Source of the DNA: Thermoplasmatota archaeon
GTDB lineage: Archaea > Thermoplasmatota > SW-10-69-26 > JACQPN01 > JAIVGT01
Direction of reading: 5' to 3'
Length of the DNA stretch: 64,000 nt
Assembly: GCA_035541015.1 (NCBI GenBank)
Contig: DATLFM010000097.1
Location: 719 to 64,718, forward strand
Shown: in pieces, positions 1 to 64,000 of the stretch
Numbering within the stretch: position 1 is the stretch's first letter
How the letters are laid out: every line of letters begins with the position of its first letter
Made by a program: the position numbers and the translations under genes
The notes under the pieces: generated by a model
The model's database searches: none
Seen by the model: only the letters and a program-made list of their open reading frames with translations
What the model was told of the DNA's origin: nothing

Positions 1-30
1 CCCCGCGAGTTCGACACGAGCCTCGTCCAC

Positions 31-378
31 GTGATGGAGCGCGTGAAGCCCCTGTTCCAGAAGTGGACGCTTGAGATGCTCTTTGTCCTCGCCGTGGCCC
101 AGAAGCTTCGCTTCAACCAGATCAAGTCCCGCCTGGAGGGCATCAGCTCCCGCACGCTCTCGACGAAGCTCCAGGAGCTCGAGGCCATGGGCCTCGTCGA
201 CCGCAACGTGGTCAACGAGCGGCCCGTCCGCATCGAGTATCGCCTGAGCGAGCAGGGCCGCGTCATCGCGGGGCTCACGGCGCCGCTTGTGGTCTACATG
301 AGCCTCGAGCCCGCCCGCGTCGTGCCCGCGCTTGCAACGATCCACGCGGACGACGACGCGCCGGCCACGCAGGCCTAG
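31..378 (+). CDS. HxlR-family winged-helix transcriptional regulator. It may be 5'-truncated by the window edge, because the frame is open back to base 1.
   Basis: ORF 31..378. The motif LEGISSRTLSTKLQELEAMGLV...PVRIEYRLSEQG is typical of HxlR-type wHTH regulators. No upstream stop before window start. Confidence 0.6.
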   Translation: MMERVKPLFQKWTLEMLFVLAVAQKLRFNQIKSRLEGISSRTLSTKLQELEAMGLVDRNVVNERPVRIEYRLSEQGRVIAGLTAPLVVYMSLEPARVVPALATIHADDDAPATQA

Positions 379-381
379 CGC

Positions 382-978
382 ATGCGCGAGTTCCTCGTCG
401 CCTTCTCCCGCGCCCGGAGCGCCCCCGACGTTCCTCTCGACGACCTTCCGTCCTCCGGCGGACGCTTCGACCTCGTCTGCCGCGTCGTTGCCGCCGCGTT
501 CCTCGTCTCGAACGGGATCCGTCGCGACGTCCGCCTCACGCTCGTGCTGGAGGGTCCGCCCAAGCCGCCGCTTGCCGTGCGGCTCCGCGGCGACGCGCTT
601 CGCAACCTGCACCCTGACGAGCGGTCGATCGCCGCGTGGCTGCTTCGCGCGATGGCAAAGCCCTCGGTGCCGGGCGCTTGGCTTTCGGCCGGCGACGGCA
701 TCGAGCTGTCGCGCGCCTTGCCCTCGGACGTCCTGGCGGAGCGTCCGGACGCTCCGCTTGTCGTCCTTGCCGAGGACGGCGTTCCGCTGGAGAAGGCGGA
801 GCTGCCCGCGGGGGCATGGTTTGTCCTGGGGGACGACCGGGGCGTTCCGCCGTCGCTTGCGTCGGCGCTGTCGACGCGTCGGGCCCTCCGCCTCTCGGTG
901 GGTCCGGTGAGCCTCCACACGGACCAGTGCGTCGCGATCCTTCACAACGCGCTCGACCGGGCGGGCGCGACGCGGTGA
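382..978 (+). CDS. trmY: tRNA (pseudouridine54-N1)-methyltransferase TrmY (SPOUT, DUF358)
   Basis: 198-aa ORF. It begins MREFLV...PLDDLPSSGGRFDLVCR..AAFLVSNGIRRDV.L.LVL, which closely follows the archaeal TrmY pattern. Confidence 0.7.
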   Translation: MREFLVAFSRARSAPDVPLDDLPSSGGRFDLVCRVVAAAFLVSNGIRRDVRLTLVLEGPPKPPLAVRLRGDALRNLHPDERSIAAWLLRAMAKPSVPGAWLSAGDGIELSRALPSDVLAERPDAPLVVLAEDGVPLEKAELPAGAWFVLGDDRGVPPSLASALSTRRALRLSVGPVSLHTDQCVAILHNALDRAGATR

Positions 979-1089
979 GCGGGGACGGCCGGGAGGCGGA
1001 AGGCACGCCCCCCGGCCTGCGCGAATCCGCCTCCCTTCACTGCACCCTCATGTTTCGGAGGAAGCCCGCGCTTCCTCACGTGAAAGTCC

Positions 1090-3495
1090 TCATTGGACTT
1101 TCACGTTGTCGATGGCCCACCCGAGGTAGTTGTTGGCCGTCCCGTCGACCGAGTCGAAGAAGAAGCGGACCTTCGTGCCGCTGCTCTTGTAGCTCGACAG
1201 GCCGATCTCGACCGGGCCCCACGCCGTCTGGTCGGCGTTGCGGCTGTCGCGCTGCCAGAGGGTCGTCCACGACGTGCTGCCGGACACTTGCACCTGCACG
1301 CGCAGGATGTCGTAGGCGCCACCCGAATAGTTCTCCTTCACGTACTTCGTGTCGAAGGTGAGCTTGGGCGAGGCGATGTTGTTGAGGTTCATCGCCGGCG
1401 TGTCCGCGTTCCCGGTCGTGCGCGAGCCCGTCGCGTAGTTGCACGTGCTCGCCTGGTTGTACTGCAGGGAGTTGGGCGACGACACGGCTCCCGCGCACGT
1501 GCTGCCCACGCGCCACAGCCCGCTGAACGTCCAACCGGCAGGCGTGCCCGTTCCGCCGTCGAACTTCTCGTCGAGGACGGCCGTCGCAGCCTGGCACCCG
1601 CTGATGGACAGCGTGGCCGTGCCGGTGGCGCCGTTGTAGCCGCCAAGCTGGATGCGGTACGTCGTCCCGGAGGTGCAGGTGAAGCTGATCTGCGATTGCA
1701 GGCCGCCTCCCGTGTCGTCGTTGCAAGCGAGGTTCGCAAGTGAGCCAAGGCTGCTTCCGGTGTACGCGGCAACCACGGTGTCGTAGTTCGTGCTTCCGCC
1801 CACCGTGCTCACGGTCGCGGTGCCCGCGGCCGGCGCGGTCCAGCTGTACCAAACGGTCGCGCCGATGCTGCCGCACGGCCGCGGCTCGCCGGCCTCGAGG
1901 TCGGCCCCGCTCGTGCTTTGCGTGTTCGAGTAGGGCGATCCCGTGGCGGAGATGGGACTGCCAAAACAGTTGTTCGACGGTCCCGGACAGGAGGGCGTGG
2001 CCGAAACCTGGTTGCTGCGCGGTCCCTCGCCGACGGCGTTCACGGCGGAGACCTGGTAGTAGTACGTCACGCCGTTTGTCACGCTCGTGTCGGTGTACGA
2101 CGTCGTGACGCCAAGGCTCGCGTAGAGCGAGAGCGAGCCCGACGTGGTCCCCCGGTAGAGCCGGTAGCCCGTGATGGGGCTTCCGCCGTCGGAGGGCGTC
2201 GTCCACGAGAGCGACACTTGCAAGTTGCCGGCCGAGGCCGAAAGCGAAGGCGCCGAGGGCACTGAAGTCGCCGGAGCCGTCGCCGCGTCGGCGCGGATGC
2301 GGCCGTAGCCGAACTTGTTGTCGAAGCCCGCCGCGCCGAGGTCAAGGGCGGTGTTTCGCAATCGGTTCTCGATGTCCGTGAAGCCCCAGGACGGGTTGAG
2401 CGTCTTGAGGAGCGCGGCCGTGCCCGCCACGTGCGGCGTGGCCATCGAGGTGCCGCTCATCGTGCAGTAGCTGTTCGTGTTGGGGCCGCAGGCCGACAGG
2501 ATGTCGCTCCCGGGCGCCGAGACGTCCACTTGGGGCCCCTCGCTCGAGAAGCTCGAAAACCCGTCGGAGGAGGTCGTCGACGAGACGACGATCACGACAG
2601 ACGCCTTGTCGCGCCACGGGTAGGAGACGCAATTCGTGCACGGGCCCGAGTTGCCGGCGGCCGCGACGTGCGTGACGCCGCGGTCGTGCGAGTATTGCAC
2701 GGCGTCGTTCATGGCTGCGCTCGCGGCGCTGGAGCCCCACGAGTTCGAGGCGATGTGCGCGCCTTGGTCGCCGGCGTACTTGAGCGCGTTCACGAGCGTG
2801 GTGGTGGAGGACGTGCAGTAGATGCCGGAGACGTAGAACGCCTTCACGGGAAGGATCGTGTGCTGGCTCATGCCCGCGATGCCTTTGGCGTTGTTGATCG
2901 TGGCGCCGGCCGTGCCGGTGGTGTGCGTGCCGTGGTAGCCGCAGGCGCCTCCCTCGTCGTTCGGGTCGTTGTCGTTGTTCACGAAGTCGTACCCTTGCAG
3001 CACGCGGCCGGAGCCCGCGAACTCCTCGTGCGTCTTGACGAGGCCCGAATCCATCATCTGGACCTTGACGGAGGTGGAGCCAAGCGTCCGGTCCCACGCG
3101 GTCTCCGCGCCGATCTTCTTGCTGCCCCAGTGGCCCGAGTTGCCGTACAGGGAATCGTTGGGCACAAGCCGCAGGAAGGCCGCCATGGGGTTGTCCCATT
3201 CGTAGTAGCGCACGCGGTCGTCCGTGCGAACCTGCGCTTCGAAAAGCGAGGCTGGCTCGGCCCGCACGACGGCAAAGACGAGGTCCGCGTCGGTCCACAG
3301 CACGGTCGCACCGTGGTACGTCGCGCCCGGCTCGATCTCCGAAGGGATCCTGTCGAAGAACCCGACGATGTAGTCGCGCTCGCCCACCGGCGCGCGCGAA
3401 GGGTCCACGAGAATCGGATCGACGCTTGCAAGATCGGCCACGGCTGTGCCGTACGGGAAACCGAAGAACGCGATCGCGACGCTGACGCTCACCAA
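1090..3495 (-). CDS. Secreted subtilisin-like serine protease (peptidase S8) with C-terminal fibronectin-III/pre-peptidase beta-rich domains
   Basis: 801-aa ORF with a hydrophobic N-terminus. The catalytic S8 motifs are DSG..., GYHGTHTTGTAG and GTSMATPHVAG. The long Ser/Thr/Gly-rich C-terminal half is typical of surface proteases. Confidence 0.85.
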   Translation of the reverse strand: MVSVSVAIAFFGFPYGTAVADLASVDPILVDPSRAPVGERDYIVGFFDRIPSEIEPGATYHGATVLWTDADLVFAVVRAEPASLFEAQVRTDDRVRYYEWDNPMAAFLRLVPNDSLYGNSGHWGSKKIGAETAWDRTLGSTSVKVQMMDSGLVKTHEEFAGSGRVLQGYDFVNNDNDPNDEGGACGYHGTHTTGTAGATINNAKGIAGMSQHTILPVKAFYVSGIYCTSSTTTLVNALKYAGDQGAHIASNSWGSSAASAAMNDAVQYSHDRGVTHVAAAGNSGPCTNCVSYPWRDKASVVIVVSSTTSSDGFSSFSSEGPQVDVSAPGSDILSACGPNTNSYCTMSGTSMATPHVAGTAALLKTLNPSWGFTDIENRLRNTALDLGAAGFDNKFGYGRIRADAATAPATSVPSAPSLSASAGNLQVSLSWTTPSDGGSPITGYRLYRGTTSGSLSLYASLGVTTSYTDTSVTNGVTYYYQVSAVNAVGEGPRSNQVSATPSCPGPSNNCFGSPISATGSPYSNTQSTSGADLEAGEPRPCGSIGATVWYSWTAPAAGTATVSTVGGSTNYDTVVAAYTGSSLGSLANLACNDDTGGGLQSQISFTCTSGTTYRIQLGGYNGATGTATLSISGCQAATAVLDEKFDGGTGTPAGWTFSGLWRVGSTCAGAVSSPNSLQYNQASTCNYATGSRTTGNADTPAMNLNNIASPKLTFDTKYVKENYSGGAYDILRVQVQVSGSTSWTTLWQRDSRNADQTAWGPVEIGLSSYKSSGTKVRFFFDSVDGTANNYLGWAIDNVKVQ

Positions 3496-3596
3496 CCGAC
3501 GGAGGTTTCGCAGCCTCTCATGCCCCCGCCGCCGCAGCGTCCCGCCCCCCTATCAAGGTCGCGGGGGCGTTTCCGATGCGGGTTGCGTCGGAAGCT

Positions 3597-4673
3597 TCAT
3601 GGCCTGCGCGCGGCCGCGATCGCAACCCCGAACGCGAACAACACCCCGACCGGTTCGAGCGCGGGCGCACGGGCCGGAGGCGTCACGACGACGAAGCGCC
3701 ACTGGAACGAAAGCGTGCCGCCCTCGCTGTTGCGCGCCTCCAGCAGGACCGTGTGGTTGCCGGGAGCAAACCCACCAGCGGGAGCGTACGAGAAGGCGCC
3801 TTCCGAGAATGCCAACCGATCCGTGACTTCTTGCCGGTCCACAAACAGCCGAACGTGTCCGGTTTCGACGGCGCCCACAGGCGTGGAAAGCGTCACGCGG
3901 ACGCGCGCCGTGACGGGAACGACGGAGCCGTTGGCGGGCTCGTACGTTTCGAGCACGGGTCCCGGAACGAAGGTTCGCTCCGGCGTTGCAAGCGAGAACG
4001 TCGGCGAGCGCGCCGCGTTGCCCGAGAAATCGTGGCACGTGGCCCAATAGGTGTAGTTCGTTTTCGGCCGCAGCCCGATCACGGGGTAGTTCTGGAACCG
4101 GGCGGGTTCCGTCGTGGGGTACGGAACGGGCTCTGGCGCGCTCTCGCGGAGGATCTCGAGGTTGCACAAGGCGTGCTCGTCGGTCGTCGTGGAGATGAGC
4201 GCGCCGGCGTATGTGACGTTCTCCGGCGGCAGGAAAACGATGCGGGGCGGCGCGACGTCGCGGCGGAAGGCAAGCGAGTGGTTGCCGGCGGGAAGGCGAA
4301 CGCGGAACTCGACCAGAAACCCGTCGTCCTGCGCGCGGCCGGTGAGGTTGAACAGCGCGTGGTCGCCGGCGGCCTCCTCGAGCGCTGGGCTCGAGTATTC
4401 GTTGGGAATCGACCCGCCCACGGTGGGGACGACCTGCCGCGGGCGCTCGACGTCGAACGTGCCCGCGAATCGGATGCGCCCGTACACGGTGCGCTCGGCC
4501 GAGACGTTGAGGATCGCCGTATCGGCGTCGAGGCGGACCCACTGGGGGCCTTCCCCCTGCACGGTTCCTCGGGTGCCTTCCGCGTCCGCCTCGAAGTCGT
4601 CCGATGCCGCCTGCGCGACGCCGGGGAGGACGAGGACGCAAAGCGCGAACGCGAGCCTCCAATGCCCCCGCAT
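3597..4673 (-). CDS. Secreted hypothetical protein with signal peptide and C-terminal TM anchor plus basic tail (archaeal surface protein)
   Basis: The N-terminus MRGHWRLAFALCVLVLPGVAQAAS is a signal peptide. The C-terminus ...PVGVLFAFGVAIAAARRP is a hydrophobic segment followed by Arg residues, resembling PGF-CTERM-like anchors. Confidence 0.55.
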   Translation of the reverse strand: MRGHWRLAFALCVLVLPGVAQAASDDFEADAEGTRGTVQGEGPQWVRLDADTAILNVSAERTVYGRIRFAGTFDVERPRQVVPTVGGSIPNEYSSPALEEAAGDHALFNLTGRAQDDGFLVEFRVRLPAGNHSLAFRRDVAPPRIVFLPPENVTYAGALISTTTDEHALCNLEILRESAPEPVPYPTTEPARFQNYPVIGLRPKTNYTYWATCHDFSGNAARSPTFSLATPERTFVPGPVLETYEPANGSVVPVTARVRVTLSTPVGAVETGHVRLFVDRQEVTDRLAFSEGAFSYAPAGGFAPGNHTVLLEARNSEGGTLSFQWRFVVVTPPARAPALEPVGVLFAFGVAIAAARRP

Positions 4674-4741
4674 GGCTCCGGGGAACGCGTGGGGAAAAAT
4701 AAAGGCGAGGGGCGCCCCGCGGCGCCCCTCGGATCGTCACG

Positions 4742-5959
4742 TCAGGCCGCGCCGCCGCGGATGAGGCCCCAGCCGTACGTGCTGTCGTGGCCGGAGGCCC
4801 CAAGGTCCATCGCGGTGGACTTCAGGCGGTCGTAGATCTGCTGGGACGTGAAGCCCGGGTTGTTGCTCTTCACGAGAGCGGCAAGGCCCGCCACGTGGGG
4901 CGTGGCCATCGAGGTGCCCGACGAGAGCACGTAGCACCGGTCGGCGTTCTGCTTCGTGCACGGCTGCTTGTCCGTCCACAGCGAGGGAATGTCCTCGCCC
5001 GGCGCGGAGAAGTCGAGCTCGGGGCCTTTGCTCGTGAACGACGACACGACGTTCGTCTTGCCCGTGCTGCCCACGGCCGTCACGCCCGGGTACTTCGCGG
5101 GATACTCCACACAGTTGCTGCAGCCGCCGTTCCCCGAGGCCGCCGCGATAAACGCGCCCGCGTCGAGGGCGGCGTTGATGGCGTTTCGGATGGTGGACGA
5201 GTCGCCCGTGGTGCCAAGCGAGTAGCTGTGGATGTGGGCGCCCGAGCCCGTGCAGGAGTTGATGCCGTTTGCCACCTGGCTTACGGTGCCCGAGCCGCGG
5301 GTGTTCAAGAGCTTCACGCCGCCGATGGCGACCTTCGTGATGCCCGCCACGCCCTTGGCGTTGTTCGGCATGGCGGCAATCGTGCCGGTGACGTGCGACC
5401 CGTGCCCGTTGTCGTCGTAGGCCGTGGTCTTGCCGTTGATGGCGTCAAACCAGTGGTACCAGGTCACGCCCTGAAAGTCCTCGTGCGTCCTGCGTTGGCC
5501 GGTGTCGCCCACGCAGACCTTCGTGGACGTCGTCCCGAAGCCTTTGTCCCAGGCAAGCTCCATGTTCGTGGTCGCGGGTTTCATGTCGTACTGGTAGTTC
5601 GCGTAGTGCGTGTCGTTGGGGACAAGCGAGGCCCGCACGACCTCAAGGTCCCGCTCGACGTAGCGCACGTTGTCGTCGCGTGCCGTGGTCGCGAAGAACT
5701 CGTGCGGAGTCGAAACGTCCACGACGAAGAACCGGAGGTCCTCGTTCACCGAGACGACGGTCTGGCCCGCGTACGTGGACCGGTCCTCCGGCAGCTCGTG
5801 GAAGGCCACGATCCACAGGCCCGACGACGCGCGCTCCGAAACGCCGGCCGATGCGAACTGCGGCGGTCCGGCGTCGGTCATGCCGACCTGCGGGACGGCC
5901 GAGGCGGTCGAAACTCCAAGCACAACGAACATCGCGATCACAACGACGATTCCTTTCAT
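4742..5959 (-). CDS. Secreted subtilisin-like serine protease (peptidase S8)
   Basis: The true start is probably the internal Met MKGIVVVIAMFVVLGVSTASA (signal peptide) at about 5959, within ORF 4742..6223. S8 motifs VGDTG, DDNGHGSHVTG and GTSMATPHVAGLAAL are present. Confidence 0.85.
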   Translation of the reverse strand: MKGIVVVIAMFVVLGVSTASAVPQVGMTDAGPPQFASAGVSERASSGLWIVAFHELPEDRSTYAGQTVVSVNEDLRFFVVDVSTPHEFFATTARDDNVRYVERDLEVVRASLVPNDTHYANYQYDMKPATTNMELAWDKGFGTTSTKVCVGDTGQRRTHEDFQGVTWYHWFDAINGKTTAYDDNGHGSHVTGTIAAMPNNAKGVAGITKVAIGGVKLLNTRGSGTVSQVANGINSCTGSGAHIHSYSLGTTGDSSTIRNAINAALDAGAFIAAASGNGGCSNCVEYPAKYPGVTAVGSTGKTNVVSSFTSKGPELDFSAPGEDIPSLWTDKQPCTKQNADRCYVLSSGTSMATPHVAGLAALVKSNNPGFTSQQIYDRLKSTAMDLGASGHDSTYGWGLIRGGAA

Positions 5960-6137
5960 CCTTTCCACTCCCGACCTTCCGTCGTGAAAAGACCGACGGC
6001 GGCATCGAACTTCGGCCGCAGACGACGACGCGGCGATCCTGAAACGAACGTGCCTTGGCTCTCGAGCGTGCCCCCTTGCGGCCCGCGCCCCCGCGAGCGC
6101 ACAATATTCGGTGGCCGACGTTGAACCTGCCGCCGGA

Positions 6138-7646
6138 CTATTGCAACGATTGCACAGGAGCGAGCACCCGGCGGCCGTCCACGCCCGAAGGTGCGATCGG
6201 GGGCGCGTCCTGCCCGACTGCAAGCGCGGCGTGGGCGCCCGGCACGTGCGTCAGGATGACCCGCGCAAGCGCGCGTCGAATCCGGATGCCCGCCGTGCTC
6301 GCGCTTGCATGGATCTCGCGACCCACCTGCGCCAATCCGATGCGCCGGGGGGATGCAAAGAAACCGCCCTCGGCGGCCTTGCGCAGCGCGCGAAGGTCGG
6401 CGCCGGCGCGGTTTGCAAAAGAGGGTGCTTCCGGGATCTGCACGAACCGGTACCGGCCTTGCGCGAAGTCCCGCACGCCTTGGGCAAAGCGCGCAAGCCC
6501 CGGCTGCGATCCGTAGGCCGTAAGCCTTCCCGCGCCGTGGCGAAACTCGGTCGTGAGCGCGCCGGCCGCTCCGCAAGCGTCCCGGAGGAGGTGCTCGGGC
6601 GAGAATCCTCCGGAGCCCTCGCGCGGCCGGGCCCAGCGCTCGAAGATGACCCGACGTCCGAGGGACCGCTCGAGAACCTCCCGCGCCAGGATCGGTTGCG
6701 GAAGGGCCCCGCCCAGCTGGCGATCGAGCCGCGCTACCGCCTCGGGCGGGCCTTCCACGACGAGGATCTCCCAGGCCTCTGCGTCGACGACCGAAAGCGA
6801 TTCCACGCGACCCACGAGCGCGGGCTCCGACAGGATGGCCGAGCGAAGTCCCGTCGCCTCGACGGGTGCCCAAAGCTCCACGGCAAGCGATGGCGAGCCG
6901 CTTCGCTGCGCGCGGATCCACTCGAGGTGCAAGGCGCAAAGACGCGCCACGGCGCGACGGAGATCCTCCTCCAGCGCGCTCTTCGAGCGGTTCTGCCGCG
7001 CCGCAAGCAGCCGGATGGAGGTGCGCCGCGGCTCGTCGAAGTATCCATGGGAGAGGGCGTGAAGGAGGATCCTCTCGTCCGGCGGGGCAAGCCCCCCCGA
7101 TGCCGCCTTGGAAGGCGCCGGCCCAAGGCGCAGCAGGCGCAAGCGAAGCGAGGGAGCCAACGCCGTTCGCGCGGCGTCGACGAAACGCTCGAACGGGGCC
7201 TCGGCGGGCGCGGTGACGGTGACAAGGAGCGCGCCGGCTTCCACGCGGGCCGCGTAGGCCGCGCGGGGACCCAGCTCGCGCGCGCAAAGCTGGGGAAGCG
7301 ACGGGCGCCCGCGCCCGTCGTCGAGGTCCGGGTCGAAAAAGGCCAGCGAGCCCGGTTGGCGCGCCAGGGGCTGGAGGGTTCCGCCGGCGGCGGCTTCGCG
7401 CGCCAGCCGGGCCGAGAGCTCGTCGAGGTCGCGCTCGGGCCCCTGCACGATCACCAGGCGGGACACGGCGTCGGAGGTGGCGCAGGTGGTTCGGATCGTG
7501 GCGCGGAGCTTGGGGCGCGCCAAGAGAAGATCGTAGACGGGGCTGGGGCTCCGACCGGTCACGGCGAATTCGACTTGTCGGCGCACCGACTGCCCCCGCC
7601 GGGTCAACCGCCGCCAAGCGCAAGAACGTTGCGTCCCAAGCCGCAA
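6138..7646 (-). CDS. Hypothetical protein with an internal HTH_10 (Bat-type) helix-turn-helix motif. It may be two fused or adjacent genes.
   Basis: 502-aa ORF. Residues around 195-245, ERILLHALSHGYFDEPRRTSIRLLAARQNRSKSALEEDLRRAVARL, match the HTH_10 pattern (GYFD.PR...ELA...G.S.S..S..LRRA..KL). The opposite-strand ORF 6111..7823 is Arg-rich nonsense. Confidence 0.35.
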   Translation of the reverse strand: MRLGTQRSCAWRRLTRRGQSVRRQVEFAVTGRSPSPVYDLLLARPKLRATIRTTCATSDAVSRLVIVQGPERDLDELSARLAREAAAGGTLQPLARQPGSLAFFDPDLDDGRGRPSLPQLCARELGPRAAYAARVEAGALLVTVTAPAEAPFERFVDAARTALAPSLRLRLLRLGPAPSKAASGGLAPPDERILLHALSHGYFDEPRRTSIRLLAARQNRSKSALEEDLRRAVARLCALHLEWIRAQRSGSPSLAVELWAPVEATGLRSAILSEPALVGRVESLSVVDAEAWEILVVEGPPEAVARLDRQLGGALPQPILAREVLERSLGRRVIFERWARPREGSGGFSPEHLLRDACGAAGALTTEFRHGAGRLTAYGSQPGLARFAQGVRDFAQGRYRFVQIPEAPSFANRAGADLRALRKAAEGGFFASPRRIGLAQVGREIHASASTAGIRIRRALARVILTHVPGAHAALAVGQDAPPIAPSGVDGRRVLAPVQSLQ

Positions 7647-7680
7647 CCCTTACGAGAGGACGAGTCGTGCCCGAACCCCG

Positions 7681-9825
7681 ATGCGCGCGCTTCTGGCGAC
7701 GGCTGCCCTCGGTGCGGTCCTCCTGTCGGCCCTGTGGCTTGCCGGCGACGCGTCCGCTGCGCGGGAGTCGACCGTGGTCGCGCTTGCCTACAACGTCGAC
7801 GTTACCCAGCCGACCCTCCTTGACCAGGGCATCGTGCAGGTGACCCTGGAGATTCGAAACGCGCGCGATCGGGTCCTCAACTTCACGTTGCGCACGGCGA
7901 CGCACGAGTACGCTGTCCTGCGTCTCTTCAACGATCTTGGCGGGACCCTGCGGCAGCACGCGGGCGGCTGGAACTTCACGCCGACCTCGGACGTCGCGTC
8001 CTTCATGTACGAGATCAACGTGCGCAAGCCCGCCACCACGCCCAGCGAGTACAACAGCTGGCTCTCGCCGGCCTTTGGCGTCGTGAAGGCCGAGGCGTTG
8101 TCCATCCCGTTCGATTACACCTACTACTGTCCCGTCGGATGGACCGGCGGCCAGCCGTGCCCGGGCCCGAACTTCACGGCCGCGGTCACGTTCCGGCTGC
8201 CCGCCGGCTGGAACGTCGAAGCCCCATGGGAGGCCACGGGCCCCGGTCAGTTCGTGCTCCCGGCCGGCGACGCGATCCGCGGCGTGCTGCCGCGCGGCTT
8301 TGTCGCGCTGGGTCCGTTTTCGGGCGAGTCGCAGGAGCGCGCGGGCAAGACGTTCGTGTACGCGCGCCTCTCCGGCGAGCTTGCGGACCGCTCCGTGATC
8401 TTCGACTACCTCGAGGCGGCCACGCCCTACTACGCAAGCGTGTACGGCAACGTCACGCGCGACAAGATCCTCGTCATCAGCGCGGGCGCGCCCATGTTCC
8501 ACGGGGGCCTCGGGTCGACCGACTCCCTTTTCGTGCACCAGAACGCCACGCTGAAGACGATCGCGCACGAGTACGCGCACACGTACCAGATGTTCCAGGC
8601 GCACAACGTGGCCGGCGCCTCGACGATCTGGATCAACGAGGGCGACGCGGACTATCACGGCGCGATTTCGCGCTTCGTCGCGGGCTTCCTCTCGCTCGAC
8701 CTCCTCAACGCCGAGCTTCGAAGCGAGTACGAGAACCGCACCCAGGACCCCAACCGCGGCGAGGTTGCGCTCACGAGCCCCGTGTACGGGGCCGACGACC
8801 AGCAGGTCGCCTACCGCAAGGGCATGTTCACGCTTGCGCACCTGGGATCCGAGCTCTCCGGCGCCACGAACGGCCGCGCCACGCTTGCCACCATCATGAC
8901 CGCCCTCAACCAGGAGTACGTCGAGAACATCAGCCGGAACACGAGCCGGCTGCCACGCGTCACGAACGACGACATGCTCCGCGTGGTGAACCGGCTGGCG
9001 CGCTCCGACGGCGTGCTCGTGGACTTCTCGACGTTCTTTGATCTCTACGTCTTTGGCCCGACCTACCCGCCGTTTCGGGAGGTCGTCGCGCTCGAGGACA
9101 TCGTGCTCGAAGCGCTGCGGGCCTCACCCTCGCCCGCCCTGCCCGGTCAGCCGGTGCAGGTCACGGTGGAGGCGCGCAACCGCGGCCCCACGGCGGCGGA
9201 GCGCGTCATCACGCTTCGCGTGGGCGGTCAGGTCGTGGGGACGCAAACGTTGTCCCTTGGCATCGGGGAATCGGGAAGCGCCCGCTTCGTCTGGACGCCC
9301 GACGAGCCGGGCGACTACGTCCTTGAAGCGGCCTACCTGCAGCGGATCCTGCCCGTGCTCGTCCCGGCCGAGTTCGCCATCGTGGGTATGGACCCCACGC
9401 CCACGTTCCCCATGGCGCTGCGACCCTTCGACGTGGTCGTCTTCGTGCGCAACACCGGGCAGGCTCCCGGGGAGGCCCTCGTGCGCGTGAATATCGGCGA
9501 GACCGAACGCACGGCGGCGCTCTCGATCCCCGGCGGCGTCACCGCGCGCGCGAGCGTCGCGTTCACGCTCCCGGAGGCCGGCGAATACGAGATCGCCGCT
9601 CGGCTGGACGGGTCGGAGGCGCCGCCCCGGCGGCAGACCTTGCGCGTGGACGAGCTCGACAGCGACGGCGACGGCGTTCCCGACGCGCGCGACGCGTACC
9701 CGCACAACCCAAACCTTTGGGAATCGAATCCGGTGAACGACGTCCGCAACGCGACGCCGGCGTGGGAATCGCTGCCGCTTGCGGTGGGGTTCTGCGCGCT
9801 CCTCCTGCGTCGGCGGCGCGCCTAG
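7681..9825 (+). CDS. Secreted HExxH zinc metalloprotease with tandem CARDB domains, an Asp-rich Ca-binding repeat and a C-terminal membrane anchor
   Basis: The signal peptide is MRALLATAALGAVLLSALWLAGDASA. The zinc-binding motif is TIAHEYAHTYQ (HExxH). There are two CARDB-like beta-sandwich segments (PGQPVQVTVEARNRG... and FDVVVFVRNTGQAPGEA...). A thrombospondin-type-3-like DSDGDGVPDARDAYPHNP repeat is present. The C-terminus is LPLAVGFCALLLRRRRA. Confidence 0.7.
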   Translation: MRALLATAALGAVLLSALWLAGDASAARESTVVALAYNVDVTQPTLLDQGIVQVTLEIRNARDRVLNFTLRTATHEYAVLRLFNDLGGTLRQHAGGWNFTPTSDVASFMYEINVRKPATTPSEYNSWLSPAFGVVKAEALSIPFDYTYYCPVGWTGGQPCPGPNFTAAVTFRLPAGWNVEAPWEATGPGQFVLPAGDAIRGVLPRGFVALGPFSGESQERAGKTFVYARLSGELADRSVIFDYLEAATPYYASVYGNVTRDKILVISAGAPMFHGGLGSTDSLFVHQNATLKTIAHEYAHTYQMFQAHNVAGASTIWINEGDADYHGAISRFVAGFLSLDLLNAELRSEYENRTQDPNRGEVALTSPVYGADDQQVAYRKGMFTLAHLGSELSGATNGRATLATIMTALNQEYVENISRNTSRLPRVTNDDMLRVVNRLARSDGVLVDFSTFFDLYVFGPTYPPFREVVALEDIVLEALRASPSPALPGQPVQVTVEARNRGPTAAERVITLRVGGQVVGTQTLSLGIGESGSARFVWTPDEPGDYVLEAAYLQRILPVLVPAEFAIVGMDPTPTFPMALRPFDVVVFVRNTGQAPGEALVRVNIGETERTAALSIPGGVTARASVAFTLPEAGEYEIAARLDGSEAPPRRQTLRVDELDSDGDGVPDARDAYPHNPNLWESNPVNDVRNATPAWESLPLAVGFCALLLRRRRA

Positions 9826-9837
9826 CCCTCGGGCCGC

Positions 9838-10686
9838 TCAAAGCGCCTTTGCGACCACGCTTGCGACCGAGACGAGCGACGCCTGCCCCTCGATCGTGTC
9901 GGTGGCGACGACCTCGTCCACGCCGGAGGACAGGAGTTTCGGGAGCGCGTCCTGGATGAAAAGGCCGTGCGTGCAGGCGGCGACGACCTTCTTTGCGCCT
10001 TGCCGCTTGAGCTCGCCGGCCGCCTTCACCATCGTGCCGCCGGTGCTGATGATGTCGTCGAGGATCACGACCGTCCGCCCGTCGACGGCCATCTCCTTGG
10101 GCATCATGACGACCTCCGTCGACGTGAGGCGCTTCTTCTCCAGGTGGTCGCTCTTGGCCTTCAAGAACATGGCCGCCTCGTGCGCACGCTCGGCCGCCCC
10201 GGCGTCGGGAGCCAGCACGACCTCCACGCCAAGGTTGCGCAGGTGGTCGCAGATGGCCGGCACGGCCGTCACGGCGCGGCAGGGAACGTGGAACATGTGG
10301 CTGATGGCGGGCCGATGGGGATCGACGAGCAGCACGCGGTCGGTCGACCGCTCGATGATGCGCGCGACGACCTCGGCCGAAACGGCCTCGCCGTCCACAA
10401 AGACGCGATCCTGGCGAGCGTAGCCGAGGTACGGGATCACGGTCGTCACGCTGCGAGCGTTGCTGCGCCGGCACGCATCCTGGATGAGCAGGAGCTCGAC
10501 GAGCGCGCCGTCGGAGACCGTCGATTGCACGACGACGACGTCTTGCCCCCGAACCGGCGTCGTGAGGCGGGCGTACGCCTCCCCGTCCGGGAAGCGCTTG
10601 GTCTCCACGCGGGCAAGCGGCACGCCCAGTTGGTCGGCCAGGCGCTTGGACAAAACAGGGTTCTGCGGCCCCGACACGACCAGCAT
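9838..10686 (-). CDS. prs: Ribose-phosphate pyrophosphokinase (PRPP synthetase)
   Basis: 282-aa ORF with PRPP-synthase motifs (KRFPDGE, PYLGYARQDR, the DDIISTGGT PRPP-binding loop). Confidence 0.9.
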   Translation of the reverse strand: MLVVSGPQNPVLSKRLADQLGVPLARVETKRFPDGEAYARLTTPVRGQDVVVVQSTVSDGALVELLLIQDACRRSNARSVTTVIPYLGYARQDRVFVDGEAVSAEVVARIIERSTDRVLLVDPHRPAISHMFHVPCRAVTAVPAICDHLRNLGVEVVLAPDAGAAERAHEAAMFLKAKSDHLEKKRLTSTEVVMMPKEMAVDGRTVVILDDIISTGGTMVKAAGELKRQGAKKVVAACTHGLFIQDALPKLLSSGVDEVVATDTIEGQASLVSVASVVAKAL

Positions 10687-10874
10687 CGAGGCGGGAAACC
10701 GCCGATCCCTCCAAAAAGGAATGCCTTGATTTCAGCCCTGCTCCCGTTACCACAAATCATATATGTAGTGGGACCATGAAAGAAACTCGGACGTGGCCCA
10801 GCACCGGAGCCCTACGTTACTTATAACGCTCTTGCGCCGGTGAGGGGACCCGCGTCGATCCGCCAGGCGTTGCG

Positions 10875-12884
10875 ATGAACGAGACGAAACAGGTCGACGA
10901 GTGGGTCAAGGAGCAGGATTTCTCCACGACGGAGGACATCAAGGTTCCGGACCGGCTCATCGACCAGGTCATCGGCCAGGAGAAGGCCGTCGAGGTGATG
11001 CGGAAGGCCGCGGAGCAGCGGCGCCACGTCATGCTCATCGGCGACCCCGGAACGGGCAAGTCCATGCTCGCCAAGGCCATGAGCGAGCTTCTGCCGCCCG
11101 AGGAACTCGAGGACATCATCGCCTACCCCAATCCCGACGACAATCACCAGCCGCGCATCCGGGTCGTGCCGGCCGGCAAGGGCAAGGAGATCGTCTCCGC
11201 CCAGAAGGCCGAGGCGCAACGCAAGCAGGAGCGCAAGGCCACCATGCAGCTCCTCGTGGTCGTGGCCCTCATCGCGCTTGGCGTCGCCATGTTCCTTGCA
11301 AGCCAGCCGCACGAGCCCATGTTCCTCCTGCTGGGACTCTTTGGCGCGCTCATCCTCTTCATGATCATGCGGCAGATGACGGTTCGCGAGACGTCGCTTG
11401 TCCCCAAGCTCCTCGTGAGCCACACGCCCGGCGAGAAGCCCCCGTTCGTCGACGGCACGGGCAGCCACGCGGGCTCGCTTTTGGGCGACGTGCGCCACGA
11501 CCCCTTCCAGTCGGGCGGCCTCGAGACGCCCGCGCACGACCGCGTCGAGGCCGGGGCCATCCACAAGGCGCACAAGGGCGTGCTCTTCATCGACGAGATC
11601 AACATGCTCCGCATGGAGAGCCAGCAGTCGCTGCTCACCGCCCTCCAGGAGCGGAAGTTCCCGATCCTCGGCCAATCCGAGCGCTCCAGCGGCGCGATGG
11701 TGAAGACGGAGTCCGTGCCGTGCGACTTCGTGCTCGTCGCGGCGGGCAACATGGACGCGCTCAAGGGCCAGGAAGGCAACCCCTTCCACCCGGGCATGCA
11801 CCCGGCGCTCCGCTCGCGCATCCGCGGGTACGGCTACGAAGTCTTCATGAACAGCACGATGGACGATTCCGACGAGAACCGCTGGAAGCTCGTCCGCTTC
11901 GTGGCGCAAGAGGTCAAGAAGGACACGAAGATCCCGCATTTCGACAAGATGGCCGTCGCCGAGATCCTTCGCGACGCCCAGCGGCGCAGCGGCCGGCGCG
12001 GCAAGCTCACGCTTCGCCTGCGCGAGCTTGGCGGCCTCGTGCGCGTGGCCGGGGACGTGGCCATCGAAGCAAAGGCGCCGCTTGTCACGCAGACCCACGT
12101 CGTGAAGGCCAAGATGATCGCGCGCTCGCTTGAGCAGCAGGTCGTCGACCAGATGATCGAGCACCGCCGCGAGTACCGCACGTTCCGCGTGAGCGGCGGC
12201 GCCATCGGCCAGGTGAACGGCCTTGCCGTCTTCATGGGCGGCGAGGTGGGCGAGCCCTCGGGCATCGTCATGCCGATTGCCGCCGAGGTGACGCCCTCCC
12301 AAAGCAAGAGCGAGGGCAAGGTCATCGCGACGGGCAAGCTTGGCGACATCGCCCGCGAAGCGGTCCAGAACGTGGCCGCCGTGATCAAGAAGCACACGGG
12401 CGTCGACGTCACGACGCACGACATCCACATCCAGTTCGTTCTCGCGCACGAGGGCGTCGAGGGCGACTCGGCCTCCATCTCGGTGGCGACGGCCGTCATC
12501 AGCGCGCTCGAGGAGATCGAGGTCGACCAGGGCGCGGCCATGACCGGATCGCTGTCCATCCGCGGCGACGTGCTCCCCGTGGGAGGCGTCACGGCCAAGA
12601 TCGAGGCGGCCGCCGAGGCGGGCCTGAAGAAGGTCATCATCCCAAGGGCAAACCTCCAGGACGTCCTCATCGAGGAGCGCTACCGCGACCGCATCAAGAT
12701 CGTGCCCGTGGAGACGCTCGACGAGGTCCTCCAGGAAGTCCTCATGACAAGCCCCAAGAAGAAGGGCCTCGTGGAGAAGCTCGCCAAGTTCATGCACAAG
12801 ACGAGCACGACGCTTGGAACGGGCGTTCCGGGCGCCGGCGTGCCGGCCGGCGCAAGCGGCGCCACGAAGACGCCCGGCCTCTAG
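10875..12884 (+). CDS. lonB: Archaeal membrane-bound ATP-dependent Lon protease (LonB)
   Basis: 669 aa. It has a Walker A GDPGTGKS, a two-TM insertion inside the AAA+ module (LLVVVALIALGVAMFLA...LFGALILFMIM) and a C-terminal Lon protease domain with the EGDSASISVATAVISAL serine motif. Confidence 0.9.
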   Translation: MNETKQVDEWVKEQDFSTTEDIKVPDRLIDQVIGQEKAVEVMRKAAEQRRHVMLIGDPGTGKSMLAKAMSELLPPEELEDIIAYPNPDDNHQPRIRVVPAGKGKEIVSAQKAEAQRKQERKATMQLLVVVALIALGVAMFLASQPHEPMFLLLGLFGALILFMIMRQMTVRETSLVPKLLVSHTPGEKPPFVDGTGSHAGSLLGDVRHDPFQSGGLETPAHDRVEAGAIHKAHKGVLFIDEINMLRMESQQSLLTALQERKFPILGQSERSSGAMVKTESVPCDFVLVAAGNMDALKGQEGNPFHPGMHPALRSRIRGYGYEVFMNSTMDDSDENRWKLVRFVAQEVKKDTKIPHFDKMAVAEILRDAQRRSGRRGKLTLRLRELGGLVRVAGDVAIEAKAPLVTQTHVVKAKMIARSLEQQVVDQMIEHRREYRTFRVSGGAIGQVNGLAVFMGGEVGEPSGIVMPIAAEVTPSQSKSEGKVIATGKLGDIAREAVQNVAAVIKKHTGVDVTTHDIHIQFVLAHEGVEGDSASISVATAVISALEEIEVDQGAAMTGSLSIRGDVLPVGGVTAKIEAAAEAGLKKVIIPRANLQDVLIEERYRDRIKIVPVETLDEVLQEVLMTSPKKKGLVEKLAKFMHKTSTTLGTGVPGAGVPAGASGATKTPGL

Positions 12885-12957
12885 CGCGGTGCCTTCGTTC
12901 GAAACCTCTTGGATGCGTTTGCGCGAGCGTGCGCACGCACCCGAGCGAAACGGACCG

Positions 12958-12965
12958 TATATAAA
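12958..12965 (+). promoter_or_regulatory. TATA box (TATATAAA) for the NTPase gene
   Basis: An AT-rich octamer in GC-rich context about 35-40 nt upstream of the ATG at 12999. An upstream purine-rich BRE-like stretch is present. Confidence 0.5.
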
Positions 12966-12998
12966 GCCGGCCGTCGTTACGGCGCAACGCCGTCGCCC

Positions 12999-13544
12999 AT
13001 GCTCCAGGATATAAAGATCGGGATCACCGGCCTGCCGCAGGTCGGCAAGACCGCCACGCTTCTCAAGATCGTCGAGAAGCTCGAAGGACGCGACGTCATC
13101 GTGGGCGGCATGGTCACGGAGCCCTTCGTCGAGAACGGCAAGCGCGCCGGATTCAAGATCGTGAACTGGCTCACGAAGGAAGAAGGCGTCCTTGCGCGCG
13201 AGGGGGCGACCGGCGACGTGCGCACGGGCAAGTACGGCGTCGATCTCGACGTCCTCGAGACCGTGGGCGTCACGGCCATCCGACAAGCCATCGCGGAGGC
13301 CGAAGTCATCGTCATCGACGAGGTTGGCAAGATGGAGATGGAAAGCGACACCTTCTGCCAGGCGGTCAAGGACGCGCTCGACACGCCAAAGCCCCTCATC
13401 ATGACGCTCCACAAGAAGTCCCGCAACCCGCTCTTGCAGGACATCCGGCGGCGCGACGACATCCGCATCCTGGAAGTCACGCGGATCAATCGCAACTTGT
13501 TGCCGTACAAGATCGAGAAGCTCCTAGAAGGAGAGAACATCTAG
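12999..13544 (+). CDS. Nucleoside-triphosphatase THEP1-like (MJ1559 family NTPase)
   Basis: ORF 12909..13544. The likely start is the internal ATG at 12999 (MLQDIKIGITGLPQVGKT, Walker A). The motif DEVGKME is present. A canonical TATA box TATATAAAG lies about 40 nt upstream. Confidence 0.65.
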   Translation: MLQDIKIGITGLPQVGKTATLLKIVEKLEGRDVIVGGMVTEPFVENGKRAGFKIVNWLTKEEGVLAREGATGDVRTGKYGVDLDVLETVGVTAIRQAIAEAEVIVIDEVGKMEMESDTFCQAVKDALDTPKPLIMTLHKKSRNPLLQDIRRRDDIRILEVTRINRNLLPYKIEKLLEGENI

Positions 13545-13622
13545 GAGTGGCAAGAACGTCGCGAACGGAACGTCGAGAGCAGGCGCGCGACCCGTTCCGG
13601 GGCGCGCCCGACCCGCTTGGTC

Positions 13623-14567
13623 TCAGGGCAGCGTATGCGCCCCGTGCGCCAATAGTTGGCCCACGTGCGGCACCGTCACAACGGTACCACTCCCGAGGAA
13701 CGTGTAATAGCCATGGTCGGTGACCTCCGCGCGCACATAGAGCGCCGCTCCTGCGCCGTCGGCGGATCGGATCCACTGCAGGTCGTCGGCGGTGGGAGGC
13801 GAGACGCGAACGAGACCGCCTAGGACCGTCGATTCGGACGTCTTCACGCGATCCTCGTCGTACACGTAGTACGCCGAGACGGTGATCGCGTAGTCCCGCG
13901 AGCCTACGTTTGCGCAAAGGCACGTATTGCCCAGCGGGATGAGAGGACCCACGGGACCCAAGGTTGCCTTCGAGAGACAGGCGAGGTTGACGGTCTGCGG
14001 CGGCGCGTTGCCGCCCAGCCGCACGTCGAGGCAGATCTGGCCTTGCCCGTTGTCGTAAACGCTAAGGTTGCCCGCGGAAGCGGTTGCGCGAGGCGTCCCG
14101 CCGGGAACGGGGCGAACGACGGTTGGCGCCAAGAGATCCTTCACGACACCTCCAACGACAAACGACCACTCGCGCGTTTGGTATGTCCACTTGCAGTTCC
14201 AGCTTGCGTCGCACACGGTGCTGCTGTATTGCGCCCACGCACGGTGAACCCCGAAGGAAAATTCGGGGTCGGGCGAAAAGCTTGCGACGACGTCCTGGGG
14301 GGGAAGCAGGGAACCGTAGCGGTACACGGAACCCTCGGCGACCGCCTGCCCGTCGACGTGAAGCGCGACATACGAACTCTGGTAGAACACGTTTGGGCAC
14401 GACTCGTGCGAAAGCCGAGCCTCAACGACAGAGTTTGCGGGCAACTTGTGCCCGGTCGGAGTGCCCGACGGCGTGAAAACGCAGTCTTGTACGTTTGCGG
14501 ACGCAGGCGCGGGAAGCCCGGCGGACACGAGGGTGATCGAGAAGACTAGGACAAACAACAAGCGCAT
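13623..14567 (-). CDS. Secreted cysteine-rich hypothetical protein
   Basis: The N-terminus MRLLFVLVFSITLVSAGLPAPASA is a signal peptide. Nine Cys residues are spread through the mature part. Confidence 0.5.
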   Translation of the reverse strand: MRLLFVLVFSITLVSAGLPAPASANVQDCVFTPSGTPTGHKLPANSVVEARLSHESCPNVFYQSSYVALHVDGQAVAEGSVYRYGSLLPPQDVVASFSPDPEFSFGVHRAWAQYSSTVCDASWNCKWTYQTREWSFVVGGVVKDLLAPTVVRPVPGGTPRATASAGNLSVYDNGQGQICLDVRLGGNAPPQTVNLACLSKATLGPVGPLIPLGNTCLCANVGSRDYAITVSAYYVYDEDRVKTSESTVLGGLVRVSPPTADDLQWIRSADGAGAALYVRAEVTDHGYYTFLGSGTVVTVPHVGQLLAHGAHTLP

Positions 14568-14677
14568 GCGTCAACTCTCCCGGCCGTGCAGGCGGTCCAG
14601 GCGCTATATCAGGGTTTTCACGACAATCTGTTCGGAACGCACGCGGGAGCATCCGACATCATACGACGTTGCGAAGT

Positions 14678-15823
14678 TCACTTGAGCCCGATCGCGTCCC
14701 TCGCGATGACCAAACGCTGAATCTCCGACGTTCCTTCGTAGATCTCCGTGATCTTCGCGTCGCGCATGTAGCGCTCGACGGGGAAGTCCGTCGTGTAGCC
14801 GGCGCCGCCGTGCACCTGCACGGCGTCGATCGCGTTCTTCATGGCCGCTTCGCTCGCAAAGAGCTTGGCCATCGCGGAGGCCGTTCCGAACTTCTCGCCC
14901 TGCTGGCAGAGGAAGGCCGCGCGCCACGTGAGCACGCGGGAGGCCTCGGCCGCCACGTGCATGTCGGCGATCATGTGCTGGATCGCCTGGTGGTGCGCGA
15001 TGGGCTTGCCAAACGCGTGGCGCTCCTTCGCGTACGCGGCGGCGGCGTCCACGCACGCCTGCGCGATGCCGACGGCCTGCGCGGCGATGCCGATCCGGCC
15101 CCGGTCGAGCGTGGCCATGGCGATCTTGAACCCTTCACCCTCCTGCCCGAGGAGGTTCTCGACGGGGATTTCACAGTTGTCGAAGAAGAGTTGCGTGCTG
15201 TGCGCCGCGCGGATGCCCATCTTGTCCTCGGGCGGCGACCAGGTGAACCCGGGCGTGCCGGCCTCGACCACGAAGGCGCTGATGCCGCGGTGCTTGGCCG
15301 CCACGTCGGTCTTGGCGAAGACAACGTAGATTCCCGCGTGGCCGCCGTTTGTGATGAAGTTCTTCTGGCCGGAGAGGACGTACGAGCCGCCCTTCTTCAC
15401 GGCGACCGTCGTCATGGCGGCCGGGTCGCTTCCGGCGTTGGGCTCCGAGAGGGCAAACGCGCCAAGCTTGGCGCCCGTGGCAAGGGGGCGCAGGAAGCGC
15501 TCCTTCTGCGCGTCGTTCGAGAAGGCGTTGAGGGGGTAGCCCGCGAGCGTATTCGTGACGGAGACGATGACGCTCGTGGCCGCGCACGCGCGGGCGAGTT
15601 CCTCGAGCGCCACGACGTAGGAGACGTAGTCGAAGCCCGCGCCGCCCCACTCCGCCGGGGCCGTCATGCCCAGAAGGCCAAGCTCGGCCATCCGCGGGAT
15701 GTTCTCCGTGGGGAACCGCTTCTCGCGGTCGATCGCCGCGGCGATGGGGGCAACGTTCTTCTCGGCGAACTCGCGCACCATCTTGCGGACGGCTTCCTGC
15801 TCGTCGCTCAGGCGGAAGTCCAT
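14678..15823 (-). CDS. Acyl-CoA dehydrogenase (short/branched-chain type)
   Basis: 381 aa. It shows a full ACAD pattern (GxxGFD..., YxxGxSEPxAGSD, the catalytic Glu region ...IYEGTSEIQRLVIAR). Confidence 0.9.
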   Translation of the reverse strand: MDFRLSDEQEAVRKMVREFAEKNVAPIAAAIDREKRFPTENIPRMAELGLLGMTAPAEWGGAGFDYVSYVVALEELARACAATSVIVSVTNTLAGYPLNAFSNDAQKERFLRPLATGAKLGAFALSEPNAGSDPAAMTTVAVKKGGSYVLSGQKNFITNGGHAGIYVVFAKTDVAAKHRGISAFVVEAGTPGFTWSPPEDKMGIRAAHSTQLFFDNCEIPVENLLGQEGEGFKIAMATLDRGRIGIAAQAVGIAQACVDAAAAYAKERHAFGKPIAHHQAIQHMIADMHVAAEASRVLTWRAAFLCQQGEKFGTASAMAKLFASEAAMKNAIDAVQVHGGAGYTTDFPVERYMRDAKITEIYEGTSEIQRLVIARDAIGLK

Positions 15824-15829
15824 GCCCCG

Positions 15830-16132
15830 CTACCCGCCGACGGGAACCATCTCGTAGTGGTCCACGACCTGATCCTGGACGAAGTCGACCTCGTTGGCCA
15901 GGAGCTTGGGCTTTCGCCAGTTGGCCCCCGCGAAGGCGATGAGGTCTTCTTTGGATTCCCACACGCTCACGAGGACGTACTCCTCCTGGCCGCGTTCGAG
16001 GGGCCGGCCGAAGTTGACCCACCGCACGCCCTTCTGGGCTTGGAGCTGCGGGACGGCCGTCTGGATATAGTAGTCCTCCAGCGCCTTTTCCTTCCCAGGG
16101 CGCGGACGGGCGCGGAAGACGCGAACGATCAT
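15830..16132 (-). CDS. ABM-domain (antibiotic-biosynthesis-monooxygenase-like) small protein
   Basis: 100 aa, 6 bp upstream of the ACAD start (operon). The WESKEDLIAF segment resembles the ABM/Dabb fold. Confidence 0.4.
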   Translation of the reverse strand: MIVRVFRARPRPGKEKALEDYYIQTAVPQLQAQKGVRWVNFGRPLERGQEEYVLVSVWESKEDLIAFAGANWRKPKLLANEVDFVQDQVVDHYEMVPVGG

Positions 16133-16203
16133 CGGGGTACCCGAAGCAGGCAGGACGGGAAAAACGTTTGGGGCGGACTTGGCCGCCTGGGGTCCGCGGG
16201 CCG

Positions 16204-16656
16204 TCAGGACCGCCGAAGCGCCTCCTTGGGGCGCCGGCGCCGGGTGGCGCGGACAAGCTCGTCCGTGGCGCGGCGGACCAGCTGCTGCACGCCGCGCTTG
16301 GTGTAGCGGGAGAAGATGCGGATCATGAGGAGGCTTGCGGCCACGAGGAGGACGGCCTGGAGCAGGCCCAAGGCCGTCGTGATCGTCTTGAGCGTCCGAT
16401 CGTCGATGGACGGGACGAGCTGGTAGGTCACGAGGAAGGGAAGGAGGGCTTGAACGGATTCGAGGAGAAGGAACACGGCAAGGAGGGCCAAGGGAAGACG
16501 CAGCGCGTTGGCCCGAAGGTAGAGGATCTCCTGCGCAAAGGCGCCCAACGGGTTCGCGTACAGGAGCATCGCCAACCGGACGACGACCACGACGAAGGCC
16601 AACGCGGCAAGCGCCGACAGGGGTGGGAGGAACTCCTCGAGCGTCTCAAACGCCAC
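16204..16656 (-). CDS. Hypothetical membrane protein (3-4 TM)
   Basis: 150-aa ORF with hydrophobic helices and a basic C-terminal tail. It overlaps the upstream Roadblock gene by 11 bp. Confidence 0.45.
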   Translation of the reverse strand: MAFETLEEFLPPLSALAALAFVVVVVRLAMLLYANPLGAFAQEILYLRANALRLPLALLAVFLLLESVQALLPFLVTYQLVPSIDDRTLKTITTALGLLQAVLLVAASLLMIRIFSRYTKRGVQQLVRRATDELVRATRRRRPKEALRRS

Positions 16657-17086
16657 GCGCGATGACCTCCCGAAGCCGCTCGATGGCCTTGCGGACCTCC
16701 ACGAGCACGAGGATGTTGTTGGTTCCCGGCTGGAGCAGGGTCACAAGCGCAAGGCCGCTTGCGACCTGGAAGACCGCGATGGAGCCCCGGTCCGTCGTCA
16801 CGATGACGTTGCGCGAGCGCCCGAGGTCCATGAGCTCGGTGGTGCGCACGCCCGCGCGCGCGAGCATGGCGCCGGCGGTCGCGACGAGCGCGGGGTCGAC
16901 GCCGCCCCGGAGATCCCATGCGAGGGGGCTTCCCTCGTCGTCGACTAGGACGCTTCCCAAAAGGCCTCCGAGGTTGCGCTGCAGTTCCGCGAGCGATTCC
17001 CGAAGCTCGGTGGACAGGGCTTCCCCGGGCGACTGGGCGGGCAGAAGGTCGAACCCTTCGGTGGCGTCGCCCATCGGGGCGGCCAA
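16646..17086 (-). CDS. Roadblock/LC7 (MglB-like) domain protein
   Basis: 146 aa. The segment GSVLVDDEGSPLAW...ALVATAGAMLA...NVIVTTDRGSIAVFQV matches the Roadblock/LC7 fold pattern. Confidence 0.65.
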   Translation of the reverse strand: MAAPMGDATEGFDLLPAQSPGEALSTELRESLAELQRNLGGLLGSVLVDDEGSPLAWDLRGGVDPALVATAGAMLARAGVRTTELMDLGRSRNVIVTTDRGSIAVFQVASGLALVTLLQPGTNNILVLVEVRKAIERLREVIARGV

Positions 17087-17181
17087 CGCGATGGCGCCTT
17101 TTCAGGGTTTCGGGAACCGTTCCGGGTTGATGGGTATGCCGTAACCTTCATGCGTGGGAACGGTCAGAGTGCTCGCGGGGG

Positions 17182-17373
17182 TTGTGTTTGGGCGGCAAGC
17201 AATGCACGTCCTGCGGGGCCGAGCTCGACGGGGTCGAGACCGCCGGCGGGGTCATCTACGAGTGCGGAACGCACGGCGTTCGCGATTGGGTCTTCGAGGA
17301 CCAGACGCACACGGAGTACGCCTTGCGCGTTCCCCGTGCTCCGGTTTCCCGTCTGTTTCCGGAACGATTGTAG
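17182..17373 (+). CDS. Small zinc-ribbon-like protein (C-x2-C...C-x3-H)
   Basis: 63-aa ORF, MCLGGKQCTSCGAELDG...YECGTHG. The start is uncertain. Confidence 0.25.
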   Translation: MCLGGKQCTSCGAELDGVETAGGVIYECGTHGVRDWVFEDQTHTEYALRVPRAPVSRLFPERL

Positions 17374-17400
17374 GGATCGTACGCAGCGGGCGCGCAGCGG

Positions 17401-18147
17401 GTGCAAGTCTCGTGCACGTTCCAGTCGGAGGCCTCATGGACTGACCGTGGGTTTGCCGCCCGCCCGATGCCATCACGACTCACGCCGCCTGCACCCGCCC
17501 GCGCGATCGTTCGCGCAAGCGTGCGGAAAGCCGGGGGCGCCGCCGTCGCCGCGTTTTCCGCGCCGGGTCTGCCGTTCTTGCCGCGCGAGGTTCGCCTGGC
17601 CCGGGACCGGCCGCTGGCGGACGCGCCCGTCCAGTCGCCCATCGTCCTCCACGTCCTCGAAGGCCACGTGCATCCGCGGATCGACGGACGCAACGGGAAC
17701 GTGCTGTCCACGGGCGACGCGTGGACGCTTCCTTCGCACGCGCGCACGTGGGGCCTCGACCCGTCGCCCGAGGACACACGCGTGCTGTGCGTCGAGCTGA
17801 CCGGCGCCGACGGCGTCCCCGAAGTGGCGCCCGTTCGCGCCCACGCGCCTGGGCGCTCCGAACGGGAGGGCGCGCGAATCGCGGTCGTTTCCTTCCGCGA
17901 GCCCACGCTTGCGTGCGTCGGCTTGCGCTGGGAGGACGTGGAGCTTGCGCCCGGCGCCGTCTTCGTGCGACCCGTCGAGGAAGGACGAGCGGCGTTCGCG
18001 GCCGTGCTGTCCGGACGCGCGACCTGCGGCGAAGGGTTCGACCTCGACGAGGGAACCGGCTTCCTCTTGCGGCGCGCCGACGCCGTGGGCTTCCGGGCGG
18101 TCGTTCCCACGCGGCTTGCTTTCTGGACCTTCCCGTCGCCGGCCTAG
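17401..18147 (+). CDS. Cupin-like hypothetical protein
   Basis: 248-aa ORF. The region PIVLHVLEGHVHPRIDGRNGNVLSTGDAWTLPSH resembles cupin motifs (G..H.H...E....G). The start may be the internal Met near 17467. Confidence 0.35.
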   Translation: MQVSCTFQSEASWTDRGFAARPMPSRLTPPAPARAIVRASVRKAGGAAVAAFSAPGLPFLPREVRLARDRPLADAPVQSPIVLHVLEGHVHPRIDGRNGNVLSTGDAWTLPSHARTWGLDPSPEDTRVLCVELTGADGVPEVAPVRAHAPGRSEREGARIAVVSFREPTLACVGLRWEDVELAPGAVFVRPVEEGRAAFAAVLSGRATCGEGFDLDEGTGFLLRRADAVGFRAVVPTRLAFWTFPSPA

Positions 18148-18866
18148 GCCGCGCCGTCGTCGAACGCGTAGACGATCCGCTCGGTCTCCTTGCCCTTGCC
18201 CTCCTTGCGAAGGACGCGGATGCGCCCGATCTCGCGCGTGTTCTCGACGTGCGTTCCCGCGCACGGGCAGAGGTCGACGTCGCCGATCTCGATCACCCGA
18301 AGCTTCTGCACGGCCATGGGCAATCGGTCCCACTGAACGCGCGGGCCAAGCTTCTCCTCGAGCGCGCGCCGGACCTCGTCGTACACGCGGATCGGGATGC
18401 CCTGCCGGAACGCCTCGTTGGCGGCGGCTTCGAGCGTCGAGAGGTCCTCGTTCGAGAGCTTCACGGGATGGAGGTCCACGCGGGAGTGGTCGCGCCCCAC
18501 CTGGTTGCCCACGGTGCGCGCGCCAAAGAGGTGGTGGGCAAGGCCGGAGACGACGTGCTGGCTCGTGTGCATGCGCATGAGCGCGTAGCGGTTCTCCCAA
18601 TCGATGAGCCCCGTGACCTCGGCTCCTTCCGGCGGCCGGTCGCCTTCGAGGACGTGCTTCACCACGCCCTTCTGGCTCACGTACTTCACGCGCGCGCTTC
18701 CGCCCGCCCAACGGAGCTCACCCACGTCCGAAGGCTGCCCGCCCCCCTCAGGATGAAATGCGGTCACGTCGAGGCGAACCCAGTCGTCCAGCGCCTTTGT
18801 CACGCGCGCGCGGAACTCGCGGGCGTATTGAAGCGCCGGATCGCGGAAGTACAGGAGCTCCGTCAC
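18144..18866 (-). CDS. alaX: Alanyl-tRNA editing protein AlaX-M (AlaRS editing-domain homolog)
   Basis: HTSQHVVSGLAHHLFG and CPCAGTHV zinc-binding editing motifs are present. The likely start is the GTG at about 18866 (VTELLYFRDP...), inside the longer ORF 18144..19394. Confidence 0.75.
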   Translation of the reverse strand: MTELLYFRDPALQYAREFRARVTKALDDWVRLDVTAFHPEGGGQPSDVGELRWAGGSARVKYVSQKGVVKHVLEGDRPPEGAEVTGLIDWENRYALMRMHTSQHVVSGLAHHLFGARTVGNQVGRDHSRVDLHPVKLSNEDLSTLEAAANEAFRQGIPIRVYDEVRRALEEKLGPRVQWDRLPMAVQKLRVIEIGDVDLCPCAGTHVENTREIGRIRVLRKEGKGKETERIVYAFDDGAA

Positions 18867-19221
18867 GGATTCGCCCAGAGCCGCCGCGAGCCTTGTATCT
18901 TGCGACGGGGATCGACGTTGACCGGGCAACCGTCCGGCCGGGCGCGACGATCGCATATACTTGAGCCGGCAGACCGTTTGCCGATGAGCGAGGCGCGCGA
19001 AGGAGCCGGGCTGGACGCGAGGGTCTCGTTTCCGGCCGTCGGAGCCCCTTCCGGCCGCCTCGCCGTCGTCGGGCTCATCACGGACGCCGCCTACGCCGCC
19101 GAGGTCTCCGACATCCGCGACATCTCCACCGTGCTCACGCGGATGCAGCTTCGGACCCGCCGCGCCCTCGCCGGCTAGCCAAGCGGCCAACGCTATGTAG
19201 CCGCACGGGCCTTCCGGCGCG

Positions 19222-19794
19222 GTGAAGCTCTCCTTCGTCACGTCCAACAAGGGCAAGTTCGAGGAAGCCCGCGCCGCGCTGTCCCTCCACGGCATCGAGC
19301 TTCTCCACCGGCTCGTTCCCCACCCGGAGATCCAGGCCGACACGCTCGAGGAGGTTGCCCGCGAGCGCGCGCGTTTTCTCCGCGACGCCATCACCGGCGA
19401 ACCGTACTTCGTCGACGACGCCGGCCTCTTCGTCGACGCCCTCGCGGGATTTCCGGGCGTGTACTCGGCCTACGCCTACAAGACGATCGGCGTCGCCGGC
19501 ATCCTGAGGCTCCTTGCCGGCGAAGCCAACCGAGCGGCCCGGTTCGAGGCCGTCCTCGCCTACATGGAGCCCGCAAGCGTCGCCCCCGTCCTCGTCAAGG
19601 GCGTCTGCCGCGGCCGCATCCTCGAAACGCCCGAAGGCGCGGGCGGCTTCGGGTTCGACCCCGTCTTTGCTCCCGACGGGCACACCGAGAGCTTCGCGCG
19701 CCTGCCGCTCTCCGCCAAGAACGAGCTCTCCCACCGCGGGCGCGCGCTTGCGAAGCTCGTCGAACATCTTCGGGCCGCCGGCAAAATTCCGTGA
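19222..19794 (+). CDS. Non-canonical purine NTP pyrophosphatase (Ham1/RdgB/ITPase)
   Basis: 190 aa with a GTG start. Motifs are SFVTSNKGKFEEA, GFGFDPVF and SAKNELSHRGRAL. Confidence 0.85.
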   Translation: MKLSFVTSNKGKFEEARAALSLHGIELLHRLVPHPEIQADTLEEVARERARFLRDAITGEPYFVDDAGLFVDALAGFPGVYSAYAYKTIGVAGILRLLAGEANRAARFEAVLAYMEPASVAPVLVKGVCRGRILETPEGAGGFGFDPVFAPDGHTESFARLPLSAKNELSHRGRALAKLVEHLRAAGKIP

Positions 19795-19857
19795 CGAATC
19801 AAACGCGCCATCCAATCTTCCTATACCCCCCGCCGTCGTGGTTGGCGTGGAGTTCCC

Positions 19858-20667
19858 ATGCGAGCGCGCGGATCGTTGCTTGCCCTGCTCGGTTGCCTTG
19901 CCCTCGTCGCCCTGCCCACGGCCTCCGCCGGCCCCTTCGAGGACGTTCCGGGCCTCGTCGAGGACGCCCGCGCGCTCGCGTGCGGAACCGCCGGCGGCGC
20001 GCCCGTCGCCGGCGACACGCTGCAGGAGCTTGGCGTCTGCGAACCGCCCGGCTCGCCCGACGTGCCACCGCCCGAAGTTCCGGCCGAGGCGGAGGCGCCC
20101 CTTGCGGACGAGGCCGCCGAGGTCGCCGACGAGATCGTCGGCGCCGCGCTTGGCGCCGTCGACGCCATCCGTGAAAACCCCGCGGACGCCCCAAACGCGC
20201 TCGCCGCGTTCCTCGAAGCCGTCGTGGCCGCCCTCGGCAAGCTCTTCGACGCCGCGGCCCAAGCGCTGGGCCTTGCCGCAAGCCTGCCCCTTGCGGCCGC
20301 CGACCTTGGAAGGGGCGCGCTCTCCGCCGTCGCCGACGCGCTAGCGGGCGCAGCCGACGGGCTTGCGACCGCCGCCTCCGGCGGAGCGCAATCCGTCGCC
20401 GACGCAGCCTCGGGCGCCACCCGATCGGTCGCCGGCGCGGCCGGCGCAACCGCGGACGGGCTCGCCTCCGGGCTTCACGCCATTGCCGACGGCGTCGCTT
20501 CGGCCGCGCGCGCGGTCGCCGACGCCGTCGCCTCCCTCTTTGCCGCCTCCCAGCCTCCGGCGCCCGGCGGGAACGCTCCGCTCCCCGTGGAGCTTCCCGC
20601 CGCGCGCGGGCTTCCCTCGTCCCTTCTCGACGAGGTCGGCCGGACGGTCGACGGGCTTGCGCCGTGA
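19858..20667 (+). CDS. Secreted alanine-rich low-complexity protein
   Basis: The signal peptide is MRARGSLLALLGCLALVALPTASAGP. It is followed by about 240 aa of Ala/Gly/Asp-rich helical repeats. Confidence 0.45.
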   Translation: MRARGSLLALLGCLALVALPTASAGPFEDVPGLVEDARALACGTAGGAPVAGDTLQELGVCEPPGSPDVPPPEVPAEAEAPLADEAAEVADEIVGAALGAVDAIRENPADAPNALAAFLEAVVAALGKLFDAAAQALGLAASLPLAAADLGRGALSAVADALAGAADGLATAASGGAQSVADAASGATRSVAGAAGATADGLASGLHAIADGVASAARAVADAVASLFAASQPPAPGGNAPLPVELPAARGLPSSLLDEVGRTVDGLAP

Positions 20668-20696
20668 TGTATACGGAGGTATACGTTTGTATACAT
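20667..20696. repeat. Array of three GTATAC hexamers at exact 10-bp phasing (ATGTATAC-GGAG-GTATAC-GTTT-GTATACAT) in the 36-bp gap between convergent genes
   Basis: Read directly: GTATAC at 20669, 20679 and 20689. The outer half-sites ATGTATAC and GTATACAT are inverted repeats. The element is AT-rich in a 70% GC genome. Confidence 0.7.
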
Positions 20697-20703
20697 CGCC
20701 CGA

Positions 20704-21585
20704 CTAGCGCGAAAGCCCGCGCGCCGCGCGCACCGTGTTTGCAAGCAACATGGCGATCGTCATGGGCCCCACGCCGCCGGGCACGGGCGTGATCGCTGAA
20801 GCGACCTTCGAGACCTCCTCGAAGGCGACGTCGCCCACGATGCGCGATCCCTTCGGGTGGGAAGGATCGGCCACGCGGTTGATGCCGACGTCCACGACGA
20901 CCGCGCCGGGCTTCACGTGGCGCGCGCGGACGAACTCCGGCTGGCCCATGGCCGCGACGAGGACGTCGGCCTCGCGCGTCGCTTGCTCGAGGTTTGGGGT
21001 GCGGCTGTGGCAGACGGTTACGGTCGCGTCGCCGCCGCGGCCCTTGCCGAGAAGGAGCACCGAGAGAGGTTTGCCGACGATGTTGCCGCGGCCGAGGACG
21101 GCCACGCGCTTTCCTTGCGGCGAGTGGCCGTTTCGTTCGAGGAGCTCGACGACGCCGGCCGGCGTGCACGGGACAAAGCCGGGGCGTCCGGCGAGCAGGC
21201 GGCCGAGGTTCTCGTGCGTGAAGCCGTCCACGTCCTTTCGCGGATCGAGCGTTGCGAGGACGGCCTCCTCGGAGATCTGCGGCGGAAGCGGGAGCTGGAC
21301 GAGGATGCCGTGCACGGCGGGGTCCGCGTTGAGGGCGCGCAGGACGGCCAGAAGCTCGGCCTCGGTCGTCGCGGCGGGGAGGCGTCGCGTGCCGTGCTCG
21401 ATGCCCACTTCGGCGCACGCCTTGTTTTTGTTCTCCACGTAGACGACGCTTGCGGCGTTGTCGCCGACGAGCACGAACTGGAGGTTCGGGACGACGCCCT
21501 GCGCGCGGAGGGTTTCGACGTCCTTGCGGATCTCCGCGCGCATCGTGGCCGCGAGGGCTTTTCCGTCGAGGATGCGCGCTCCCAT
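20704..21585 (-). CDS. folD: Bifunctional methylenetetrahydrofolate dehydrogenase/cyclohydrolase
   Basis: 293 aa, MGARILDGKALA...ILVQLPLP...GRGNIVGKP, the canonical FolD pattern. Confidence 0.9.
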   Translation of the reverse strand: MGARILDGKALAATMRAEIRKDVETLRAQGVVPNLQFVLVGDNAASVVYVENKNKACAEVGIEHGTRRLPAATTEAELLAVLRALNADPAVHGILVQLPLPPQISEEAVLATLDPRKDVDGFTHENLGRLLAGRPGFVPCTPAGVVELLERNGHSPQGKRVAVLGRGNIVGKPLSVLLLGKGRGGDATVTVCHSRTPNLEQATREADVLVAAMGQPEFVRARHVKPGAVVVDVGINRVADPSHPKGSRIVGDVAFEEVSKVASAITPVPGGVGPMTIAMLLANTVRAARGLSR

Positions 21586-21593
21586 GAAGGCCC

Positions 21594-22931
<1,338 letters not shown>

Positions 22932-23551
22932 GACGGGGTTCGAACGCCGACTCTCCCTTTTAATGGCTGCGTTGGCGGGCGCTCGATCGTTGCGCCGTTT
23001 CCCGGAACAGGAGCGCCCATCCGAGGACCCGGACCATCTCCTCGACGACCGGAAGCTCGGAGGCGTCGGGCCTCCCGGCCACGCGCGGAACGGGCTCCGC
23101 GGCTTGGTAGTTGCATCCCATGGACGGAGGAAAGGCCGGCGGCGCCGTCAAGCCTCGTAGGAACCGACCCGCCGACGGCACGTGGGCCGATTGCGCACGC
23201 TCCGGTCGTCCGTGCGTCGGTGGTGTGCGGGGCTCTGTCCGCCCCTGGCCACGGACGGGGCGACGCCAATCACGGACGGGGCCCGACGCGCTCGCTGAAG
23301 TGGAGCCTCCACGCGACGACGATCGCAAGGTCTCCGATCGCCTCCGCGTCGCGCGCCTCGACGAGGCCCGCAATGCGGAAGTCGGGGAAGTTGGGCGGGA
23401 TCCACCCGGGGAGGTGGGGCTTGAGGGAGGGCTCATGCCCGTGTCCGTCCGGCGTCGCGTGGCAGGCGTCCACGAGAATCGTTCTGCCCGAGCCACCATA
23501 AGCGTGTTGGATGCGTTCGCTAACGGCCGAACGGCGGCGGTTACCGCAACG

Positions 23552-24334
23552 TCACCGCGGCGGGCGGGCTTGGGCGCGCTCGGCGCGATACAGCCGCAGC
23601 ACGCTGATGCGCCATCGGAGGTGCAGCGCGTTTCCGACGAATCCGAACAGTTGCCGGAAGCCGAGCTTGGAGGCGCCGTGCTCCCGCTCGCGGAAGGTGA
23701 TGGGCACCTCCTCGATGCGGAAGCCCTTCCGGTAGACGATCGCGAGGAAGGACGTGAGGAAGGAATATCCCTTGTTGGCCTGGAGGTGGTCCCACGGGAT
23801 GGCCTCCACAACCTCGCGCGTGAAGGCGCGGTAGCCGTTCGTGTTGTCGCGCACGGGGTAGTTGCCGGCGATGAGGCGCGCGACGAGGAGGTTGGCCACG
23901 CGCGTCGTGAGCCGTCGCATCCACGGGCGGCCCACGACGACGCTCCCGCGCGCCAGGCGCGAGCCGATCGCAAGATCGGCTCCCGCGTCGAGCCGATCCA
24001 GCAGGCGTGGAAGGTCCGCGGGGTCGTGCGAGAGGTCCGCGTCCATCGAGAGATAGCGGTCGGGATCGAACCGGCGGCGGATCGTCTCGACCGCGTCCTT
24101 GTACGCGGCGCCGTAGCCTTCCTTGGCCGCGCGGTGGTGGACCGTGACGAAGTCGGGGTGGCGCCGCGAAAGCTCGTCGGCGACCTTGCCCGTGCCGTCG
24201 GGGCTGTTGTCGTCCACGACGACAAAGCGCGCGTTTGGGAGGCCAAGCGCCCGGAGCCGCTCGACGAGGAGCGGGAGGTTCTCGCGCTCGTTGTACGTGA
24301 GCGTGAAAAGGACTAACGACGGCGCTTTGCTCAT
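23552..24334 (-). CDS. GT2-family glycosyltransferase, dolichol-phosphate sugar synthase-like (DPM1/GtrB-like)
   Basis: The N-terminus SLVLFTLTYNERENLPLLVERL...VVVDDNSPDGTG carries the DxD-type GT2-A signature. The ORF extends to 24361, but the Met at 24334 precedes the conserved N-terminus. Confidence 0.8.
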   Translation of the reverse strand: MSKAPSLVLFTLTYNERENLPLLVERLRALGLPNARFVVVDDNSPDGTGKVADELSRRHPDFVTVHHRAAKEGYGAAYKDAVETIRRRFDPDRYLSMDADLSHDPADLPRLLDRLDAGADLAIGSRLARGSVVVGRPWMRRLTTRVANLLVARLIAGNYPVRDNTNGYRAFTREVVEAIPWDHLQANKGYSFLTSFLAIVYRKGFRIEEVPITFREREHGASKLGFRQLFGFVGNALHLRWRISVLRLYRAERAQARPPR

Positions 24335-24402
24335 CGCCCGCTCTCCTTGCGCATCGGCCACGGAACCTTTATGATGGCATCCCCGCGTGGCGGCCCCATC
24401 CG

Positions 24403-25695
24403 GTGGCTGCGATGACGGGCGACGGCGCGGCGGAAACCATCGAGCAGGTCAACCGACTCGTGGACAAGTACTTTTCGCGAGACCCCGCGTCGTTCTCCGT
24501 TCCCAAGGGACGGCTCCCGCTCGTCGTCCCAAGCTACGGGCCCGAGGAGGTCAAGGAAGCCGTCGAAGCGCTCCTGACAAGCTACGTCACGATGGGCGCA
24601 AAGGTGCGTCAGTTCGAGGAAGCCTGGTCGCAGTACCTTGGCTCCCGCTCGAGCATCATGGTGAACTCGGGCTCGAGCGCCAACCTGCTGGCCCTCTTTG
24701 CCGCCGCCAACCCGCACACGCGCGGGCGCCTCATGCCCGGCGACGAGGTCCTCGTTCCGGCCATGTGCTGGTCGACGACCGTGTACCCCATCGTGCAGGC
24801 GGGCGCGATCCCCGTGCTCGTCGACGTCGACCCGCAGACGCTCACCATGGACCCGCAGGCGGCGCGCGCGGCCCTCACCGACAAGACGCGCGCGATCATG
24901 CCCGTGCACCTCCTTGGCAACGCGGCCGATATGCGCGAGCTCTCTCGCCTGGCCGACGAGCGGGATCTGTGGCTCATCGAGGACTGCTGCGAGGCGCACG
25001 GCACGACGATCGACGGACGCAAGGTGGGAACCTTCGGCGACCTTGGCACGTACAGCTTCTTCTTCTCGCACGCCATCACGACGATCGAGGGCGGCGCGAT
25101 CAACACCGACGACGACGATCTCGCCGAGCTGCTGCGCCCGCTGCGCGCGCACGGGTGGATCCGGGAGATGAAGACGCGCGAAGCCATCGCCGCGCGTCAT
25201 CCGAACGTCGACCCCCGCTTTTTCTTCGTGAACGTCGGGTTCAACGTGCGGCCGACCGACCTGCAAGGCGGCTTTGGCATCCACCAGGTCCGCAAGCTCG
25301 AGTCCTTCGTCGAGGCGCGCCGACGCTACGCGCACGCGATCACGAAGGGCCTCTCCCGCCATGCCTCGGTGCTCGAGCTTCCGACCGAGCGCCCCGGCAC
25401 CCGGCACTCGTACTTCACGTATCCCGTGATCGTGCGCGAGGGCGCGCGCTTCCGGAAGGAGGACCTCATGCGCCATCTAGAGGCCCACGGCGTCGAGACC
25501 CGTCCGATCATCTCGGGGAACTTCGCCGAGCATCCTGCCTTCGGGCTCCTTCCCGCGCGCGTGGCGGGCTCGCTTCCCGCGGCCTCGCACGCGCACCGCG
25601 ACGGGTTCCTCTTCGGCGCACACCACCGCTTCGGCGAGGAGCAGGCGCGCTACGTCGTCGAGTGCTTCGATTCGTTCCTGCGCAAGCAGGACTGA
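24403..25695 (+). CDS. DegT/DnrJ/EryC1-family PLP enzyme with the ColD/E1-type 3-dehydratase signature (active-site Lys replaced by His)
   Basis: 430 aa. In the motif CEAHGTT...GTYSFFFSHAITTIEGG the canonical SF..K..TTGEGG lysine position is His. The start is GTG 24403 or ATG 24412. Confidence 0.8.
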   Translation: MAAMTGDGAAETIEQVNRLVDKYFSRDPASFSVPKGRLPLVVPSYGPEEVKEAVEALLTSYVTMGAKVRQFEEAWSQYLGSRSSIMVNSGSSANLLALFAAANPHTRGRLMPGDEVLVPAMCWSTTVYPIVQAGAIPVLVDVDPQTLTMDPQAARAALTDKTRAIMPVHLLGNAADMRELSRLADERDLWLIEDCCEAHGTTIDGRKVGTFGDLGTYSFFFSHAITTIEGGAINTDDDDLAELLRPLRAHGWIREMKTREAIAARHPNVDPRFFFVNVGFNVRPTDLQGGFGIHQVRKLESFVEARRRYAHAITKGLSRHASVLELPTERPGTRHSYFTYPVIVREGARFRKEDLMRHLEAHGVETRPIISGNFAEHPAFGLLPARVAGSLPAASHAHRDGFLFGAHHRFGEEQARYVVECFDSFLRKQD

Positions 25696-25753
25696 CGCGC
25701 GGGGCGCTCGCGTTCCCGAAACCTTCTTGTGCGCGCTTTGGCTTGGGGTCGGC

Positions 25754-26722
25754 ATGAAGCGGGCGCTCATCACGGGCATCACGGGCCAGGACGGCTCGTA
25801 CCTCGCCGAGCTCCTTCTCCAGAAGGGCTACGAGGTGCACGGGCTCGTCCGGCGCCTGAGCGTCCCCAACTTCTCGAACCTCGAGGCCATCAAGGACCGC
25901 ATCGTCCTCCACGACGGCGACATGCTCGACTCGGCCTCGCTCCAACGCATCGCCGCCGACGCGAAGCCCGACGAGGTCTACAACCTCGCGGCGCAGTCGT
26001 TCGTGCACGTCTCCTTCGGCCAGCCCGTTCTCACGAGCGACGTGACAGGCGTGAGCGTCTTCCGCCTGCTCGAAGCGGTTCGGCAGCGGGCGCCCGACGC
26101 GCGCTTCTACCAGGCGAGCTCCTCCGAGATGTTCGGCCTTGCCGCCGTCTCGCCGCAGGACGAGCGGACGCCGTTCCACCCGCGCAGCCCCTACGGCGTT
26201 GCCAAGGTCATGGCCTTCTGGGCGACCGTGAACCACCGCGAGAGCTACGGCATGTACGCGACAAACGGCATCCTCTTCAACCATGAGTCGCCGCGGCGTG
26301 GGCTCGAGTTCGTCACGCGCAAGATCGCGCGCGGCGTCGCCCGCATCGCCGAGGGCCTCGACCGCAAGCTCGTGCTTGGCAACCTCGACGCCAAGCGCGA
26401 CTGGGGCTACGCGCCCGAGTACGTGGAGGGCATGTGGCGCATGCTGCAGCACCCGCAGCCCGACGACTTCGTGCTGGCGACGGGCGAGTCGCACACGATC
26501 CGGGAGTTCTGCGAGCTCGCGTTCAAGGAGGTCGGCGTCGGTAATTGGGAGAAGCACGTCGAGAGCGACCCGCGCTTCTTCCGCCCCGCCGAGGTCCACG
26601 CGCTCTGCGGCGACGCGACGAAGGCGCGCACGCTCCTTGGCTGGAAGCCCAAGACGACCTTCCCGCAGCTCGTCTCGCTCATGGTGCAGGCCGAGCGCGA
26701 GCGGCTTCGCGCCAAGCCGTGA
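25754..26722 (+). CDS. gmd: GDP-mannose 4,6-dehydratase
   Basis: The sequence MKRALITGITGQDGSYLAELLL...YNLAAQSFV...YGVAKV...NHESPRRG... is a near-textbook Gmd. The start is the internal ATG at about 25754, within ORF 25727..26722. Confidence 0.9.
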   Translation: MKRALITGITGQDGSYLAELLLQKGYEVHGLVRRLSVPNFSNLEAIKDRIVLHDGDMLDSASLQRIAADAKPDEVYNLAAQSFVHVSFGQPVLTSDVTGVSVFRLLEAVRQRAPDARFYQASSSEMFGLAAVSPQDERTPFHPRSPYGVAKVMAFWATVNHRESYGMYATNGILFNHESPRRGLEFVTRKIARGVARIAEGLDRKLVLGNLDAKRDWGYAPEYVEGMWRMLQHPQPDDFVLATGESHTIREFCELAFKEVGVGNWEKHVESDPRFFRPAEVHALCGDATKARTLLGWKPKTTFPQLVSLMVQAERERLRAKP

Positions 26723-26725
26723 CGC

Positions 26726-27178
26726 TCAGCGCCGGCCGTAGGTCCAGTGGAAGTTGAGCGCGTAGTTGAACGAGAAGGCGCACAGCACGGCAAACAGCGC
26801 CGAGACCATGTAGGGGAAGCCCGCAAGCTCGGTGAAGGCAAAGAGCGCCGCCACGTTGATGCAAAGCCCGCCGAGGTTCACGACCTCGTAGCGGGCGAAC
26901 CGGCCGGCCCGAAGCCCGCTTCGCCGGTCGTGGAACGTGAAGGCGTCGTTGAGGAGAAAGTTCGTGACGATGGCCGTCTGGGTGGCGACGGCGCCGCTTG
27001 CGAGGTAGTACAGACCCGCGAACTCCGTGAGCGTGTAGAGCACGGCGAGGTTCACGCCGACGCCGCTTGCGCCCACGAGCATGAAGCGCAGCAGGCGGTG
27101 CGCCTCGAGGAAGGCGAGGCGGCGCCGGGCGTGGCCCGCAAGATCGAGCGCGCCAAGCCCGCCGCGCGGGGGGTCCAT
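26726..27178 (-). CDS. GtrA-family membrane protein (putative polyprenyl/dolichyl-phosphate-sugar flippase)
   Basis: 150 aa with 4 TM segments, forming the C-terminal portion of spurious ORF 26726..29218. The sequence RFMLVGASGVGVNLAVLYTLTEF...NFLLNDAFTFH is the GtrA family pattern. Confidence 0.7.
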   Translation of the reverse strand: MDPPRGGLGALDLAGHARRRLAFLEAHRLLRFMLVGASGVGVNLAVLYTLTEFAGLYYLASGAVATQTAIVTNFLLNDAFTFHDRRSGLRAGRFARYEVVNLGGLCINVAALFAFTELAGFPYMVSALFAVLCAFSFNYALNFHWTYGRR

Positions 27179-27259
27179 GGACTCCGCAAGACGCGCGCTC
27201 CGCATAAAGGAACAGGATTTGGAAACCCTTATCCGAGCGCTCGCTTTGCGTTGGAACCG

Positions 27260-29398
27260 ATGCTCGGGATCGCGCGGTGGGCGCTCCTCGGGTACGTCGG
27301 GCTCGCGCTTGCGCTCACCGCCCGGCTGCTCGCCTCGTTCCCGCACACGTGGCCGCGCGGTCCCGACCTCTACAACCTGTTCCTCCACCCGTTCCTCACG
27401 GCGCAGGGCGACTGGCTTTGGACCTCCCTTTCCGGCGCGGGCCACCCGCTGCACGCGCACCCGTTCAGCAGCACGTGGTACCCGCTCACGACCGGCCCCG
27501 TCGCGCTTCTGGGCCCCGAGCTTGGCGTCTACGCCATCCTCCTCGTGCACCTGGTCCTGGGCGCCGTGTTCTTCGACGTCCTCGCGCGCCGGTACGTTCC
27601 CGACCCGGCGTGGCGGTTCGTCGGCGCGTCGATCTTCCTGCTCGGCGGCTGCTTTGCGTCCCGGGTGTTCGCCGGCCACCTCGTGTTCCTTCCCAGCATC
27701 GCCTGGGCCCCGCTTGCGCTCCATTTCCTGCTGCGCGTCGCCGACGGCGAGGGCCTCCGGCCCGTGGTTGGCGCGGGCGTGGCGATCGGCGTCATGCTGC
27801 TGGGCGACGTCCACGTTCCCTTGTACATGGGCTTGGCCGCGCTTGCGCTCATGGCGACGGACGGCTTCGAATGGCCGACGGGGCGCTGGGCTCTCCCGCG
27901 CCTGCGGCCGCGGGTCCTGCTCGCGCTTGTGGCGGTCTTCCCCGTGGCCGCCGCCGTTGCGGCCGTGAAGGTGCTTCCGCTTGCCGAGTTCAGCTTCGTC
28001 GTAGGCCGCGTGGTCGAGCCCCTGTACGCGAGCATGGGCCTCTACGACCAGATCGCGTCCTTCCTCTCGAACGCGCGGTGGCAGATCCCGCAGGTGAACT
28101 TCGAGGAGCGCAACGTCTTCATCGGCCCGCTCGCGTTTGGCCTTGCGATCGCCGGCGCCTTTGCCTTCCCCGAGAAGCGCCGGATGCTCGCCCTCGTCGC
28201 CGTGCTCGTGATCTGGATCCAGGGGTTCTTCACGCCGCTTGGCGTCCTGCACCAGCTCCCCGTCCTGTCGATGCTTCGCGCGCCCGCGCGGGCCATGATG
28301 GTGCTCTTCCCGCTCGTGGTGCTCCTGGCCGCCGTGGGCCTTGCACGCCTGCCCCACTGGCTCGACCGCCTGGCGCCGGACCGTGCGCGCTGGCTTTGCC
28401 GCGGAACGCTTGCGCTTGCGGGCCTGCAGGCGCTTGAGATCGTGATGCCCGCGCTCGTGTTCCTCGTCATGCCGGCGATGTACGCGCGGTTCACCGAGAT
28501 CACGTCGTACGACGTGCGCCCGCTCGACCTGCTGTCGGTCGTGGCCGGCGTGCTCGTGGCCGCGCTCGTGCTGTCGCGCATGGGGCAGCCGATCCGTTGG
28601 CCTCCCCGTTGGCTTCCCCAGGGGCTGGCGCTGTTCATCGTGGGCTCGCTCCTTGCCGTGAACGGAAGCCTCTTCACGCCCGCCCCCTACCCCGGGCAGA
28701 CGGACGCGAGCGCGGAGCTTGCCGCCGCGCTTCCCCAGGAGGGCTACCATCTCGTGGAGCCCGACGGCGTGACCGACCTCTTCCTCGTCGCGAAAGGCGT
28801 TCCGACGCTGGAGGGCGTCGAGGGCCACAGCCTCGAGTGGATCAACGAGCCAAGCCTGCTTCTCGGGCGGGGCCCGCGCGCCTACCGCGTGGGCGAGCGC
28901 GTCCTGCATTGGCGCGACTACCTCGTGACGAACGCCACAGCGGAGAAGCACGCCAACGACTCGTCGCTGCGCCTTGTACAGACGCTCCACACGAAAGCTT
29001 TGGGCCCCCTTCTCCTGTACGAGGATCTGCAAGCCGCTCCACCGGCCTTCGTCGTGCGCGGAAGCGACGTGCAGCCCGCGAGCCTGCGGGCGATCGGCGG
29101 AGGCTCGATCGTGATCGATGCGCCGGCGCTTTCGGCGGGGGAGCGCGTGACGGTCAAGCAGACGTACTACCCCGGCTGGACCGTCTCGACCCCCGGCTTC
29201 CGCGTGGTCGACGATCAAGGCATGATCGCGGCCGAGGCCACGGCCGACTTCGCCGGAGGCGACGTTCGCCTTTCGTTCTCGCCGCCGCTTTTCTGGATCG
29301 GCGCGGCCATCGCGATCCCGACGCTTGCCGCGGCGGCCTGGGTTCTGGCTGGGGGCCGCGCCGCACTTGCGCCAAGGATCGGGCGTCTCCGGCCCTAG
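27260..29398 (+). CDS. Large polytopic membrane protein with a C-terminal extracytoplasmic domain. It may be a GT-C-like, dolichol-phosphate-sugar-dependent glycosyltransferase (AglS/YfhO-like).
   Basis: 712 aa from the ATG at about 27260, inside ORF 26747..29398. It has at least 12 predicted TM helices, then a 230-aa soluble domain and a final TM. It is divergent from the GtrA gene across an 81-bp intergenic region. Confidence 0.55.
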   Translation: MLGIARWALLGYVGLALALTARLLASFPHTWPRGPDLYNLFLHPFLTAQGDWLWTSLSGAGHPLHAHPFSSTWYPLTTGPVALLGPELGVYAILLVHLVLGAVFFDVLARRYVPDPAWRFVGASIFLLGGCFASRVFAGHLVFLPSIAWAPLALHFLLRVADGEGLRPVVGAGVAIGVMLLGDVHVPLYMGLAALALMATDGFEWPTGRWALPRLRPRVLLALVAVFPVAAAVAAVKVLPLAEFSFVVGRVVEPLYASMGLYDQIASFLSNARWQIPQVNFEERNVFIGPLAFGLAIAGAFAFPEKRRMLALVAVLVIWIQGFFTPLGVLHQLPVLSMLRAPARAMMVLFPLVVLLAAVGLARLPHWLDRLAPDRARWLCRGTLALAGLQALEIVMPALVFLVMPAMYARFTEITSYDVRPLDLLSVVAGVLVAALVLSRMGQPIRWPPRWLPQGLALFIVGSLLAVNGSLFTPAPYPGQTDASAELAAALPQEGYHLVEPDGVTDLFLVAKGVPTLEGVEGHSLEWINEPSLLLGRGPRAYRVGERVLHWRDYLVTNATAEKHANDSSLRLVQTLHTKALGPLLLYEDLQAAPPAFVVRGSDVQPASLRAIGGGSIVIDAPALSAGERVTVKQTYYPGWTVSTPGFRVVDDQGMIAAEATADFAGGDVRLSFSPPLFWIGAAIAIPTLAAAAWVLAGGRAALAPRIGRLRP

Positions 29399-30081
29399 GC
29401 CCGGACGCCTTCGGCTTGCAGGAACTCCTGCCAGTCCAGGCGCGGCCAGCCGCGCGCCGTCTCGAGCGCCTCCCGGTTCGAGGGTCCCACGAGGGGCGCG
29501 ATGCGTCGGGCCGTCGCCAGGAACTGGATGACGCGCAGCGTTTCCAGCGGCTCGCGGGCAAACGCGTGGGCGGAATCGACGATGTCCCCGTACGCGGCTT
29601 GCGTGTGCTCCAACGTGTCGCCCGCGTCCACGACCTCCGGGCAGTCGATGCAGACGCCAAGCTCGCGACCCATCGGTTTCAAGGGAAAGGCGCGGCAGGC
29701 GAGCGGCCTTTCATCGTACACCGAGCAGACGCCGCCTGGCGCGCCGGAGGGGCCGACGATCCAGGACGGGTCGCCGGGCGAGAACTCGCGGAAGAAGACG
29801 CACGTGTCGTGCGTCGCGCGGTAGCCCACGACGAGCACGCGCGAGGAGGCGAGGTCGAGCACGCCGTCGGTGGGCTCCATCTGCCACGCAAGCCCGCGCC
29901 GGCTCGCGACGGGCAGCAGGCGCGCGCGCTCGGCGCTCGTGAGGGGAAGGCCGGCCGTGTCGCTCAGCCGGTAGACCGGCCCTCGGCGGTCCGGCCACTC
30001 GTACACGTGCTGCATGAGGGAGCGGCAGCAGTGGCCGCAGGAGGTGCACTCGAACCGCGTTTCGGGGGCGGTGCCGTTCAA
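29395..30081 (-). CDS. YkgJ-family cysteine-cluster (CxxCxxCC) Zn/Fe-binding protein
   Basis: The N-terminus is MNGTAPETRFECTSCGHCC. A second Cys cluster lies downstream. Confidence 0.65.
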   Translation of the reverse strand: MNGTAPETRFECTSCGHCCRSLMQHVYEWPDRRGPVYRLSDTAGLPLTSAERARLLPVASRRGLAWQMEPTDGVLDLASSRVLVVGYRATHDTCVFFREFSPGDPSWIVGPSGAPGGVCSVYDERPLACRAFPLKPMGRELGVCIDCPEVVDAGDTLEHTQAAYGDIVDSAHAFAREPLETLRVIQFLATARRIAPLVGPSNREALETARGWPRLDWQEFLQAEGVRA

Positions 30082-30293
30082 CGGCCGGACCCAGGCGGGT
30101 CGTGCCTGAAGAGCTTTGCGCCCGTGGACGCGCGGCTGAACACCTGCGTCCAGGCGAGCGTGGAGGCGATCTCGGCGAGGTCGCGCGCGTCCTCGACGCC
30201 GTGGGGCGAGCCGGCGTAGCGGATGGACGCGATGGCGCAGCGGCGGAGGTGGTCGCAGGCGGCTTCGAGGGTCGCGTCCGAGGGGCCGTGCAT
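30078..30293 (-). CDS. Small hypothetical protein (71 aa)
   Basis: Its stop overlaps the YkgJ start by 4 bp, which supports translational coupling. No recognizable motifs. Confidence 0.25.
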   Translation of the reverse strand: MHGPSDATLEAACDHLRRCAIASIRYAGSPHGVEDARDLAEIASTLAWTQVFSRASTGAKLFRHDPPGSGR

Positions 30294-30347
30294 GCGACGT
30301 CCTTGGGCGCGAGGAGGTCTAGGCTTTCGGGCGCACGGCTCGAAGCG

Positions 30348-31484
30348 TCAACGCCCAAGGTCCGAAACGACCCTTGGGAACGCCTCGGCGAACCGCTTGC
30401 AGTCGGCCGCGGGAACCGTGAACGAGACGCGCACGAACCGCCGGCCGAACCGTTCGGAGACGTACGCTCCGCCGCGCACGAACACCCCGTGCTCGAACAG
30501 GAGCTTCTCCTCGATTGCGGCCGGGTCGACGCCCGTCGCGGAGACGTCGATCACGAACAGGTTGGCGTGGGACGGGTAGACGGGCAGGAAGGCGCCCTCG
30601 ATCTTCGCGACGGCGTCCTTGATGAGCGCCTGGTTCTCCCGGCAGGTCCGAAGCATCCCCGGCAGCCACTCCTTCTTCGTCTCGAGCGCGGCCTTGGCCG
30701 CCGCCTGCGCGAGCACGTTTACGCCCAGGGGGTTCGTATCGTAGGGCTTGCACTTGGCCATCCAGTCCGGCGGGCCAACGAGCGCGCCCACGCGGAGGCC
30801 CGCGAGGCCCGCCCACTTGCTGAAGCTGTAGATGAGGACGGTGTTCTCGGGGTAGAACTCGGTGGCAAGCGCGGGCGCTTGCGCGAAGTCGCGGTACGTG
30901 ACGTCGTGCACGAGCAGGAGGCTCCGCTCCCGCGCGAGCTCGGCGATCGCGCGCACCTCGTCGCGCGTGTAGGCGGTGCCCAGCGGGTTGATGGGGTCGA
31001 TGAGCAGGATCGCTCGCGTGTGGTCGGTGAGGGCGTCGCGGATCTGCGAGACGGTGAGCTTCCAGGGGGGCGCGTAGATGGGAAGCTCCACGGGCGTGGC
31101 CTCCGAGAGGCGGATCTGCGCGTGGATGGGGAGGAACGACGGGTCGCTCGCCACGACCTCGTCCCCGGGCGACAGGACGGCGCGCCAGAGGATGTAGCTC
31201 GCCTCGAGGCCGCCGTGCGTGATCAGGACGTCGTGGTTGGGCGTTCCGAGGTCGTCCCGGACGAGTTGGGGAAGGCCCGGGAGGCCCTTCTTCAGCGGAT
31301 ACTGGTGGTGGAGCCCCCGATCCATGGCTGCCAAGACGGCACCCCGGATCCGCGGCGAGCCGGGGAGGTAGTTCGTGTTCTGGCTCATCCAGACCACGCC
31401 GGGCGTGCGGTGGGCGTGCTCGAACGGGTCGACCGCCATCGCGCCGGATAGCCGCTCCGCGGCCAAAACGCTTGTGCTCTCCAT
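30348..31484 (-). CDS. Pyridoxal-phosphate-dependent aminotransferase, class I/II
   Basis: 378 aa. The PLP-lysine region is YSFSKWAGLAGLRVG, in an aminotransferase fold-type I layout. Confidence 0.8.
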   Translation of the reverse strand: MESTSVLAAERLSGAMAVDPFEHAHRTPGVVWMSQNTNYLPGSPRIRGAVLAAMDRGLHHQYPLKKGLPGLPQLVRDDLGTPNHDVLITHGGLEASYILWRAVLSPGDEVVASDPSFLPIHAQIRLSEATPVELPIYAPPWKLTVSQIRDALTDHTRAILLIDPINPLGTAYTRDEVRAIAELARERSLLLVHDVTYRDFAQAPALATEFYPENTVLIYSFSKWAGLAGLRVGALVGPPDWMAKCKPYDTNPLGVNVLAQAAAKAALETKKEWLPGMLRTCRENQALIKDAVAKIEGAFLPVYPSHANLFVIDVSATGVDPAAIEEKLLFEHGVFVRGGAYVSERFGRRFVRVSFTVPAADCKRFAEAFPRVVSDLGR

Positions 31485-31498
31485 TTCCCGCTGCCCTT

Positions 31499-31759
31499 CT
31501 AGCCGCCGGAGCCGGGCGCGTCCTCGTCGGCGGAGATGCGGAGGAACCGTAGGGCCGTGACCACCATCATGACGTCGAACACGAGGTTGCCGGCGATGAT
31601 CACAAGGCCGAGCACCTGGTAGCGCACGTTGTCGAGCCGGATGCCCTGCTCCACGAAAATGGCGCCCACGAGGATGGGCAACAGGACAAGCCCGGGGGCG
31701 AGGAAGAGCTCCGCCCGGACGCCGCGCCGCAGGAGGTTCCGCTGCTTCACGCGAGCCAC
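31499..31759 (-). CDS. Small membrane protein (2 TM)
   Basis: 86-aa ORF that overlaps the end of the upstream membrane-protein gene by 13 bp. Confidence 0.3.
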   Translation of the reverse strand: MARVKQRNLLRRGVRAELFLAPGLVLLPILVGAIFVEQGIRLDNVRYQVLGLVIIAGNLVFDVMMVVTALRFLRISADEDAPGSGG

Positions 31760-32445
31760 GAGGGCACCTCCACGGTGGTCGTGATGGGATCGGGCGGAAG
31801 GCCGATGCCCAGCGCGGCGAACAGGCCGCTTGCCGTGATCGCGTACAGCGCCGCAGCGGGCAGCATGGGCATGAGGAAATCGTCGTCGAGCCAGCGGATC
31901 TTCACGCGCTCGGCCACGATCATGAGCGCCGTGCCGAAGACCGCAAGGAGCGGGTGGAAGTCGATGAGCAGGAAGACGCCAAGCACGAAGGCCGACCCGG
32001 CGACCACGCTTGCGGCCGGAAGGTTGGCCCGGCGGAACTCGCCCACGATGGGATCGCCGATGGCGGCCGCGAGGATGCAGGCGACGGCGATGGGCTGCGG
32101 GAACAGGTACACGAGCAGGAGGACCGAGAAGCCGAAGTACACGTAGCCGGAAACGCGCCGGCGCTCGTACTCGCGAAGCCCGAAGAAGGCCTCGGTGGGC
32201 ACGCGCCCGCTCATGCGGTAGAGCTCGAGCCCCACCGCGCCGGCGAAGATGGCCAACGGCAGCACGTCGCGAAACAGGCCGACGGTGCCCTCGGAGGGCA
32301 GGAGGTAGTAGGCGACAAACGCGGCGCCAAAAGCGTGGAAGGCGCGGCGGAACCAGTGGGGATCGAACTCGACCTGCTGCGCGATCGCCTGCTCGATGCG
32401 ATCGGCGACGTCGCGGACGGCGTCGCCCACGTCGCGCGCGGCCAA
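31747..32445 (-). CDS. Membrane protein of the CTP-dependent polyprenol/dolichol/phytol kinase type (CTP_transf_1-like)
   Basis: 232 aa and polytopic. The segments LREYERRRVSGYVYFGFSV and ILAAAIGDPIVGEF resemble the Sec59/VTE5/CarS family GD motif. Confidence 0.4.
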   Translation of the reverse strand: MAARDVGDAVRDVADRIEQAIAQQVEFDPHWFRRAFHAFGAAFVAYYLLPSEGTVGLFRDVLPLAIFAGAVGLELYRMSGRVPTEAFFGLREYERRRVSGYVYFGFSVLLLVYLFPQPIAVACILAAAIGDPIVGEFRRANLPAASVVAGSAFVLGVFLLIDFHPLLAVFGTALMIVAERVKIRWLDDDFLMPMLPAAALYAITASGLFAALGIGLPPDPITTTVEVPSWLA

Positions 32446-32461
32446 CGCAACCTCCCTTCGC

Positions 32462-32704
32462 TCACTCGTACATCGAGAGGTGGTTGTCGAGGAGGTTGCA
32501 GAAGATGCGCGCCTCCTCGTGCTTGAGTTCGAACTGGTGGGTCTCGAGGACCTCTTGCCCGTCCTTCACCGCCGCGGCGCGGAAGATGAGCAGGAGCCCC
32601 CCGTAGCCCGTGGTCTCGACCTCGAGCTTGTACTTGCCGTCGAAGGCCTCGTGGATGAGGGTCATGCGCGCTCCGCCTCCCGCGAAGGGACGCAACCGCT
32701 TCAA
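32462..32704 (-). CDS. Small hypothetical protein
   Basis: ORF of 80 aa with a probable start at MTLIHEAFDGKYKLEVETTGY. No recognizable motif. Confidence 0.3.
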   Translation of the reverse strand: MKRLRPFAGGGARMTLIHEAFDGKYKLEVETTGYGGLLLIFRAAAVKDGQEVLETHQFELKHEEARIFCNLLDNHLSMYE

Positions 32705-32719
32705 GCTTTCCGTTGCGCT

Positions 32720-33028
32720 CTAGCGAAGGACCTCGCGCTCGAGGAGCGCCTTGCCAAAGCGCGCGGCAAGCTCGGCGTCCTGCGGCGAAAGCGCGATGAC
32801 GTAGACGCCTCGCTCGCCCAAGCCCGGAATGGCCGTGTGCCAGCCCTGGCCCGAAAGCTCGTGCTCGTCCCACGCGAGCGTCTCGCGCAGGTCCTTGCGA
32901 AGCGCCACGAGAACGTGGTCGAGCTTCCGCGAGCCGCCGGCCGAGGGCGTGCGCGCCGTCGTCGTGCGCGTCCCGCGGGAGGTCGTCTGGCGGAACCGGG
33001 CGTAGAACCGTTGCGGGAAGACGTCCAT
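32720..33028 (-). CDS. Hypothetical protein (102 aa)
   Basis: ORF with no recognizable motif. Confidence 0.3.
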   Translation of the reverse strand: MDVFPQRFYARFRQTTSRGTRTTTARTPSAGGSRKLDHVLVALRKDLRETLAWDEHELSGQGWHTAIPGLGERGVYVIALSPQDAELAARFGKALLEREVLR

Positions 33029-33080
33029 GCGTCCGGGAGATACCGCGAAGCCTTAATGCACGCGGTCCCATCGCGGCCGC

Positions 33081-33569
33081 GTGGAAGGCTTCGTCCTGCG
33101 GCGCGACCTTTCCGACGGCGTGCACCCGCTGTCGGCGCTTGCCACGGGCCTCGACGCCGTTCCGGTGCTCGTGCGCCTCGTCGGCGGCAAGACGGCGCTC
33201 GCCCGGTTCGTGGAAAGCGTGGAGGTGCACGTCGTGCCGGGGGACGGCTACATGTGGATCGACGACGTGCACGGCCGCCTGTGCGTCGCGCAGTCGTACC
33301 TGCGCGAGGGGCCCGATCGGGGCATCTACGTGGACCTCGTGCACGAGCTCGTGCACATCGTGCAATGGAAGGACGGGCGCGAGCTCTTCGACCAGACGTA
33401 CACCTACGTGGACCGGCCCACGGAGATCGAGGCCTACCGCGCCGGCGTGGAGGAGGCCCGACGCATCGGCATGACGGAGGAGGAGATCGCCGAGTACCTT
33501 CGCGTGGACTGGGTGGGAGACGAGGACCACCGGCGGCTGTGCCAGCATTGCGGCGTCAAGCCGCCGTGA
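33081..33569 (+). CDS. Hypothetical small protein with an HExxH motif (possible minimal zinc metallopeptidase)
   Basis: 162 aa. It carries VDLVHELVHIVQW followed by ...TEIEAY, a candidate third-ligand Glu. Confidence 0.4.
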   Translation: MEGFVLRRDLSDGVHPLSALATGLDAVPVLVRLVGGKTALARFVESVEVHVVPGDGYMWIDDVHGRLCVAQSYLREGPDRGIYVDLVHELVHIVQWKDGRELFDQTYTYVDRPTEIEAYRAGVEEARRIGMTEEEIAEYLRVDWVGDEDHRRLCQHCGVKPP

Positions 33570-33578
33570 GCGGCAAGC

Positions 33579-33968
33579 TCAGAACCGCGGCGCGAGGACG
33601 AAAAGGAAGGCGCCGACGAGGACCGCCGTGAAGCCCAGCACCACGAGCCACCCGGCCGCGAGAGCCTCCGTGCCGCCGCCTTCGGGCGAGAGCACGAAGG
33701 CGGCGGCGTAGGAGACAAGCAGGCCCGCGAGCACGAGGACGACGCCCACGAGCGTCTCGCGGCGCGCGCGAAGGACCGGCGTCAAGCGTTCCCCGGGTCC
33801 TTCCGCTTGGGGCGGATCTTGCCGTCGACGAGCTCGAACTCCTGCTCGCTTGTGCCCTCGATCCGGACGTCGGGCATCTTGCGGCCCTTGCGCATCGGTC
33901 TCCCGAACCCCGCCGCCCCGGAAGACGTTTTCGGATTCAGGGCCCCCGCGGGCCCGGCTCCGGGCCAA
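33579..33968 (-). CDS. Hypothetical membrane protein (2 C-terminal TM). The start is uncertain and may be TTG at about 33786.
   Basis: The C-terminal region is LVGVVLVLAGLLVSYAAAFVL...LAAGWLVVLGFTAVLVGAFLFVL. A 37-aa Lys/Arg-rich mini-ORF (33782..33895) overlaps upstream. Confidence 0.3.
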   Translation of the reverse strand: MARSRARGGPESENVFRGGGVRETDAQGPQDARRPDRGHKRAGVRARRRQDPPQAEGPGERLTPVLRARRETLVGVVLVLAGLLVSYAAAFVLSPEGGGTEALAAGWLVVLGFTAVLVGAFLFVLAPRF

Positions 33969-34004
33969 ACGGGTCGCGGGGATGGAAGGGCAGCCTCGGA
34001 TCGC

Positions 34005-34157
34005 TCATGCCTTCTGGAGCTCCTGGATGCGCTCCTTCACGCCCTTGAGCTCGTTCTCCAGCTCCTTCGCGTAGTCGTTCAGCCACTCGAGCTTCTCGTC
34101 CCGGGAGAGGTACCGTCGTCCGCCGTATCCGGGCCCGCAGCAATTCGCGTACGTCAT
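34005..34157 (-). CDS. Small DUF5320-like protein (Gly/Cys-rich N-terminus plus coiled-coil), 50 aa
   Basis: Not in the ORF track because it is shorter than 60 aa. The manual translation is MTYANCCGPGYGGRRYLSRDEKLEWLNDYAKELENELKGVKERIQELQKA. Confidence 0.35.
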   Translation of the reverse strand: MTYANCCGPGYGGRRYLSRDEKLEWLNDYAKELENELKGVKERIQELQKA

Positions 34158-34253
34158 CGTTGCACTCCGCGGCACGTTTGCCGCAAGCAGGCGTATGTCC
34201 GGCCGCAGGCTTGCTGACGAAGCGGCGCGACGACCGGGTCACGCTTCGCCCGG

Positions 34254-34916
34254 TCACGCGGCAAACGTGCCGCGGTCCGAAAGCGTGGCAAGCCCGCGGG
34301 AGGGCCCCGCCGACACGCCGTAGAGGTCGGCCACGGCCGCCACGATGTGACGCGAAGCGGCAAACGCCTTCGTGGAGCCAAGCGGCCCCTCGGCCTCCAC
34401 GGCAAACGAGCCGCCGGACATCCGGACGCGGACGGCCGACCCGTCCGGCTCGGCAAGCCACGTGAGCGTCGTCTCGCCGGGCCCCTCGGACTTGCCGTAC
34501 CAGCGCAACCCGCGGAACCAACGGCCCGAAAGACGCTCCACGACCGCCTCGGAACTCACGTGCGGCGGAAGGAGCGCCTGGAGAATGGGAACGGAAGGCG
34601 CGGCAAGCCGAGGCGCGGAGACGGCCCCCATCGCAACGGCGACGCGGCAGCCGGCGTCCGTGAGCCGATACCCGTTCTCGTCGTGCGCCACGAGGCCGTC
34701 GTCCTGCAAGCGCTTGAGCGCCCGCGCCAAGGCCTGCTGGTGGACGTGGAGGCGGCGGCGCAATCCCTGGAAGGCGACCGTGGCCTCGCAATCCTGCGCA
34801 AGTTCGGAGAGGACGCGGGCGTCCCGCTCGTCGATCGACGGAACGGGGCCCGGCGAGGCCTCGCAATCGCAAGCCGGAAGGGCAGGAGCGGAGATCTCCC
34901 GCTCGGTCGTTGCCAT
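34254..34916 (-). CDS. Winged-HTH transcriptional regulator with a C-terminal domain of unknown function
   Basis: The N-terminal segment RVLSELAQD.EATVAFQGLRRRLHVHQQALARALKRLQDDGLVAHDENGYRLTDAG is a MarR/TrmB-like wHTH. Confidence 0.55.
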   Translation of the reverse strand: MATTEREISAPALPACDCEASPGPVPSIDERDARVLSELAQDCEATVAFQGLRRRLHVHQQALARALKRLQDDGLVAHDENGYRLTDAGCRVAVAMGAVSAPRLAAPSVPILQALLPPHVSSEAVVERLSGRWFRGLRWYGKSEGPGETTLTWLAEPDGSAVRVRMSGGSFAVEAEGPLGSTKAFAASRHIVAAVADLYGVSAGPSRGLATLSDRGTFAA

Positions 34917-34940
34917 CGCGGAAGACTATGTGAGCGCTCC

Positions 34941-34948
34941 GTATATGA
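34941..34948. promoter_or_regulatory. Shared bidirectional TATA element (GTATATGA) in the 57-bp divergent intergenic region
   Basis: It lies about 28 nt from the start codons of both the minus-strand regulator (34916) and the plus-strand SGNH hydrolase (TTG at about 34974). Confidence 0.45.
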
Positions 34949-34973
34949 TGACTCACTTCGGGGAACGATAGCA

Positions 34974-35507
34974 TTGGACCTGCGACCCGTCGTCGCCTTC
35001 GGCGACAGCCACACGGAAGGCATCGGAGCGATTCCCGAGCGCGCGTACCCCGCCGTGCTCGAACGGCTGCTTGGCGTGCCCGTCGAAAACGCGGGCTGGC
35101 GGGGCGAGACGGCCTTCGAAGCCCTCTCCCGCCTCCCGCAGGAGGTGCTCGATCGCGACCCGCGCCTCGTGCTCGTCGAGTTCGGCGGAAACGAAGCGCT
35201 GCGCGGGGAACCCGTCGAGCGCGCGCTTTCCGGCCTCGACGCCATCCTCGCGGAGCTCTCCTCCCGACGCGTCCCGACGATCCTCGTCGGCGTCACCATT
35301 CCTGAATACGGAAGCGCGTGGGACGACGGGCTGCGCGCGCTTGCGATCCGCCACGACGCGGAGCTTGTCCTCCACGCACTCGACGGCATCCTTGGCGACC
35401 CCGCGTGCACGAGCGACGACGAATGGCACCTGAACGCGAACGGCTACCGCAAGCTCGCGGAACGGCTGGCGCCGGTCGTCGAGAAGGCGCTCGAACGGGC
35501 GCGATGA
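34974..35507 (+). CDS. SGNH/GDSL-family hydrolase (lipase/esterase)
   Basis: The block-I GDS motif is VAFGDSHTEG. The block-V DxxH is SDDEWHLN. The likely start is TTG at 34974, in frame within ORF 34347..35507. Confidence 0.7.
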   Translation: MDLRPVVAFGDSHTEGIGAIPERAYPAVLERLLGVPVENAGWRGETAFEALSRLPQEVLDRDPRLVLVEFGGNEALRGEPVERALSGLDAILAELSSRRVPTILVGVTIPEYGSAWDDGLRALAIRHDAELVLHALDGILGDPACTSDDEWHLNANGYRKLAERLAPVVEKALERAR

Positions 35508-35539
35508 ATGATCATCGCAGTGCGATGAATGATCATCGC
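35501..35539 (+). repeat. Tandem direct repeat, 2 copies of GCGATGAATGATCATCGC with 21-bp period
   Basis: The copies are at 35501..35518 and 35522..35539. The first copy contains the SGNH stop codon. Each unit contains the palindrome ATGATCAT. Confidence 0.8.
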
Positions 35540-35565
35540 GTCCGCTTAATCTCGCATCGGCACCC

Positions 35566-35586
35566 GGCGCCGCCTTCGGCGGCGCC
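35566..35586. terminator. Perfect 9-bp GC hairpin (GGCGCCGCC-ttc-GGCGGCGCC)
   Basis: Read directly. It lies between the SGNH gene and the tRNA. Confidence 0.5.
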
Positions 35587-35616
35587 GACCGATGCTCGGG
35601 CTTCGGTGACTTCGCT

Positions 35617-35666
35617 CTGCGCGCGCCTGCGGCGCGCGCAGTCGCTCGTCACCTCGCCACGTTTTT
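35617..35666. terminator. Perfect 11-bp GC hairpin (CTGCGCGCGCC-tgc-GGCGCGCGCAG) followed by an oligo-T tract. This is the probable terminator for the plus-strand SGNH transcript.
   Basis: The stem is at 35617..35627 and 35631..35641. TTTTT is at about 35662..35666. Confidence 0.5.
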
Positions 35667-35692
35667 CTCGGTCGCTTCGCTCCCTCGAAAAA

Positions 35693-35775
35693 CGTGGGCG
35701 CGGGGATTTGAACCCCGGAGTCCATGAGACACAGGATTAGCAATCCTGCGCCCTACCAGGCTAGGCGACGCCCAC
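35693..35775 (-). tRNA. tRNA-Ser (anticodon GCU) with a long variable arm
   Basis: Folded manually. The acceptor stem is GTGGGCG/CGCCCAC, the D-arm GCCT-AGCCTGGTA-GGGC, the anticodon stem CAGGA/TCCTG with loop TTGCTAA, the 14-nt variable arm stem GTC/GAC and the T-arm CGGGG-TTCAAAT-CCCCG. No encoded CCA. T5 lies immediately 3'. Confidence 0.85.
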
Positions 35776-36041
35776 AATCCAAAGCGGCGCTCGAATGCAG
35801 GCTCTCGCTATTAAAACAACGCGGTGGTCGGTTCCTCCTCGCGGTGACAGGGAATCCCTTAATGCCCGCCCGTTCAACGTCAGGCCAACGCTTGCGCTGC
35901 AAGCGCCAACGACACCAACAGCCCCGACCAAAAACGAGGCGGCGACCTCGTTGGCTCCCCCGGGCCGCACCCCGGGGGAGCGTCCCACTCCTTCCCGCGC
36001 GCAAGCGGCAGCCCTTTTTGCGCCCGCGCCGTTTGCCCCGC

Positions 36042-37613
36042 GTGCCCGCCTCGCTGCTGTTCCGCAACGGCACGATCCTCACCATGGACCCCGCCCGCCC
36101 GCGGGTCGAGGCCCTCGCCGTCGGCGGCGGGCGCATCCTCGCCGCAGGCTCGCTCACGGAGGCGCGCGCGTTCGCAGGTCCGGGCACGCGGGTCGTCGAC
36201 CTTGGCCGACGCTGCCTGCTTCCGGCCTTCGTGGACGCCCACACGCATCTCACCCACTTTGGCCTCGACCTCTCGCGCCTGGACCTCTCGCAGGCCCGAA
36301 GCCTCCGCTCGGCGCTCGCCTCCCTGCGCGTCCGCGCCGCGCGCGCCAAGCCCGGCGCTTGGATCGTCGCACACTCGTTCGACGAGACGCGCTGGCCCGA
36401 GAACCGGCTTCCCACGCGCGCGGACCTCGACGCCGTCGCGCCCAACCGCAAGGTCCTTCTCCGCCGCGTGGACGGCCACAGCGCCGTCGTGAGCTCCGCC
36501 GCGCTCGTTCGGCTGGACCTGCGGGGGGTCGAAGGCGTCGAGCGCAAGGCGGGCGTCGCCACGGGCGTGCTGCGCGAGGACGCGGCGGACCGCGCGTACG
36601 AGGCCGCCCGGGCCACGCGCGAGGAGGTCGACGCGGGCTTGCGGAGGGGGGCGCGGCGGTTGCACGCGATGGGCGTGGCAAGCGTGGCCGAGACCTCCGA
36701 AGCGTGGGAGGCACGGGCGTATCGTCGCCACGCCCGCTCCGGGCGGCCGCTTGTTCGGGCGTACCTCAAGGCGCGCGAGTCGTTGCTCGACGAGGCGCTC
36801 GCCCGGGGCACCGCGGGCGACGCGTGGATCCGCTGGGGCGGCGTGAAACTGTACCTCGACGGGAGCTTTGGGTCGCACACGGCTGCGCTCTCGGAACCGT
36901 TTGCCGACGCGCCCGACGTGCGCGGGCTCCTCACGTACTCGGATGCGCGCTTGCGGTCGATCGCGCGGCGGGCGCACGCGGGCGGGCTGCAGCTTTGCAT
37001 GCACGCGATCGGCGACCGCGCGATCGACCAGGCGTTGGCGGCCGCGGCCGACGCGCAGCGGTCGCGCGCCCGCGCCGACGCGCGTCATCGGATCGAGCAT
37101 TTCCTTCTTCCCTCGCAGGACGCGATCGAGCGGGCGCGGCGCCTGGGCGTCGTGGCAAGCGTGCAGCCGAACTTTTTGGGCCGCTGGGGCGGCAAGGACG
37201 GGTTGTACGAGCGACGGCTGGGCGTGCGGCGCGCGTCGCGGTTGCTGCCGCTTCGCGACATGGCCGACGCGGGCGTGCGGATCGCCCTCGGGAGCGACGG
37301 CATGCCCTACGGTCCCCTGTTTGGCATCCATTCGGCCGTGAACGCGCGTTACCCCCGCCAACGGCTGACGGTCGACGAGGCGCTGCGGGCCTACACGGCC
37401 GACGCCGCTTGGGCGTGCCATGCGGAGGATCGCGTTGGAAGCCTTTCGCCGGGGAAGCTTGCGGACCTCGTCGTGCTCTCGCGCGATCCGCGTGAGGACC
37501 CGACCCGCATCGACCGGCTCTCCGCGGTCGCCACGTACCTCGACGGAAAGCTCGTGCACGGGGCCGTCTACCGCAGGCTGTCGAGCCAGCGGTCGGCGCG
37601 CAGCAGGCCGTAG
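36042..37613 (+). CDS. Metal-dependent amidohydrolase (Amidohydro_3/YtcJ-like)
   Basis: The metal-binding motifs are HTHL, MHAIGD, the IEH block and ALGSDG. The likely start is GTG at about 36042 (VPASLLFRNGTILTMDP), in frame within ORF 35724..37613, whose 5' part overlaps the tRNA. Confidence 0.8.
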   Translation: MPASLLFRNGTILTMDPARPRVEALAVGGGRILAAGSLTEARAFAGPGTRVVDLGRRCLLPAFVDAHTHLTHFGLDLSRLDLSQARSLRSALASLRVRAARAKPGAWIVAHSFDETRWPENRLPTRADLDAVAPNRKVLLRRVDGHSAVVSSAALVRLDLRGVEGVERKAGVATGVLREDAADRAYEAARATREEVDAGLRRGARRLHAMGVASVAETSEAWEARAYRRHARSGRPLVRAYLKARESLLDEALARGTAGDAWIRWGGVKLYLDGSFGSHTAALSEPFADAPDVRGLLTYSDARLRSIARRAHAGGLQLCMHAIGDRAIDQALAAAADAQRSRARADARHRIEHFLLPSQDAIERARRLGVVASVQPNFLGRWGGKDGLYERRLGVRRASRLLPLRDMADAGVRIALGSDGMPYGPLFGIHSAVNARYPRQRLTVDEALRAYTADAAWACHAEDRVGSLSPGKLADLVVLSRDPREDPTRIDRLSAVATYLDGKLVHGAVYRRLSSQRSARSRP

Positions 37614-38641
37614 CCGTACCGATCGTCGTGCGCAAGTCCCGACGCGCCGGCAAGCGGCCCGATCTTCTGCGCCGAGGCGGCAAGCGCGCTCTTCACGGCG
37701 CCGATGTGGCCGGCCCGGCTTCCCTCGCGCTTGAATTCGGGCTTGGCCTCGAGAAGGAGCGCAAGGGCGGCGGCCACGTACGGCGCGGCTTGGCTCGTGC
37801 CGTCGGCCGTCGCGTACTGCCCGCCGCGCCAGGGCCCGAGGATGCCCACGCCCGGCGCGACGATCTCGGGCTTGCGGTCGGGATTCTGCCGCGCGCCCAC
37901 GAGGCCGCCCACCACGCCGCCGTTGTCGCCCCGCTGGCTGAACGACGCGATGCGAAGGTTCCGGTCCACGGCGCCCACGGCGATCACGTCCTTCACGCTC
38001 GCCGGGCTTGCGACGTCGCCGTTTCCGCCGCCCTCGCGGTTGCCCGCGGCCGCGACGACGAACACGCCCGCGCGCAGCGCGTCGGAGACGGCGTTCTCCG
38101 TTTCCGTCCCAAGGAGGAGGCCCTTGGCGCCGCCCAGGCTCATGAGGATGACGTGCGCGCCTTGCGTCTTGGCCGTCGTGACCGCGCGCGCGACCGTCGT
38201 GTCCGATCCCTCCCCGCCGGCCCGGATGGCCTTGATGACGAGGAGCTCGACGCCCGGCGCGGAGGGCGCAAGCTTCACGCCGCTTAGGATCTCGGCCCAG
38301 AGACCCGTCGCGCCGACGACGAGGCCCGCCACGTGCGTGCCGTGCCCGTTGTCGTCGTACGGCTTGCCCTGCCCGTTCACGAGATCGGCCCATCGGACGG
38401 TGCGGCCCGCAAACGCCGGATGATCGGGATCGATGCCCGTGTCGATGATGGCAAGCCGCACGCCCGCCCCCGTGAGCCCGCGTCCGGCGAGCGTGGAAAG
38501 GCCCGTGGCCTCGCGAGCCCACTCGGTCTGCGCCACGCAGCCGGCAAGCGAGGGGACGAGGAGGAGGGCGGCAAGGGCAAGGCCAAGCGGCTGCGCGCGC
38601 ACGACAACGCGGAAGCGCCCGCGCGGGAAAACGTTTTTCAT
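37568..38641 (-). CDS. Subtilisin-like serine protease (S8), predicted lipoprotein
   Basis: The likely start is MKNVFPRGRFRVVVRAQPLGLALAALLLVPSLAGC, with a lipobox LAGC. An alternative GTG start is at about 38602. S8 motifs IIDTGID, DDNGHGTHVAG and GTSQAAPYVAAALALL are present. Confidence 0.8.
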   Translation of the reverse strand: MKNVFPRGRFRVVVRAQPLGLALAALLLVPSLAGCVAQTEWAREATGLSTLAGRGLTGAGVRLAIIDTGIDPDHPAFAGRTVRWADLVNGQGKPYDDNGHGTHVAGLVVGATGLWAEILSGVKLAPSAPGVELLVIKAIRAGGEGSDTTVARAVTTAKTQGAHVILMSLGGAKGLLLGTETENAVSDALRAGVFVVAAAGNREGGGNGDVASPASVKDVIAVGAVDRNLRIASFSQRGDNGGVVGGLVGARQNPDRKPEIVAPGVGILGPWRGGQYATADGTSQAAPYVAAALALLLEAKPEFKREGSRAGHIGAVKSALAASAQKIGPLAGASGLAHDDRYGYGLLRADRWLDSLR

Positions 38642-39743
38642 GCCACCCCCGGCTGCGGAGCCGATGCCCGGCGCGCTGCTTTTGGCCCACGACCGCTTCG
38701 ACCCGCTGTGGGGGAAGACGGCCGTATGCATCCTCCGCTACAACCCCGGCCGCGCGGTGGCCGTCGTGGACCGCAGCAACGCCGGCCGCGACGCGGGCGA
38801 GGTCGTTGGCCCCGTCGGCCGCGGCGTGCCCGTCGTCGCGTCGGTCGAAGAGGGGCTGCGATTTGGCCCCGACGAGGTCGTGATCGGAATCGCGCCCGTG
38901 GGAGGCGCCCTCCCGGACGCCTGGCGGCCGGACCTCCGCGCGGCGCTCGACAACGGCCTCGGCGTCGTCTCGGGCCTTCACACCTTCCTCGCCGACGACC
39001 CCGAGCTGTCCGCGCTTGCGCAAAAGAGCGGCGCAAGCATCGTGGACGTCCGCCGGCCGCCAGCCGAGAAGCGCATCCTCGACGGCTCGGGGCGCCGGGT
39101 CCGCGCGCCCGTCGTCCTCACGGTCGGCACGGATTGCTCCTCCGGCAAGATGACGACCGCCGTGGAGATCGTGCGCGCCGCCCGCGCGCGGGGCCTTCGG
39201 GCCGCGTTTGCCGCGACGGGGCAGACGGGGATCATGATCGGCGCCGACGCGGGCGTCGCCGTCGACGCCGTCGTCTCCGACTTCGTGGCGGGCGCGACCG
39301 AGCGCCTCGTGCTCGAATGCGCCCGCTCCGACCCCGACCTCATCGTGGTCGAGGGTCAAGGCACGCTCACGCATCCCGCCTACGCGGGCGTCACGGCAAG
39401 CCTTCTGTTCGGGGCCTGCCCCGACCTCCTCGTGCTCTGCCACGACGCGCGACGCAAGGAGATGAAGGGCTTTGGCGCAAAGCTCCGCTCGCCGCGCGAG
39501 GAGATCGCCCTCAACGAGACGCTCCTGTCCGGTTGGACGCGCGGGAAGGCGTGCGCCGTCTCGCTCATGACGCTTGGTCTCTCCGAGCGCGCGGCCAAGG
39601 ACGCCGTCGCCCGCGTGCGCCGCCAGACCCGGCTGCCCACGACCGATCCCGTGCGCTCTGGCCCAAAGCCGCTGCTCGACGCGGTGCTCGCGCGCGCCGG
39701 AAAGATCCCCGGCAAGCGCGCCCTCCGGAGGCTGAAGCGCTGA
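38640..39743 (+). CDS. DUF1611-family protein (Rossmann-like, typically partnered with dipeptide epimerase)
   Basis: The start ATG at 38640 overlaps the opposite-strand S8 start codon. The alternative Met at 38664 gives MPGALLLAHDRFDPLWGKTA. The family assignment rests on overall pattern and on the conserved partner gene downstream. Confidence 0.6.
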   Translation: MPPPAAEPMPGALLLAHDRFDPLWGKTAVCILRYNPGRAVAVVDRSNAGRDAGEVVGPVGRGVPVVASVEEGLRFGPDEVVIGIAPVGGALPDAWRPDLRAALDNGLGVVSGLHTFLADDPELSALAQKSGASIVDVRRPPAEKRILDGSGRRVRAPVVLTVGTDCSSGKMTTAVEIVRAARARGLRAAFAATGQTGIMIGADAGVAVDAVVSDFVAGATERLVLECARSDPDLIVVEGQGTLTHPAYAGVTASLLFGACPDLLVLCHDARRKEMKGFGAKLRSPREEIALNETLLSGWTRGKACAVSLMTLGLSERAAKDAVARVRRQTRLPTTDPVRSGPKPLLDAVLARAGKIPGKRALRRLKR

Positions 39744-40771
39744 AGCTCTCCGTGGGCGTCGTCGACCTTCGGCTCTCCCGCCCGTTTGTCATCAGCGCCG
39801 GCGCCGCCACGACGGAAAGGACGCTCGTCGTGGAGCTCTCGCACGACGGCCTCGTCGGCCTTGGCGAGGCCTCGCCGAGCGCGCGCGTGTGCGGAGAGAC
39901 GCTCGACGACGCGTCGCGCTTCCTCGACGGCGTAGCGGCGCGAATTGCGCGCGGCGAGCTTTCGGACCCCGTCGCGCTTCTCTCCTGGGTCGACAAGCAA
40001 ACGGGCACGCCCGCCGCGCGGTGCGCGGTCGAAACGGCCGTCGCCGACCTTCTGGGCAAGCAGCGGAAGAAGAGCGTGGCGCAGCTTCTCAACCTGCAAC
40101 CGGCGCGGCTTCCCACGAGCGCCACCGTGAGCCTGGGATTGCCCGAGGCCATGGCCAAGCAGTCCGTCGAGTACGTCGAGCGGGGTTTTAGGGTCCTAAA
40201 AGTGAAGGTGGGCGAGGCCGCGCGCGACGTCGAGCGGGTGGCGGCGATCCGCGACGCATGCCCGGAGGCGGCGATCCGTTGCGACGCCAACGGGGGCTGG
40301 AGCGAGGCGGAGGCCGTCCGCGTGACCTCGGCCTTGGAAAAGCTCGAGATCGAGCTTCTGGAGCAGCCGCTTGCGCGCGGCAGCGAGGCGGCGATCCGAA
40401 GGCTTGCGGGCTGGACGGACGTCCCGATCTTCCTCGACGAGAGCGTGCTCTCGTTCGCGGACGCGCAGCAAGCGGTGGCGGACCGCGTGGCCGACGGCAT
40501 CAACGTGAAGCTCATGAAGACCGGCGGCCTGCACGAGGCCCTGCGCATCGCGCGGCACGCCCGCGCGCACGACTGGCCGCTCATGATCGGCTGCATGATC
40601 GAGACGTCCGTTGGCATCACGGCCGCAAGCCATCTTTTGGCCGCCTTCGACCACGCGGACCTCGACGGCGCGTTCCTCACGGCGAACGATCCGTTCGAGG
40701 GGGCGACCCTCCGCGACGGATTTGTCGCGCCACCGCCGGGGCCGGGTCTTGGCGTGCGGCCGAAACCGTGA
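39740..40771 (+). CDS. Enolase-superfamily dipeptide epimerase (L-Ala-D/L-Glu epimerase-like)
   Basis: It contains KVKVG, CDANGGW, LEQP, IFLDES, NVKLMKTGG and the MIGCMIETSVG catalytic-lysine and metal-ligand layout of MR/MLE enzymes. The start is CTG or GTG at 39740-39752 and overlaps the DUF1611 stop. Confidence 0.75.
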   Translation: MKLSVGVVDLRLSRPFVISAGAATTERTLVVELSHDGLVGLGEASPSARVCGETLDDASRFLDGVAARIARGELSDPVALLSWVDKQTGTPAARCAVETAVADLLGKQRKKSVAQLLNLQPARLPTSATVSLGLPEAMAKQSVEYVERGFRVLKVKVGEAARDVERVAAIRDACPEAAIRCDANGGWSEAEAVRVTSALEKLEIELLEQPLARGSEAAIRRLAGWTDVPIFLDESVLSFADAQQAVADRVADGINVKLMKTGGLHEALRIARHARAHDWPLMIGCMIETSVGITAASHLLAAFDHADLDGAFLTANDPFEGATLRDGFVAPPPGPGLGVRPKP

Positions 40772-40835
40772 ACGGGCCGCGGCGAAACCGTCGCGCGGCG
40801 CGCGGATTTCGCGCGCTCTGGCCGGCCCCCCGACA

Positions 40836-40845
40836 CCTATTAATA
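40836..40845 (+). promoter_or_regulatory. Palindromic TATA box (CTATTAATAG) of the A1AO ATP synthase operon
   Basis: It lies about 34 nt upstream of the atpH ATG (40875), which gives a leaderless or short-leader transcript. Confidence 0.55.
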
Positions 40846-40874
40846 GTGCAACCCGATTCCCCGCCCGAAGTTCC

Positions 40875-41204
40875 ATGGACGCCAAGGTGGAGGCGCTCCG
40901 TCGCGTCAAGCAGGCCGAGGAGGAGGCCCGGCGCATCCGCGAGGAAGCCTCTCGCAACGCCGAGACGATCGTCCGCGAGGCCCAGCTTTCGGCCGCCCGC
41001 GTCCTCGAGGAGGCCCGGACCGCCGCCGACGCCGAGCACCGCACGGGCCTCGCGCGCGCCAAGGACGAGCTTTCCCGCGAGCGCGAAGCGGCCCTCCAAA
41101 AGGGCCGCCGCGAGGCCGACGCCATCCTTGCGCGCCGCAACTCCAAGTCCTTCGAGAAGGCCGCCGAGCTCCTCCTTTCGCGGTTCGAGCAGAGGGTGGC
41201 CTAG
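40875..41204 (+). CDS. atpH: A-type ATP synthase subunit H
   Basis: 109-aa charged coiled-coil protein MDAKVEALRRVKQAEEEARRIREEA..., first gene of the operon. The start is the internal Met of ORF 40611..41204. Confidence 0.75.
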   Translation: MDAKVEALRRVKQAEEEARRIREEASRNAETIVREAQLSAARVLEEARTAADAEHRTGLARAKDELSREREAALQKGRREADAILARRNSKSFEKAAELLLSRFEQRVA

Positions 41205-41207
41205 CGC

Positions 41208-43346
41208 ATGAAACCCGCGCGCATGGCCCGACTCCTCGTCGTCGCGCCGCGCGCGCGCCTTCGCACCGTCGTCGACACGCTCTACGGGCTCGAGCTTGCC
41301 CATCTCGTCGAGCACGTCGAGAGCGACGACCCCGAGTTCTCCGAGTTCAAGCTCGGCCGGCCGCTTCCGGAGGGAAGCGGCGCAAGCGAGCGCCTCGTCA
41401 AGCTGCGCGGCCTCCACCGGCACCTCGGCCTTGCCGCCGAGGAGGCCACGGCCGCGCCGGGCGCGCCGCGCGTCCCCGCGTCCGACATCCGCCGCAAGCT
41501 CGATCAGGCCATCGCGCAGATGGAGCTCGACGTCGCCTCGGCAGCCGAGGGCCGCAACCGCATCCAGCAGGAGCTCTCCGACCTGCAGAAGCGCCGCGAG
41601 CCCCTCGCGCCGCTTGTTCCCCTTTCGCTGTCGCTTGACGACTACCGAGGCTACGAGAGCCTGGCCGTGATCGTCGGCTCCTGCGAAGCCGATCCCCGCA
41701 AGATCGAGGGCGACCTCTCGCTTGCGACCTCCGGCGAGCACGAGATGTTCGAGGCGCCCCCCGTCTACGCGATCTTCGTGCCCCGCCGCCTGCTCGCGCC
41801 CACCCAAGAGGCCCTGCGCGCGCTCGGCTTCAAGGAGCAGGAGCTCCCCGAGGGGCAGGGCAGTCCCGCCGACGAGCTTGCGCGCGTCGAGCGCTTCGAG
41901 GCCGAGCTTAAGGCGAAGCTCGAGCGCGCCGAGGGCGAGCTCGCCCGCCTCCGCGAGCAGCACCGGCAGTTCCTCGTCGCCGCCGAGGAGGACCTCACGA
42001 TCGAGGTCGAGAAGTCCGAGGCGCCGATCTCCTTTGCCACAAGCGAGCACGCCTTCGTGGCCGAAGCGTGGGTCCCCGCCTCCGACGTTGCGAAGGTCCG
42101 CTTGGCGCTCGAGCGGGCCAGCGGCGGCGACGTGCACGTGGACGTGCTCGCCCACGCGGTCGCCCACGCCGACGCTCACCACGGCGGCGCCCACGCCGCG
42201 CCCCAGGCCGAGCCGCCGACGAAGTACGAGAACGCGCGGGCCTTCCGGCCCTTCCAGTTCTTCACCGATCTCGTGAGCACGCCGAAGTACGACGAGATCG
42301 ACCCCACGCCCGTGCTCGCCCTCATCCTGCCGCTGTTCCTTGGCTTCATGATCGGCGACTTCGGGTACGGCATCCTCATGGTCCTCATCGGCGTCCTGCT
42401 CGTGCGCCGCCTGGGCCACCTCCAGGGCGTCCGCGAGCTTGGCATCGCCGTTGCGCTTGCGGGCATCGTGGCCGGCGTGCTGGGCGCCGTCGTGTTCGCC
42501 GAGGCCTTTGGCATCCACTTCTTCATCCCCAACTACGAGTACGAGCACATCAAGCACGTCCTCGAGGACAAGCACGCGGCCATCACCGCCGCCAGCGTGT
42601 GCTCCACGCTCTACCACGAGGGCGCCGTCTCGTGGGGATGCCTCTTGGGCATGGATCTCCACGCCGATCCGATGCTCTCGAAGCTCACGCAGGTCACCGA
42701 CCTTCTCGTGCTCTCGGTCCTCGCGGCCTTCGTCCACATGGGTCTGGGCCTCGTCTTTGGCATGGTCAACGCCTGGGGCCACTCGAAGCGACACGTGCTC
42801 GCCAAGTTCGGCTGGCTTGCGCTCATGATCGGCTTCTTCGTGCAGATCCTCTACATGGCCGGCTACGAGGGCGGCAACCGCGTCGCGCTTGGCGCCTGGA
42901 ACGTGCTGGGCGTGCCGGAGGCCACGATCGCCGTGGCCGGCGTGGGCTTCCACGTTGCGCTTTTGGCCGCGCTTGTTCTCGGCGCGATTCTCCTGGCCGT
43001 GGGCGAAGGGCCCATCACCGTGCTCGAGCTTCCCGCCATGCTCTCGAACCTCCTCTCCTACACGCGTCTTGCGGGCCTTGCCGTCGCCAAGGCGGCCATG
43101 GCCGCGGCCTTCACGAGCCTCACGCTCGTGGCGATGGTCCTCGACGGCACCGATCTCCTGTTCCTCGTGATCGGGCTCGTGCTGTTCGTGATCACGCAGC
43201 TCTTCGTGTTCGTGCTCGGCGTCTTCTCGAGCGGCATCCAGGCGATCCGTCTCAACTACGTCGAGTTCTTCAACAAGTTCTACACGGGCGGAGGCAAGCC
43301 CTTCGCGCCGTTTGGAAAGCGACGAATCCACACGATCGAAACGTAA
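41208..43346 (+). CDS. atpI: A-type ATP synthase subunit I (membrane a-subunit)
   Basis: 712 aa. It has a soluble N-terminal half and a polytopic C-terminal half with conserved Arg-containing helices. Confidence 0.9.
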   Translation: MKPARMARLLVVAPRARLRTVVDTLYGLELAHLVEHVESDDPEFSEFKLGRPLPEGSGASERLVKLRGLHRHLGLAAEEATAAPGAPRVPASDIRRKLDQAIAQMELDVASAAEGRNRIQQELSDLQKRREPLAPLVPLSLSLDDYRGYESLAVIVGSCEADPRKIEGDLSLATSGEHEMFEAPPVYAIFVPRRLLAPTQEALRALGFKEQELPEGQGSPADELARVERFEAELKAKLERAEGELARLREQHRQFLVAAEEDLTIEVEKSEAPISFATSEHAFVAEAWVPASDVAKVRLALERASGGDVHVDVLAHAVAHADAHHGGAHAAPQAEPPTKYENARAFRPFQFFTDLVSTPKYDEIDPTPVLALILPLFLGFMIGDFGYGILMVLIGVLLVRRLGHLQGVRELGIAVALAGIVAGVLGAVVFAEAFGIHFFIPNYEYEHIKHVLEDKHAAITAASVCSTLYHEGAVSWGCLLGMDLHADPMLSKLTQVTDLLVLSVLAAFVHMGLGLVFGMVNAWGHSKRHVLAKFGWLALMIGFFVQILYMAGYEGGNRVALGAWNVLGVPEATIAVAGVGFHVALLAALVLGAILLAVGEGPITVLELPAMLSNLLSYTRLAGLAVAKAAMAAAFTSLTLVAMVLDGTDLLFLVIGLVLFVITQLFVFVLGVFSSGIQAIRLNYVEFFNKFYTGGGKPFAPFGKRRIHTIET

Positions 43347-43360
43347 GGAAAAGGATACCC

Positions 43361-43693
43361 ATGAGCGGCAACAACGTCGTCAAGATCGGGATCGGGATGC
43401 TGGCGGTCCTCGCCCTTGCGGGCACCGCGGCGGCGCAGGAAACCGGATCGGACCGCGGAGCCCTTGCCGAGGGCGCCGGCCTGATGGTCATCGGCGCGGG
43501 CCTTGCCCTTGGCCTTGCCGCCATCGGCACGGGCATCGCCCAGTACGGCATCGGCGCGGCCGTCGTCGGCGCCGTGGCGGAAGACCCGGCGTTCCTTGGT
43601 CGCGGCTTCATCCTGCTCGCCTTCGTCGAGACGATCCTCATCTTCGGTTTCGTCGGCCTCATCCTGCTCTCCGGCAGGATCCCGACGCTCTGA
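43361..43693 (+). CDS. atpK: A-type ATP synthase proteolipid subunit K (c-subunit)
   Basis: 110-aa two-helix-hairpin proteolipid, GAGLALGLAAIGTGIAQYGIGAAVVGAVAEDP...LAFVETILIFGFVGLILL. An RBS-like AGGAAAAGGA lies upstream. Confidence 0.9.
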   Translation: MSGNNVVKIGIGMLAVLALAGTAAAQETGSDRGALAEGAGLMVIGAGLALGLAAIGTGIAQYGIGAAVVGAVAEDPAFLGRGFILLAFVETILIFGFVGLILLSGRIPTL

Positions 43694-43719
43694 AGCGGAA
43701 ACGAACCCCAGGTGGAACC

Positions 43720-44268
43720 ATGGCCCTCGAGAACGTGGTCGACGGGATCCGGGCGCAGGCCCGCAGCGAAGCCGACGCCCAGGCGGCAAAGGCCCGCGCG
43801 GAGGCGGAAGCGCTCCTTGCTGCCGCGCGCGAGAAGGCGGCCAAATTCCGCGAGCAGCGCTCGCGCGAGCTTGCCGACGAGATCGTCCGCGTCTCGCGCC
43901 GCGAGCGGGCGGCCGCCGAGCTCGAATCCCGCCGGCTCAAGCTCGAGGCCGAGAAGGCCCTGCTTGCCGCCCTGCGCGCGGCCGCGGAGACCCGCCTTCG
44001 AGAGCTTCCGCCCGAGGTCCGCGCACGCCACGTGAAGCAGCTTGCCGCGCGCGCGGGCATCCCCGGCGGCCGCCTCGTCGTGTCCGAGAAGGACCGCGCG
44101 GCCGCCGAGAAGCTCGGGGGCCCCGTGACCACGGGCGCCTTCCTCGGCGGCGTCGTCGTGGACGCGCCCGACGGATCCACCCGCGAGGACCTGCGCTACG
44201 AGTCGCTCCTCGACGAGATCTGGCAGGCGAACCTGAAGGACGTCGTGTCGGTGCTGCTGGAGAAGTGA
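43720..44268 (+). CDS. atpE: A-type ATP synthase subunit E
   Basis: 182 aa. It has an Ala/Arg/Glu-rich N-terminal helix and a globular C-terminus. Confidence 0.8.
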   Translation: MALENVVDGIRAQARSEADAQAAKARAEAEALLAAAREKAAKFREQRSRELADEIVRVSRRERAAAELESRRLKLEAEKALLAALRAAAETRLRELPPEVRARHVKQLAARAGIPGGRLVVSEKDRAAAEKLGGPVTTGAFLGGVVVDAPDGSTREDLRYESLLDEIWQANLKDVVSVLLEK

Positions 44269-44269
44269 C

Positions 44270-45340
44270 ATGGCCAAGCTGACGTTGGCGTCGTTGTCCT
44301 CCCGCCTGTTCTCGGGCAACTACCCCTACGTCACGGCGCGCGTCCGCGCCAAGAAGCCAAAGCTCCTCCCGAAGGAGCAATACCAGCGCCTGGCGACGAT
44401 GAGCCCGCCCGAGATCGCGCGCTCGCTGCAGGAAGGCACGTACCGCAAGGAGATCGACGAGCTCGCCCAGCGGTACACGGGCGCCCGGCTCGTGGAGATG
44501 GCCACGCGCCTCAACCTCGCCCGCACCTACACCGAGGTGCGAGGCTTCGCGCGCGGCGAGGTCGAGACGGTCGTGACGCTCATCCTCCAGCGCTACGACG
44601 TCTACAACGTGAAGACGATCCTGCGCGGGAAGTTCGCGAACGTGCCCCCCGAGGAGGTCCAAGACCAGCTCGTCCCCGCCGGCGCGCTGTCGGCCGACGA
44701 CCTTGCGGGCCTGCTTCGGCTGGGCAGCATGGAAGAGGTCGTGGAGCGCCTGCAAGCGACGCCGTACGGGGACATCCTCAAGGAGAGCCTGGCGCGCGGC
44801 GTGCAGAGCCTCACGGACCTCGAAAACGCGCTCGACAAGCGCTACTACGCGCAGCTCCTCCACGCCGTCGAACCCGGAAACGAGCCCAACCGCGCGTTCC
44901 TCAAGTGGGTCCGCTTCGAGATCGACGCGCTCAACCTCAAGACGGCGCTTCGCCTGCGGGCCGACCGCATCGAGGAGCTTGGCGACCTCCACGTCCCGGG
45001 CGGCTCCGAAACGCCGGAGGAGCGCGTCAAGCGCTGGCTTCGCGCAAGCCCCGACGAGCTCCAGAGCGACGTCGCGAGCCTTCCGTTCGGCAAGGGCGCC
45101 CTGGCCGAGAAGCTCCGAGGCTTTGTCGAGCGCGGCGAACTCTCCGGCGTCGTGGCCGCGCTCGACAAGCAGCTCATCCTCTCGGCGCAGAGCTTCAGCC
45201 ACCGCTACCCGCTGTCGGTGCTTCCCGTCGTCGACTACGTGCTTCGAAAGAAGGTCGAGGTGGACAATCTGCGCGTGCTTGCGCTTGGCAAGGCCGCGGG
45301 CCTTCCCGAGGCCACGCTCAAGGAGCTCCTGATCGTATGA
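44270..45340 (+). CDS. atpC: A-type ATP synthase subunit C (d-subunit)
   Basis: 356-aa helical protein starting MAKLTLASLSSRLFSGNYPYVTARVRAKK, which is typical of AhaC. Confidence 0.85.
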   Translation: MAKLTLASLSSRLFSGNYPYVTARVRAKKPKLLPKEQYQRLATMSPPEIARSLQEGTYRKEIDELAQRYTGARLVEMATRLNLARTYTEVRGFARGEVETVVTLILQRYDVYNVKTILRGKFANVPPEEVQDQLVPAGALSADDLAGLLRLGSMEEVVERLQATPYGDILKESLARGVQSLTDLENALDKRYYAQLLHAVEPGNEPNRAFLKWVRFEIDALNLKTALRLRADRIEELGDLHVPGGSETPEERVKRWLRASPDELQSDVASLPFGKGALAEKLRGFVERGELSGVVAALDKQLILSAQSFSHRYPLSVLPVVDYVLRKKVEVDNLRVLALGKAAGLPEATLKELLIV

Positions 45341-45639
45341 AGGAAATCGCCGTGCTGGGTCCCGAAGAGTTCGTCGTGGGCTTCCGCTTGGCGGGCGTGT
45401 CCCGCACGACCACGACGGACGAGGGCGCCTTCGCCGCCGACCTCGAGAAGCAGCTTGCGGCCGGCAACGTCGGGATCCTCGTCGTTCCCGGCGAGTGGGC
45501 GGCCAAGGCCCCCGCGAGCCTGCGCCGCCGGCTCGTCGAGTCGATCGACCCCGTCGTGATCCAGCTTGGCGGCGAGGCGGGAACCGACGACCTGCGCGAG
45601 AAGGTCAAGCGCGCCATCGGCATCGATCTCTACAAATGA
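45337..45639 (+). CDS. atpF: A-type ATP synthase subunit F
   Basis: 100 aa, MKEIAVLGPEEFVVGFRLAGV... There is a 4-bp ATGA overlap with the atpC stop. Confidence 0.85.
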   Translation: MKEIAVLGPEEFVVGFRLAGVSRTTTTDEGAFAADLEKQLAAGNVGILVVPGEWAAKAPASLRRRLVESIDPVVIQLGGEAGTDDLREKVKRAIGIDLYK

Positions 45640-45668
45640 CGGAATTGCAGCTCACCAGGTGAACCACA

Positions 45669-47426
45669 ATGGCAACCGCGCAACTTGCAACGGAGAAGGG
45701 CGTCGTCTACCGCGTGGCCGGTCCGGTCGTCACGGCCTCGGGCCTCCGCTCGCGCATGTACGACGTCGTGTTCGTCGGCAAGGAGGAGCTCATGGGCGAG
45801 GTCATCGAGATCGCCGGCGACAAGACGGTCGTCCAGGTCTACGAGGACACCTCCGGCATCCGCCCCGGCGAGCCCGTGCGCGAGACCGGCCAGCCGCTCG
45901 TGGTCGAGCTTGGCCCCGGACTTCTAACCTCCATCTACGACGGCATCCAGCGCCCGCTTGTCGTCCTCAAGGACAAGATGGGCGACTTCATCAGCCGCGG
46001 CGTGCTCGCGCCCGGCCTCGACCGCGCGAAGAAGTGGGACTTCACGCCCACGGTCAAGCGCGGCGACACGGTGGGCCCCGGCCAGAAGATCGGCACCGTG
46101 CAGGAGACGCCCACGATCCTCCACCACATCATGGTGCCGCCCAACGCCAAAGGCGGCAAGGTGGCCGAGATCAAGTCCGGCTCGTTCACGGTCGAGGACG
46201 TGATTGGCAAGCTCGACGACGGCACGGAGCTTCGCCTCATGCAGAAGTGGCCCGTCCGCCAGTCGCGCCCCGTCAAGGAGAAGCTTCGCCCCGACATCCC
46301 GCTTGTGACGGGCACGCGCATCCTCGACGGCCTGTTCCCCGTCGCCAAGGGCGGCACGGCGGCGATTCCCGGTCCCTTCGGCTCGGGCAAGACGGTCACG
46401 CAGCAGACGCTTGCCAAGTGGTCGGACGCCGAGATCGTCGTCTACATCGGCTGCGGCGAGCGCGGCAACGAGATGACCGAGGTCCTGACCGAGTTCCCCG
46501 AGCTCAAGGACCCCAAGACCGGCGGTCCCCTCATGAACCGCACCGTGCTCATCGCCAACACGAGCAACATGCCCGTCGCGGCGCGCGAGGCGTCCGTGTA
46601 CACGGGCATCGCCATCGCGGAGTACTACCGCGACATGGGCTACGACGTCTCCCTCATGGCCGACTCCACCTCCCGGTGGGCCGAGGCCATGCGCGAGATC
46701 TCCTCGCGCCTCGAGGAGATGCCCGGCGAGGAAGGCTACCCCGCCTACCTCGCGGCCAAGCTCGCCGAGTTCTACGAGCGCGCCGGCCGCGCCGTCACGC
46801 TCTCGGGCGAGACGGGATCCGTCACGGCCATCGGCGCCGTCTCGCCGCCCGGCGGCGACTTCTCCGAGCCCGTCACGCAGAACACGCTTCGCATCGTGAA
46901 GGTCTTCTGGGCCCTTGACGCCAAGCTCGCCCAGCGCCGGCACTTCCCGAGCATCAACTGGCTCAACTCGTACTCCCTCTACCAGGACCTCCTGCAGGAC
47001 TGGTACAGGAAGAACGTGGCCGAGGACTGGAGCCAGATCCGCAACTGGACCATGGACACGCTGCAGACCGAGGCCGAGCTTCAGGACATCGTGCAGCTCG
47101 TGGGCTCGGACGCGCTTCCCGACGAGCAGCAGGTCACGCTCGAGGTCGCGCGCATGCTGCGCGAGATCTTCCTCCAGCAGAACGCCTTCCACCCGATCGA
47201 CACGTTTGCGCCCCTTGCCCGCCAGTACAAGATCCTCACGGCCATCAAGAAGTTCGACACGCTTGCCCGCGCGGCGCTTGCCCGCGGCGTGCCGGTGAAG
47301 GCCATCCAGGGAATCAAGGCCAAGGCCGAACTCTCGAAGGCCCGCTTCGAAGCGAACTTCGACGAGCTGTACGTGAAGATCGTGCAGCAGATGGACCAAG
47401 AGTTCGCCGGGCTCGAGAAGGCGTAG
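45669..47426 (+). CDS. atpA: A-type ATP synthase catalytic subunit A
   Basis: 585 aa. It carries Walker A GPFGSGKT, the non-homologous insert region and the C-terminal helical domain. Confidence 0.95.
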
Positions 47427-47483
47427 GTGCTGGCCGCCCAGACGCGTCGCTCCAGGCTTCCACTTTGGCCCCGGCGGCCGGCG

Positions 47484-47849
47484 CTAGAGTTCCCACGCTT
47501 CGCCGGCCCTCACAAGAGGCTCGTCCTCCCCGCCGCTTGCGACCTGCGGCGCCTCCTCAAGGCCGACGCTCTCGACGAGGGCCTTCAGCGAAGCAAGGTA
47601 GGCGTGGAACGCCTCGATTCCCCGCGGCGTGATCCGAAACCGCACCTCAAACGAAAGGTCCGCCAACACGCGCGAACTCTCCAGAAAGCCCGCTTCCTCC
47701 AGCTTGGCCGCATGGCTCGCGAGGTTTCCGCTCGTTAGCCCAAGTCCCCTCTGAAGGACCACGAACGAAGCCTGACGATTCCGGTACAACGCCGCAAGGA
47801 TGCGCAGACGTTGCGGCTGATGGATCACAGGATCGATCGCTGGGAGCAC
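47484..47849 (-). CDS. Winged-helix transcriptional regulator (ArsR/PadR-like)
   Basis: 121 aa. The segment QRLRILAALYRNRQASFVVLQRGLGLTSGNLASHAAKLEEAGFL is a wHTH. It is convergent with atpA. Confidence 0.55.
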   Translation of the reverse strand: MLPAIDPVIHQPQRLRILAALYRNRQASFVVLQRGLGLTSGNLASHAAKLEEAGFLESSRVLADLSFEVRFRITPRGIEAFHAYLASLKALVESVGLEEAPQVASGGEDEPLVRAGEAWEL

Positions 47850-47852
47850 GCG

Positions 47853-48650
47853 CTACCCCCGCAGCGCCTGCCAGAGGCCGGCCACAATGGGAACGCCGCC
47901 TGTGACGACCGACCCCGCCAGCAACAAGTTCGTAAGCCGAACGAAAACGTCCGACGGATCGCCCGCGATCCCCGGCAAGGCGTACGTGACCCCGAGCGCA
48001 GCCACAAACATGGCCACGCCGATGATCATCGTTACCCTGCGGCCAAGCGCCGTTGCGCCATGCAAATTGAGAAGGCCCAACGCATACCAGGCCAGCCCCA
48101 AACCTGCGAAGATCGCGCCCGGGCTTCGGGCCGGCGGCAGGAGCCAGGCCATGATGCCCACGCCGGCGAGCACGAAAAATGCGAAGAGGCAAACCGCAAG
48201 GGCGCGCTGCCAAAAGACGCGGCCGAGCGGCTGGACAAGCGCCGCGACGCGCCAAAGGACGTGCGTCACCGCCAGGCCCAGCAGAATCCACAGGACCGCA
48301 AGCAGATACATTTCCAGGCCCGGCTCGTACGTCCGCACGATCGTTTGTGTCCCCGACGGAATCGGGGATGAGAGGTCGACAAGCGCGCGGATCGAGGCCT
48401 GCTGGAACATGGCAAGAAAACTCAGCAGGAAGCCGAGCGTGACGATGCCCCAGGCCATCCACGTAAGGCCTTCGGTGCGCCTGCGAAACGGCTCCTCGAA
48501 GCGTGTCGCCGCATCGATGATGTCGATCGCCCGGCCAACCGACAGCGCATTTGGACCTTGCGTCACGTGCATCGCCTCCGGATTCCTCGTTCCCTTCAAA
48601 GAACCGCCGGTTCGGCGGGGCGGTACGCGGGGCGCGCGCAACGGAAGCAA
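47853..48650 (-). CDS. Hypothetical polytopic membrane protein
   Basis: 265-aa ORF with 6-7 TM segments. It sits 3 bp upstream of the regulator gene (operon). Confidence 0.4.
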   Translation of the reverse strand: MLPLRAPRVPPRRTGGSLKGTRNPEAMHVTQGPNALSVGRAIDIIDAATRFEEPFRRRTEGLTWMAWGIVTLGFLLSFLAMFQQASIRALVDLSSPIPSGTQTIVRTYEPGLEMYLLAVLWILLGLAVTHVLWRVAALVQPLGRVFWQRALAVCLFAFFVLAGVGIMAWLLPPARSPGAIFAGLGLAWYALGLLNLHGATALGRRVTMIIGVAMFVAALGVTYALPGIAGDPSDVFVRLTNLLLAGSVVTGGVPIVAGLWQALRG

Positions 48651-48829
48651 AGGCTTGATACGACCAAGCCCTCAAGCCGGAGCCGGGGACACAAGCCGAT
48701 CGTTCCCGCGCACTTGCAGCACCGCACCGGGACTTGCTCGCTCATGCGTCAACGTAGGCGCACCTGGATCATAGCGAGCCCCGCCTTTTTGGCCCGCAAA
48801 GACGGTTTGCGGCGCAAAGAACCGAAACT

Positions 48830-49801
48830 CTAGGAGATCGTCAGCATCGCCTGGTACGTCGCCGAGACGCCCGAGCCCAACGGCGCGGACGAGGACAACC
48901 GCACCGAAAGCTCGTACGCTCCCGGCGCCCGCAGGTCGTAGCGCGCGTAGGTCACGCGGCCCGAGGCTTGCGAGGTCGTCGGAGCGATCTCGGAGCCGCC
49001 AAGCAGGATCGAGAACTGCGCGGAGTCGGTCGGAAGCGATCCGCCGTACTGGAACGAGACCTCAAGCGTGCGGTCGCCGGGGCCCACCTCGAAGGAATGG
49101 CTGTCCCGCGGCCGCACCGCGTCCACCGTTCCCTGGAACTGCAGCACGCGCGCCTGCGGCGGCGGGGGATCGATGGGCGGGATCGTGAAGTTGCGGTCGC
49201 CCGTCACGCGATTGAGCACGTCGCCTGCGCGCGCGCCCAGCGTCGCGATCGCAAACCGCCCGCGCTCGCGGCTCTCCGCGTGCACGGACCACACGGGGTC
49301 CGACGCGGCGTCGGGCATGGCAAGCACCAGGAACATCCGCGCGTCGGCGGCCTCCACGATCGTCTGGAACTCGGCGTCCGCGCGCGCGATCTCGACGGCG
49401 CGCGTGCTGTCGACCTCCCAGCGGGCGAGGGGGACCTTGGGCATCTGGGGACCCGGCCCGTAGTCGGATCCGGCCGCAAGGACGGTGCCGTTGCGGAACG
49501 CCATCGTCACGAACGTCGCGTTGGCGCCGGCGCTGTACCAGAGGACCTGCCAGGCCGTCGCGCGCCCGTCGCCCACGTTTGGGTCCTCCTCCATGCGCAC
49601 GGAGAAGCCGGGCATCTCGAAGAGATCGCCGCGCATCTCGGCGCCGGCAAGCGCGACCGGCTGCGCGTCGCCCTGCCATTCGCGCGCTCGCGACTCGCTT
49701 CGGGCCACGGCGTCCTTGGCGGTGATCCCCGCGTCGGAGCCGCCCAGGCAACCGGCGACGAAGGATCCGACGAAGAGCAAGGCGACGAGGGCGTGGCGCA
49801 T
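48830..49801 (-). CDS. Secreted hypothetical lipoprotein
   Basis: The N-terminus MRHALVALLFVGSFVAGCLGG has a lipobox VAGC. No catalytic motif is recognized. Confidence 0.5.
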   Translation of the reverse strand: MRHALVALLFVGSFVAGCLGGSDAGITAKDAVARSESRAREWQGDAQPVALAGAEMRGDLFEMPGFSVRMEEDPNVGDGRATAWQVLWYSAGANATFVTMAFRNGTVLAAGSDYGPGPQMPKVPLARWEVDSTRAVEIARADAEFQTIVEAADARMFLVLAMPDAASDPVWSVHAESRERGRFAIATLGARAGDVLNRVTGDRNFTIPPIDPPPPQARVLQFQGTVDAVRPRDSHSFEVGPGDRTLEVSFQYGGSLPTDSAQFSILLGGSEIAPTTSQASGRVTYARYDLRAPGAYELSVRLSSSAPLGSGVSATYQAMLTIS

Positions 49802-49849
49802 GCGGCGGCAATCGTGCGGGCGACCGTGAAGCTTTCCACCGGACGCGCG

Positions 49850-49877
49850 ATGTATACGTACGTATACATCCGTATGC
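49850..49877. repeat. Perfect 20-bp palindrome ATGTATACGTACGTATACAT plus a third degenerate hexamer. Together they give three GTATAC-like units at 10-bp phasing in a divergent intergenic region.
   Basis: GTATAC is at 49852 and 49862, and GTATGC at 49872. The palindrome spans 49850..49869. It lies between the lipoprotein gene (minus, start 49801) and aguB (plus, start 49911). Confidence 0.75.
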
Positions 49878-49910
49878 GTCGGACGTGCGGGGCGCCCGCC
49901 GCGCGGACGT

Positions 49911-50822
49911 TTGCTGCGGAACGCTTATGCCGGCGCGTTCGTTCGAGTCGCGATGAGCCCGACCGTGCGCGTGGCCCTGCTCCAGACGCACGCAAGCGCG
50001 GACCCCGAGGACAACCTTCGCCGCACGCTTGCGCTTGCGCGCGAGGCGGCCGCCCGCGGCGCGAAGATCGTCTGTCTGCAGGAGCTGTACCGGACGGAGT
50101 ACTTCCCGCGCGAGGAGAGCCAGGCGAACTTCCGACTCGCCGAGACGATCCCGGGGCCCAGCACGGAGGCTTTCTCCGCCCTGGCGCGCGAGACGGGCGT
50201 CGTGCTCGTCGTCCCGATCTTCGAGAAGCGCGCGGCCGGGCTTTACCACAACAGCCTCGCCGTGATCGACGCCGACGGGCGCCTCGTTGGCGTCTACCGC
50301 AAGATGCACATCCCCGACGACCCGTGCTTCTTCGAGAAGTTCTACTTCGCGCCCGGCGACACGGGCTTTTGCGCCTTCGACACGCGGTACGGCCGCGTGG
50401 CGGCGCTCATCTGCTGGGATCAGTGGTACCCCGAGGGCGCGCGGCTGGCGGCGCTTGCGGGCGCGCAGTTCCTCTTCTATCCGACCGCGATCGGTTACCA
50501 CCCCAACGACGCGGGCGTGGCGCACGTGCAGCGCGACGCGTGGGAGACGATCCAGCGCTCGCACGCGATCGCAAACGGCGTCTTCGTGGGCGCGGCCAAC
50601 CGCGTGGGGCGCGAGGACGAGGTCGTCTTCTGGGGCGCCTCCTTCGTGGCGGGCCCCTTTGGCGAGGTGCTCGCGCGCGCCTCGCAGGACAAGGAGGAGA
50701 TCCTGCTTGCCGATTGCGATCTTTCGCAGATCGAGAGCGCGCGTCACGGTTGGCCCTTCCTGCGCGACCGGCGCATCGACGCCTACGACGGCCTGACGAA
50801 GAGGTTCCTCGATGCGGCCTAG
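49911..50822 (+). CDS. aguB: N-carbamoylputrescine amidohydrolase (nitrilase-superfamily C-N hydrolase)
   Basis: The sequence VRVALLQT...IVCLQEL...ICWDQWYPE... shows the catalytic Glu-Lys-Cys triad layout. The ORF starts at TTG 49911, and the internal Met at 49953 is the likely start. Confidence 0.8.
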   Translation: MLRNAYAGAFVRVAMSPTVRVALLQTHASADPEDNLRRTLALAREAAARGAKIVCLQELYRTEYFPREESQANFRLAETIPGPSTEAFSALARETGVVLVVPIFEKRAAGLYHNSLAVIDADGRLVGVYRKMHIPDDPCFFEKFYFAPGDTGFCAFDTRYGRVAALICWDQWYPEGARLAALAGAQFLFYPTAIGYHPNDAGVAHVQRDAWETIQRSHAIANGVFVGAANRVGREDEVVFWGASFVAGPFGEVLARASQDKEEILLADCDLSQIESARHGWPFLRDRRIDAYDGLTKRFLDAA

Positions 50823-51876
50823 CGAAGCGCGCAAGGCAAGCCCTCCGGGTCCCACGCCCCGCGAGCTTGGCTACGCCATGCCTGCCGAGTGGGCGCCGCA
50901 GGAGACCGTTTGGCTCGCGTGGCCGCACGATCCGCTCACCTTCCCCGGCCGCATCCCGCAGGTGGAGACGATCTACCACCAGGCCATCCGCGCGCTCACG
51001 CGAAACGGCCGCGTGGACCTTCTCGTGAGCAACGCCGACGAGCGGCAGCGCGTGGAGGCGTGGGCGTCTCGCGAGGGCGTGGGGAACCTCCGGCTGCACG
51101 ACGTCCCGGTGGCCGACGTGTGGATCCGCGACTACGGCCCCACGTTCGTGAGGGGTCCGCGCGGCGTGGCCATGGTCGACTGGCTGTTCAACGCGTGGGG
51201 CGACAAGTACCCGACGCTTCGGCCCGACGGCGTGGTTCCTCGGCTCCTTGCGCCCAAGCTTGGGGTCCCCCGCTTCGAGCCGCAGGTCGTCATGGAGGGC
51301 GGAAGCTTCGACGTGAACGGCGAGGGCGCCGTGCTCACGACCGAGCAGTGCCTTCTCCACGAGAACCGCAACCCGCACCTCTCGCGCGAGCGCATCGAAG
51401 GCGTGCTGCGCGACTTCCTTGGCGCGGAGACGGTCCTTTGGCTGGGCGAGGGCGTCGTGGGGGACGACACGGACGGGCACGTGGACGACGTCGCCCGCTT
51501 CGTCGCGCCCGACACCGTGCTCGCTTGCATGGAAGAGGACCCGCACCATCCCAACCACGCGATCCTCGCCGAGAACGGGAAGCGACTTTCGTCCATGCGC
51601 GATCCGCGCGGGCGCCCGTTCAAGCTCGTTCCGCTTCCCATGCCCGGAGACGTGCTCGACGACGAGGGCGAGCCGCTGCCGGCAAGCTACGCGAACTTCC
51701 TTGTCGCAAACGGCGTCGTGCTGCTGCCCGTGTTCGGGCACGCCAACGACGAGCGCGCCGTCCGCACGCTCGAAGCCTGCTTCCCGGACCGCGCCGTCGT
51801 CCCCCTGCGGTGCGAGGACATGGTCCACGGCATGGGCACGCTGCATTGCGCAAGCCAACAGCAGCCCGCCGCGTGA
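50812..51876 (+). CDS. aguA: Agmatine deiminase (PAD-type)
   Basis: RELGYAMPAEWAPQETVWLAWPH... and the C-terminal catalytic Cys in ...HGMGTLHCASQQQP are present. It overlaps the aguB end by 11 bp. Confidence 0.85.
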   Translation: MRPSEARKASPPGPTPRELGYAMPAEWAPQETVWLAWPHDPLTFPGRIPQVETIYHQAIRALTRNGRVDLLVSNADERQRVEAWASREGVGNLRLHDVPVADVWIRDYGPTFVRGPRGVAMVDWLFNAWGDKYPTLRPDGVVPRLLAPKLGVPRFEPQVVMEGGSFDVNGEGAVLTTEQCLLHENRNPHLSRERIEGVLRDFLGAETVLWLGEGVVGDDTDGHVDDVARFVAPDTVLACMEEDPHHPNHAILAENGKRLSSMRDPRGRPFKLVPLPMPGDVLDDEGEPLPASYANFLVANGVVLLPVFGHANDERAVRTLEACFPDRAVVPLRCEDMVHGMGTLHCASQQQPAA

Positions 51877-51925
51877 CCGGTGCAAACCGAAACGCACAAA
51901 GCCCCGGCCGAAGCCTTTTCCCTTG

Positions 51926-52204
51926 ATGCCCGAGTTCGAGACGCTCGAGTCCAACAAGATCGACTTCAAGGACGGCGGCGAGTTCCTCGAACTCTCCATC
52001 AATGTCGTGCGCGACGGCAAGCGCGAGACGCGCTACCTTCGGCTGGCGCGCGGGTACTACGACAAGGAGGGCCAGCCCAAGTACAAGAAGGGCGGCGTGA
52101 CGCTCCCGCGCGACCCCGAGGCGCTCGCCAAGCTGGGCGAGGCCCTGAAGGCCGTGGACCTGTCCAAGCTTGGGGCCCCGGCCGGCGGCGCGGAGCCCGA
52201 ATAG
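51926..52204 (+). CDS. PC4/YdbC-like ssDNA-binding small protein (transcriptional coactivator p15 fold), 92 aa
   Basis: It forms the C-terminal portion of ORF 51419..52204. The sequence KIDFKDGGEFLELSINVVRDGKRETRYLRLARGYYDKEGQPKYKKGGVTLPRDPEALAKLGEAL matches the PC4 C-terminal domain pattern (vsv.e..gk.y.diReyy..dG...PtkKGisL...ew..L). Confidence 0.5.
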   Translation: MPEFETLESNKIDFKDGGEFLELSINVVRDGKRETRYLRLARGYYDKEGQPKYKKGGVTLPRDPEALAKLGEALKAVDLSKLGAPAGGAEPE

Positions 52205-52254
52205 GCGGCCGTCCCACCGAAATTGCTTTGCGTGCGGCGCCGGATGTGCGCCCG

Positions 52255-52875
52255 ATGGACCTCGAGCGCATCAAGGGACTGGGACCCAAGTTCGCGGCGG
52301 CGCTTCGCGATCAGGGCGTCCGCGGCCTGGAAGAGCTTCGCGACGTGGACGTGGCCCGCGTCTCGGCCGCAACGGGCATCTCCGAGGCCGTGCTCGCCGA
52401 GTGGCAGCGGGAGGCGACCCTCCTCCTGTCCCGGTCGGTGGACGCGGCCGCCGGCGCGATCGAGTCGGCAAGCGCGATTGCCTCCCGCATGATGGACGAG
52501 AGCGAGCGCACGCTTGCGGACGTCACGCACGCGGCCGACGACGCCACGCGCGAGCTTCGCGTCGTGCTCCAGGATCGAGCCAGAGGAGCGCTCGTGCGCG
52601 TGGGCGCCACGCGGGTCCTCGACGACCTGCCCGTGTACGTCGCCAAGCTGCAGGAGAAGGAGGAGGAGATCCTCCGGCGCGTCCAGCACGACGTGGTCGT
52701 GCTCCGCGAGAAGGCCGATACGGCCCTCGTCCGCGTGGAGGGCGTCGTCCACGAGAACGTTCCCGTCTTCCGGAAGGCCCTCGAGCGCGGCGCGGAGGAG
52801 GTCCGCGTGGCCGTCGACGAGGCGCGCGAGGGCGGACCGGCGACGCTGCTTCGCCGGTGGCTCAAGAAAGCCTGA
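52255..52875 (+). CDS. Helix-hairpin-helix (DUF4332-like) domain protein with a coiled-coil C-terminus
   Basis: The start is the internal Met MDLERIKGLGPKFAAALRDQGVRGLEELRDVDVARVSAATGISEAV, an HhH motif, within ORF 51880..52875. Confidence 0.4.
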   Translation: MDLERIKGLGPKFAAALRDQGVRGLEELRDVDVARVSAATGISEAVLAEWQREATLLLSRSVDAAAGAIESASAIASRMMDESERTLADVTHAADDATRELRVVLQDRARGALVRVGATRVLDDLPVYVAKLQEKEEEILRRVQHDVVVLREKADTALVRVEGVVHENVPVFRKALERGAEEVRVAVDEAREGGPATLLRRWLKKA

Positions 52876-52876
52876 C

Positions 52877-53539
52877 TCAAAGGTAGCCGAGGGCGTCCTC
52901 GAGGCGGTTCATCTCGGGCCCCGTCGTGAGCTTGCCGATCGCCGCCCCGTGCGAGTTCGCCACGACGCCGGCGCCGATGAACGGCATGCCGTGGTTGATC
53001 GTGCCGATCTCCACCGGCACCTTGAGCGTCTCCTCGACCACGACGATCTCCTCCTCGGAGATCTTGGGGTGGCAGAGCACGCCCTTGTTCGTGGCGGCGG
53101 CGGCGCTGCCGACCGTCTTGTGGCCGGCGATCGTGCCGCGCGCGACGGGCACGCCAAGGGCCCGCTCGATCTCGCGCACCGACGCGTCGTCGAGGTCCGC
53201 GTTGACAAGCGCGCCGCGGTCGTTGGCAAGCACGTTGTTGCCGGCGGCGTTCCACGTCCCGCCCAGAAGCGCCACCTCGAGGCCGGCGCGTCGGAGCTTG
53301 GCGATCTCCTCCTGCTCGGCGAAGTCGGCCACGACGGCGCCTCGACGGTTGAGCGCGACGCAGGCGCCGACGATCGTGGCGCCCCCGACGAGGATGGGCA
53401 CGGGCGCGGTGGCGAGCGATTCCGCGATGCGCCGCACGGCGGACGGCTCCGTGGGGGTCGGAACGAGCACGAGCGCGTCGGACGCCTTGGCAAAGACGCC
53501 GACGTGCGGGCTGCCCGCGAGCTCGAGCGTGAAGAGCAT
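52877..53539 (-). CDS. eif6: Translation initiation factor 6 (aIF6)
   Basis: 220 aa with the five-fold pseudo-symmetric repeats typical of eIF6 (AGSPHVGVF, VGGATIVG, NDRGALV...). Confidence 0.9.
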   Translation of the reverse strand: MLFTLELAGSPHVGVFAKASDALVLVPTPTEPSAVRRIAESLATAPVPILVGGATIVGACVALNRRGAVVADFAEQEEIAKLRRAGLEVALLGGTWNAAGNNVLANDRGALVNADLDDASVREIERALGVPVARGTIAGHKTVGSAAAATNKGVLCHPKISEEEIVVVEETLKVPVEIGTINHGMPFIGAGVVANSHGAAIGKLTTGPEMNRLEDALGYL

Positions 53540-53551
53540 GGGGCCCTGGCC

Positions 53552-54001
53552 CTAGCCCTTCGTCTTCTCGGGCTCTTGCGCGGCGGGGGGCGCGGGCTTC
53601 TCGTCCTTGGCCTTCTCGGGCTCCGCCGGCTCCTCGGCCTTCGCGGGAGCCTCCTCGGGCTCGCCCTTCGGGAGGGCCTCTTCCTTGGCCTTCTCGCGCT
53701 CCTGCGCCATCTCCTCGCGTCGCGAGCCGGCCTTCTCCGTCTCGGGCAGCGAGACCTCGATCACGCCGTCCTCGAACTTGACGGCCTTCACGCGGATGCG
53801 CGGGGGCGGCTTCTGGATGCTGCGGGCCCACAGGGCCTCGTTCACGGGCCCGTCGAGCCACACCTTGTCGAGCTCGGCCTTCATGTGGCGCGAGACGTAG
53901 GCGCGGACTTCCTGCACGGCGCGCTCGGCGCGCTTGGTGCGGGGGACGCGGTGGGCCATGCGAAGCGGGATGGTGTAGAGACGCTCGTCGTCGGTGGGCA
54001 T
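53552..54001 (-). CDS. rpl31e: 50S ribosomal protein L31e with a long Lys/Glu/Pro-rich C-terminal extension
   Basis: The L31e core is MPTDDERLYTIPLR...VSRHMKA.. .VWLDGPVNEALWARSIQKPPPRIRVKA. It is followed by a low-complexity tail of about 60 aa. Confidence 0.9.
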   Translation of the reverse strand: MPTDDERLYTIPLRMAHRVPRTKRAERAVQEVRAYVSRHMKAELDKVWLDGPVNEALWARSIQKPPPRIRVKAVKFEDGVIEVSLPETEKAGSRREEMAQEREKAKEEALPKGEPEEAPAKAEEPAEPEKAKDEKPAPPAAQEPEKTKG

Positions 54002-54005
54002 GGGT

Positions 54006-54161
54006 TCAGCTCTCCTTCAGCCAGCTGCGGCGCCAGTGGTGGCGCTTGGGGTGGTTCGTGAAGCGGCGCGCCGTCCGCATGACGATCCACGCGGGGACGC
54101 GCCGGTTCTGCTTGAGCGTGCTTCCGAGCCGGAGCTTCTTTGCCAGGGTCTTCTTGCCCAT
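54006..54161 (-). CDS. rpl39e: 50S ribosomal protein L39e
   Basis: 51 aa, [51 protein letters not shown]. It is the C-terminal portion of spurious ORF 54006..55700. Confidence 0.85.
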
Positions 54162-54162
54162 G

Positions 54163-54525
54163 TTACCGCCTCTCGATCTTGATGTCCTTCTTGCTGGGCG
54201 CAAGCTGCGCCAGGATCCGCTTGAACGTCGCGTCGTCGATCTGGCCGCGCACGCGCCCGGTCTGGTAGAGCGCAAGGAGCTGGTCCTCCACGGTCTGGGC
54301 GACCTCGGGGTAGGCCATGGACACCCGCGTGAGCCGTTCGCGGGCCTCGGGCGTGAGGAGCTGCCGCAGCACGGCCTTGCGCGCCGCGTCCTGCTGCGCG
54401 CGCGCGGCGTCCTGCTCCTGACGCGCCGCCGCATGCTGCTGGAGCTCGGCAAGCTTCCGCCGCCGGAGCGCCTCAAGCTCGTCGTCCCCCGCGGCCATGC
54501 CCGGTCCTCCGTCAGTACTTCGCAA
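54163..54525 (-). CDS. DNA-binding protein (PDCD5/TFAR19-like, conserved archaeal ribosomal-cluster member)
   Basis: 120-aa helical protein. Its position between rpl39e and rps19e is conserved in archaea. The start is possibly the internal Met at about 54498. Confidence 0.7.
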
Positions 54526-54964
54526 GCCCGGGGATCGTCTCCACGAGCTTGCCTGCGACCTCGTGGGCCGCGGCGTCGCAAAGCTTGCGACCCTTGGCGG
54601 TCACGCGCCGTCCCTGGCCCTTCACGGGCTCGACGAGGCCCGCGGCCTCGAGCTGCTGGAGCGCCTCGCGGGCCACGCTTCCGGAACCCGACTTCGCGCG
54701 GTTGGGCGCGGCGCCGCGGTCGCGGGGGCCGCCGTAGGCGGCGCGAAGGCGCTCGGCGCCGATGGGGCCCTCGGCGTACACCTTGCGAAGGACCGCGGCC
54801 AGGCGCACGTTCCACCAGTTGGCGTCGCGGGGAGCCTTCTCGCGGTGGACGCCCGTCTTTGCAAACTGGGCCCACTCGGGGCGTTTGATGGCCGGCTCCT
54901 GCGAGAGGCGGCCGGCGAGGTTCTGGATGAGGGGCGTGGCGGGCACGTCGTAGACGAGCGTCAT
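54512..54964 (-). CDS. rps19e: 30S ribosomal protein S19e
   Basis: [20 protein letters not shown]...[20 protein letters not shown]. The ORF extends to the GTG at 54973. The ATG at about 54964 gives the canonical N-terminus. Confidence 0.9.
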
Positions 54965-54986
54965 CAGGGTCACTCCGAAACGAGTG

Positions 54987-54996
54987 TTTTATAAGC
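54987..54996 (-). promoter_or_regulatory. TATA box (TTATAAAAC on minus strand) for the rps19e-rpl39e-rpl31e-eif6 operon
   Basis: It is centered about 27 nt upstream of the rps19e ATG, giving a leaderless mRNA. A second TATA (CTTATAAGC, about 55035..55043) serves the divergent plus-strand cupin gene. Confidence 0.55.
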
Positions 54997-55119
54997 CCCG
55001 GGGCAGGGCGCAAGGCGGCAGAATGGGCTTCCCCCTTATAAGCGTTCGTGTGCCGGCGAGCCTTACGCCGGCAGGCGGCCATCGAATCCCTTTTGCGAAG
55101 GAGCACGGTACGCCGTTTG

Positions 55120-55443
55120 ATGCCCTTCCCCCCGAACGTCACCCGCCTGCCCGAGGGCGTCCTCCTGGACGGGCTTCGGGCGTGGGTCCAGCAGGCGCCC
55201 CGCTCGCAAGTCGTCTTCATCGAGGCCCTCCGCGACGTCACGGTTCCCCCCCACACGCACTCGGAGGAGTGGGGCTGCGTCCTCGAAGGCGAGATCGAGA
55301 TGACAATCGACGGCAAGACGCAAACCAAGCGCGCAGGGCAAGAGCACCACATTCCCGCAAACGTGGTGCACTCGTTCGCGTGGCGTCGCGGCACGCGCGC
55401 GGTGCTGTTCTTCGACGAGCCTTCGCGCGTGAAGCTCAAGTGA
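55120..55443 (+). CDS. Cupin-domain protein
   Basis: The sequence ...[45 protein letters not shown] matches the cupin motifs G(x)5HxH(x)3-4E and P.G..H. The ORF starts at 55048, but a TATA at about 55035 argues for the Met at 55120. Confidence 0.5.
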
Positions 55444-55447
55444 TCCC

Positions 55448-55612
55448 ATGCGAACCTTGCGCCACGAGCAGAACTACGATTGCCTGTTCTGCGGAAAGCC
55501 GCTTGCCGACTGGTTCCTCGCCTGGTACGAGCACATGCGCGAGAGCCCCGGATGCGAGAAGACGTGGGTCGAGTGGATGGGCAACGTGCGGCGCGAAGCG
55601 GGCGGGACGTAG
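55448..55612 (+). CDS. Small CxxC protein (54 aa, putative zinc finger)
   Basis: Not in the ORF track. The translation is [54 protein letters not shown]. Confidence 0.25.
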
Positions 55613-56056
55613 TCACCGCTTTGCGACCTGTCGCCTCGCCTTGCGCTCGGGCTTGTGTTTCGCGGCACCCGCGCGCCGGGCAGCCCGCGACGCGCGCCAC
55701 GCCTTGTTCTGCGCCACGCGGGCCTTCACGACCTTGCGCACGAGCGACGCGGGGAACGGCTTGTCGGGCGGGCAGTGCAGCGTCGCGCGGCCCGCAAGAT
55801 AGCGTTTGGCCTCAGGCACGGCGGCCACGAGGTCCGCGTTGGCCGGAAACAGGCTGCAGTGCTTGGGGAACGCGGCGATCCACACCACGAAGTTGCCGCC
55901 GGGCTCGCGGAAGCCGGGGATTCCGTAGCTGATGCGCTCTTCTGCGCCCGGCAGCGCCGCAAGGATCGCGCGCCGCATCGCCTGCAGCGTTCGGCGGTGC
56001 GGCTGCGGGGTGCTTGCGAGGTAGTCGGCGACGGTCGCGGGCTTGGCTTGCGTCAT
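55613..56056 (-). CDS. DUF1801 (YdhG-like) domain protein
   Basis: 147 aa. The segment [41 protein letters not shown]...[14 protein letters not shown] is the DUF1801 pattern. A 4-bp overlap with the upstream gene indicates an operon. Confidence 0.6.
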
Positions 56057-56481
56057 GCGGGCTTGAGCCTCGCAAACCGCAGCTCGCGCCCGACCTTGCA
56101 CTCCACCTTCTCGCCCACGCTCTCGATCGTGCACATCGTCCCCTCCGGGACGGCGGCGGGGCGGCAGAAGCGCTTGTAGAGGCAAATTGCGCCGCATTCC
56201 TCGAACCGCTGCGTGATGCCCACGCCCTTGAGCGCGGACTCGGGGATCACGCCCCGTGGCGTGACGGGCTCCACCTCGACGAGCCGCATGCCGCCCTCGA
56301 AGAAGCCCGCGGGGCACTCGTGGTGGACGTCGCGGACCTTGGCCACGCGGTACGGCCGGTTGGCCGCGAGATCGTGGCAGACCGTCTTCAGGCGGCAGCC
56401 CGCGCACTCGGGCTGGGTTCCGACGTAGGTGAACTCGACGCCCGGCTTTGCGAAAGCCTCGCCCACGAGCGTGAGCGTCAC
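56053..56481 (-). CDS. UPF0179-family archaeal protein (function unknown, Cys-rich)
   Basis: 142 aa from the GTG at 56481, TLTLVGEAFAKPGVEFTYVGTQPECAGCRLKTVCHDLAANRPYRVAKVRDVHHECP... It matches the conserved archaeal UPF0179 layout. It overlaps the egsA stop by 4 bp. Confidence 0.65.
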   Translation of the reverse strand: MTLTLVGEAFAKPGVEFTYVGTQPECAGCRLKTVCHDLAANRPYRVAKVRDVHHECPAGFFEGGMRLVEVEPVTPRGVIPESALKGVGITQRFEECGAICLYKRFCRPAAVPEGTMCTIESVGEKVECKVGRELRFARLKPA

Positions 56482-57542
56482 GGCGACACGCCCGTGACGT
56501 GCAGGAGACGCGAGGCCGCCTCGCGCGTGAGACCGTTGTCGCCGAGGATCGTGTAGCGGTCGCGGCGGATCTCGTGCGCGCGCACGAGGGCCTCCACCAT
56601 CGTCTCCTTCGGGATGCCAAGCGCCTTGCTCGTCGTCGGCGCGCCGATGGAGGAGAGCGAGTCGCGGATGCGCTCCCAATCGCCGCCGTGCAGGTACATC
56701 GTGACGATGCTCGCCACGCCGCACTGCTCGCCGTGCAAGGCCTGCCCCGGCGCGAGGCGGTCGAGCGTGTGGCTGATCATGTGCTCGGCGCCCGAGGCCG
56801 GGCGCGAGGAGCCCGCGACGCTCATCGAGACGCCCGAGACGATGAGGCCCTTCACGACGACCCAGGCCGCCTCCTCGAGGCCAGGCTTGATGACCTCCGC
56901 GTTCTCGAGGATGATCTCCGCGGCCGTCTCCGCGAGCGCGGCGGCGAAGCTCGAATACTCCTCGCCGCGCAGGCGGTGGGCGAGCTTCCAGTCGAGGACC
57001 GCCGTCTCGTTGCTGATGGCGTCGGCGCAGCCGGAGGCGAGCATGCGGTAGGGGGCCTGCGCGATCACGCCCGTGTCGGCGAGGATGGCGGCGGGCATCG
57101 AGGCTTCGATCGAGGACGGCGTTCCCGCGTCCTTGATGGAAGCGCGAGGGCTCGTGATGCCGTCGTGGCTTGCCGAGGTGGGAACGGAGACGAAGGGCAG
57201 ACGCGCGCGGTGCGCGCCGAGCTTGGCCACGTCGATGACGCTTCCGCCGCCCACGCCAACCACAAACGTGGCCGCTTCCTTGCGGGCGCGCTTCTCCACG
57301 GCTTCGACCTCGCTCAGGGAAGCCGACGCGGCCGCTTCGTGGACGACCTTGACGCCCGAGGCGGAGAGCGACTGCTCGACGGCGTCGCCGGCGATCTTTC
57401 GCGTGCGCGGGCCGGCGACGAGAAGCGCCGTTCCGTGCAGCTCCACGTTGGAACACAGCGTGCCCGCTTCCGACAGGACGCCGTGGCCCACGAGCACGTG
57501 GCGCGGAAAGACCATGAGCTTGGACTTCCGGAACTCGCCCAT
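56478..57542 (-). CDS. egsA: Glycerol-1-phosphate dehydrogenase [NAD(P)+] (archaeal lipid backbone enzyme)
   Basis: 354 aa. It contains GVGGGSVIDVAK, the metal-binding DGITSPRASIK and the GAEHMISHTLD motifs of G1PDH. A TATA TTTTATATTC lies about 30 nt upstream. Confidence 0.9.
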   Translation of the reverse strand: MGEFRKSKLMVFPRHVLVGHGVLSEAGTLCSNVELHGTALLVAGPRTRKIAGDAVEQSLSASGVKVVHEAAASASLSEVEAVEKRARKEAATFVVGVGGGSVIDVAKLGAHRARLPFVSVPTSASHDGITSPRASIKDAGTPSSIEASMPAAILADTGVIAQAPYRMLASGCADAISNETAVLDWKLAHRLRGEEYSSFAAALAETAAEIILENAEVIKPGLEEAAWVVVKGLIVSGVSMSVAGSSRPASGAEHMISHTLDRLAPGQALHGEQCGVASIVTMYLHGGDWERIRDSLSSIGAPTTSKALGIPKETMVEALVRAHEIRRDRYTILGDNGLTREAASRLLHVTGVSP

Positions 57543-57600
57543 TGCCGACGCCGGACTATACCGCGCCCGAATATAAAACGGGCGGGTGCGCCGGCGGAAC

Positions 57601-57999
57601 CTAACGCATCGGCCGCCCCAGCGCCCGCTCCATCTCCTCGTACGGGTCCTCGGGGAAGGCAAGCGGAGCGACCTCGGAGAGCCGACGCACGAACCGCCAT
57701 TCTCCGATGGATTCCTCCGCGTGCGGCCGCCAGTCGGGCACGGGGGGACCCAGAAGTCCCTCGAACACCCAGGCGGTCCCATTGGCCTTTTCCTGCCGCA
57801 CGAGGAGCCGCGCATCGACAAGCTCGCGCCCGATCTCCTCGCGGAACTCGCGAAGCGCGCAGGCGAGCGCGTCCTCGCCCGGCTCCAACCGTCCGCCCGG
57901 CAGCTCCCAACCGCGCGACCGGTGCAGCGCGACGAGGAAGCGCTCCCGCCGCGAGTTTTCGAAGCAAACCACGACCGTGTACGCGACGCCCGTGCCCAC
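57601..57999 (-). CDS. NUDIX hydrolase
   Basis: The Nudix box is [23 protein letters not shown]. Confidence 0.8.
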
Positions 58000-58066
58000 G
58001 CGATTCGGGCAAGGGGCCGGATCGGTAAAAGAGAATGCTTTTGACGCCGGAGGGGATGGCCCCGGC

Positions 58067-59500
58067 GTGGCCGACCCGGAATCGGCGGAGGCGACCGCGG
58101 CGTCCGACGACGCGCCAGCGCCCGCGCCGCAGCCGCCCGAGACGCCCGGCGCCGCGCGCGAGCGGCTGGCGGAGTTCTATGCCCGAAACAAGAGCGCGCT
58201 CTGGACCGCGGCCATCCTCGGCCCCATGCTCGTCGTCCTCGTCGGAAACTTCGTCGCGCCGCAGATCTTCTGGGACCAGTTCCTCTGGAAGGAATTGTGG
58301 GGAAGCGCCGTCGCCGACGCGTCGGGGCAGGGTCGCGCCTGCTGGGACACCGTGCAGCGCCAGGTCGCCTTCGCCGTCCCGGCCGGGCGGTCGCCCGCCG
58401 AGTTTGTCTGCGTCCGCGAGGACTATTCGCTCGCAAGCGAGCTCATCTACGGCGCGATCACGGCGCTGGCGCTCTTGGGCATCTACGTCCATCTCGTCAA
58501 GCGCTTCTCCGTGGAAGTCGACGCGCGGTTCATCGGCGCGCTCCTGCCGTTCATCCTCTTTGGCCCCGCCGTGCGCACGCTCGAGGACACGGACGCCTTC
58601 GGCCGCCCGTACTCCTACTTCACGATCAGCCCGTTCCTGTATCTCCAGATCGCCGTCTACGTCGTCCTCTTCATCCTCCTTGGCGTGACCCTCGCGCGCC
58701 GGCGGGACCTTCCCTGGCTCACCCGCACGGCCGCCTTCGCCGCCGTGCTGTTCGCCTTCGTCGCGGTGGCCACGCTCGCCTACGCGGCCGACCCGCAGAA
58801 CATCACGCGCGCCGCGCATCCTGCGTACTTCGCCCTTGGCGCCCTCGTCGGCACGGCCGGCTTCGGCTACGCGGCGCGGGAAGGGCGCGACGGCGTGAAC
58901 GCCTCGCTCCTCTTCGCGGGCCTTGCCTTCCTCGTCCCCGCGCTTGCCATGATCGGCGTGTGGCTCTCGGGGAACCCTTGGCCCTCCGTCTTCACGGGCG
59001 CGCCGTCCATCAAGTGGGCCTGCCCCACGCTTGGCACCGATCCCGGCGCGTGCCTGTTCACCCACGCCGTGCCGTGGGTCCTCGGGATCGCCGCCGCCGT
59101 CACCGGCGCGGTGCTCCTCGTGAGCCGCGTCGCGTCGGCGAAGATCCCCGCGCTTGCCGCCTACGGCGTGCCCGTCAACCTCGCGCTCGTGCTGGGCCAC
59201 CAAATCGACGGGTGGGCGACGCTCGTTGCCATCCACGACCCCTTCGGGCTCGGATTCGACGCGCTCGGCTACGGCGAGAAGCACGTCGTGAGCGACTTCT
59301 TCCTGCAGATGGGCGGCGGGTTCGGGTTCCCCATCATCAAGCTTCTCGTCGTGCTCGCGATCGTGTACTTCCTCGACGTGGCCTACAAGGACGACCTCAA
59401 GCAGGATCGCAACCTCGTGGGCCTCGTCAAGATGGCCATCCTCGTCGTGGGCCTTGCGCCGGGGCTTCGCAACCTGTTCCGCATGACGATGGCGACGTGA
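58067..59500 (+). CDS. Hypothetical polytopic membrane protein (at least 9 TM)
   Basis: It lies in frame within ORF 57707..59500. The likely start is the GTG at about 58067. An Asp/Ala-rich N-terminal tail precedes the first TM. Confidence 0.5.
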
Positions 59501-59503
59501 GGC

Positions 59504-59950
59504 TCACTCGCCACTTGGCCAGACGTGCCAGGTTCCCTGCGCCGTCGCCAGGAGCTTCCCCTCGGCGTCGAAGGCGCGCCCTTCGGCAAACGCGGCGCGC
59601 TTGGCGCGACGCGTGACGACGCCCTCGGCCCGAACGGGCCCCGGCGTCACGCCCGCAAGGTAGCTCACGGAGAGCTGGAGCGTCGCGCACCATTCGTCCT
59701 CGCCAAGCGTGCTCACGACGGCGGCGCCCATGACCGTGTCGAGGAGGCTTGCGGCCAAGCCCCCGTGGGCGACGCCGCCGAGGTTCGTGTGCTCCTCCTT
59801 CACCGCAAGCGACGCCTCGCACCGCCCCGGTTCGCGGGACGTCACCTCGATGCCGAGCATCTTCGAGAAGTGGGAGGCTTGCGGCTGCCGCAGGCGTTCG
59901 AGGAAATCCTTGCGCGTGGCGGGCTTGCCGGCGGGCTCTTCGCTTGCCAT
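59504..59950 (-). CDS. PaaI/YbgC-type hotdog-fold thioesterase
   Basis: The segment HFSKMLGIEVTS...EEHTNLGGVAHGGLAASLLDTVMGAAV is the PaaI-like pattern. Confidence 0.75.
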   Translation of the reverse strand: MASEEPAGKPATRKDFLERLRQPQASHFSKMLGIEVTSREPGRCEASLAVKEEHTNLGGVAHGGLAASLLDTVMGAAVVSTLGEDEWCATLQLSVSYLAGVTPGPVRAEGVVTRRAKRAAFAEGRAFDAEGKLLATAQGTWHVWPSGE

Positions 59951-59960
59951 GGGCGCCGCC

Positions 59961-61244
59961 TCAGGCGACCTCGAGCGTCTGCTCGCGGCCCGGGCCCACG
60001 CTTACGGTGCGGATCGGCGCGCCGATCTCCCGCTGGACGAACTCGAGGTACTCGCGCGCGCCGCGCGGGAGCGCCGTGAGACCGCGCGCGCCCGGGGCAA
60101 GCGAGATCGCCCCAAACCCGTCGAACTCCTTCCAGACGGGCTCCGCCTCCGAAAGGTCCCGGCCGGCCGGCGGGAACCGGACTTCCATGCCGTCGACGCG
60201 GTAGGCCATGCAAACGCGGAGCGGACCGAGGTCGGCGAGCACGTCGAGCTTCATGACCGCAAGCGACGTGAACCCGTTCACGCGCGCGGCGTGGCGGAGG
60301 AGCGGAAGGTCGAGCCACCCGCAGCGCCGCTTGCGGCCGGTGGTCGTGCCAACCTCGCGGCCCACCTGCGCGATGCGGTCGCCCGTGGCGTCCGAAAGCT
60401 CCGTCGGGAACGGGCCGAGGCCCACGCGCGTCGTGTACGCCTTCATGACGCCGAGGACCTCCGAGATGGCCGTCGGCGGGATTCCGGTTCCCGTGCACGC
60501 GCCGCCCACCGTCGTGCTGCTGCTCGTGACAAACGGGTACGTGCCGTGGTCGAGGTCGAGGAGCGTCCCCTGCGCGCCTTCGAGGAGCACGCGTTGGCCC
60601 TGCGCGAGCGCCTCGTGCAGAAGGGCCGTCGTGTCGGCCACAAACGGCCGAAGCCGCGCGCCGTAGGCGCCGTACTCGCGCTCGATCGCCGCCGCGTCGA
60701 GGCGCTCCTTCGAGCCCATCGCGTCGAGCACGCGCTGCTTCTCGGGGACGATCCCCGCCAGGCGCGCCGAAAGAAGGCGCGGGTCGCAAAGCTCGGCCAT
60801 GCGGATGCCCGAGCGCGCGACCTTGTCCGTGTACACGGGGCCGATTCCGCGCTTGGTGGAGCCGACGGCGCTTTGGCCCTGCTCGGCGAGCGCGTCGAGG
60901 ATCTTGTGCCACGGAAAGATGACGTGGGCGGAGGCCGAGATCGCAAGGTTGCCGACGGGGCGCCCGCGCGCGGCAAGCTCGTCGATCTCCTTCAGGAGCC
61001 CGGGGGGATCGACGACGACGCCGTTTCCGACGACGGCCTTCTTCGAGGGGTGCAGGACGCCCGCGGGCAGGAGGTGCAGCTTGAACTCCTGCCCGGCCAC
61101 GACGATCGTGTGGCCCGCGTTGTTGCCGCCTTGGTAGCGGGCGACGACGTCGGCGCGCTGCGCCTCGTAGTCCGTGATCTTGCCCTTCCCCTCGTCGCCC
61201 CATTGCGCCCCGACGATCGCCACGGCGGGCATGCGGCCAGCCAA
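59961..61244 (-). CDS. purA: Adenylosuccinate synthetase
   Basis: The N-terminal AIVGAQWGDEGKGKITD and GGNNAGHT motifs are present across the full length. The start is possibly the Met at 61232. Confidence 0.92.
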   Translation of the reverse strand: MAGRMPAVAIVGAQWGDEGKGKITDYEAQRADVVARYQGGNNAGHTIVVAGQEFKLHLLPAGVLHPSKKAVVGNGVVVDPPGLLKEIDELAARGRPVGNLAISASAHVIFPWHKILDALAEQGQSAVGSTKRGIGPVYTDKVARSGIRMAELCDPRLLSARLAGIVPEKQRVLDAMGSKERLDAAAIEREYGAYGARLRPFVADTTALLHEALAQGQRVLLEGAQGTLLDLDHGTYPFVTSSSTTVGGACTGTGIPPTAISEVLGVMKAYTTRVGLGPFPTELSDATGDRIAQVGREVGTTTGRKRRCGWLDLPLLRHAARVNGFTSLAVMKLDVLADLGPLRVCMAYRVDGMEVRFPPAGRDLSEAEPVWKEFDGFGAISLAPGARGLTALPRGAREYLEFVQREIGAPIRTVSVGPGREQTLEVA

Positions 61245-61317
61245 CGGCGACGGCCTTTAAAAGCGCATGCGGCCGCCGCCGGTTTTAGGGTCATAAAACG
61301 ATCCCCGCTTCGAAAGG

Positions 61318-62616
61318 GTGAAGAACGGCGCCCGCGGTGCCGCGCCCATGTCGGACGTGCCCGCGCGCGTGGTCGGCTTCTTTGCGATCGCCGCCGTGAT
61401 TCTGGGCGCGTCCTGGGCCGTCGCCCAGTGGGACCCCGTCCCCTCGGCGGCCGCGCAGGCGGTCGAGGTGCGCGAGATCTCCTCGCTGGGCCTCGTCGCG
61501 CCGGGCACGCAGGCCACCTTCGCGCTTCTTGTCACAAACGGCGGCGGGGCGGAGCAGACCCTCGCGCTCTCGCTGCGCGCGCCGCCTGGCTTCGAGGGCC
61601 GTTTTGTCCCCTCCGCGCTCACGCTTGCGCCCGGGGAATCCCGCGGCGCCTTCCTCACGGTGTCCGTTCCCGACGGCGCAAACGGGGCGGCCACGCTTGT
61701 GGCCGAGGCGCGCGGCGAGACGCAGCGCGGCTCCGTCGTCCTGCCGCTTGCCGTCGGCCGCGGGAGCGCCGGGCCGCTTCCGGGCGAGAGCGCGACCGCC
61801 TTCCTCACGGGCCGGACGCTCGACGGCCGCGTCTTCTGGACGTCCTCGGCCCGCGTGCAGGACGCCGTCGTGTCGCTTGGCACCGACGTGCCCGCGTTCC
61901 TCCGGCACGAGGCCTACGAGCAGTTCCCGCGCGGCGACCTTCTGCTGCGCATGGACCCCGACGCGCGGCCGGCGGGCCTTCGGCTGGGCATCCTCGACAT
62001 GCGCGCGGGCGAGTCGCGCACCTTCATCGTGCCGCCCGAGCTTGCCTTCGACGCCGGGCCGGTGCCGATCACCCTCTCGCGCTTCGAGGAGTTCGCGCGC
62101 GTTCGGACGGTCGACCCGAATCTCGCGCTTCCGGCGGGCGCGTTTGCGGAGCTTCCGCGCGTGGGAGACGCGATCGTGCGGGAGAGCCACCTTGGGGCGG
62201 GCCAAGCGACCTACCGCGTCGCGTCGGTCACGGCCGCAAGCGTGCACCTCGTCCTCGATCTCTCGCCGGGCGACCGGCTCGCGCTTGGCGACCGGTTCTC
62301 GGGCCTTGGCGCCGCGTGGGAGGTGCGCTCCGTGGACGGCCGCGCGACCATCTCCTTCGAGGCGCCGCCGGGGACCTTCCTCACGTTGTACCCGCCGCTT
62401 GCCGGCCAGACGGTCGTGGATGCCCTCACGGAGACCACGGTGCGGCTCGACACGGCGCCTCCGGTCGGGTTCGAGTTTCCGACGCCCGGCTATGGCTGCG
62501 CGCAGACGGGCCGCGTGACGGCCGTCACCGAGACCGAGGTCGTCGTGCTCGCTCCGCGGCACGAGCTTTGCGGCGTGACGGTGGCCTTCGACGTGGACGT
62601 GCGGTCGTTCCGCTAG
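61318..62616 (+). CDS. Signal-anchored protein with an FKBP-type peptidyl-prolyl isomerase-like domain
   Basis: The N-terminus has a TM or signal segment. The sequence FLTGRTLDGRVFWTSS...GLRLGILDMRAGESRTFIVPPELAFDAG matches the FKBP pattern (G.L.DG..FDSS...G...M.GE.R...IP..LAYG). Confidence 0.5.
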   Translation: MKNGARGAAPMSDVPARVVGFFAIAAVILGASWAVAQWDPVPSAAAQAVEVREISSLGLVAPGTQATFALLVTNGGGAEQTLALSLRAPPGFEGRFVPSALTLAPGESRGAFLTVSVPDGANGAATLVAEARGETQRGSVVLPLAVGRGSAGPLPGESATAFLTGRTLDGRVFWTSSARVQDAVVSLGTDVPAFLRHEAYEQFPRGDLLLRMDPDARPAGLRLGILDMRAGESRTFIVPPELAFDAGPVPITLSRFEEFARVRTVDPNLALPAGAFAELPRVGDAIVRESHLGAGQATYRVASVTAASVHLVLDLSPGDRLALGDRFSGLGAAWEVRSVDGRATISFEAPPGTFLTLYPPLAGQTVVDALTETTVRLDTAPPVGFEFPTPGYGCAQTGRVTAVTETEVVVLAPRHELCGVTVAFDVDVRSFR

Positions 62617-63121
62617 GCGGGCGCCCGCGGGCCACGTGCACGAGGTGCGAAAGCTCGGGTAGAAGGATCGCGCGCATCGCCAGCCGGCAGCCCTGCGGCG
62701 AGCCCGGCAGGGCCGCCACGATCTTGCCCTCCCGCGTCACGCCGGCAAGCGCGCGGCTTGCGATCGCCGCCGTGCCCACCTGCGCGGCGCTTGCGCGGCG
62801 GAAGGCCTCGCCAAAGCCCGGAAGCTCGCAGCGGAGAAGCGGCGCGAGCGCCTCGGGCGTCACGTCGCGGGGCGAGGCGCCGGTGCCGCCGTTCACCAGA
62901 AGCGCGTCGGCGTCGCGGAGGAGGTCCCGCGCCGCGGCGCGGATCGCGCGCACGTCGTCCTTCACCACGCGGTAGCCCGCGATCGCGTGGCCAGCGCGGG
63001 CCAGGAGCTCGACGAGGAGGTGGCCCGAGTCGTCGGTGGCCGCGCTTCGCGAGTCGCTTGCCGTAAGCACGGCGACGCGCAGGCGCGCGGGCGCGGCGCG
63101 CTTGTGCTCGCGGACGCTCAC
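62525..63121 (-). CDS. moaB: Molybdenum cofactor biosynthesis protein B (MoaB/MogA family)
   Basis: GTG start at 63121. It contains RVAVLTASDSRS...DDSG, GGTG and LPGSPQG motifs. The long ORF 62525..63817 has a spurious N-terminus. Confidence 0.8.
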   Translation of the reverse strand: MSVREHKRAAPARLRVAVLTASDSRSAATDDSGHLLVELLARAGHAIAGYRVVKDDVRAIRAAARDLLRDADALLVNGGTGASPRDVTPEALAPLLRCELPGFGEAFRRASAAQVGTAAIASRALAGVTREGKIVAALPGSPQGCRLAMRAILLPELSHLVHVARGRPPSGTTARPRRRPPSRRKARAAERARRPRSR

Positions 63122-63594
63122 GCGCGACGCCTCCGGGGCGATTGGCCCTTGCGCTTCTCGAGCACGCGCAGGCTCTCGATGCGCGTGCGGGGGTACTGCC
63201 CGCGCGCGTCCTTCTCGAGCGGCTTTACCATGTCCCACACGCAAAGGAGCGCGGCGGCGGCGCCCGTCAGGGCCTCCATCTCGACGCCCGTCCGGTACTC
63301 GGCGGCGACCTCGCACCGCGCGACCACGCGGTCCTTCTCCAGCCGAAGCGTGACGTGCGCCGACGTGAGGGGGATCGGGTGGCACAGGGGCAGCGTCTCG
63401 GGCGTGCGCTTCACCGCCTGGAGGCCGGCCACGGTCGCCGTCGCGACGACGTCGCCCTTTTCGATCGTGCCCCGGCGGATGGCCTGCACGGTGCGGGCGG
63501 AGAGCCGGAGCACGCCCTCGGCGACGGCCCGCCGCGCAACGAGATCCTTGTCGCCCACGTCGACCATGCGCGCCGTCATGGGGCTCCCACCCAT
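63118..63594 (-). CDS. moaC: Cyclic pyranopterin monophosphate synthase MoaC
   Basis: MVDVGDKD...KGDVVATATVAGLQAVKRTPETLPLCHPIPL...TGVEMEALTGAAAALLCVWDM. Its stop overlaps the moaB GTG (GTGA). The start is the Met at 63594 or 63579. Confidence 0.85.
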   Translation of the reverse strand: MGGSPMTARMVDVGDKDLVARRAVAEGVLRLSARTVQAIRRGTIEKGDVVATATVAGLQAVKRTPETLPLCHPIPLTSAHVTLRLEKDRVVARCEVAAEYRTGVEMEALTGAAAALLCVWDMVKPLEKDARGQYPRTRIESLRVLEKRKGQSPRRRRA

Positions 63595-63902
63595 CGGGCC
63601 CGCTCGACCACGCCGTCCTTGCCCACGTGCTCCTTCTTCCAGATGGGAACGCTCGCCTTGAGCTCCTCGACCATCCATCGGCAGGCGGAAAACGCCGCGT
63701 CGCGGTGGGAGGCGCTTGCGGCCACCCACAGGACGGGCTCGCCCACCGCAAAGCGCCCCGCGCGGTGGACCACGCGCGCCTTGCACAGGCCAAAGCGCTC
63801 CACGGCCCGCTCGGCAAGCGCCTGGAGCTTGGCCTCGGCCATTCCCTCGTAGAACTCGTACTCGAGGGCCACGACGGGCGACCCCCCGCTCTCCGACCGC
63901 AC
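63576..63902 (-). CDS. moaE: Molybdopterin synthase catalytic subunit MoaE
   Basis: 108 aa with VVHRAGRF.VGEPVLWVAASASHRDAAF.ACRWMVEELKASVPIWKKE. It overlaps the moaC start region. Confidence 0.7.
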   Translation of the reverse strand: MRSESGGSPVVALEYEFYEGMAEAKLQALAERAVERFGLCKARVVHRAGRFAVGEPVLWVAASASHRDAAFSACRWMVEELKASVPIWKKEHVGKDGVVERARWVGAP

Positions 63903-64000
63903 GGTCCCGACGAACGAGGCGACGGCGCCGGCGGAGGGATCGGAGACTTCCCGCAGAAGCTCGTCCAGGCTTGCCGCGTGGGGCTGGATGCGAGCGCCGG

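What the first reader, a model, noticed from the sequence alone, without database searches (positions are those of the whole stretch)
7681..9825. Multidomain secreted zinc metalloprotease: HEYAH motif, two CARDB domains, Ca-binding Asp repeat and a C-terminal basic-tailed anchor
This domain combination is not a standard named peptidase family member. Together with three S8 subtilisins at 1090..3495, 4742..5959 and 37568..38641, it gives this 64-kb window four secreted endopeptidases. That points to an extracellular protein-degrading lifestyle. The C-terminal ...PLAVGFCALLLRRRRA resembles, but is not identical to, PGF-CTERM archaeosortase signals.
Basis: partly seen in the sequence, partly recalled or inferred. 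Interest (0 to 1): 0.5.

Follow-up and report, generated by a model that had tools for sequence, protein, structure and literature searches.

The report
Cell-surface M1/M61-like zinc peptidase, archaeal
This gene encodes a zinc peptidase that a soil or sediment archaeon (Thermoplasmatota) most likely displays on its cell surface; it is a divergent, so far unannotated relative of the well-known M1/M61 aminopeptidases, so it is a useful annotation fix and not a new kind of enzyme.

Summary
The ORF at 7681..9825 (+), 714 aa, is real and matches the description. It is deposited as "CARDB domain-containing protein" from a Candidatus Thermoplasmatota MAG.

Residues 27–470 form a two-domain M1/M61-type gluzincin peptidase module. 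HEYAH (296–300), the Glu ligand E320 (NEGDAD) and Y378 are kept in all 35 catalytically intact relatives and align with ERAP1 H353/E354/H357/E376/Y438. Fold searches return only M61 and M1 peptidases at the top. It is not a metzincin.

No Pfam or NCBIfam peptidase model reaches its threshold. The M1 GxMEN exopeptidase motif is absent. The His-to-Glu spacer is 19 residues here and up to 33 in homologs.

Downstream lie two CARDB-type Ig domains (one passes Pfam, the second is a divergent copy), one TSP3-like Asp motif and a hydrophobic + RRRR tail. Two homologs pass the PGF-CTERM model.

The family is rare (about 30 full-length cluster representatives), found almost only in Thermoplasmatota MAGs, and syntenic with prs–lonB. 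Whether it cuts at peptide ends or internally is unresolved. Interest is moderate to low.

The parts
7681..9825 (+). Complete gene, 714 aa plus stop: surface-tethered M1/M61-like gluzincin peptidase
   Evidence: ORF list; GC3 0.91; identical protein deposited from a Ca. Thermoplasmatota MAG
7681..7758 (+). Sec-type signal peptide, aa 1-26 (MRALLATAALGAVLLSALWLAGDASA|A)
   Evidence: Read from the sequence. An equivalent hydrophobic N-terminus is present in the full-length homologs. No signal-peptide predictor was available.
7768..8370 (+). N-terminal beta-sandwich domain, aa ~30-230 (counterpart of M1/M61 domain I). It contains the K136-A-E138 motif, which is lost in four of the five catalytically dead relatives.
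   Evidence: AF2 models; Foldseek alignments of 470-506 columns to M61 and two-domain M1 structures; conservation. No Pfam N-domain model hits.
8371..9090 (+). Thermolysin-like catalytic domain, aa ~231-470
8491..8526 (+). PMFHGGLGSTDS block, aa 271-282. It lies about 20 residues upstream of HExxH, roughly where M1 enzymes carry GxMEN, and contains no Glu.
   Evidence: P271, G275 and G276 are 35/35 in active relatives, and G275 is lost in all five dead ones. G.MEN is absent from the protein. Equivalence to GxMEN is positional inference only.
8566..8580 (+). HEYAH, aa 296-300: zinc ligands H296 and H300, catalytic base E297
   Evidence: 35/35 in active relatives; aligns to ERAP1 HELAH
8635..8652 (+). 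NEGDAD, aa 319-324: E320 is the third zinc ligand (gluzincin)
   Evidence: E320 is 35/35; aligns to ERAP1 WLNEGFA. The spacer from H300 is 19 residues here and up to 33 in homologs.
8812..8814 (+). Y378 (VAYRKG): predicted transition-state-stabilising tyrosine
   Evidence: 35/35 in active relatives and replaced in all five dead ones; aligns to the Tyr of ERAP1 VSYDKG
9094..9360 (+). CARDB domain 1, aa ~472-560
9364..9654 (+). CARDB-like domain 2, aa ~562-658 (divergent)
   Evidence: hhalign against domain 1: probability 96.9 %, E 1.9e-10. The exhaustive profile search hits tandem-CARDB proteins across profile positions 450-640.
9658..9702 (+). Single TSP3-like Asp-rich motif DSDGDGVPDARDAYP, aa 660-674 (putative Ca2+ site)
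   Evidence: Pfam TSP_3 sub-threshold, E 0.095; G665, D668, D671 and P674 invariant; weak match to an OmpA-family chain, 5wtl
9703..9756 (+). Conserved linker HNPNLWESNPVNDVRNAT, aa 675-692 (family consensus NPxLSExxxVNDxRN)
   Evidence: Alignments; modelled as disordered
9757..9822 (+). C-terminal three-part tail, aa 693-714: PAW signature, hydrophobic ESLPLAVGFCALLL, basic RRRRA
   Evidence: Aligns with PGF/PGxG tails of homologs. Homologs P0002 and P0006 pass TIGR04126 PGF_CTERM; the window tail hits nothing at E<=10.
9838..10686 (-). Context: ribose-phosphate pyrophosphokinase (prs), convergent; conserved neighbour
   Evidence: Pfam; syntenic in 5 of 7 related loci
10875..12884 (+). Context: archaeal LonB protease; conserved neighbour
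   Evidence: Pfam Lon_C and LonB_AAA-LID; syntenic in 5 of 7 loci
6138..7646 (-). Context: divergently oriented HTH_10 / HVO_2928_N transcription regulator; not a conserved neighbour
   Evidence: Pfam; no match in any related locus

Best explanation
The gene encodes a catalytically competent, zinc-dependent gluzincin peptidase of the M1/M61 lineage (MEROPS clan MA(E), by my reading) that is exported and held on the outer face of the archaeal membrane.

Anatomy and proposed mechanism:
1. A Sec signal peptide (aa 1-26) directs export.
2. A two-domain peptidase head (N-terminal beta-sandwich plus thermolysin-like catalytic domain, aa ~30-470) binds one Zn2+ through H296, H300 and E320. E297 activates the water and Y378 stabilises the tetrahedral intermediate, as in M1 aminopeptidases.
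3. Two CARDB-type Ig domains and a single TSP3-like Asp motif (probably Ca2+-binding) form a stalk.
4. A C-terminal tail (P-A-W, hydrophobic segment, RRRRA) keeps the protein on the cell. It does so either as a plain membrane anchor or after archaeosortase-type cleavage and lipidation, as the bona fide PGF-CTERM tails of some homologs suggest.

The most likely role is processing extracellular peptides close to the membrane, downstream of the secreted subtilisins encoded nearby.

Shown: the ORF, the domain order, conservation of the catalytic residues, the fold class, the family distribution and the synteny.
Inferred: zinc binding, activity, Ca2+ binding, surface location and substrate.
Unresolved (roughly even odds): whether it removes N-terminal residues or cuts internally.
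For: - Catalytic residues: HEYAH, W317, E320-G and Y378-x-K-G are invariant in 16 homologs and in 35/35 catalytically intact relatives, including syntenic orthologs at only 27-30 % identity.
- Sequence link to M1: the family profile aligns to ERAP1 and other M1 enzymes at E 3e-4 to 5e-4. The pairs are HEYAH<->HELAH, WINEGDAD<->WLNEGFAK and VAYRKG<->VSYDKG.
- Internal control: five distant relatives have lost H296, E297, H300 and Y378 together, so these residues behave as one functional unit.
- Weak family hits: relatives match Pfam Peptidase_M1 (11/16, best 1.2e-4) and Peptidase_M61 (7/16, best 3e-6).
- Stalk.
- Tail: the three-part architecture is conserved, and two homologs pass PGF_CTERM (33.7 and 29.0 bits against a cutoff of 24.5). 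The three-part signal and ArtA mechanism are described in PMC7157517.
- Context: three S8 subtilisins in the window; extracellular peptidases are a described trait of Thermoplasmatota (PMC12220078).
Against: - No curated peptidase model reaches threshold for this protein: M61 scores 14.4 against 22 bits and M1 gives no hit.
- Model confidence around the active-site strand and helix is only ~55-65 pLDDT. Active-site geometry could not be inspected.
- GxMEN is absent, so the canonical M1 aminopeptidase mechanism cannot be assumed.
- The window tail fails every sorting-signal model, and no archaeosortase is encoded in the window.
- No biochemical or expression data exist.
Confidence: 0.78

Rival explanations
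1. It is a broad-specificity endopeptidase that attacks intact extracellular proteins, acting in parallel with the subtilisins and not downstream of them.
For: - The GxMEN motif, whose Glu holds the substrate's free N-terminus in M1 aminopeptidases, is absent, and no Glu lies in aa 268-290.
- There is no C-terminal helical cap domain (M1 domain IV), so the groove may be open.
- One of the two best structural matches, 7xyo (MfuP), is described as an M61 endopeptidase. The M1 enzyme AplP has endo- and aminopeptidase activity (PMC10885120).
Against: - The N-terminal beta-sandwich domain, which in M1/M61 enzymes closes one end of the groove (my knowledge of the family), is retained and conserved.
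- An N-domain K-A-E motif (E/D in 29/35 active relatives) is lost in most catalytically dead relatives and could replace the N-terminus anchor.
- Most characterised relatives, including the two-domain M1 enzyme 6ifg, which was crystallised with a Tyr-Ser-Ala substrate and with single amino acids, are aminopeptidases.
Confidence: 0.35
2. It is a dedicated housekeeping processing peptidase for the organism's own envelope or secreted proteins, and not a nutritional enzyme.
For: - The gene is vertically inherited at a housekeeping locus next to prs and lonB in 5 of 7 genomes, across 27-42 % identity.
- It is single-copy in each locus.
- The S8 and regulator neighbours are not conserved.
- MfuP shows that M61 enzymes can be highly substrate-specific (PMC10885120).
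Against: - Synteny with prs and lonB implies no functional link.
- No candidate substrate gene is conserved beside it.
- The family is patchy within Thermoplasmatota: only 7 species representatives were found by a pattern-limited scan, and about 30 cluster representatives in the exhaustive search.
Confidence: 0.15
3. The C-terminal tail is a plain stop-transfer membrane anchor that is never processed. This copy is not an archaeosortase substrate.
For: - The window tail hits no sorting-signal model at E<=10 and has PAW in place of PGF.
- A paper cited in PMC7157517 is titled as showing that permuting the PGF motif blocks ArtA-dependent cleavage and lipidation in Haloferax volcanii; I read the title only.
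- No archaeosortase is encoded in the window.
Against: - Homologs carry tails that pass PGF_CTERM.
- The signature position varies across the family as P-(G/A/L)-(F/W/P/L/A), with PAF, PLW and PAW variants in orthologs, so a lineage-specific sortase with relaxed specificity is possible.
- The hydrophobic stretch is only ~13-14 residues after PAWE, which is short for a stable helix.
- The rest of the genome could not be searched.
Confidence: 0.45
4. It is a non-catalytic surface protein (adhesin or envelope component) that merely retains a peptidase-like fold.
For: - Five distant family representatives are clearly catalytically dead yet keep the architecture and the tail, so the scaffold has a function without catalysis.
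- CARDB domains are typical of archaeal surface proteins.
Against: - The window protein and all seven genomic orthologs keep every catalytic residue (H296, E297, H300, E320, Y378), even at 27 % identity.
- These residues are lost together in the dead branch, so in the active branch they are under selection.
Confidence: 0.05

Closest known systems
M61 peptidases (glycyl aminopeptidase family; solved examples 7xyo MfuP of Myxococcus fulvus, 4fgm of Idiomarina loihiensis, 8j9c/8j9d of Xanthomonas campestris)
   Same: - Same order of N-terminal beta-sandwich followed by an HExxH...E catalytic domain.
- Weak Pfam PF05299 matches in 7 of 16 homologs, best 3e-6; profile hit to 8j9c at E 1.5e-3.
   Different: - The window protein scores 14.4 bits against the M61 cutoff of 22.
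- No PDZ domain is detected; PDZ as a typical M61 feature is from my memory.
- This protein instead has 2 CARDB domains, a TSP3-like motif and a membrane tail.
- It is archaeal and exported.
- It carries an NEGDAD block with two conserved Asp next to the Glu ligand.
M1 aminopeptidases (ERAP1, IRAP, PepN, LTA4H, tricorn-interacting factor F3), especially the two-domain M1 metallopeptidase of Deinococcus radiodurans (6ifg, 6kp0)
   Same: - HExxH, a downstream NEG Glu ligand and a Y-x-K-G tyrosine align residue for residue with ERAP1.
- The two-domain (N-domain plus catalytic) layout without domain IV matches the Deinococcus enzyme in size, ~430-444 aa.
   Different: - GxMEN is absent (GGLGS at about that position).
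- The His-to-Glu spacer is 19 residues, variable up to 33, instead of 18.
- There is no Pfam PF01433 hit for this protein.
- It is exported and membrane-tethered with an Ig-domain stalk.
[quoted passage not shown]
   Same: - Three-part C-terminus: short Pro-containing signature, hydrophobic segment, Arg cluster (PMC7157517).
- Homologs P0002 and P0006 pass TIGR04126.
   Different: - The window tail reads PAW, not PGF, and matches no model.
- The lineage is Thermoplasmatota.
- Presence of an archaeosortase is unknown.
CARDB-domain archaeal surface proteins (for example Pyrococcus PF1109, 3idu)
   Same: Two tandem CARDB-type Ig domains. 3idu matches the model at 2.0 A over 90 residues. Thousands of multi-CARDB proteins match profile positions 450-640.
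   Different: Here the CARDB pair is a stalk under an enzymatic head, not a long repeat array.

Membership tests
Peptidase M1 (Pfam PF01433) | Sequence matches the curated family model above threshold | tested here: not met
   No PF01433 hit for the window protein at E<=1. 11 of 16 homologs give only weak hits, best E 1.2e-4.
Peptidase M1 | HExxH with a downstream Glu as third zinc ligand (gluzincin, W-x-N-E-G context) | tested here: met
   HEYAH at 296-300 and WINEG with E320; invariant; aligned to ERAP1 HELAH and WLNEG
Peptidase M1 | Fixed HExxH-X18-E spacing | tested here: not met
   19 residues lie between H300 and E320 here; homologs carry 22 and 33
Peptidase M1 | GxMEN exopeptidase motif upstream of HExxH | tested here: not met
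   The regex G.MEN is absent from the protein. The invariant block is PMFxGGLG, with no Glu in aa 268-290.
Peptidase M1 | Catalytic tyrosine about 80 residues after HExxH | tested here: met
   Y378 aligns to the Tyr of ERAP1 VSYDKG; 35/35 in active relatives
Peptidase M1 | C-terminal helical (ARM-like) domain capping the active site in canonical members | tested here: not met
   The models show Ig domains directly after the catalytic domain. Two-domain M1 enzymes that also lack it exist (6ifg).
Peptidase M61 (Pfam PF05299) | Sequence matches the curated family model above threshold | tested here: not met
   14.4 bits against a cutoff of 22, E 0.052. 7 of 16 homologs match at E<=0.1, best 3e-6, and P0014 carries a precomputed PF05299 hit. 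The family sits at the edge of M61.
Peptidase M61 | Fold of N-domain plus catalytic domain like solved M61 structures | tested here: met
   [not shown]
Peptidase M61 | C-terminal PDZ domain (typical of the family; from memory, not checked in a source) | tested here: not met
   No PDZ hit in Pfam; CARDB domains follow instead
Metzincins | Extended HExxHxxGxxH/D motif and Met-turn | tested here: not met
   The sequence reads HEYAHTYQMFQ, with no Gly at +3 and no His/Asp at +6 after H300. A Glu ligand and the M1/M61 fold are found instead.
CARDB (Pfam PF07705) | Matches the model above threshold | tested here: met
   Domain 1 scores 38.2 bits against 22.7. Domain 2 is linked only through homology to domain 1 (hhalign 96.9 %).
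TSP type 3 repeat (Pfam PF02412) | Matches the model above threshold; DxDxDGxxDxxD calcium loop | tested here: inconclusive
   12.8 bits against 25. The motif DSDGDGVPDARD is present and conserved. Calcium binding was not tested.
PGF-CTERM sorting domain (NCBIfam TIGR04126) | Matches the model above threshold | tested here: not met
   The window tail gives no hit at E<=10. Homologs P0002 (33.7 bits) and P0006 (29.0 bits) pass the cutoff of 24.5.
PGF-CTERM sorting domain | P-G-F signature followed by a hydrophobic segment and basic residues | tested here: inconclusive
   The hydrophobic segment and RRRRA are present. The signature is P-A-W at the aligned position. Orthologs show PAF, PLW and PGP variants.
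PGF-CTERM sorting domain | Cognate archaeosortase A encoded in the genome | not testable with these tools
   None of the multi-TM ORFs in the window matches an archaeosortase model. The rest of the MAG is not available.

The most novel reading that the evidence does not exclude
This protein and its roughly 30 cluster-level relatives form a separate, so far unclassified MEROPS-level family of clan MA(E), found almost only in Thermoplasmatota. It would have its own substrate-anchoring solution: a GGLG block plus an N-domain K-A-E motif in place of GxMEN, a variable His-to-Glu spacer and an NEGDAD block. It would also be displayed through a relaxed P-(G/A)-(F/W) archaeosortase-type signal, and would have a catalytically dead sister branch reused as a surface scaffold.
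Probability: 0.35. Interest if true: 0.45.

Novelty: new variant of a known kind. Interest (0 to 1): 0.3.

Why it matters
Surveys of archaeal protein degradation in soils and sediments count extracellular peptidases by BLAST against MEROPS together with signal-peptide calls. One Thermoplasmatota survey lists C11, M14B and S08A (PMC12220078).

This family is deposited as "CARDB domain-containing" or "hypothetical" and reaches no curated peptidase threshold, so such surveys probably miss it. Recognising it would add a cell-anchored metallopeptidase to the proteolytic toolkit of high-GC Thermoplasmatota. It would also give a compact two-domain M1/M61 variant without GxMEN for studying what sets exo- versus endo-specificity. 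The P-(G/A/L)-(F/W/...) tails are a small natural test set for archaeosortase signal tolerance outside haloarchaea and methanogens.

None of this changes current concepts. It is an annotation and classification gain.

Tried and rejected
- Metzincin reading (Met-turn): rejected. The motif context is HEYAHTYQMFQ and a Glu ligand with the M1/M61 fold is present.
- Single-sequence search against PDB: only a chance Filamin hit. The family profile was needed.
- NCBIfam on the whole protein: only noise.
- Aligning the GGLG block to GxMEN with a short profile of aa 236-336: the alignments to LTA4H and ERAP2 begin after the block, so equivalence remains positional inference.
- Literature on M61 active-site motifs: no open paper on 7xyo or 8j9c motifs was found, only a review statement that MfuP is an endopeptidase.
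- Archaeosortase in the window: multi-TM ORFs at 26747..29398, 31747..32445 and 57707..59500 gave no archaeosortase hit; the last is DUF63.
- Conserved link to the S8 genes or the HTH_10 regulator: not found in any related locus.
- AFDB fold search: the library was unavailable.
- Modelling the peptidase module alone to improve superposition: M61 structures rose to the top, but TM stayed at or below 0.42.
- Coordinates of the models could not be inspected, so zinc-site geometry and groove openness were not measured.
Full report
**1. Observation**

The ORF at 7681..9825 on the + strand is present exactly as described: ATG start, 714 codons. Its third-position GC of 0.91 matches the other real genes of this ~69 % GC window. 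An identical protein is deposited as [quoted passage not shown] on a 69-kb contig.

- HEYAH lies at residues 296-300 and is the only HExxH. About 0.008 would be expected by chance for this composition.
- The N-terminus (MRALLATAALGAVLLSALWLAGDASA|A) looks like a Sec signal peptide.
- The C-terminus is a hydrophobic stretch followed by RRRRA.

**2. What the N-terminal half is**

Pfam and NCBIfam assign no peptidase family to this protein. The only hint is Peptidase_M61 at E 0.052, 14.4 bits against a cutoff of 22.

Homologs. A search of 5.8 billion proteins found 15 homologs at 33-41 % identity, all about 700 aa with the same layout.

Sequence link to M1. A profile of the family matches ERAP1 and other M1 aminopeptidases in the PDB at E 3e-4 to 5e-4. 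The aligned pairs are HEYAH with HELAH, WINEGDAD with WLNEGFAK, and VAYRKG with VSYDKG. By my count, using ERAP1 residue numbers from memory, H296/E297/H300/E320/Y378 pair with ERAP1 H353/E354/H357/E376/Y438, that is, the zinc ligands, the general base and the transition-state tyrosine. Individually, 11 of 16 homologs hit Peptidase_M1 weakly (best 1.2e-4) and 7 of 16 hit Peptidase_M61 (best 3e-6).

**3. Structure**

The AlphaFold2 model of the full protein has mean pLDDT 78. It shows:
- a beta-sandwich (aa ~30-230);
- an alpha/beta plus helical catalytic domain (aa ~237-457);
- two Ig-like domains (474-559 and 565-657);
- a disordered tail.

A model of the module alone (aa 27-470, pTM 0.74) puts three M61 structures first (7xyo, 4fgm and 8j9c, E 5.5e-16 to 3.7e-15). 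It also finds the two-domain M1 peptidase of Deinococcus radiodurans (6ifg, E 1.7e-12), which has the same N-domain plus catalytic-domain layout and size.

Caveats:
- Global TM-scores are only 0.3-0.42.
- pLDDT around the active-site strand and helix is ~55-65.
- I could not inspect coordinates.

The fold class is therefore well supported, but the active-site geometry is not verified.

**4. How it differs from M1 and M61**

- The M1 exopeptidase motif GxMEN is absent. The block at about that position reads GGLGS, and aa 268-290 contain no Glu. No tool aligned that block to GxMEN, so the equivalence is positional inference.
- The spacer between H300 and E320 is 19 residues, and 22 or 33 in some homologs, against the fixed 18 of M1.
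- There is no M1 domain IV and no PDZ domain.
- Two conserved Asp residues flank the Glu ligand (NEGDAD).

**5. An internal control from the wider family**

An exhaustive profile search of 1.84 billion cluster representatives found only about 30 full-length relatives. The thousands of other hits match only the CARDB pair.

Across 35 catalytically intact sequences, including 7 genomic orthologs, these positions are 35/35: P271, G275, G276, H296, E297, H300, Q303, W317, E320, G321, A323, Y378, K380 and G381.

Five distant representatives (P0033, P0042, P0123, P0134, P0141) have lost H296, E297, H300 and Y378 together. All five have also lost G275 and Y369, and four of the five have lost the basic residue of the N-domain K136-A-E138 motif. 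They keep scaffold residues such as P174, W177, W317, E320, K380 and G381. This co-loss shows that the catalytic set is a functional unit, and it points to the GG block and the N-domain K-A-E as substrate-binding elements. The window protein has the full catalytic set.

**6. Exo or endo**

This is unresolved.

For an aminopeptidase-like action:
- the retained N-domain;
- the conserved N-domain acidic residue (E138);
- the fact that most characterised relatives are aminopeptidases.

For internal cleavage:
- loss of GxMEN;
- lack of a cap domain;
- the precedent of MfuP (7xyo), an M61 endopeptidase, and AplP, an M1 enzyme with both activities (PMC10885120).

I put the odds near even.

**7. The C-terminal half**

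- CARDB 1 passes Pfam (38.2 against 22.7 bits).
- Domain 2 is not called by Pfam but is a homolog of domain 1 (hhalign 96.9 %, E 1.9e-10).
- A solved archaeal CARDB domain (3idu) matches the model at 2.0 A over 90 residues.
- The "Asp repeat" is one DSDGDGVPDARDAYP motif. It is sub-threshold for TSP_3 (E 0.095) but conserved. Calcium binding is inferred.

**8. The tail**

ArtA substrates carry a PGF motif, a hydrophobic domain and positive charges (PMC7157517).

- Homologs P0002 (…TPGFGAGAALAALGAGLVLARRRRR) and P0006 pass NCBIfam PGF_CTERM, with 33.7 and 29.0 bits against a cutoff of 24.5.
- The window tail matches no sorting model even at E<=10.
- In the alignments PGF lines up with P693-A-W695 of the window protein, not with the V-G-F inside its hydrophobic segment.
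- Across orthologs the signature varies: PGF, PGP, PGL, PGA, PAF, PLW and PAW.
- No archaeosortase is encoded in the window, and the rest of the genome could not be searched.

Either way the protein should stay on the cell, either as a lipid-anchored sortase product or through a plain C-terminal anchor. I rate these two as roughly equally likely for this copy.

**9. Distribution and context**

The seven related genomic loci come from Thermoplasmatota or Thermoplasmatales MAGs, apart from one contig labelled Halobacteriales. In five of them the gene is followed by a convergent prs gene and then lonB, as in the window. This includes orthologs at only 27-30 % identity. So the gene is old and vertically inherited at a housekeeping locus.

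The upstream HTH_10 regulator (6138..7646, -) and the S8 genes are not conserved neighbours.

- the one at 4742..5959 has a clear signal peptide;
- the one at 37568..38641 has a lipobox-like LAGC;
- the one at 1090..3495 has a hydrophobic N-terminus with an uncertain start.

An extracellular proteolytic lifestyle is plausible, and it is already a described trait of Thermoplasmatota (PMC12220078 and PMC9239135).

**10. Verdict**

The finding is real and the core interpretation holds. Its precise identity is a divergent, surface-tethered member of the M1/M61 gluzincin lineage that current family models miss. It is a new variant of a known kind and is of modest interest, mainly for annotation of archaeal secreted-protein sets, for the exo/endo specificity question in M1/M61 enzymes, and for the tolerance of archaeosortase-type signals.

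Noticed in passing
window 3597..4673 (-): A 358-aa ORF lies between two of the S8 subtilisin genes. It has a clear signal peptide (MRGHWRLAFALCVLVLPGVAQA|ASDD) and a tripartite-like C-terminal tail (…EPVGVLFAFGVAIAAARRP), so it is a second protein in the window with a hydrophobic + RR tail. It has no Pfam or NCBIfam match.
   Followed up: partly
proteins P0033, P0042, P0123, P0134, P0141 (distant family representatives): A catalytically dead branch of the family. It has lost H296, E297, H300 and Y378, plus G275 and Y369, and in four of five the basic residue of K136-A-E138. It keeps the scaffold residues, overall length, signal peptide and C-terminal anchor. These are possible pseudo-peptidase surface proteins. 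Their genomic context is unknown.
   Followed up: partly
window 26747..29398 (+): An 883-aa ORF with about 13 predicted transmembrane segments and coding-like GC3, but no Pfam or NCBIfam hit at the thresholds used.
   Followed up: partly
window 57707..59500 (+): A 597-aa, ~9-TM protein that matches Pfam DUF63 (E 9.5e-43), an archaeal membrane protein family of unknown function. It has no archaeosortase model hit.
   Followed up: no
window 37568..38641 (-) and 48830..49801 (-): The third S8 subtilisin and an unassigned 323-aa protein both have lipobox-like N-termini (…LVPSLAGC, …FVAGC). This suggests N-terminal lipid anchoring of some exported proteins, alongside the C-terminal tails.
   Followed up: no
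window 8800..8802 (residue Q374 of the protease): The window protein has Gln where 32 of 35 catalytically intact relatives have Glu or Asp, four residues before the catalytic Tyr. The significance is unknown.
   Followed up: no
window 7681..9825 (+): There are nine N-x-S/T sequons in the protein, including N690-A-T immediately before the PAW signature. N-glycosylation of the exported protein is possible. Whether the sequons are conserved was not analysed.
   Followed up: no
window 38433..39743 (+) and 35724..37613 (+): A DgcN-like N-acetyltransferase (NCBIfam E 3.3e-75, below the equivalog cutoff) and an Amidohydro_3 protein flank the third S8 gene. They may be part of an amino-acid or peptide utilisation cluster.
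   Followed up: no

What the first reader, a model, noticed from the sequence alone, without database searches (positions are those of the whole stretch)
20667..20696. Second GTATAC x3 array (10-bp phasing) located between convergent genes, immediately after a stop codon
ATGTATAC-GGAG-GTATAC-GTTT-GTATACAT begins on the last base of the TGA of the Ala-rich secreted-protein gene and ends 8 bp before the folD stop. Both flanking genes end here, so the array cannot be a promoter for either. It may be a promoter for an unannotated antisense or ncRNA, a termination or insulator protein binding site, or a regulator operator acting at a distance. The outer half-sites are identical to those of the 49850 palindrome, ATGTATAC and GTATACAT in inverted orientation. 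This shared design at two unrelated loci argues for a dedicated DNA-binding protein.
Basis: seen in the sequence. Interest (0 to 1): 0.6.

Follow-up and report, generated by a model that had tools for sequence, protein, structure and literature searches.

The report
Dispersed 32-bp triple-palindrome gene-end element
The GTATAC x3 array is one copy of a previously undescribed 32-bp element (three tandem 10-bp palindromes) scattered through this uncultured Thermoplasmatota archaeon's genome, mostly wedged between the stop codons of convergent genes; it is built like the operator of toxin-antitoxin operons and is most likely a docking site for three dimers of a DNA-binding protein.

Summary
All five GTATAC sites in the 64-kb window lie in the two arrays (0.41 expected by chance).

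Both arrays are full copies of one 32-bp element, G-[A-Y-GTATAC-R-T]x3-C, at 20666-20697 and 49849-49880. The "49850 palindrome" also has a third unit, GTATGC.

A metagenome scan found the same organism (99.9% identical contig) plus 11 further copies. That makes 13 copies in 154 kb, each scoring 52-59 bits, with no partial copies.
- Ten copies abut a stop codon.
- Seven fill the gap between convergent housekeeping genes.
- The closest relative keeps the folD/Ala-rich gene pair with a 2-bp gap and no element, so copies look like discrete insertions.
- Spacers do not covary and hairpins are weak, which points to a double-stranded DNA site for three dimers on one helix face.

The same GTATAC x3, 10-bp-phased array is the promoter-operator of DUF7557-ParE/RelE toxin-antitoxin operons in 20 archaeal loci. 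It also resembles the F-plasmid ccd operator bound by the ribbon-helix-helix (RHH) antitoxin CcdA. However, the flanking bases differ (Y..R here, R..Y there) and no cognate protein was found.

Verdict: a new dispersed protein-binding element at gene ends. Its role (roadblock or insulator versus a selfish REP-like element) is unresolved.

The parts
20666..20697 (.). Element copy 1: GATGTATACGGAGGTATACGTTTGTATACATC. It has three 10-bp units (20667-20676, 20677-20686, 20687-20696) flanked by G and C.
   Evidence: PWM score 53.3 bits against a maximum of 3.5 in shuffles. Identical in L001 and L146.
49849..49880 (.). Element copy 2: GATGTATACGTACGTATACATCCGTATGCGTC. Its units are ATGTATACGT, ACGTATACAT and CCGTATGCGT; the third hexamer is GTATGC.
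   Evidence: PWM score 52.5 bits. Identical in L162 and L163. Paired with copy 1 by the repeat finder (I10).
19858..20667 (+). Ala-rich secreted protein gene (269 aa, no Pfam family). Its TGA stop (20665-20667) overlaps the first two bases of copy 1.
   Evidence: A homolog (36% identity in the N-terminal part) is convergent with folD in relative L002.
20704..21585 (-). folD (methylene-THF dehydrogenase/cyclohydrolase). Its stop codon lies 6 bp beyond the right end of copy 1.
   Evidence: PF00763 and PF02882. Gene call in L001.
48830..49801 (-). Lipoprotein-like gene of unknown function. Copy 2 lies 47 bp upstream of its ATG, which is about -43 to -74 if the BRE/TATA-like GGAAAGCTTC at 49828-49837 is its promoter.
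   Evidence: The promoter reading is inferred from the sequence.
49953..50822 (+). Carbon-nitrogen hydrolase (N-carbamoylputrescine amidase-like), followed by agmatine deiminase (50812-51876). Copy 2 ends 72 bp upstream of the ATG. Its own TATA-like GCTTATGC (centre about 49926) sits at about -27.
   Evidence: (gene call of 289 aa).

Best explanation
The array is one copy of a lineage-specific, dispersed 32-bp DNA element, G-[A-Y-G-T-A-T-A-C-R-T]x3-C.

What is shown:
- The organism (a 69% GC Candidatus Thermoplasmatota MAG) carries at least 13 complete copies in 154 kb.
- Every copy has exactly three units.
- Copies occur as discrete insertions, mostly exactly between the stop codons of convergent housekeeping genes.
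- The hexamers and their Y/R flanks are conserved while the spacer centres vary.

What is inferred (mechanism): each 10-bp dyad-symmetric unit is bound as double-stranded DNA by one dimer of a sequence-specific protein. The exact 10-bp phase puts three dimers on one face of the helix, where they bind cooperatively or are bridged by a partner. RHH antitoxins behave this way on GTATAC-triplet operators. Examples are CcdA on the F-plasmid ccd operator and, by inference, DUF7557 antitoxins on the archaeal TA operators found here.

What is inferred more weakly (role): sitting at gene ends, the bound array acts as a bidirectional roadblock or insulator between abutting transcription units. Alternatively it is simply tolerated there, like bacterial REP elements. 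The copies spread by a copy-and-insert process.
For: Family and specificity
- All 5 GTATAC sites of the window are in the two arrays (0.41 expected).
- The metagenome scan returned 38 loci, 11 of them from one sample. One of these (L146) is 99.93% identical to the window.
- Positions 20-32 of the element were not part of the search pattern, yet the third hexamer plus RTC is present in 13 of 13 copies.
- The PWM gives 52-59 bits for the members. Nothing independent scores between 12 and 50 bits in 154 kb.

DNA-site signature
- Bases flanking the hexamers are Y at -1 (38/39) and R at +1 (39/39).
- The third hexamer shows 4 of 78 substitutions, against 19 of 52 deviations in spacer 2.
- Spacer pairs do not covary. 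Single-strand DNA hairpins are only -5 to -7 kcal/mol, and the two window copies fold differently.

Location
- 10 of 13 copies abut a stop codon within 15 bp, and 7 of 13 lie in convergent gaps (P = 0.024 against a 25% null).
- The neighbours are real, unrelated genes: ProC, PdxT, MutY, polyprenyl synthase, ArsA and a permease.
- The orthologous folD/Ala-rich gap in relative L002 is 2 bp with no GTATAC.

Precedent for protein binding
- 20 of 25 archaeal loci in the genome scan have GTATAC x3 at 10-bp phase between a TATA box and the ATG of a DUF7557 gene. In 15 of these a PF05016 ParE/RelE toxin follows directly.
- The centre of the F-plasmid ccd operator is three GTATAC palindromes bound by RHH CcdA dimers that are bridged by CcdB (PMC5389731; sequence).
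Against: - No binding protein was identified. There is no DUF7557, RelE, RHH or transposase candidate in the 154 kb available.
- In bacteria, GTATAC arrays sit next to GntR/HutC, XRE-S24, wHTH and RHH-like genes, so the motif does not name a protein family.
- The RHH fold of DUF7557 itself is only inferred. The AF2 monomer has pLDDT 58, there is no PDB homolog, and hhalign against CcdA is not significant.
- Only about 1 in 10 convergent pairs in the window carries an element, so it is not a general termination device.
- Enrichment at convergent gaps is also what purifying selection on a selfish insertion would produce.
- All copies come from one strain-level population, and only about 5% of a genome was seen.
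Confidence: 0.55

Rival explanations
1. It is a selfish REP/MITE-like mini-element. The 32-bp unit with 9-bp inverted ends is mobilised by a transposase encoded elsewhere. Copies survive only where insertion is harmless (gaps between convergent genes), and the element has no host function.
For: - The insertion is discrete and is absent from the orthologous gap in relative L002.
- It is multi-copy and lineage-specific.
- It has inverted ends GAYGTATAC...GTATRCRTC.
- It is enriched at gene 3' ends, as bacterial REPs are.
- The neighbouring genes have no functional theme.
Against: - There is no target-site duplication and no conserved target (flanks).
- No transposase or RAYT was found in 154 kb, and the design has no viral copies.
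- The hairpin is weak and inconsistent, unlike GC-rich REP stems.
- There are no decayed or partial copies.
- Spacers vary while hexamers stay intact. This looks like selection on each copy rather than a recent burst.
Confidence: 0.2
2. The copies are secondary (decoy or regulon) binding sites of a DUF7557-ParE/RelE toxin-antitoxin complex encoded elsewhere in this genome. The reader would be the same protein that autoregulates the TA operon.
For: - The architecture is identical (three GTATAC at exact 10-bp phase) to the TA promoter-operators in 20 archaeal loci. These include Thermoplasmatota (L003, L068).
- The family is large and archaeal, with at least 2041 clusters.
- In the CcdA precedent, specificity comes mainly from equally spaced multivalent sites.
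Against: - The flanks are systematically opposite: Y-GTATAC-R here against R-GTATAC-Y in the TA operators.
- There is no TA gene in the 154 kb available.
- Dozens of decoy sites would titrate an autoregulator.
Confidence: 0.1
3. The element works at the RNA or single-strand level. It would be a palindromic 3'-UTR hairpin acting as a bidirectional terminator or as an mRNA-stabilising stem-loop for both convergent transcripts.
For: - It lies directly after stop codons and in convergent gaps.
- The whole element is palindromic, and RNA folds reach -7.5 to -14 kcal/mol.
Against: - There is no compensatory variation. Spacer pairs match only about half the time, and positions 3/30 mismatch in 5 of 13 copies.
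- The symmetry lies within each 10-bp unit, which an RNA hairpin does not need.
- The two window copies fold into different topologies.
- There is no T/U tract of the kind archaeal termination uses.
- Three copies sit in 5' regions.
- There is no Rfam match.
Confidence: 0.08
4. It is a promoter (TATA-like boxes) for an antisense or non-coding RNA, or a structural DNA feature. Possible structural roles are positioning of a 30-bp histone dimer, or Z-DNA from the almost perfect purine-pyrimidine alternation.
For: - Each hexamer contains TATA.
- It is the only AT-rich island in the gap.
- 23-29 of 31 steps alternate purine and pyrimidine.
- 30 bp with 10-bp periodic TA steps matches one archaeal histone-dimer footprint. 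This point rests on general knowledge and was not tested.
Against: - This organism's promoters use TTTATAA/TATAAAA-type boxes with a BRE.
- There is no downstream gene or RNA family.
- Exact conservation of G, T, A, T, A, C at every position is far more than shape-based positioning or Z-DNA would need.
- AT-rich alternating tracts are poor Z-formers.
Confidence: 0.05
5. It is a chance AT-rich remnant.
For: The array is absent from the nearest relative.
Against: - The window holds 5 GTATAC sites against 0.41 expected.
- Thirteen copies score 52-59 bits against a maximum of 3.5 in shuffles.
- The half of the element that was not searched for is conserved in 13 of 13 copies.
Confidence: 0.01

Closest known systems
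F-plasmid ccdAB promoter-operator, bound by the RHH antitoxin CcdA and bridged by CcdB
   Same: - It has three short GTATAC palindromes about one helical turn apart.
- Each is bound by an antitoxin dimer through the major groove.
- Affinity and specificity arise from multivalent, equally spaced sites (PMC5389731).
   Different: - In ccd only one palindrome is perfect. The spacing is about 11-12 bp in the copy I read, and the three sites sit inside a 113-bp, 8-site operator at a promoter.
- Here there are three near-perfect hexamers at exactly 10 bp, a fixed 32-bp length, many dispersed copies, mostly at gene 3' ends, and no adjacent TA genes.
Promoter-operators of archaeal DUF7557-ParE/RelE toxin-antitoxin operons
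   Same: They have exactly three GTATAC at 10-bp phase, and they occur in archaea including Thermoplasmatota.
   Different: - Those arrays lie between a BRE/TATA box and the antitoxin ATG, and they read R-GTATAC-Y.
- The window elements have no TATA and no TA genes, read Y-GTATAC-R, carry conserved G...C termini, and are multi-copy.
Bacterial REP/BIME elements
   Same: They are short (about 35 bp) palindromic, multi-copy, extragenic elements concentrated after genes and between convergent genes. They are known protein-binding sites (IHF, gyrase, RAYT). This is established knowledge; see also PMC2817692 and PMC12306157, listed.
   Different: - REPs are GC-rich stable stem-loops with a conserved 5' tetranucleotide and are tied to RAYT transposases.
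- This element is AT-rich and folds weakly.
- It is built of three tandem dyad units.
- It occurs in an archaeon, and no RAYT has been seen.
Tandem-site operators and centromeres of other RHH proteins (MetJ metboxes, Arc/Mnt, omega heptads, ParR/parC iterons)
   Same: Arrays of short repeats are spaced so that successive dimers contact each other on one DNA face, and binding is cooperative. This is established knowledge.
   Different: - The repeat sequences and periods are different (7, 8 or 11 bp).
- They are single-locus arrays at promoters or partition sites, not dispersed 3-unit elements at gene ends.
GntR/HutC-type operators (GT-N-TA-N-AC class)
   Same: A Y-GTATAC-R triple array lies 41 bp upstream of a genuine GntR-UTRA regulator gene in a Chloroflexota MAG (L008).
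   Different: That is a bacterial, single promoter site next to its regulator. No GntR gene was seen in the archaeal sequence available.

Membership tests
DUF7557-ParE/RelE TA promoter-operator | Three GTATAC hexamers at 10-bp phase | tested here: met
   Hexamers start at 20669, 20679 and 20689, and at 49852, 49862 and 49872 (the last is GTATGC).
DUF7557-ParE/RelE TA promoter-operator | The array lies between a BRE/TATA box and the start codon of a DUF7557 gene, usually followed by a PF05016 toxin. | tested here: not met
   No TATA abuts either window copy. hmmsearch of the six-frame window with the antitoxin and toxin HMMs gave no hit at E<=1 or E<=10.
DUF7557-ParE/RelE TA promoter-operator | Hexamer flanks are R at -1 and Y at +1. 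| tested here: not met
   TA operators have R in 50/61 and Y in 48/61 cases. The dispersed elements have Y in 38/39 and R in 39/39.
REP (repetitive extragenic palindrome) elements | Multi-copy, short, extragenic, concentrated at gene 3' ends | tested here: met
   There are 13 copies in 154 kb. Ten abut a stop codon and 7 lie in convergent gaps.
REP (repetitive extragenic palindrome) elements | Stable imperfect stem-loop with compensatory variation | tested here: not met
   Single-strand DNA folds are -5 to -7 kcal/mol, the topologies are inconsistent, and spacers do not covary.
REP (repetitive extragenic palindrome) elements | Associated RAYT / Y1 transposase | not testable with these tools
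   None was found among the coding-like ORFs of the 154 kb available.
MITE | Terminal inverted repeats plus target-site duplication | tested here: not met
   The 9-bp inverted ends are present, but the flanks of the 13 copies show no direct duplication. At 32 bp the element is also far below the usual MITE size.
Intrinsic / archaeal oligo-T terminator | T-run (archaea) or GC-rich hairpin plus T-run (bacteria) at the 3' end | tested here: not met
   No run of at least 4 T occurs in either window copy, and the hairpin is weak and AT-rich.
Archaeal promoter | BRE/TATA about 27 bp upstream of a transcribed gene or RNA | tested here: not met
   Both neighbours of copy 1 end at it. The organism's TATA boxes are of the TTTATAA/TATAAAA type. 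There is no Rfam RNA.
RHH-protein operator array (works-like claim) | Dyad-symmetric subsites spaced one helical turn apart, with an RHH protein shown to bind | tested here: inconclusive
   The geometry is met. Binding was not testable. The RHH fold of the nearest candidate family, DUF7557, is not confirmed. Pfam hits to VapB_antitox fall below the cut-off, the AF2 model has pLDDT 58, and there is no PDB homolog.

The most novel reading that the evidence does not exclude
This Thermoplasmatota lineage has taken a toxin-antitoxin-type operator (three dimer sites on one helix face) and spread it genome-wide, at about one copy per 30 kb in the window. The copies sit at the ends of convergent genes. 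There a small RHH-type protein binds them as bidirectional transcriptional roadblocks or insulators, or as dispersed centromere-like or nucleoid-organising sites. It would be an archaeal, protein-based counterpart of bacterial REP/BIME or parS/matS systems.
Probability: 0.2. Interest if true: 0.8.

Novelty: new variant of a known kind. Interest (0 to 1): 0.58.

Why it matters
Archaeal genomes are tightly packed. In this window, convergent genes overlap or lie no more than 12 bp apart. How archaea end transcription and shield neighbouring genes is poorly understood.

A sequence-defined, multi-copy element placed exactly between stop codons offers a concrete, testable handle on that question. 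One can ask whether it binds a protein and whether transcripts stop there.

It would also be a rare described case of a REP-like dispersed intergenic element in archaea, and one that appears to work as double-stranded DNA rather than as a hairpin.

The by-product is useful in its own right. The large uncharacterised family DUF7557 (at least 2041 clusters) can now be read as the antitoxin of a ParE/RelE module. Its operator (GTATAC x3) is nearly invariant across archaeal phyla, which makes it directly testable by EMSA.

Tried and rejected
- **Conservation at the orthologous locus.** Only one near relative exists (FolD 70% identity, L002). Synteny is kept, the gap is 2 bp, and there is no GTATAC in 5.8 kb. 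The Ala-rich protein has no detectable homologs in the large database.
- **Cognate protein in cis.** HMMs of the array-adjacent antitoxin and toxin, run against the six-frame window and the sister contigs, gave no hits. Inspection of 21 small coding-like ORFs gave no RHH or transposase. The wHTH (HTH_34) gene at 47484-47849, 2 kb from copy 2, was considered, but nothing links it to the element.
- **Tracing a DUF7557 member to this organism.** The profile search returned 2041 hits, but the top 120 cannot be assigned to this organism.
- **Structure of DUF7557.** The AF2 monomer has low confidence (pLDDT 58), so no fold search was run. The PDB profile search and hhalign against CcdA were not significant.
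- **RNA explanations.** An Rfam scan at the locus gave only a sub-threshold Twister-P5 hit inside the coding region. Hairpin and covariation tests were negative.
- **Viral origin.** The full 32-bp design has 0 matches in IMG/VR.
- **A second lineage with a dispersed family.** The other metagenome loci with many GTATAC sites are ordinary mid-GC contigs with isolated sites.
- **CN-hydrolase coincidence.** An array lies next to a CN hydrolase both here and in Lysinibacillus/Ureibacillus. I treated this as chance, because the enzymes differ (the bacterial protein scores only 1e-31 against the generic family) and the gene contexts differ.
- **Restriction-site avoidance (GTATAC = BstZ17I site).** There are 0 sites outside the elements where about 1 is expected, so the test is not informative.
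- **Strain polymorphism.** The ENA, JGI and Logan copies are 99.9-100% identical and give no presence/absence information.
Full report
**1. The observation**

The sequence at 20667-20696 is ATGTATAC-GGAG-GTATAC-GTTT-GTATACAT.
- GTATAC starts at 20669, 20679 and 20689.
- The first A is the last base of the TGA that ends a 269-aa Ala-rich secreted ORF (19858-20667, +; no Pfam family).
- The stop of folD (20704-21585, minus strand; PF00763 and PF02882) lies 8 bp beyond the array.
- GTATAC occurs five times in the 64-kb window, always in this array or in the one near 49850. The expectation is 0.41, and 0 of 100 shuffles reached 5.

First, the two sites share 9-bp inverted ends, GATGTATAC...GTATACATC. 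Second, the 49850 site has a third hexamer, GTATGC, at 49872 in the same phase. Both sites are therefore 32-bp units, at 20666-20697 and 49849-49880. An independent repeat finder also pairs them (I10).

**2. Organism and background**

- The neighbouring genes are archaeal (SRP54, A-type ATPase, aIF6).
- NCBI names the source Candidatus Thermoplasmatota archaeon (HVL88169/HVL88170).
- The window is 69.4% GC.
- Its ordinary promoters are classic BRE/TATA boxes such as TTTATAAGC and ATATAAAG. The GTATAC arrays are a different kind of AT island.
- Convergent genes here overlap or lie at most about 12 bp apart (gene map).

**3. Conservation at the locus**

FolD has one near relative (70% identity). 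That contig keeps folD convergent with a homolog of the Ala-rich protein (36% identity in the N-terminal part). However, the gap there is 2 bp, and the 5.8-kb contig contains no GTATAC. The element therefore looks like a lineage-specific insertion of about 32 bp between two stop codons.

**4. Where else the triple array occurs**

Results for the archaeal loci:
- In 20 of 25, the array lies between a BRE/TATA box, which abuts the first hexamer, and the start codon of a 66-87-aa protein beginning M-x-T-T-I-K. The start codon is -9 to +10 bp from the third hexamer in 19 of these. In L052 the first in-frame start picked was 87 bp away, but its open frame begins upstream of the array.
- These proteins match Pfam DUF7557. 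They also give weak, sub-threshold similarity to VapB-type antitoxins at the N-terminus and to RelB/ParD antitoxins at the C-terminus.
- In 15 loci the next ORF, about 80 aa long, is a PF05016 ParE/RelE toxin.

In archaea, then, the array is the promoter-operator of a type II toxin-antitoxin operon. It is positioned from the TATA box to the transcription start, as a repressor site would be.

The family is large, with at least 2041 clusters, all matching PF24434. It is absent from the literature library.

There is a published precedent. The centre of the F-plasmid ccd operator consists of three GTATAC palindromes. They are bound by dimers of the RHH antitoxin CcdA, which CcdB bridges, and multivalency creates the affinity and specificity (PMC5389731). 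In the ccd promoter I read, the GTATAC-like sites are 11-12 bp apart.

**5. The window arrays belong to a dispersed family**

Neither window array has a TATA box or TA genes, and HMM searches of the six-frame window found neither partner. I scanned metagenomes for the window's specific design in a GC-rich context (SSSS-N-GATGTATAC-N4-GTATAC). The scan gave 38 loci, 11 of them from one JGI sample, Ga0247717.
- One contig (L146) is 99.93% identical to the window and carries copy 1.
- The other ten contigs (GC 0.64-0.73, archaeal genes) carry eleven further copies.
- The half of the element that was not in the search pattern (positions 20-32) shows the third hexamer plus RTC in 13 of 13 copies.

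The consensus is G-[A-Y-GTATAC-R-T]x3-C. A PWM scores the 13 members at 52-59 bits. Nothing independent scores between 12 and 50 bits in 154 kb, and shuffled sequence peaks at 3.5 bits. There are always exactly three units, with no singles, doubles or decayed relics.

The copies are identical in the ENA, JGI and Logan assemblies.

**6. DNA site or hairpin?**

- The hexamers are almost invariant. In the unbiased third hexamer there are 4 substitutions in 78 bases, whereas spacer 2 deviates from its majority base in 19 of 52 positions.
- The bases next to each hexamer are Y at -1 (38/39) and R at +1 (39/39). Each 10-bp unit is therefore dyad-symmetric in itself.
- Spacer 1 and spacer 2 are not complementary, with about half of the pairs matching. 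Positions 3 and 30 mismatch in 5 of 13 copies.
- Single-strand DNA folds are only -5 to -7 kcal/mol. The two window copies fold differently: one pairs unit 1 with unit 3, the other pairs unit 1 with unit 2.
- No Rfam family matches.

This is the signature of a double-stranded site read by symmetric dimers at one-turn spacing. It is not the signature of an RNA or cruciform element.

**7. Location**

- Ten of the 13 copies abut at least one stop codon within 15 bp.
- In six cases the TGA overlaps the element's own GA or sits directly against it.
- Seven copies fill the gap between convergent genes: L124, L151, L152, L153, L157a, L157b and window copy 1.
- L145 sits between a stop codon and the next gene's BRE/TATA.
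- Three copies lie in 5' regions: window copy 2, L149 and L129.
- Against a 25% null for convergent gaps, 7 of 13 gives P = 0.024. Relative to the tiny size of such gaps, the enrichment is much larger; this is a rough estimate from the window's gene map.
- The neighbours are real and unrelated genes, with domains reaching their C-termini: radical-SAM protein, ProC, amino-acid permease, polyprenyl synthase, ArsA, PdxT, cupin and MutY. This does not look like a metabolic regulon.

Window copy 2 lies about -43 to -74 from the lipoprotein-like gene (ATG at 49801, minus strand; BRE/TATA-like GGAAAGCTTC at 49828-49837). It lies -73 to -104 from the CN-hydrolase gene (ATG at 49953; TATA-like GCTTATGC centred near 49926). 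It is therefore outside both core promoters.

**8. Who reads it?**

This is unknown.
- In bacteria, GTATAC arrays lie next to a GntR-UTRA regulator (L008), an HTH-S24 repressor (L086), wHTH proteins (L013, L021), a weak NikA-like RHH candidate (L078) and an uncharacterised small protein in Bacillaceae.
- No candidate was found in the 154 kb available.
- The RHH fold of DUF7557 remains an inference.

**9. Interpretation**

- Shown: this is a dispersed, all-or-none, 32-bp, three-unit element that is inserted at gene ends and has position-specific conservation.
- Inferred, moderately: it is a platform for three dimers of a sequence-specific DNA-binding protein, working like RHH antitoxin operators.
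- Inferred, weakly: it has a roadblock or insulator role between abutting transcription units, and it spreads by copy-and-insert.

The main rival is a purely selfish REP/MITE-like element. That reading is weakened by the absence of a target-site duplication, the weak hairpin, the lack of decayed copies and the varied spacers. It cannot be excluded without the whole genome.

**10. Novelty**

The ingredients are known: GTATAC-triplet RHH operators, and REP-like elements at gene ends. I did not find the combination described anywhere. That combination is an operator-type array dispersed at convergent gene ends in an archaeon.

Noticed in passing
L003 4551-4576, L068, L017, L036, L049, L099, L103, L107, L110, L116 and 10 more loci: Across archaeal phyla (Thermoplasmatota, DPANN groups, Nitrosopumilaceae, Methanosarcinales) the DUF7557 gene is preceded by an almost invariant operator. 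A BRE/TATA box abuts three GTATAC hexamers at 10-bp phase, and the ATG follows within 10 bp. A PF05016 ParE/RelE toxin gene follows in 15 of 20 loci. This identifies DUF7557 as the antitoxin of a widespread archaeal TA module.
   Followed up: yes
L011, L016, L024, L026, L028, L033, L041, L045, L050, L057, L058, L061, L088, L109, L112, L121 (MAG CBDBCZ01, 'Nitrospirales bacterium'): One MAG accounts for 16 of the 120 scan loci, with up to 43 pattern matches (both strands counted) per 8 kb. The matches are long satellite-like tracts of 10-bp GTATACNNNN-type repeats at about 36-44% GC, on several Mb-scale contigs. This is unusual for a bacterial genome and may be contamination or a large tandem-repeat region.
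   Followed up: no
L014, L031, L044, L066, L079, L106 (Lysinibacillus, Ureibacillus, Psychrobacillus, Saccharibacillus and a Bacillota MAG): In Bacillaceae-type genomes a Y-GTATAC-R triple array overlaps the promoter of a conserved small protein of about 100 aa. That protein carries the motif GAKTFRRGRALAF and has no Pfam or NCBIfam family. In three loci the array is divergent from a CN-hydrolase gene. This looks like a separate, uncharacterised regulatory module.
   Followed up: partly
L128, L137, L147 (11105-11120): Three phage-like metagenome contigs share a GTATAC-N4-GTATAC pair 6 bp upstream of a 142-aa ORF. Its N-terminus (IEFCTIRASVGTRTLLKRIAEND) looks like an RHH strand-helix, but it has no Pfam hit.
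   Followed up: partly
window 35504-35536: A direct repeat of ATGAATGATCAT (two copies, 21-bp period) lies about 160 bp from tRNA-Ser(GCT) (35692-35776, minus strand) in an otherwise GC-rich intergenic region.
   Followed up: no
window 20704-21585: Apart from one relative at 70% identity, the best FolD homologs are 58-66% identical. One of the few that carry an organism name is from a bacterium (Gemmatimonadota). This suggests the archaeon acquired folD from bacteria.
   Followed up: no
window 20357-20400 (minus strand): There is a sub-threshold Rfam match to the Twister-P5 ribozyme (21.5 bits against a gathering score of 37.6, E = 0.044). It lies inside the Ala-rich coding region and is most likely chance.
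   Followed up: no
window, convergent gene pairs (e.g. 9825/9838, 18147/18144, 29398/29395, 59500/59504): Convergent genes in this genome overlap by 4 bp or are separated by at most 12 bp, with no room for any terminator signal. How transcription ends there is an open question in itself.
   Followed up: partly
L076 4204-4713 (Pacearchaeota Pace33H, complete genome): In this one locus the ParE/RelE-like ORF lies on the opposite strand, convergent with and abutting the DUF7557 gene instead of following it. This is either a local inversion or a rearranged module.
   Followed up: no

What the first reader, a model, noticed from the sequence alone, without database searches (positions are those of the whole stretch)
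23552..29398. Compact glycan-modification module: GT2 Dol-P-sugar synthase-like, ColD-type 3-dehydratase, Gmd, GtrA flippase and a large GT-C-like membrane protein
Five adjacent genes lie in divergent and convergent arrangement across three short intergenic regions of 41-81 bp. Together they supply every component of a three-component lipid-linked sugar transfer system of the GtrA/GtrB/Gtr-type or YfhO-GtrA-CsbB kind. That is a cytoplasmic GT2 that makes polyprenyl-P-sugar, a GtrA-family flippase, and a 712-aa polytopic membrane protein with an external C-terminal domain that could transfer the sugar outside the cell. Next to these sit GDP-mannose 4,6-dehydratase and a ColD/E1-type PLP 3-dehydratase. 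Those two enzymes would yield a GDP-4-keto-3,6-dideoxyhexose. Reading the cluster this way, it would decorate surface glycoproteins or glycolipids with a deoxy or dideoxy hexose through a dolichol-phosphate intermediate. No such route is described for archaeal N- or O-glycans. No reductase/epimerase (ColC-like) is visible in the window, so the pathway is either incomplete here or ends in an unusual keto-sugar.
Basis: partly seen in the sequence, partly recalled or inferred. Interest (0 to 1): 0.8.

Follow-up and report, generated by a model that had tools for sequence, protein, structure and literature searches.

The report
Archaeal lipid-linked deoxysugar glycosylation gene cluster
Five neighbouring genes in an uncultured Thermoplasmatota archaeon encode a complete kit for loading a sugar onto a membrane lipid carrier, flipping it and attaching it outside the cell. 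They sit next to two enzymes that start making a rare 3,6-dideoxy sugar; whether that rare sugar is the cargo is plausible but unproven.

Summary

- **GT2 (260 aa):** DPM1/DPMS-type. Best solved relative is Pyrococcus Dol-P-mannose synthase.
- **PLP enzyme:** ColD-type 3-dehydratase. It has His in place of the catalytic Lys and no E1 Fe-S cysteines.
- **Gmd:** scores above the curated equivalog cut-off.
- **Small membrane protein:** GtrA family. It matches the transmembrane domain of the same Pyrococcus synthase, so GT2 plus GtrA-like looks like a split type-III-like synthase.

No 4-reductase (ColC-like) lies anywhere in the 64 kb, and no other glycosylation gene does either.

Relatives of the GT-C and of the GtrA-like protein also sit beside small GT2 genes. 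Separately, 27 of 80 genomes with a ColD-family gene carry a DPM1/GtrB-like GT2 within 3.5 kb, often followed by a large polytopic membrane protein: clear GT-C hits in a Nitrosopelagicus and a Pseudobdellovibrionaceae locus, a sub-threshold one in a Nitrosopumilaceae locus.

A lipid-phosphate route for a dideoxyhexose is therefore plausible and apparently undescribed. It rests on gene context only. I rate it a new variant of a known kind.

The parts
23552..24334 (-). Soluble GT2 of the DPM1/DPMS (dolichyl/polyprenyl-phosphate sugar synthase) type, 260 aa, with no predicted TM helix
   Evidence: Pfam GT2 5e-23. Best NCBIfam hits are Dol-P hexose transferase, AglJ, PpgS and ArnC, all far below their curated cut-offs. 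Best PDB hit is P. furiosus DPMS 5mlz, chain residues 28-255, E 6e-29, followed by ArnC structures. Motifs read from the alignment: DADLSHDP, GSRL, R131 kept, S135->T, K178->S. No TM segment.
24335..24411 (.). Divergent 77-bp spacer between GT2 and the ColD-type gene, with an AT-rich TATA-like box CCTTTATG at 24366-24373
   Evidence: Sequence read. The octamer occurs only twice in 64 kb, and both copies are in this cluster. The pattern was chosen post hoc, so this is weak evidence.
24412..25695 (+). ColD-type PMP-dependent NDP-4-keto-6-deoxyhexose 3-dehydratase, 427 aa (430 aa from GTG 24403)
   Evidence: Pfam DegT 305 bits. Best PDB hits are ColD 2gms (1.5e-73) and E1 3bcx (5e-72). His aligns with ColD His188 in SFFFSHAITT, and the ColD H188K/N mutant chains differ at exactly that column. 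The E1 Cys-rich insertion 'dwgrdcycapgcdntck' is absent; the sequence reads LRAHGWIRE as in ColD. The His is invariant in 16 family members.
25754..26722 (+). GDP-mannose 4,6-dehydratase (Gmd), 322 aa
   Evidence: TIGR01472 432.5 bits, above the 415 cut-off. Pfam GDP_Man_Dehyd 4.8e-130. 57% identical to the Gmd that follows the closest ColD homologue in L005.
26726..27178 (-). [quoted passage not shown]
   Evidence: Pfam PF04138 GtrA_DPMS_TM 92 bits against a cut-off of 26.1. The only significant PDB hit is PfDPMS chain residues 252-372, E 6e-11. Asn aligns at the N248 and N277 positions, Phe at F338, and Asn at R341 (residue roles from PMC12992685). Closest relatives are stand-alone 150-160-aa proteins next to a GT2 (Hadesarchaea L092) or a PMT_2 GT-C (L094).
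27179..27259 (.). Divergent 81-bp spacer with two TATA-like boxes: CCTTTATG on the minus strand (27203-27210) and AAACCCTTAT on the plus strand (27223-27232)
   Evidence: The boxes lie about 25-30 nt upstream of the two start codons. The patterns were derived post hoc.
27260..29398 (+). Divergent YfhO-lineage GT-C glycosyltransferase, 712 aa: 13 TM helices, an external beta-rich domain (about 470-675) and a C-terminal TM anchor

Best explanation
The five genes form one multi-component transmembrane glycosylation module of a Thermoplasmatota archaeon.

Proposed steps:
1. In the cytoplasm, Gmd converts GDP-mannose to GDP-4-keto-6-deoxymannose.
2. The ColD-type PMP enzyme removes the 3-hydroxyl, giving GDP-4-keto-3,6-dideoxymannose.
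3. A 4-reductase (with or without an epimerase) that is not in this window finishes a GDP-3,6-dideoxyhexose.
4. The soluble DPM1-like GT2 transfers the GDP-activated sugar to dolichyl phosphate at the inner face of the membrane.
5. The GtrA/DPMS-TM-like protein anchors the GT2 and/or moves the Dol-P-sugar head group across the membrane.
6. The YfhO-like GT-C enzyme transfers the sugar from Dol-P to an acceptor outside the cell. The acceptor would be a surface glycoprotein glycan or lipoglycan. The enzyme's catalytic loop and C-terminal domain face outward.

Shown by the tools: family and fold identity of all five proteins, absence of a reductase in the window, and recurrence of similar gene combinations elsewhere.

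Inferred: that the five act in one pathway, which sugar is carried, the flipping activity, and the acceptor.

My component confidences are about 0.9 for the gene identities, about 0.8 for GT2 + GtrA-like + GT-C acting as one lipid-linked transfer system, and about 0.5 for the cargo being the Gmd/ColD-derived deoxysugar.
For: **Gene identities.**

**The cluster is an island.** Pfam scans of the other ORFs in the 64 kb gave only housekeeping or unrelated genes: SRP54, FolD, LonB, A-ATPase, ribosomal proteins, proteases. The DPM1-like GT2 is therefore the only nearby consumer for a GDP-sugar made by Gmd/ColD. The two sugar-tailoring genes lie physically between the GT2 and its putative membrane partner.

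**Relatives of the GT-C sit beside a small GT2.**
- L003: GT2 directly upstream, 31% identical to the window GT2.
- L088/L089: GT2 directly downstream, plus an LPG_synthase_TM flippase-like gene and a DegT aminotransferase.
- L090: GT2 plus LPG_synthase_TM.

**Relatives of the GtrA-like protein** sit beside an orthologous GT2 (Hadesarchaea, 42% identity) or a PMT_2 GT-C.

**From the ColD side.**
- 27 of 80 genomic loci with a ColD-family gene carry a GT2 similar to the window's within 3.5 kb. The density is 7-fold higher than in the outer flanks (27 against 6 hits, binomial p 7e-7).
- The generic GT2 genes in L004-L006 do not pass the same threshold.
- Representatives of these ColD-adjacent GT2s best match AglJ, Dol-P-hexose, PpgS and ArnC models.
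- The gene next to them is often a large polytopic membrane protein. In L076 it is GT87 (a GT-C family). In L023 it is PMT_2, lying between the GT2 and ColD in a Nitrosopelagicus genome. In L020 (Nitrosopumilaceae) there is a sub-threshold PMT_2 match plus a weak, borderline Wzx-type (Polysacc_synt) match. In L046 it is LPG_synthase_TM.

**Precedent.** DPM1/DPMS-type enzymes use GDP-sugars (PMC5526996), which matches the nucleotide of the Gmd/ColD pathway.
Against: - No ColC/Fcl/Rmd-like SDR or any other second SDR is in the 64 kb. The closest ColD homologues have ColD-Gmd-reductase operons inside ordinary Wzx/Wzy clusters. The pathway as encoded here therefore stops at a 4-keto sugar.
- The GT2 keeps residues that contact mannose O2, O3 and O6 in PfDPMS (D89, H94, R117; with PMC5526996). 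Its closest relative (Hadesarchaea, 42%) is not next to ColD or Gmd. It may simply make Dol-P-mannose.
- The only two close relatives of the GT-C (45% and 42% identity) lie on short contigs without ColD, Gmd or GtrA.
- None of the 80 ColD loci has a YfhO-like or GtrA-family gene by my profile and phmmer searches. Many of the adjacent polytopic proteins have no family assignment.
- Glycan genes cluster in general, so adjacency is weak evidence for a linear pathway.
Confidence: 0.5

Rival explanations
1. Two independent functions share a substrate. GT2 plus the GtrA-like protein is a split housekeeping Dol-P-mannose synthase, and the YfhO-like GT-C uses its product to mannosylate a surface acceptor. 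Gmd and ColD feed a deoxysugar to a cytoplasmic Leloir glycosyltransferase encoded elsewhere. The genes are neighbours only because all draw on GDP-mannose and serve surface glycans.
For: - The GT2's best solved relative is a bona fide Dol-P-Man synthase, and the Dol-P phosphate ligands R117 and R131 and the mannose-contacting D89 and H94 are retained (PMC5526996).
- The GtrA-like protein keeps the Asn/Asn/Phe pocket that holds the mannosyl head group of flipped Dol-P-Man (PMC12992685).
- An orthologous GT2/GtrA-like pair exists in Hadesarchaea without ColD or Gmd.
- The closest ColD homologues work in classical Wzx/Wzy clusters with Leloir GTs.
- No reductase is present here.
Against: - No Leloir GT and no other glycan gene is within 64 kb.
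- ColD and Gmd are interleaved between the GT2 and the GtrA-like gene.
- DPM1/GtrB-like GT2 genes are 7-fold enriched right next to ColD-family genes in 80 other genomes. In several they are in the same operon as ColD and a GT-C.
Confidence: 0.33
2. The pathway really lacks a nucleotide-level reductase. The 4-keto-3,6-dideoxy sugar is loaded on Dol-P as such. It is then either reduced on the lipid, as decaprenyl-P-ribose is epimerised through a keto intermediate by DprE1/E2, or transferred as a keto sugar.
For: - No SDR other than Gmd is in the window.
- L064 (Pseudobdellovibrionaceae) also has ColD-Gmd-GT2 followed by an 879-aa 10-TM protein, with no ColC-like hit in 21 kb.
- Lipid-stage tailoring has precedents in the mycobacterial arabinose pathway and the pentofuranose three-component systems (PMC11127046).
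Against: - The MAG is incomplete and only 64 kb was examined, so a reductase elsewhere is the simpler reading.
- Most ColD loci with an adjacent DPM1-like GT2 do carry a ColC-like SDR.
- I know of no case of a 4-keto hexose being transferred to a polyprenyl phosphate (my own knowledge, not tested).
Confidence: 0.07
3. The DegT-family enzyme is an aminotransferase. The cluster would then make a GDP-4-amino-4,6-dideoxyhexose (perosamine-like) rather than a 3,6-dideoxy sugar, in analogy to ArnB in the Arn pathway.
For: - Perosamine synthases are the next-best PDB hits (5e-53).
- A relative of the GT-C (L088) is clustered with a true DegT aminotransferase and an acetyltransferase.
Against: - The catalytic Lys is replaced by His, exactly as in ColD and E1.
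- The ColD H188K chain differs from wild type at that very column.
- The His is invariant in the family.
- ColD and E1 show no transaminase activity unless His is mutated to Lys (PMC8987622).
Confidence: 0.03
4. The cluster is a decaying or incomplete remnant. The reductase was lost and the deoxysugar branch is non-functional.
For: The reductase that follows ColD-Gmd in the closest homologous operons is missing. In its place, a convergent gene lies 3 bp after Gmd.
Against: - All five ORFs are intact and full length relative to homologues.
- Catalytic residues are preserved.
- GC3 is typical of coding sequence in this genome.
- Base composition matches the rest of the window.
Confidence: 0.05

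Closest known systems
CsbB-GtcA-YfhO multi-component transmembrane glycosylation of teichoic acids (Bacillus, Staphylococcus, Listeria; PMC8035078)
   Same: The same three parts are present: a GT-A/GT2 that makes a polyprenyl-P-sugar, a GtrA-family small membrane protein, and a YfhO-lineage GT-C with a large external domain.
   Different: - The host is an archaeon, so the carrier is presumably dolichyl phosphate.
- The GT2 is a soluble DPM1-type enzyme, implying a GDP-sugar rather than UDP-GlcNAc, and has no TM helices.
- The GT-C is too divergent to hit Pfam YfhO directly.
- Nucleotide-sugar tailoring genes are embedded in the cluster.
- There is no teichoic acid acceptor in archaea.
Arn pathway for lipid A aminoarabinose (ArnA/B/C/D/E/F/T)
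   Same: The cluster logic is the same. An SDR enzyme and a DegT-family PLP enzyme tailor a nucleotide sugar. A GT2 (ArnC, second-best PDB relative of the window GT2) loads it on a polyprenyl phosphate. A small flippase moves it, and a GT-C (ArnT, top Foldseek hit) transfers it outside.
   Different: - The Arn pathway uses a UDP-sugar.
- ArnB is a true Lys aminotransferase.
- ArnC has its own TM helices.
- The ArnE/F flippase is not GtrA-family by sequence here.
- The acceptor is lipid A.
Details of the Arn pathway beyond and PMC12690121 are from my own knowledge.
Haloferax volcanii AglD-AglR-AglS (PMC3871713)
   Same: An archaeal route in which a sugar (mannose) is put on its own dolichyl phosphate, moved across the membrane and added outside to an N-glycan by a Dol-P-mannose-dependent transferase.
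   Different: - The cargo is mannose, not a deoxysugar.
- AglR is a Wzx-like protein rather than GtrA-like.
- No Gmd or ColD is involved.
- aglD is not clustered with the rest.
Pyrococcus furiosus type-III Dol-P-mannose synthase (PDB 5mlz, 9ep0; PMC5526996, PMC12992685)
   Same: The GT2 aligns to its catalytic domain and the GtrA-like protein aligns to its four-helix TM domain. The TM-domain polar pocket (N248, N277, F338, and Asn at the R341 position as in non-Thermococcales members) is kept.
   Different: - The window has two separate genes 2.4 kb apart instead of one polypeptide.
- The catalytic motif is DADLSHDP, not DADxQHPP.
- K178 is Ser.
- The published definition restricts type III to hyperthermophiles.
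Bacterial GDP-L-colitose pathway (Gmd, ColD, ColC; PMC8987622)
   Same: The first two committed enzymes are present and adjacent. The ColD hallmarks are met: catalytic His and no Fe-S cluster.
   Different: - No ColC is present.
- No ManB/ManC and no Leloir colitosyltransferase is in the window.
- The protein belongs to a roughly 427-aa subfamily with an E1-like N-terminal extension.
Pentofuranose three-component systems and mycobacterial decaprenyl-P-arabinose (PMC11127046)
   Same: A rare sugar reaches an extracytoplasmic GT-C through a polyprenyl-monophosphate donor, and the genes for sugar tailoring lie in the same small module.
   Different: Those systems start from PRPP and tailor the sugar after it is on the lipid. 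Here the tailoring enzymes act on a GDP-sugar.

Membership tests
ColD-type NDP-hexose 3-dehydratase | Aspartate-aminotransferase-like (DegT/DnrJ/EryC1) fold | tested here: met
   Pfam PF01041 305 bits over residues 48-422.
ColD-type NDP-hexose 3-dehydratase | Catalytic His in place of the Schiff-base Lys (PMC8987622) | tested here: met
   His in SFFFSHAITT aligns with ColD His188. The H188N and H188K mutant chains differ at exactly that column. The His is invariant in 16 homologues.
ColD-type NDP-hexose 3-dehydratase | No [2Fe-2S] four-Cys motif (this separates ColD from E1 and SpnQ) | tested here: met
   The E1 insertion 'dwgrdcycapgcdntck' is a gap in the query, which reads LRAHGWIRE like ColD's IRAHGWTRN.
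ColD-type NDP-hexose 3-dehydratase | Acts on GDP-4-keto-6-deoxymannose | not testable with these tools
   Context only: a bona fide Gmd starts 58 bp downstream.
GDP-L-colitose pathway | ColC (GDP-L-colitose synthase: 5-epimerase/4-reductase) present with ColD and Gmd | tested here: not met
   tblastn of Gmd and of the ColC-like SDR from L005 against the window finds only Gmd itself. Pfam scans of the other ORFs found no second SDR.
GDP-mannose 4,6-dehydratase | Score above the curated equivalog cut-off | tested here: met
   TIGR01472 432.5 bits against 415.
Polyprenyl/dolichyl-phosphate sugar synthase (DPM1/DPMS/GtrB/ArnC-type GT2) | GT-A GT2 domain with a DxD motif, closest to enzymes that glycosylate a lipid phosphate | tested here: met
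   The DAD motif is present. The only PDB hits with E <= 1e-5 are PfDPMS (6e-29) and three ArnC sequences. The top NCBIfam hits are Dol-P hexose transferase, AglJ, PpgS and ArnC.
Polyprenyl/dolichyl-phosphate sugar synthase (DPM1/DPMS/GtrB/ArnC-type GT2) | Reaches the curated cut-off of a named equivalog | tested here: not met
   The best score is 67.6 bits against a cut-off of 375. Only family-level resemblance is shown.
Type-III Dol-P-mannose synthase (definition in PMC12992685) | Motif DADxQHPP, plus R117 (SRY), R131, S135 and K178 (KIL) | tested here: not met
   The window has DADLSHDP (Q93->S, P95->D), SRL, R131 kept, S135->T and K178->S, read from the alignment.
Type-III Dol-P-mannose synthase (definition in PMC12992685) | Catalytic domain fused to a four-helix TM domain | tested here: not met
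   The two parts are separate genes (23552-24334 and 26726-27178) with ColD and Gmd between them.
Type-III Dol-P-mannose synthase (definition in PMC12992685) | TM-domain polar pocket N248 and N277 with gating F338 | tested here: met
   Asn, Asn and Phe align at these positions, and Asn aligns at the R341 position, as reported for non-Thermococcales members.
GtrA family | Pfam PF04138 above the gathering score; small protein of about 4 TM helices | tested here: met
   92 bits against 26.1, covering profile positions 1-116 of 117; 150 aa.
GtrA family | Translocates a polyprenyl-P-sugar | not testable with these tools
   Inferred from family and context. Even for PfDPMS the flipping role is a hypothesis (PMC12992685).
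YfhO family (Pfam PF09586) | Direct match to the family model | tested here: not met
   No Pfam or NCBIfam hit at E <= 0.01.
YfhO family (Pfam PF09586) | Homology to family members | tested here: met
   245 homologues at E <= 1e-3 in a full HMMER search. 34 of 60 aligned homologues match YfhO (best 1.7e-30) and 9 match PTPS_related. The shared motifs W54, G61xP63, Y74P75 and the C-terminal YPGW are present.
GT-C fold glycosyltransferases | GT-C membrane fold | tested here: met
GT-C fold glycosyltransferases | Conserved acidic residue in the first external loop | tested here: inconclusive
   D36 is nearly invariant (>= 90% of 60 homologues) and lies just after TM1 in the first external loop of the model. 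No superposition on a known catalytic Asp was possible.
Three-component / multi-component transmembrane glycosylation system (PMC8035078, PMC11127046) | Lipid-phosphate sugar synthase plus flippase candidate plus GT-C encoded together | tested here: met
   All three gene types lie within 5.8 kb. The same pairings are seen in relatives.
Three-component / multi-component transmembrane glycosylation system (PMC8035078, PMC11127046) | A lipid-monophosphate-linked sugar is the donor for an extracytoplasmic transfer | not testable with these tools
   This requires biochemistry or lipidomics.

The most novel reading that the evidence does not exclude
A 3,6-dideoxyhexose (or its 4-keto precursor) made by Gmd and a ColD-family dehydratase is loaded on dolichyl or polyprenyl monophosphate by a DPM1/GtrB-like GT2 and added to surface glycans outside the cell by a GT-C enzyme. 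The window would be the Thermoplasmatota version, with a YfhO-like GT-C and a split DPMS. It would belong to an unrecognised module that recurs with different GT-C families in Nitrosopumilales (PMT_2) and Pseudobdellovibrionaceae (GT87). Similar arrangements, with polytopic proteins that have no family assignment, occur in Thorarchaeota, Woesearchaeota, Rokubacteria and several Proteobacteria.
Probability: 0.4. Interest if true: 0.7.

Novelty: new variant of a known kind. Interest (0 to 1): 0.55.

Why it matters
Dideoxyhexoses such as colitose are known as cytoplasmically added O-antigen sugars of a few Gram-negative bacteria, and rare sugars are thought to be largely absent from archaea (PMC7725333). 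If this module works as proposed, three things follow.

- Lipid-monophosphate-linked dideoxyhexoses would be added to the short list of donors used for extracytoplasmic glycosylation.
- A first function would be assigned to an archaeal YfhO-like GT-C enzyme.
- The GtrA-like TM domain of Pyrococcus Dol-P-Man synthase would be shown to exist as a free-standing partner. That bears on the open question of how Dol-P-sugars are flipped (PMC12992685).

The recurrence of ColD-family + DPM1-like GT2 + polytopic membrane protein in abundant marine Thaumarchaeota and in predatory bacteria gives tractable systems in which to test the idea. If the cargo turns out to be plain mannose, the cluster is an ordinary Dol-P-mannose system next to an incomplete deoxysugar pathway.

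Tried and rejected
- **Single-sequence AF2** of the 712-aa protein gave pLDDT 42.8 and was unusable. It was replaced by a model built on 60 remote homologues.
- **The word-indexed protein search** found only the protein itself. Pattern scans of genome contigs and metagenome contigs with the three closest sequences found no further relatives, only a fragment of the same organism. An 11-sequence alignment was too divergent for that tool.
- **A profile of the YfhO-like family** against PDB sequences gave nothing significant, so only fold comparison worked.
- **E1/RfbH-type (CDP, Fe-S) identity** of the PLP enzyme was considered, because RfbH is the top NCBIfam hit (324 bits, below the 423 cut-off). 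It was rejected because the Cys motif is absent and Gmd is adjacent.
- **An aminotransferase reading** was rejected on the His/Lys position.
- **hhalign of the YfhO profile** against the large membrane proteins of L064 and L016 showed no relationship.
- **The small 4-TM proteins of L016** are not homologous to the window GtrA-like protein.
- **Many polytopic proteins next to ColD-adjacent GT2s** have no Pfam family, so I do not call them GT-C.
- **The CxxCxxCC protein** overlapping the 3' end of the GT-C gene is not conserved next to relatives.
- **Rfam and tRNA scans** found nothing in the 620-nt gap upstream of the cluster.
- **Shared TATA-like octamers** in the two divergent spacers were noted, but the patterns were derived from those very sites. 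The looser CYTTAT pattern matches seven times in the window, four of them outside the cluster, close to chance expectation. I do not count this as evidence of co-regulation.
- **The AFDB fold library** was unavailable.
- **GT2 sequence similarity does not sort by ColD association.** The nearest GT2 (Hadesarchaea) is not ColD-linked. Donor-sugar specificity could not be read from the sequence.

Full report
**Source and setting.** The window is about 69% G+C throughout. The 712-aa protein is identical to a hypothetical protein of a 'Candidatus Thermoplasmatota archaeon' MAG. Archaeal markers fill the rest of the window: SRP54, LonB, A-type ATPase subunits, eIF-6, and ribosomal proteins L31e and S19e.

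The ORFs with coding-like codon bias in the 64 kb were scanned against Pfam. Apart from the five genes in question, only housekeeping or unrelated genes were found. There is no other glycosyltransferase, no oligosaccharyltransferase, no nucleotidyltransferase, no Wzx/Wzy, and no second SDR. The cluster is therefore a small island, and its composition matches its surroundings.

**Observation.** The five genes are real, and the public annotation of the same contig calls them identically.
- GT2: 23552-24334 (-).
- DegT-family enzyme: 24412-25695 (+).
- Gmd: 25754-26722 (+).
- GtrA-family protein: 26726-27178 (-).
- 712-aa membrane protein: 27260-29398 (+).

The spacers are 77, 58, 3 and 81 bp.

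**The sugar-tailoring pair.** Gmd scores 432.5 bits on TIGR01472, above the curated cut-off of 415.

The DegT-family protein is closest to E. coli ColD (2gms, 1.5e-73) and Yersinia E1 (3bcx, 5e-72). Both are well ahead of perosamine synthases at 5e-53. Its SFFFSHAITT segment places His at ColD His188. The PDB chains of the H188N and H188K mutants differ from wild type at exactly this column. The His is invariant in 16 members of its roughly 427-aa subfamily.

E1 carries a Cys-rich insertion (dwgrdcycapgcdntck) that holds its [2Fe-2S] cluster. The window protein has a gap there and reads LRAHGWIRE, like ColD.

By the criteria in the review PMC8987622 (His instead of Lys; no Fe-S cluster), it is a ColD-type 3-dehydratase. 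With Gmd 58 bp downstream, the expected product is GDP-4-keto-3,6-dideoxymannose.

The next enzyme of the colitose pathway is missing. tblastn with Gmd, and with the ColC-like SDR that follows ColD-Gmd in the closest homologous operon (L005), finds nothing else in the window.

**The lipid-loading pair.** The GT2 has no TM helix. Its significant PDB matches are P. furiosus Dol-P-mannose synthase (5mlz, chain residues 28-255, 6e-29) and three ArnC sequences. Its best NCBIfam matches are Dol-P hexose transferase, AglJ, PpgS and ArnC, all far below their equivalog cut-offs. It is therefore a lipid-phosphate sugar synthase of unassigned specificity.

The GtrA-family protein scores 92 bits on Pfam. 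Its only significant PDB match is the C-terminal TM domain of the same Pyrococcus enzyme (chain residues 252-372, 6e-11). Together the two genes reproduce the domain order of type-III DPMS as separate polypeptides.

I read the alignments against the motif definition in PMC12992685.
- The TM-domain pocket residues are kept: N248, N277 and F338, with Asn at the R341 position.
- The catalytic motifs deviate: DADLSHDP rather than DADxQHPP, and K178 replaced by Ser.
- From memory, DADLSH is what human DPM1 has, so these deviations do not by themselves indicate a non-mannose donor.

The closest relatives of the GtrA-like protein are free-standing proteins of 150-160 aa. In a Hadesarchaea genome one lies divergently beside a GT2 that is 42% identical to the window GT2. 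In another contig one is followed by a 789-aa PMT_2 GT-C.

**The large membrane protein.** It has no direct Pfam or NCBIfam hit, and only two close relatives exist among about 15 billion proteins (45% and 42% identity).

An exhaustive HMMER search found 245 remote homologues. Of 60 aligned, 34 match Pfam YfhO and 9 match the related PTPS_related family. The alignment shows the N-terminal motifs W54, G61xP63 and Y74P75, a nearly invariant Asp36, conserved R250/R340/R344, and a C-terminal YPGW.

The helices of the model and the loop charges fit an N-in topology. It has 13 TM helices, Asp36 in the first external loop, a 200-residue beta-rich external domain with three N-glycosylation sequons, and a final TM anchor with an Arg-rich cytoplasmic tail. 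It is a divergent YfhO-lineage GT-C glycosyltransferase, not a transporter.

**Do the parts belong together?** I looked from the GT-C side first.
- In L003 a GT2 lies directly upstream of the 42% relative.
- In L088/L089 a more distant relative is followed by a GT2. It is also near an LPG_synthase_TM flippase-like gene, a DegT aminotransferase and an acetyltransferase.
- In L090 another relative is clustered with a GT2 and LPG_synthase_TM.
- L091 and the short L002 are uninformative.

GT2 + flippase candidate + this GT-C lineage is therefore a recurring unit, with a variable flippase.

From the ColD side, I fetched 80 genomic loci from a pattern scan of species-representative genomes. None contains a YfhO-like or GtrA-family gene by my searches. 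However, 27 carry a GT2 similar to the window's (phmmer E <= 1e-5) within 3.5 kb of the ColD-family gene. These hits are 7-fold denser near ColD than in the outer flanks (27 against 6; p 7e-7). As an internal control, the generic GT2 genes of the Wzx/Wzy clusters L004-L006 do not pass the same threshold.

Two sequence types occur, and both best match AglJ, Dol-P-hexose, PpgS and ArnC models. The adjacent gene is frequently a large polytopic membrane protein. Those that could be classified are listed below.
- L076 (Pseudobdellovibrionaceae): GT87, a GT-C family, in the order GT2-ColD-GT87, with Gmd and a second SDR divergent.
- L023 (Nitrosopelagicus): PMT_2, in the order GT2-PMT_2-ColD-SDR-ColC-like.
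- L020 (Nitrosopumilaceae): a PMT_2 match below the gathering score, plus weak, borderline matches to Wzx-type flippase families.
- L046: LPG_synthase_TM.

A Thorarchaeota locus (L016) has a 15-TM protein, ColD, a ColC-like SDR, Gmd, two small 4-TM proteins and a GT2. None of the membrane proteins there is homologous to the window's. Many other polytopic neighbours have no family.

**Interpretation.** I find the link between the deoxysugar branch and the lipid route plausible for three reasons.
1. The DPM1-like GT2 is the only glycosyltransferase able to use a GDP-sugar within 64 kb.
2. ColD and Gmd are interleaved with the transfer genes.
3. ColD-family genes are independently and repeatedly joined to DPM1/GtrB-like GT2s and to different GT-C families in distant lineages.

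The link remains an inference, for these reasons.
- The GT2 is most like a mannose enzyme.
- Its nearest orthologue is not ColD-linked.
- The reductase is missing.
- The two close relatives of the GT-C lack ColD and Gmd.

The main rival is a split Dol-P-mannose synthase with a YfhO-like mannosyltransferase, next to an unrelated and locally incomplete deoxysugar pathway. I give it about one chance in three.

**Comparison with what is known.** The logic is that of the bacterial multi-component transmembrane glycosylation systems: Gtr, CsbB-GtcA-YfhO and the pentofuranose systems (PMC8035078, PMC11127046). It is closest in organisation to the Arn pathway, where an SDR and a DegT-family enzyme tailor the sugar before a GT2, a small flippase and a GT-C handle it. 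In archaea the precedent is AglD/AglR/AglS for the terminal mannose of the Haloferax N-glycan (PMC3871713).

In the library searched, the only work containing both 'colitose' and 'GT-C' was the genome survey PMC7725333 and its preprint, and nothing connected a 3-dehydratase with a polyprenyl-phosphate donor. That survey found most rare sugars absent from archaea.

I therefore rate this as a new variant of a known kind. Its most interesting aspects are the candidate lipid-linked dideoxyhexose donor, the archaeal YfhO-like enzyme, and the split DPMS.

**Limits.** All functional statements rest on sequence, predicted structure and gene context. The MAG outside this window could not be examined. 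The ColD-locus survey used my own thresholds and a simple hydropathy count for membrane proteins.

Noticed in passing
window 22932-23551: A 620-nt stretch between SRP54 and the GT2 has no called gene. Rfam and tRNA scans found nothing there. It contains a coding-like stop-to-stop frame (23270-23551, minus strand) with no start codon, possibly a gene remnant. That frame has no informative PDB relative.
   Followed up: partly
window 24366-24373 (+), 27203-27210 (-), 27223-27232 (+), 25718-25734 (+): AT-rich TATA-like boxes lie about 25-45 nt upstream of the ColD-type, GtrA-like, YfhO-like and Gmd start codons. The octamer CCTTTATG occurs only twice in 64 kb, both times in this cluster. The patterns were derived post hoc, so this is only a hint of shared promoters.
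   Followed up: partly
window 29395-30081 (-): A 228-aa CxxCxxCC (putative zinc/iron-chelating) protein overlaps the stop codon of the GT-C gene by 4 nt in convergent orientation. It is not found next to relatives of the GT-C.
   Followed up: yes
window 1090-3549, 4742-6250, 37568-38737, 7537-9825: Three subtilase (S8) genes, one with an fn3 domain, and a CARDB/Ig-domain protein lie in the window. These are likely secreted or surface proteins that could be glycosylation targets.
   Followed up: no
L023 1746-7525 (Candidatus Nitrosopelagicus sp. AH-558-I11): A single-strand block runs GT2 (GtrB-like, with C-terminal TM helices), PMT_2 GT-C, ColD-family gene, SDR, ColC-like SDR. A similar block in a Nitrosopumilaceae MAG (L020 9986-16180) has a weak, borderline Wzx-type match and a sub-threshold PMT_2 match. 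Marine Thaumarchaeota may carry the same kind of module.
   Followed up: partly
L076 1273-6458 (Pseudobdellovibrionaceae MAG); also L073 and L015: A DPM1-like GT2 (84-121 bits to the window GT2) lies in the same operon as a ColD-family gene. In L076 it is followed by a GT87 (GT-C) protein.
   Followed up: partly
L025, L027, L032, L042, L046, L049, L064, L072 (mostly Bdellovibrionota and Proteobacteria): A conserved operon runs ColD-Gmd-(ColC-like)-234-aa GT2. The GT2 has a distinctive DGGSTDG...SPDGNEDP...INGYRAI signature and best matches AglJ. It is often followed by an unclassified polytopic membrane protein or by LPG_synthase_TM. L064 has no ColC-like gene in 21 kb.
   Followed up: partly
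L010, L013, L053: The 600-626-aa polytopic proteins downstream of ColD-adjacent GT2s match Pfam DUF6798 at their C-terminal ends, clearly only in L053 and below the gathering score in L010 and L013. This may be an unrecognised glycosyltransferase family linked to this module.
   Followed up: no
L088 1-11637 and L090 3476-8596: Distant relatives of the window GT-C sit in clusters with a small GT2, an LPG_synthase_TM flippase-like protein and SAM methyltransferases. In L088 the cluster also has a DegT aminotransferase and an acetyltransferase. This suggests the same transfer machinery is used for other tailored sugars.
   Followed up: partly
L092/L093 6066-7480 (Hadesarchaea): An orthologous split pair is present: a GT2 (42% identity to the window GT2) divergently adjacent to a GtrA/DPMS-TM-like protein (44% identity). 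This shows the split synthase arrangement is not peculiar to this genome.
   Followed up: yes
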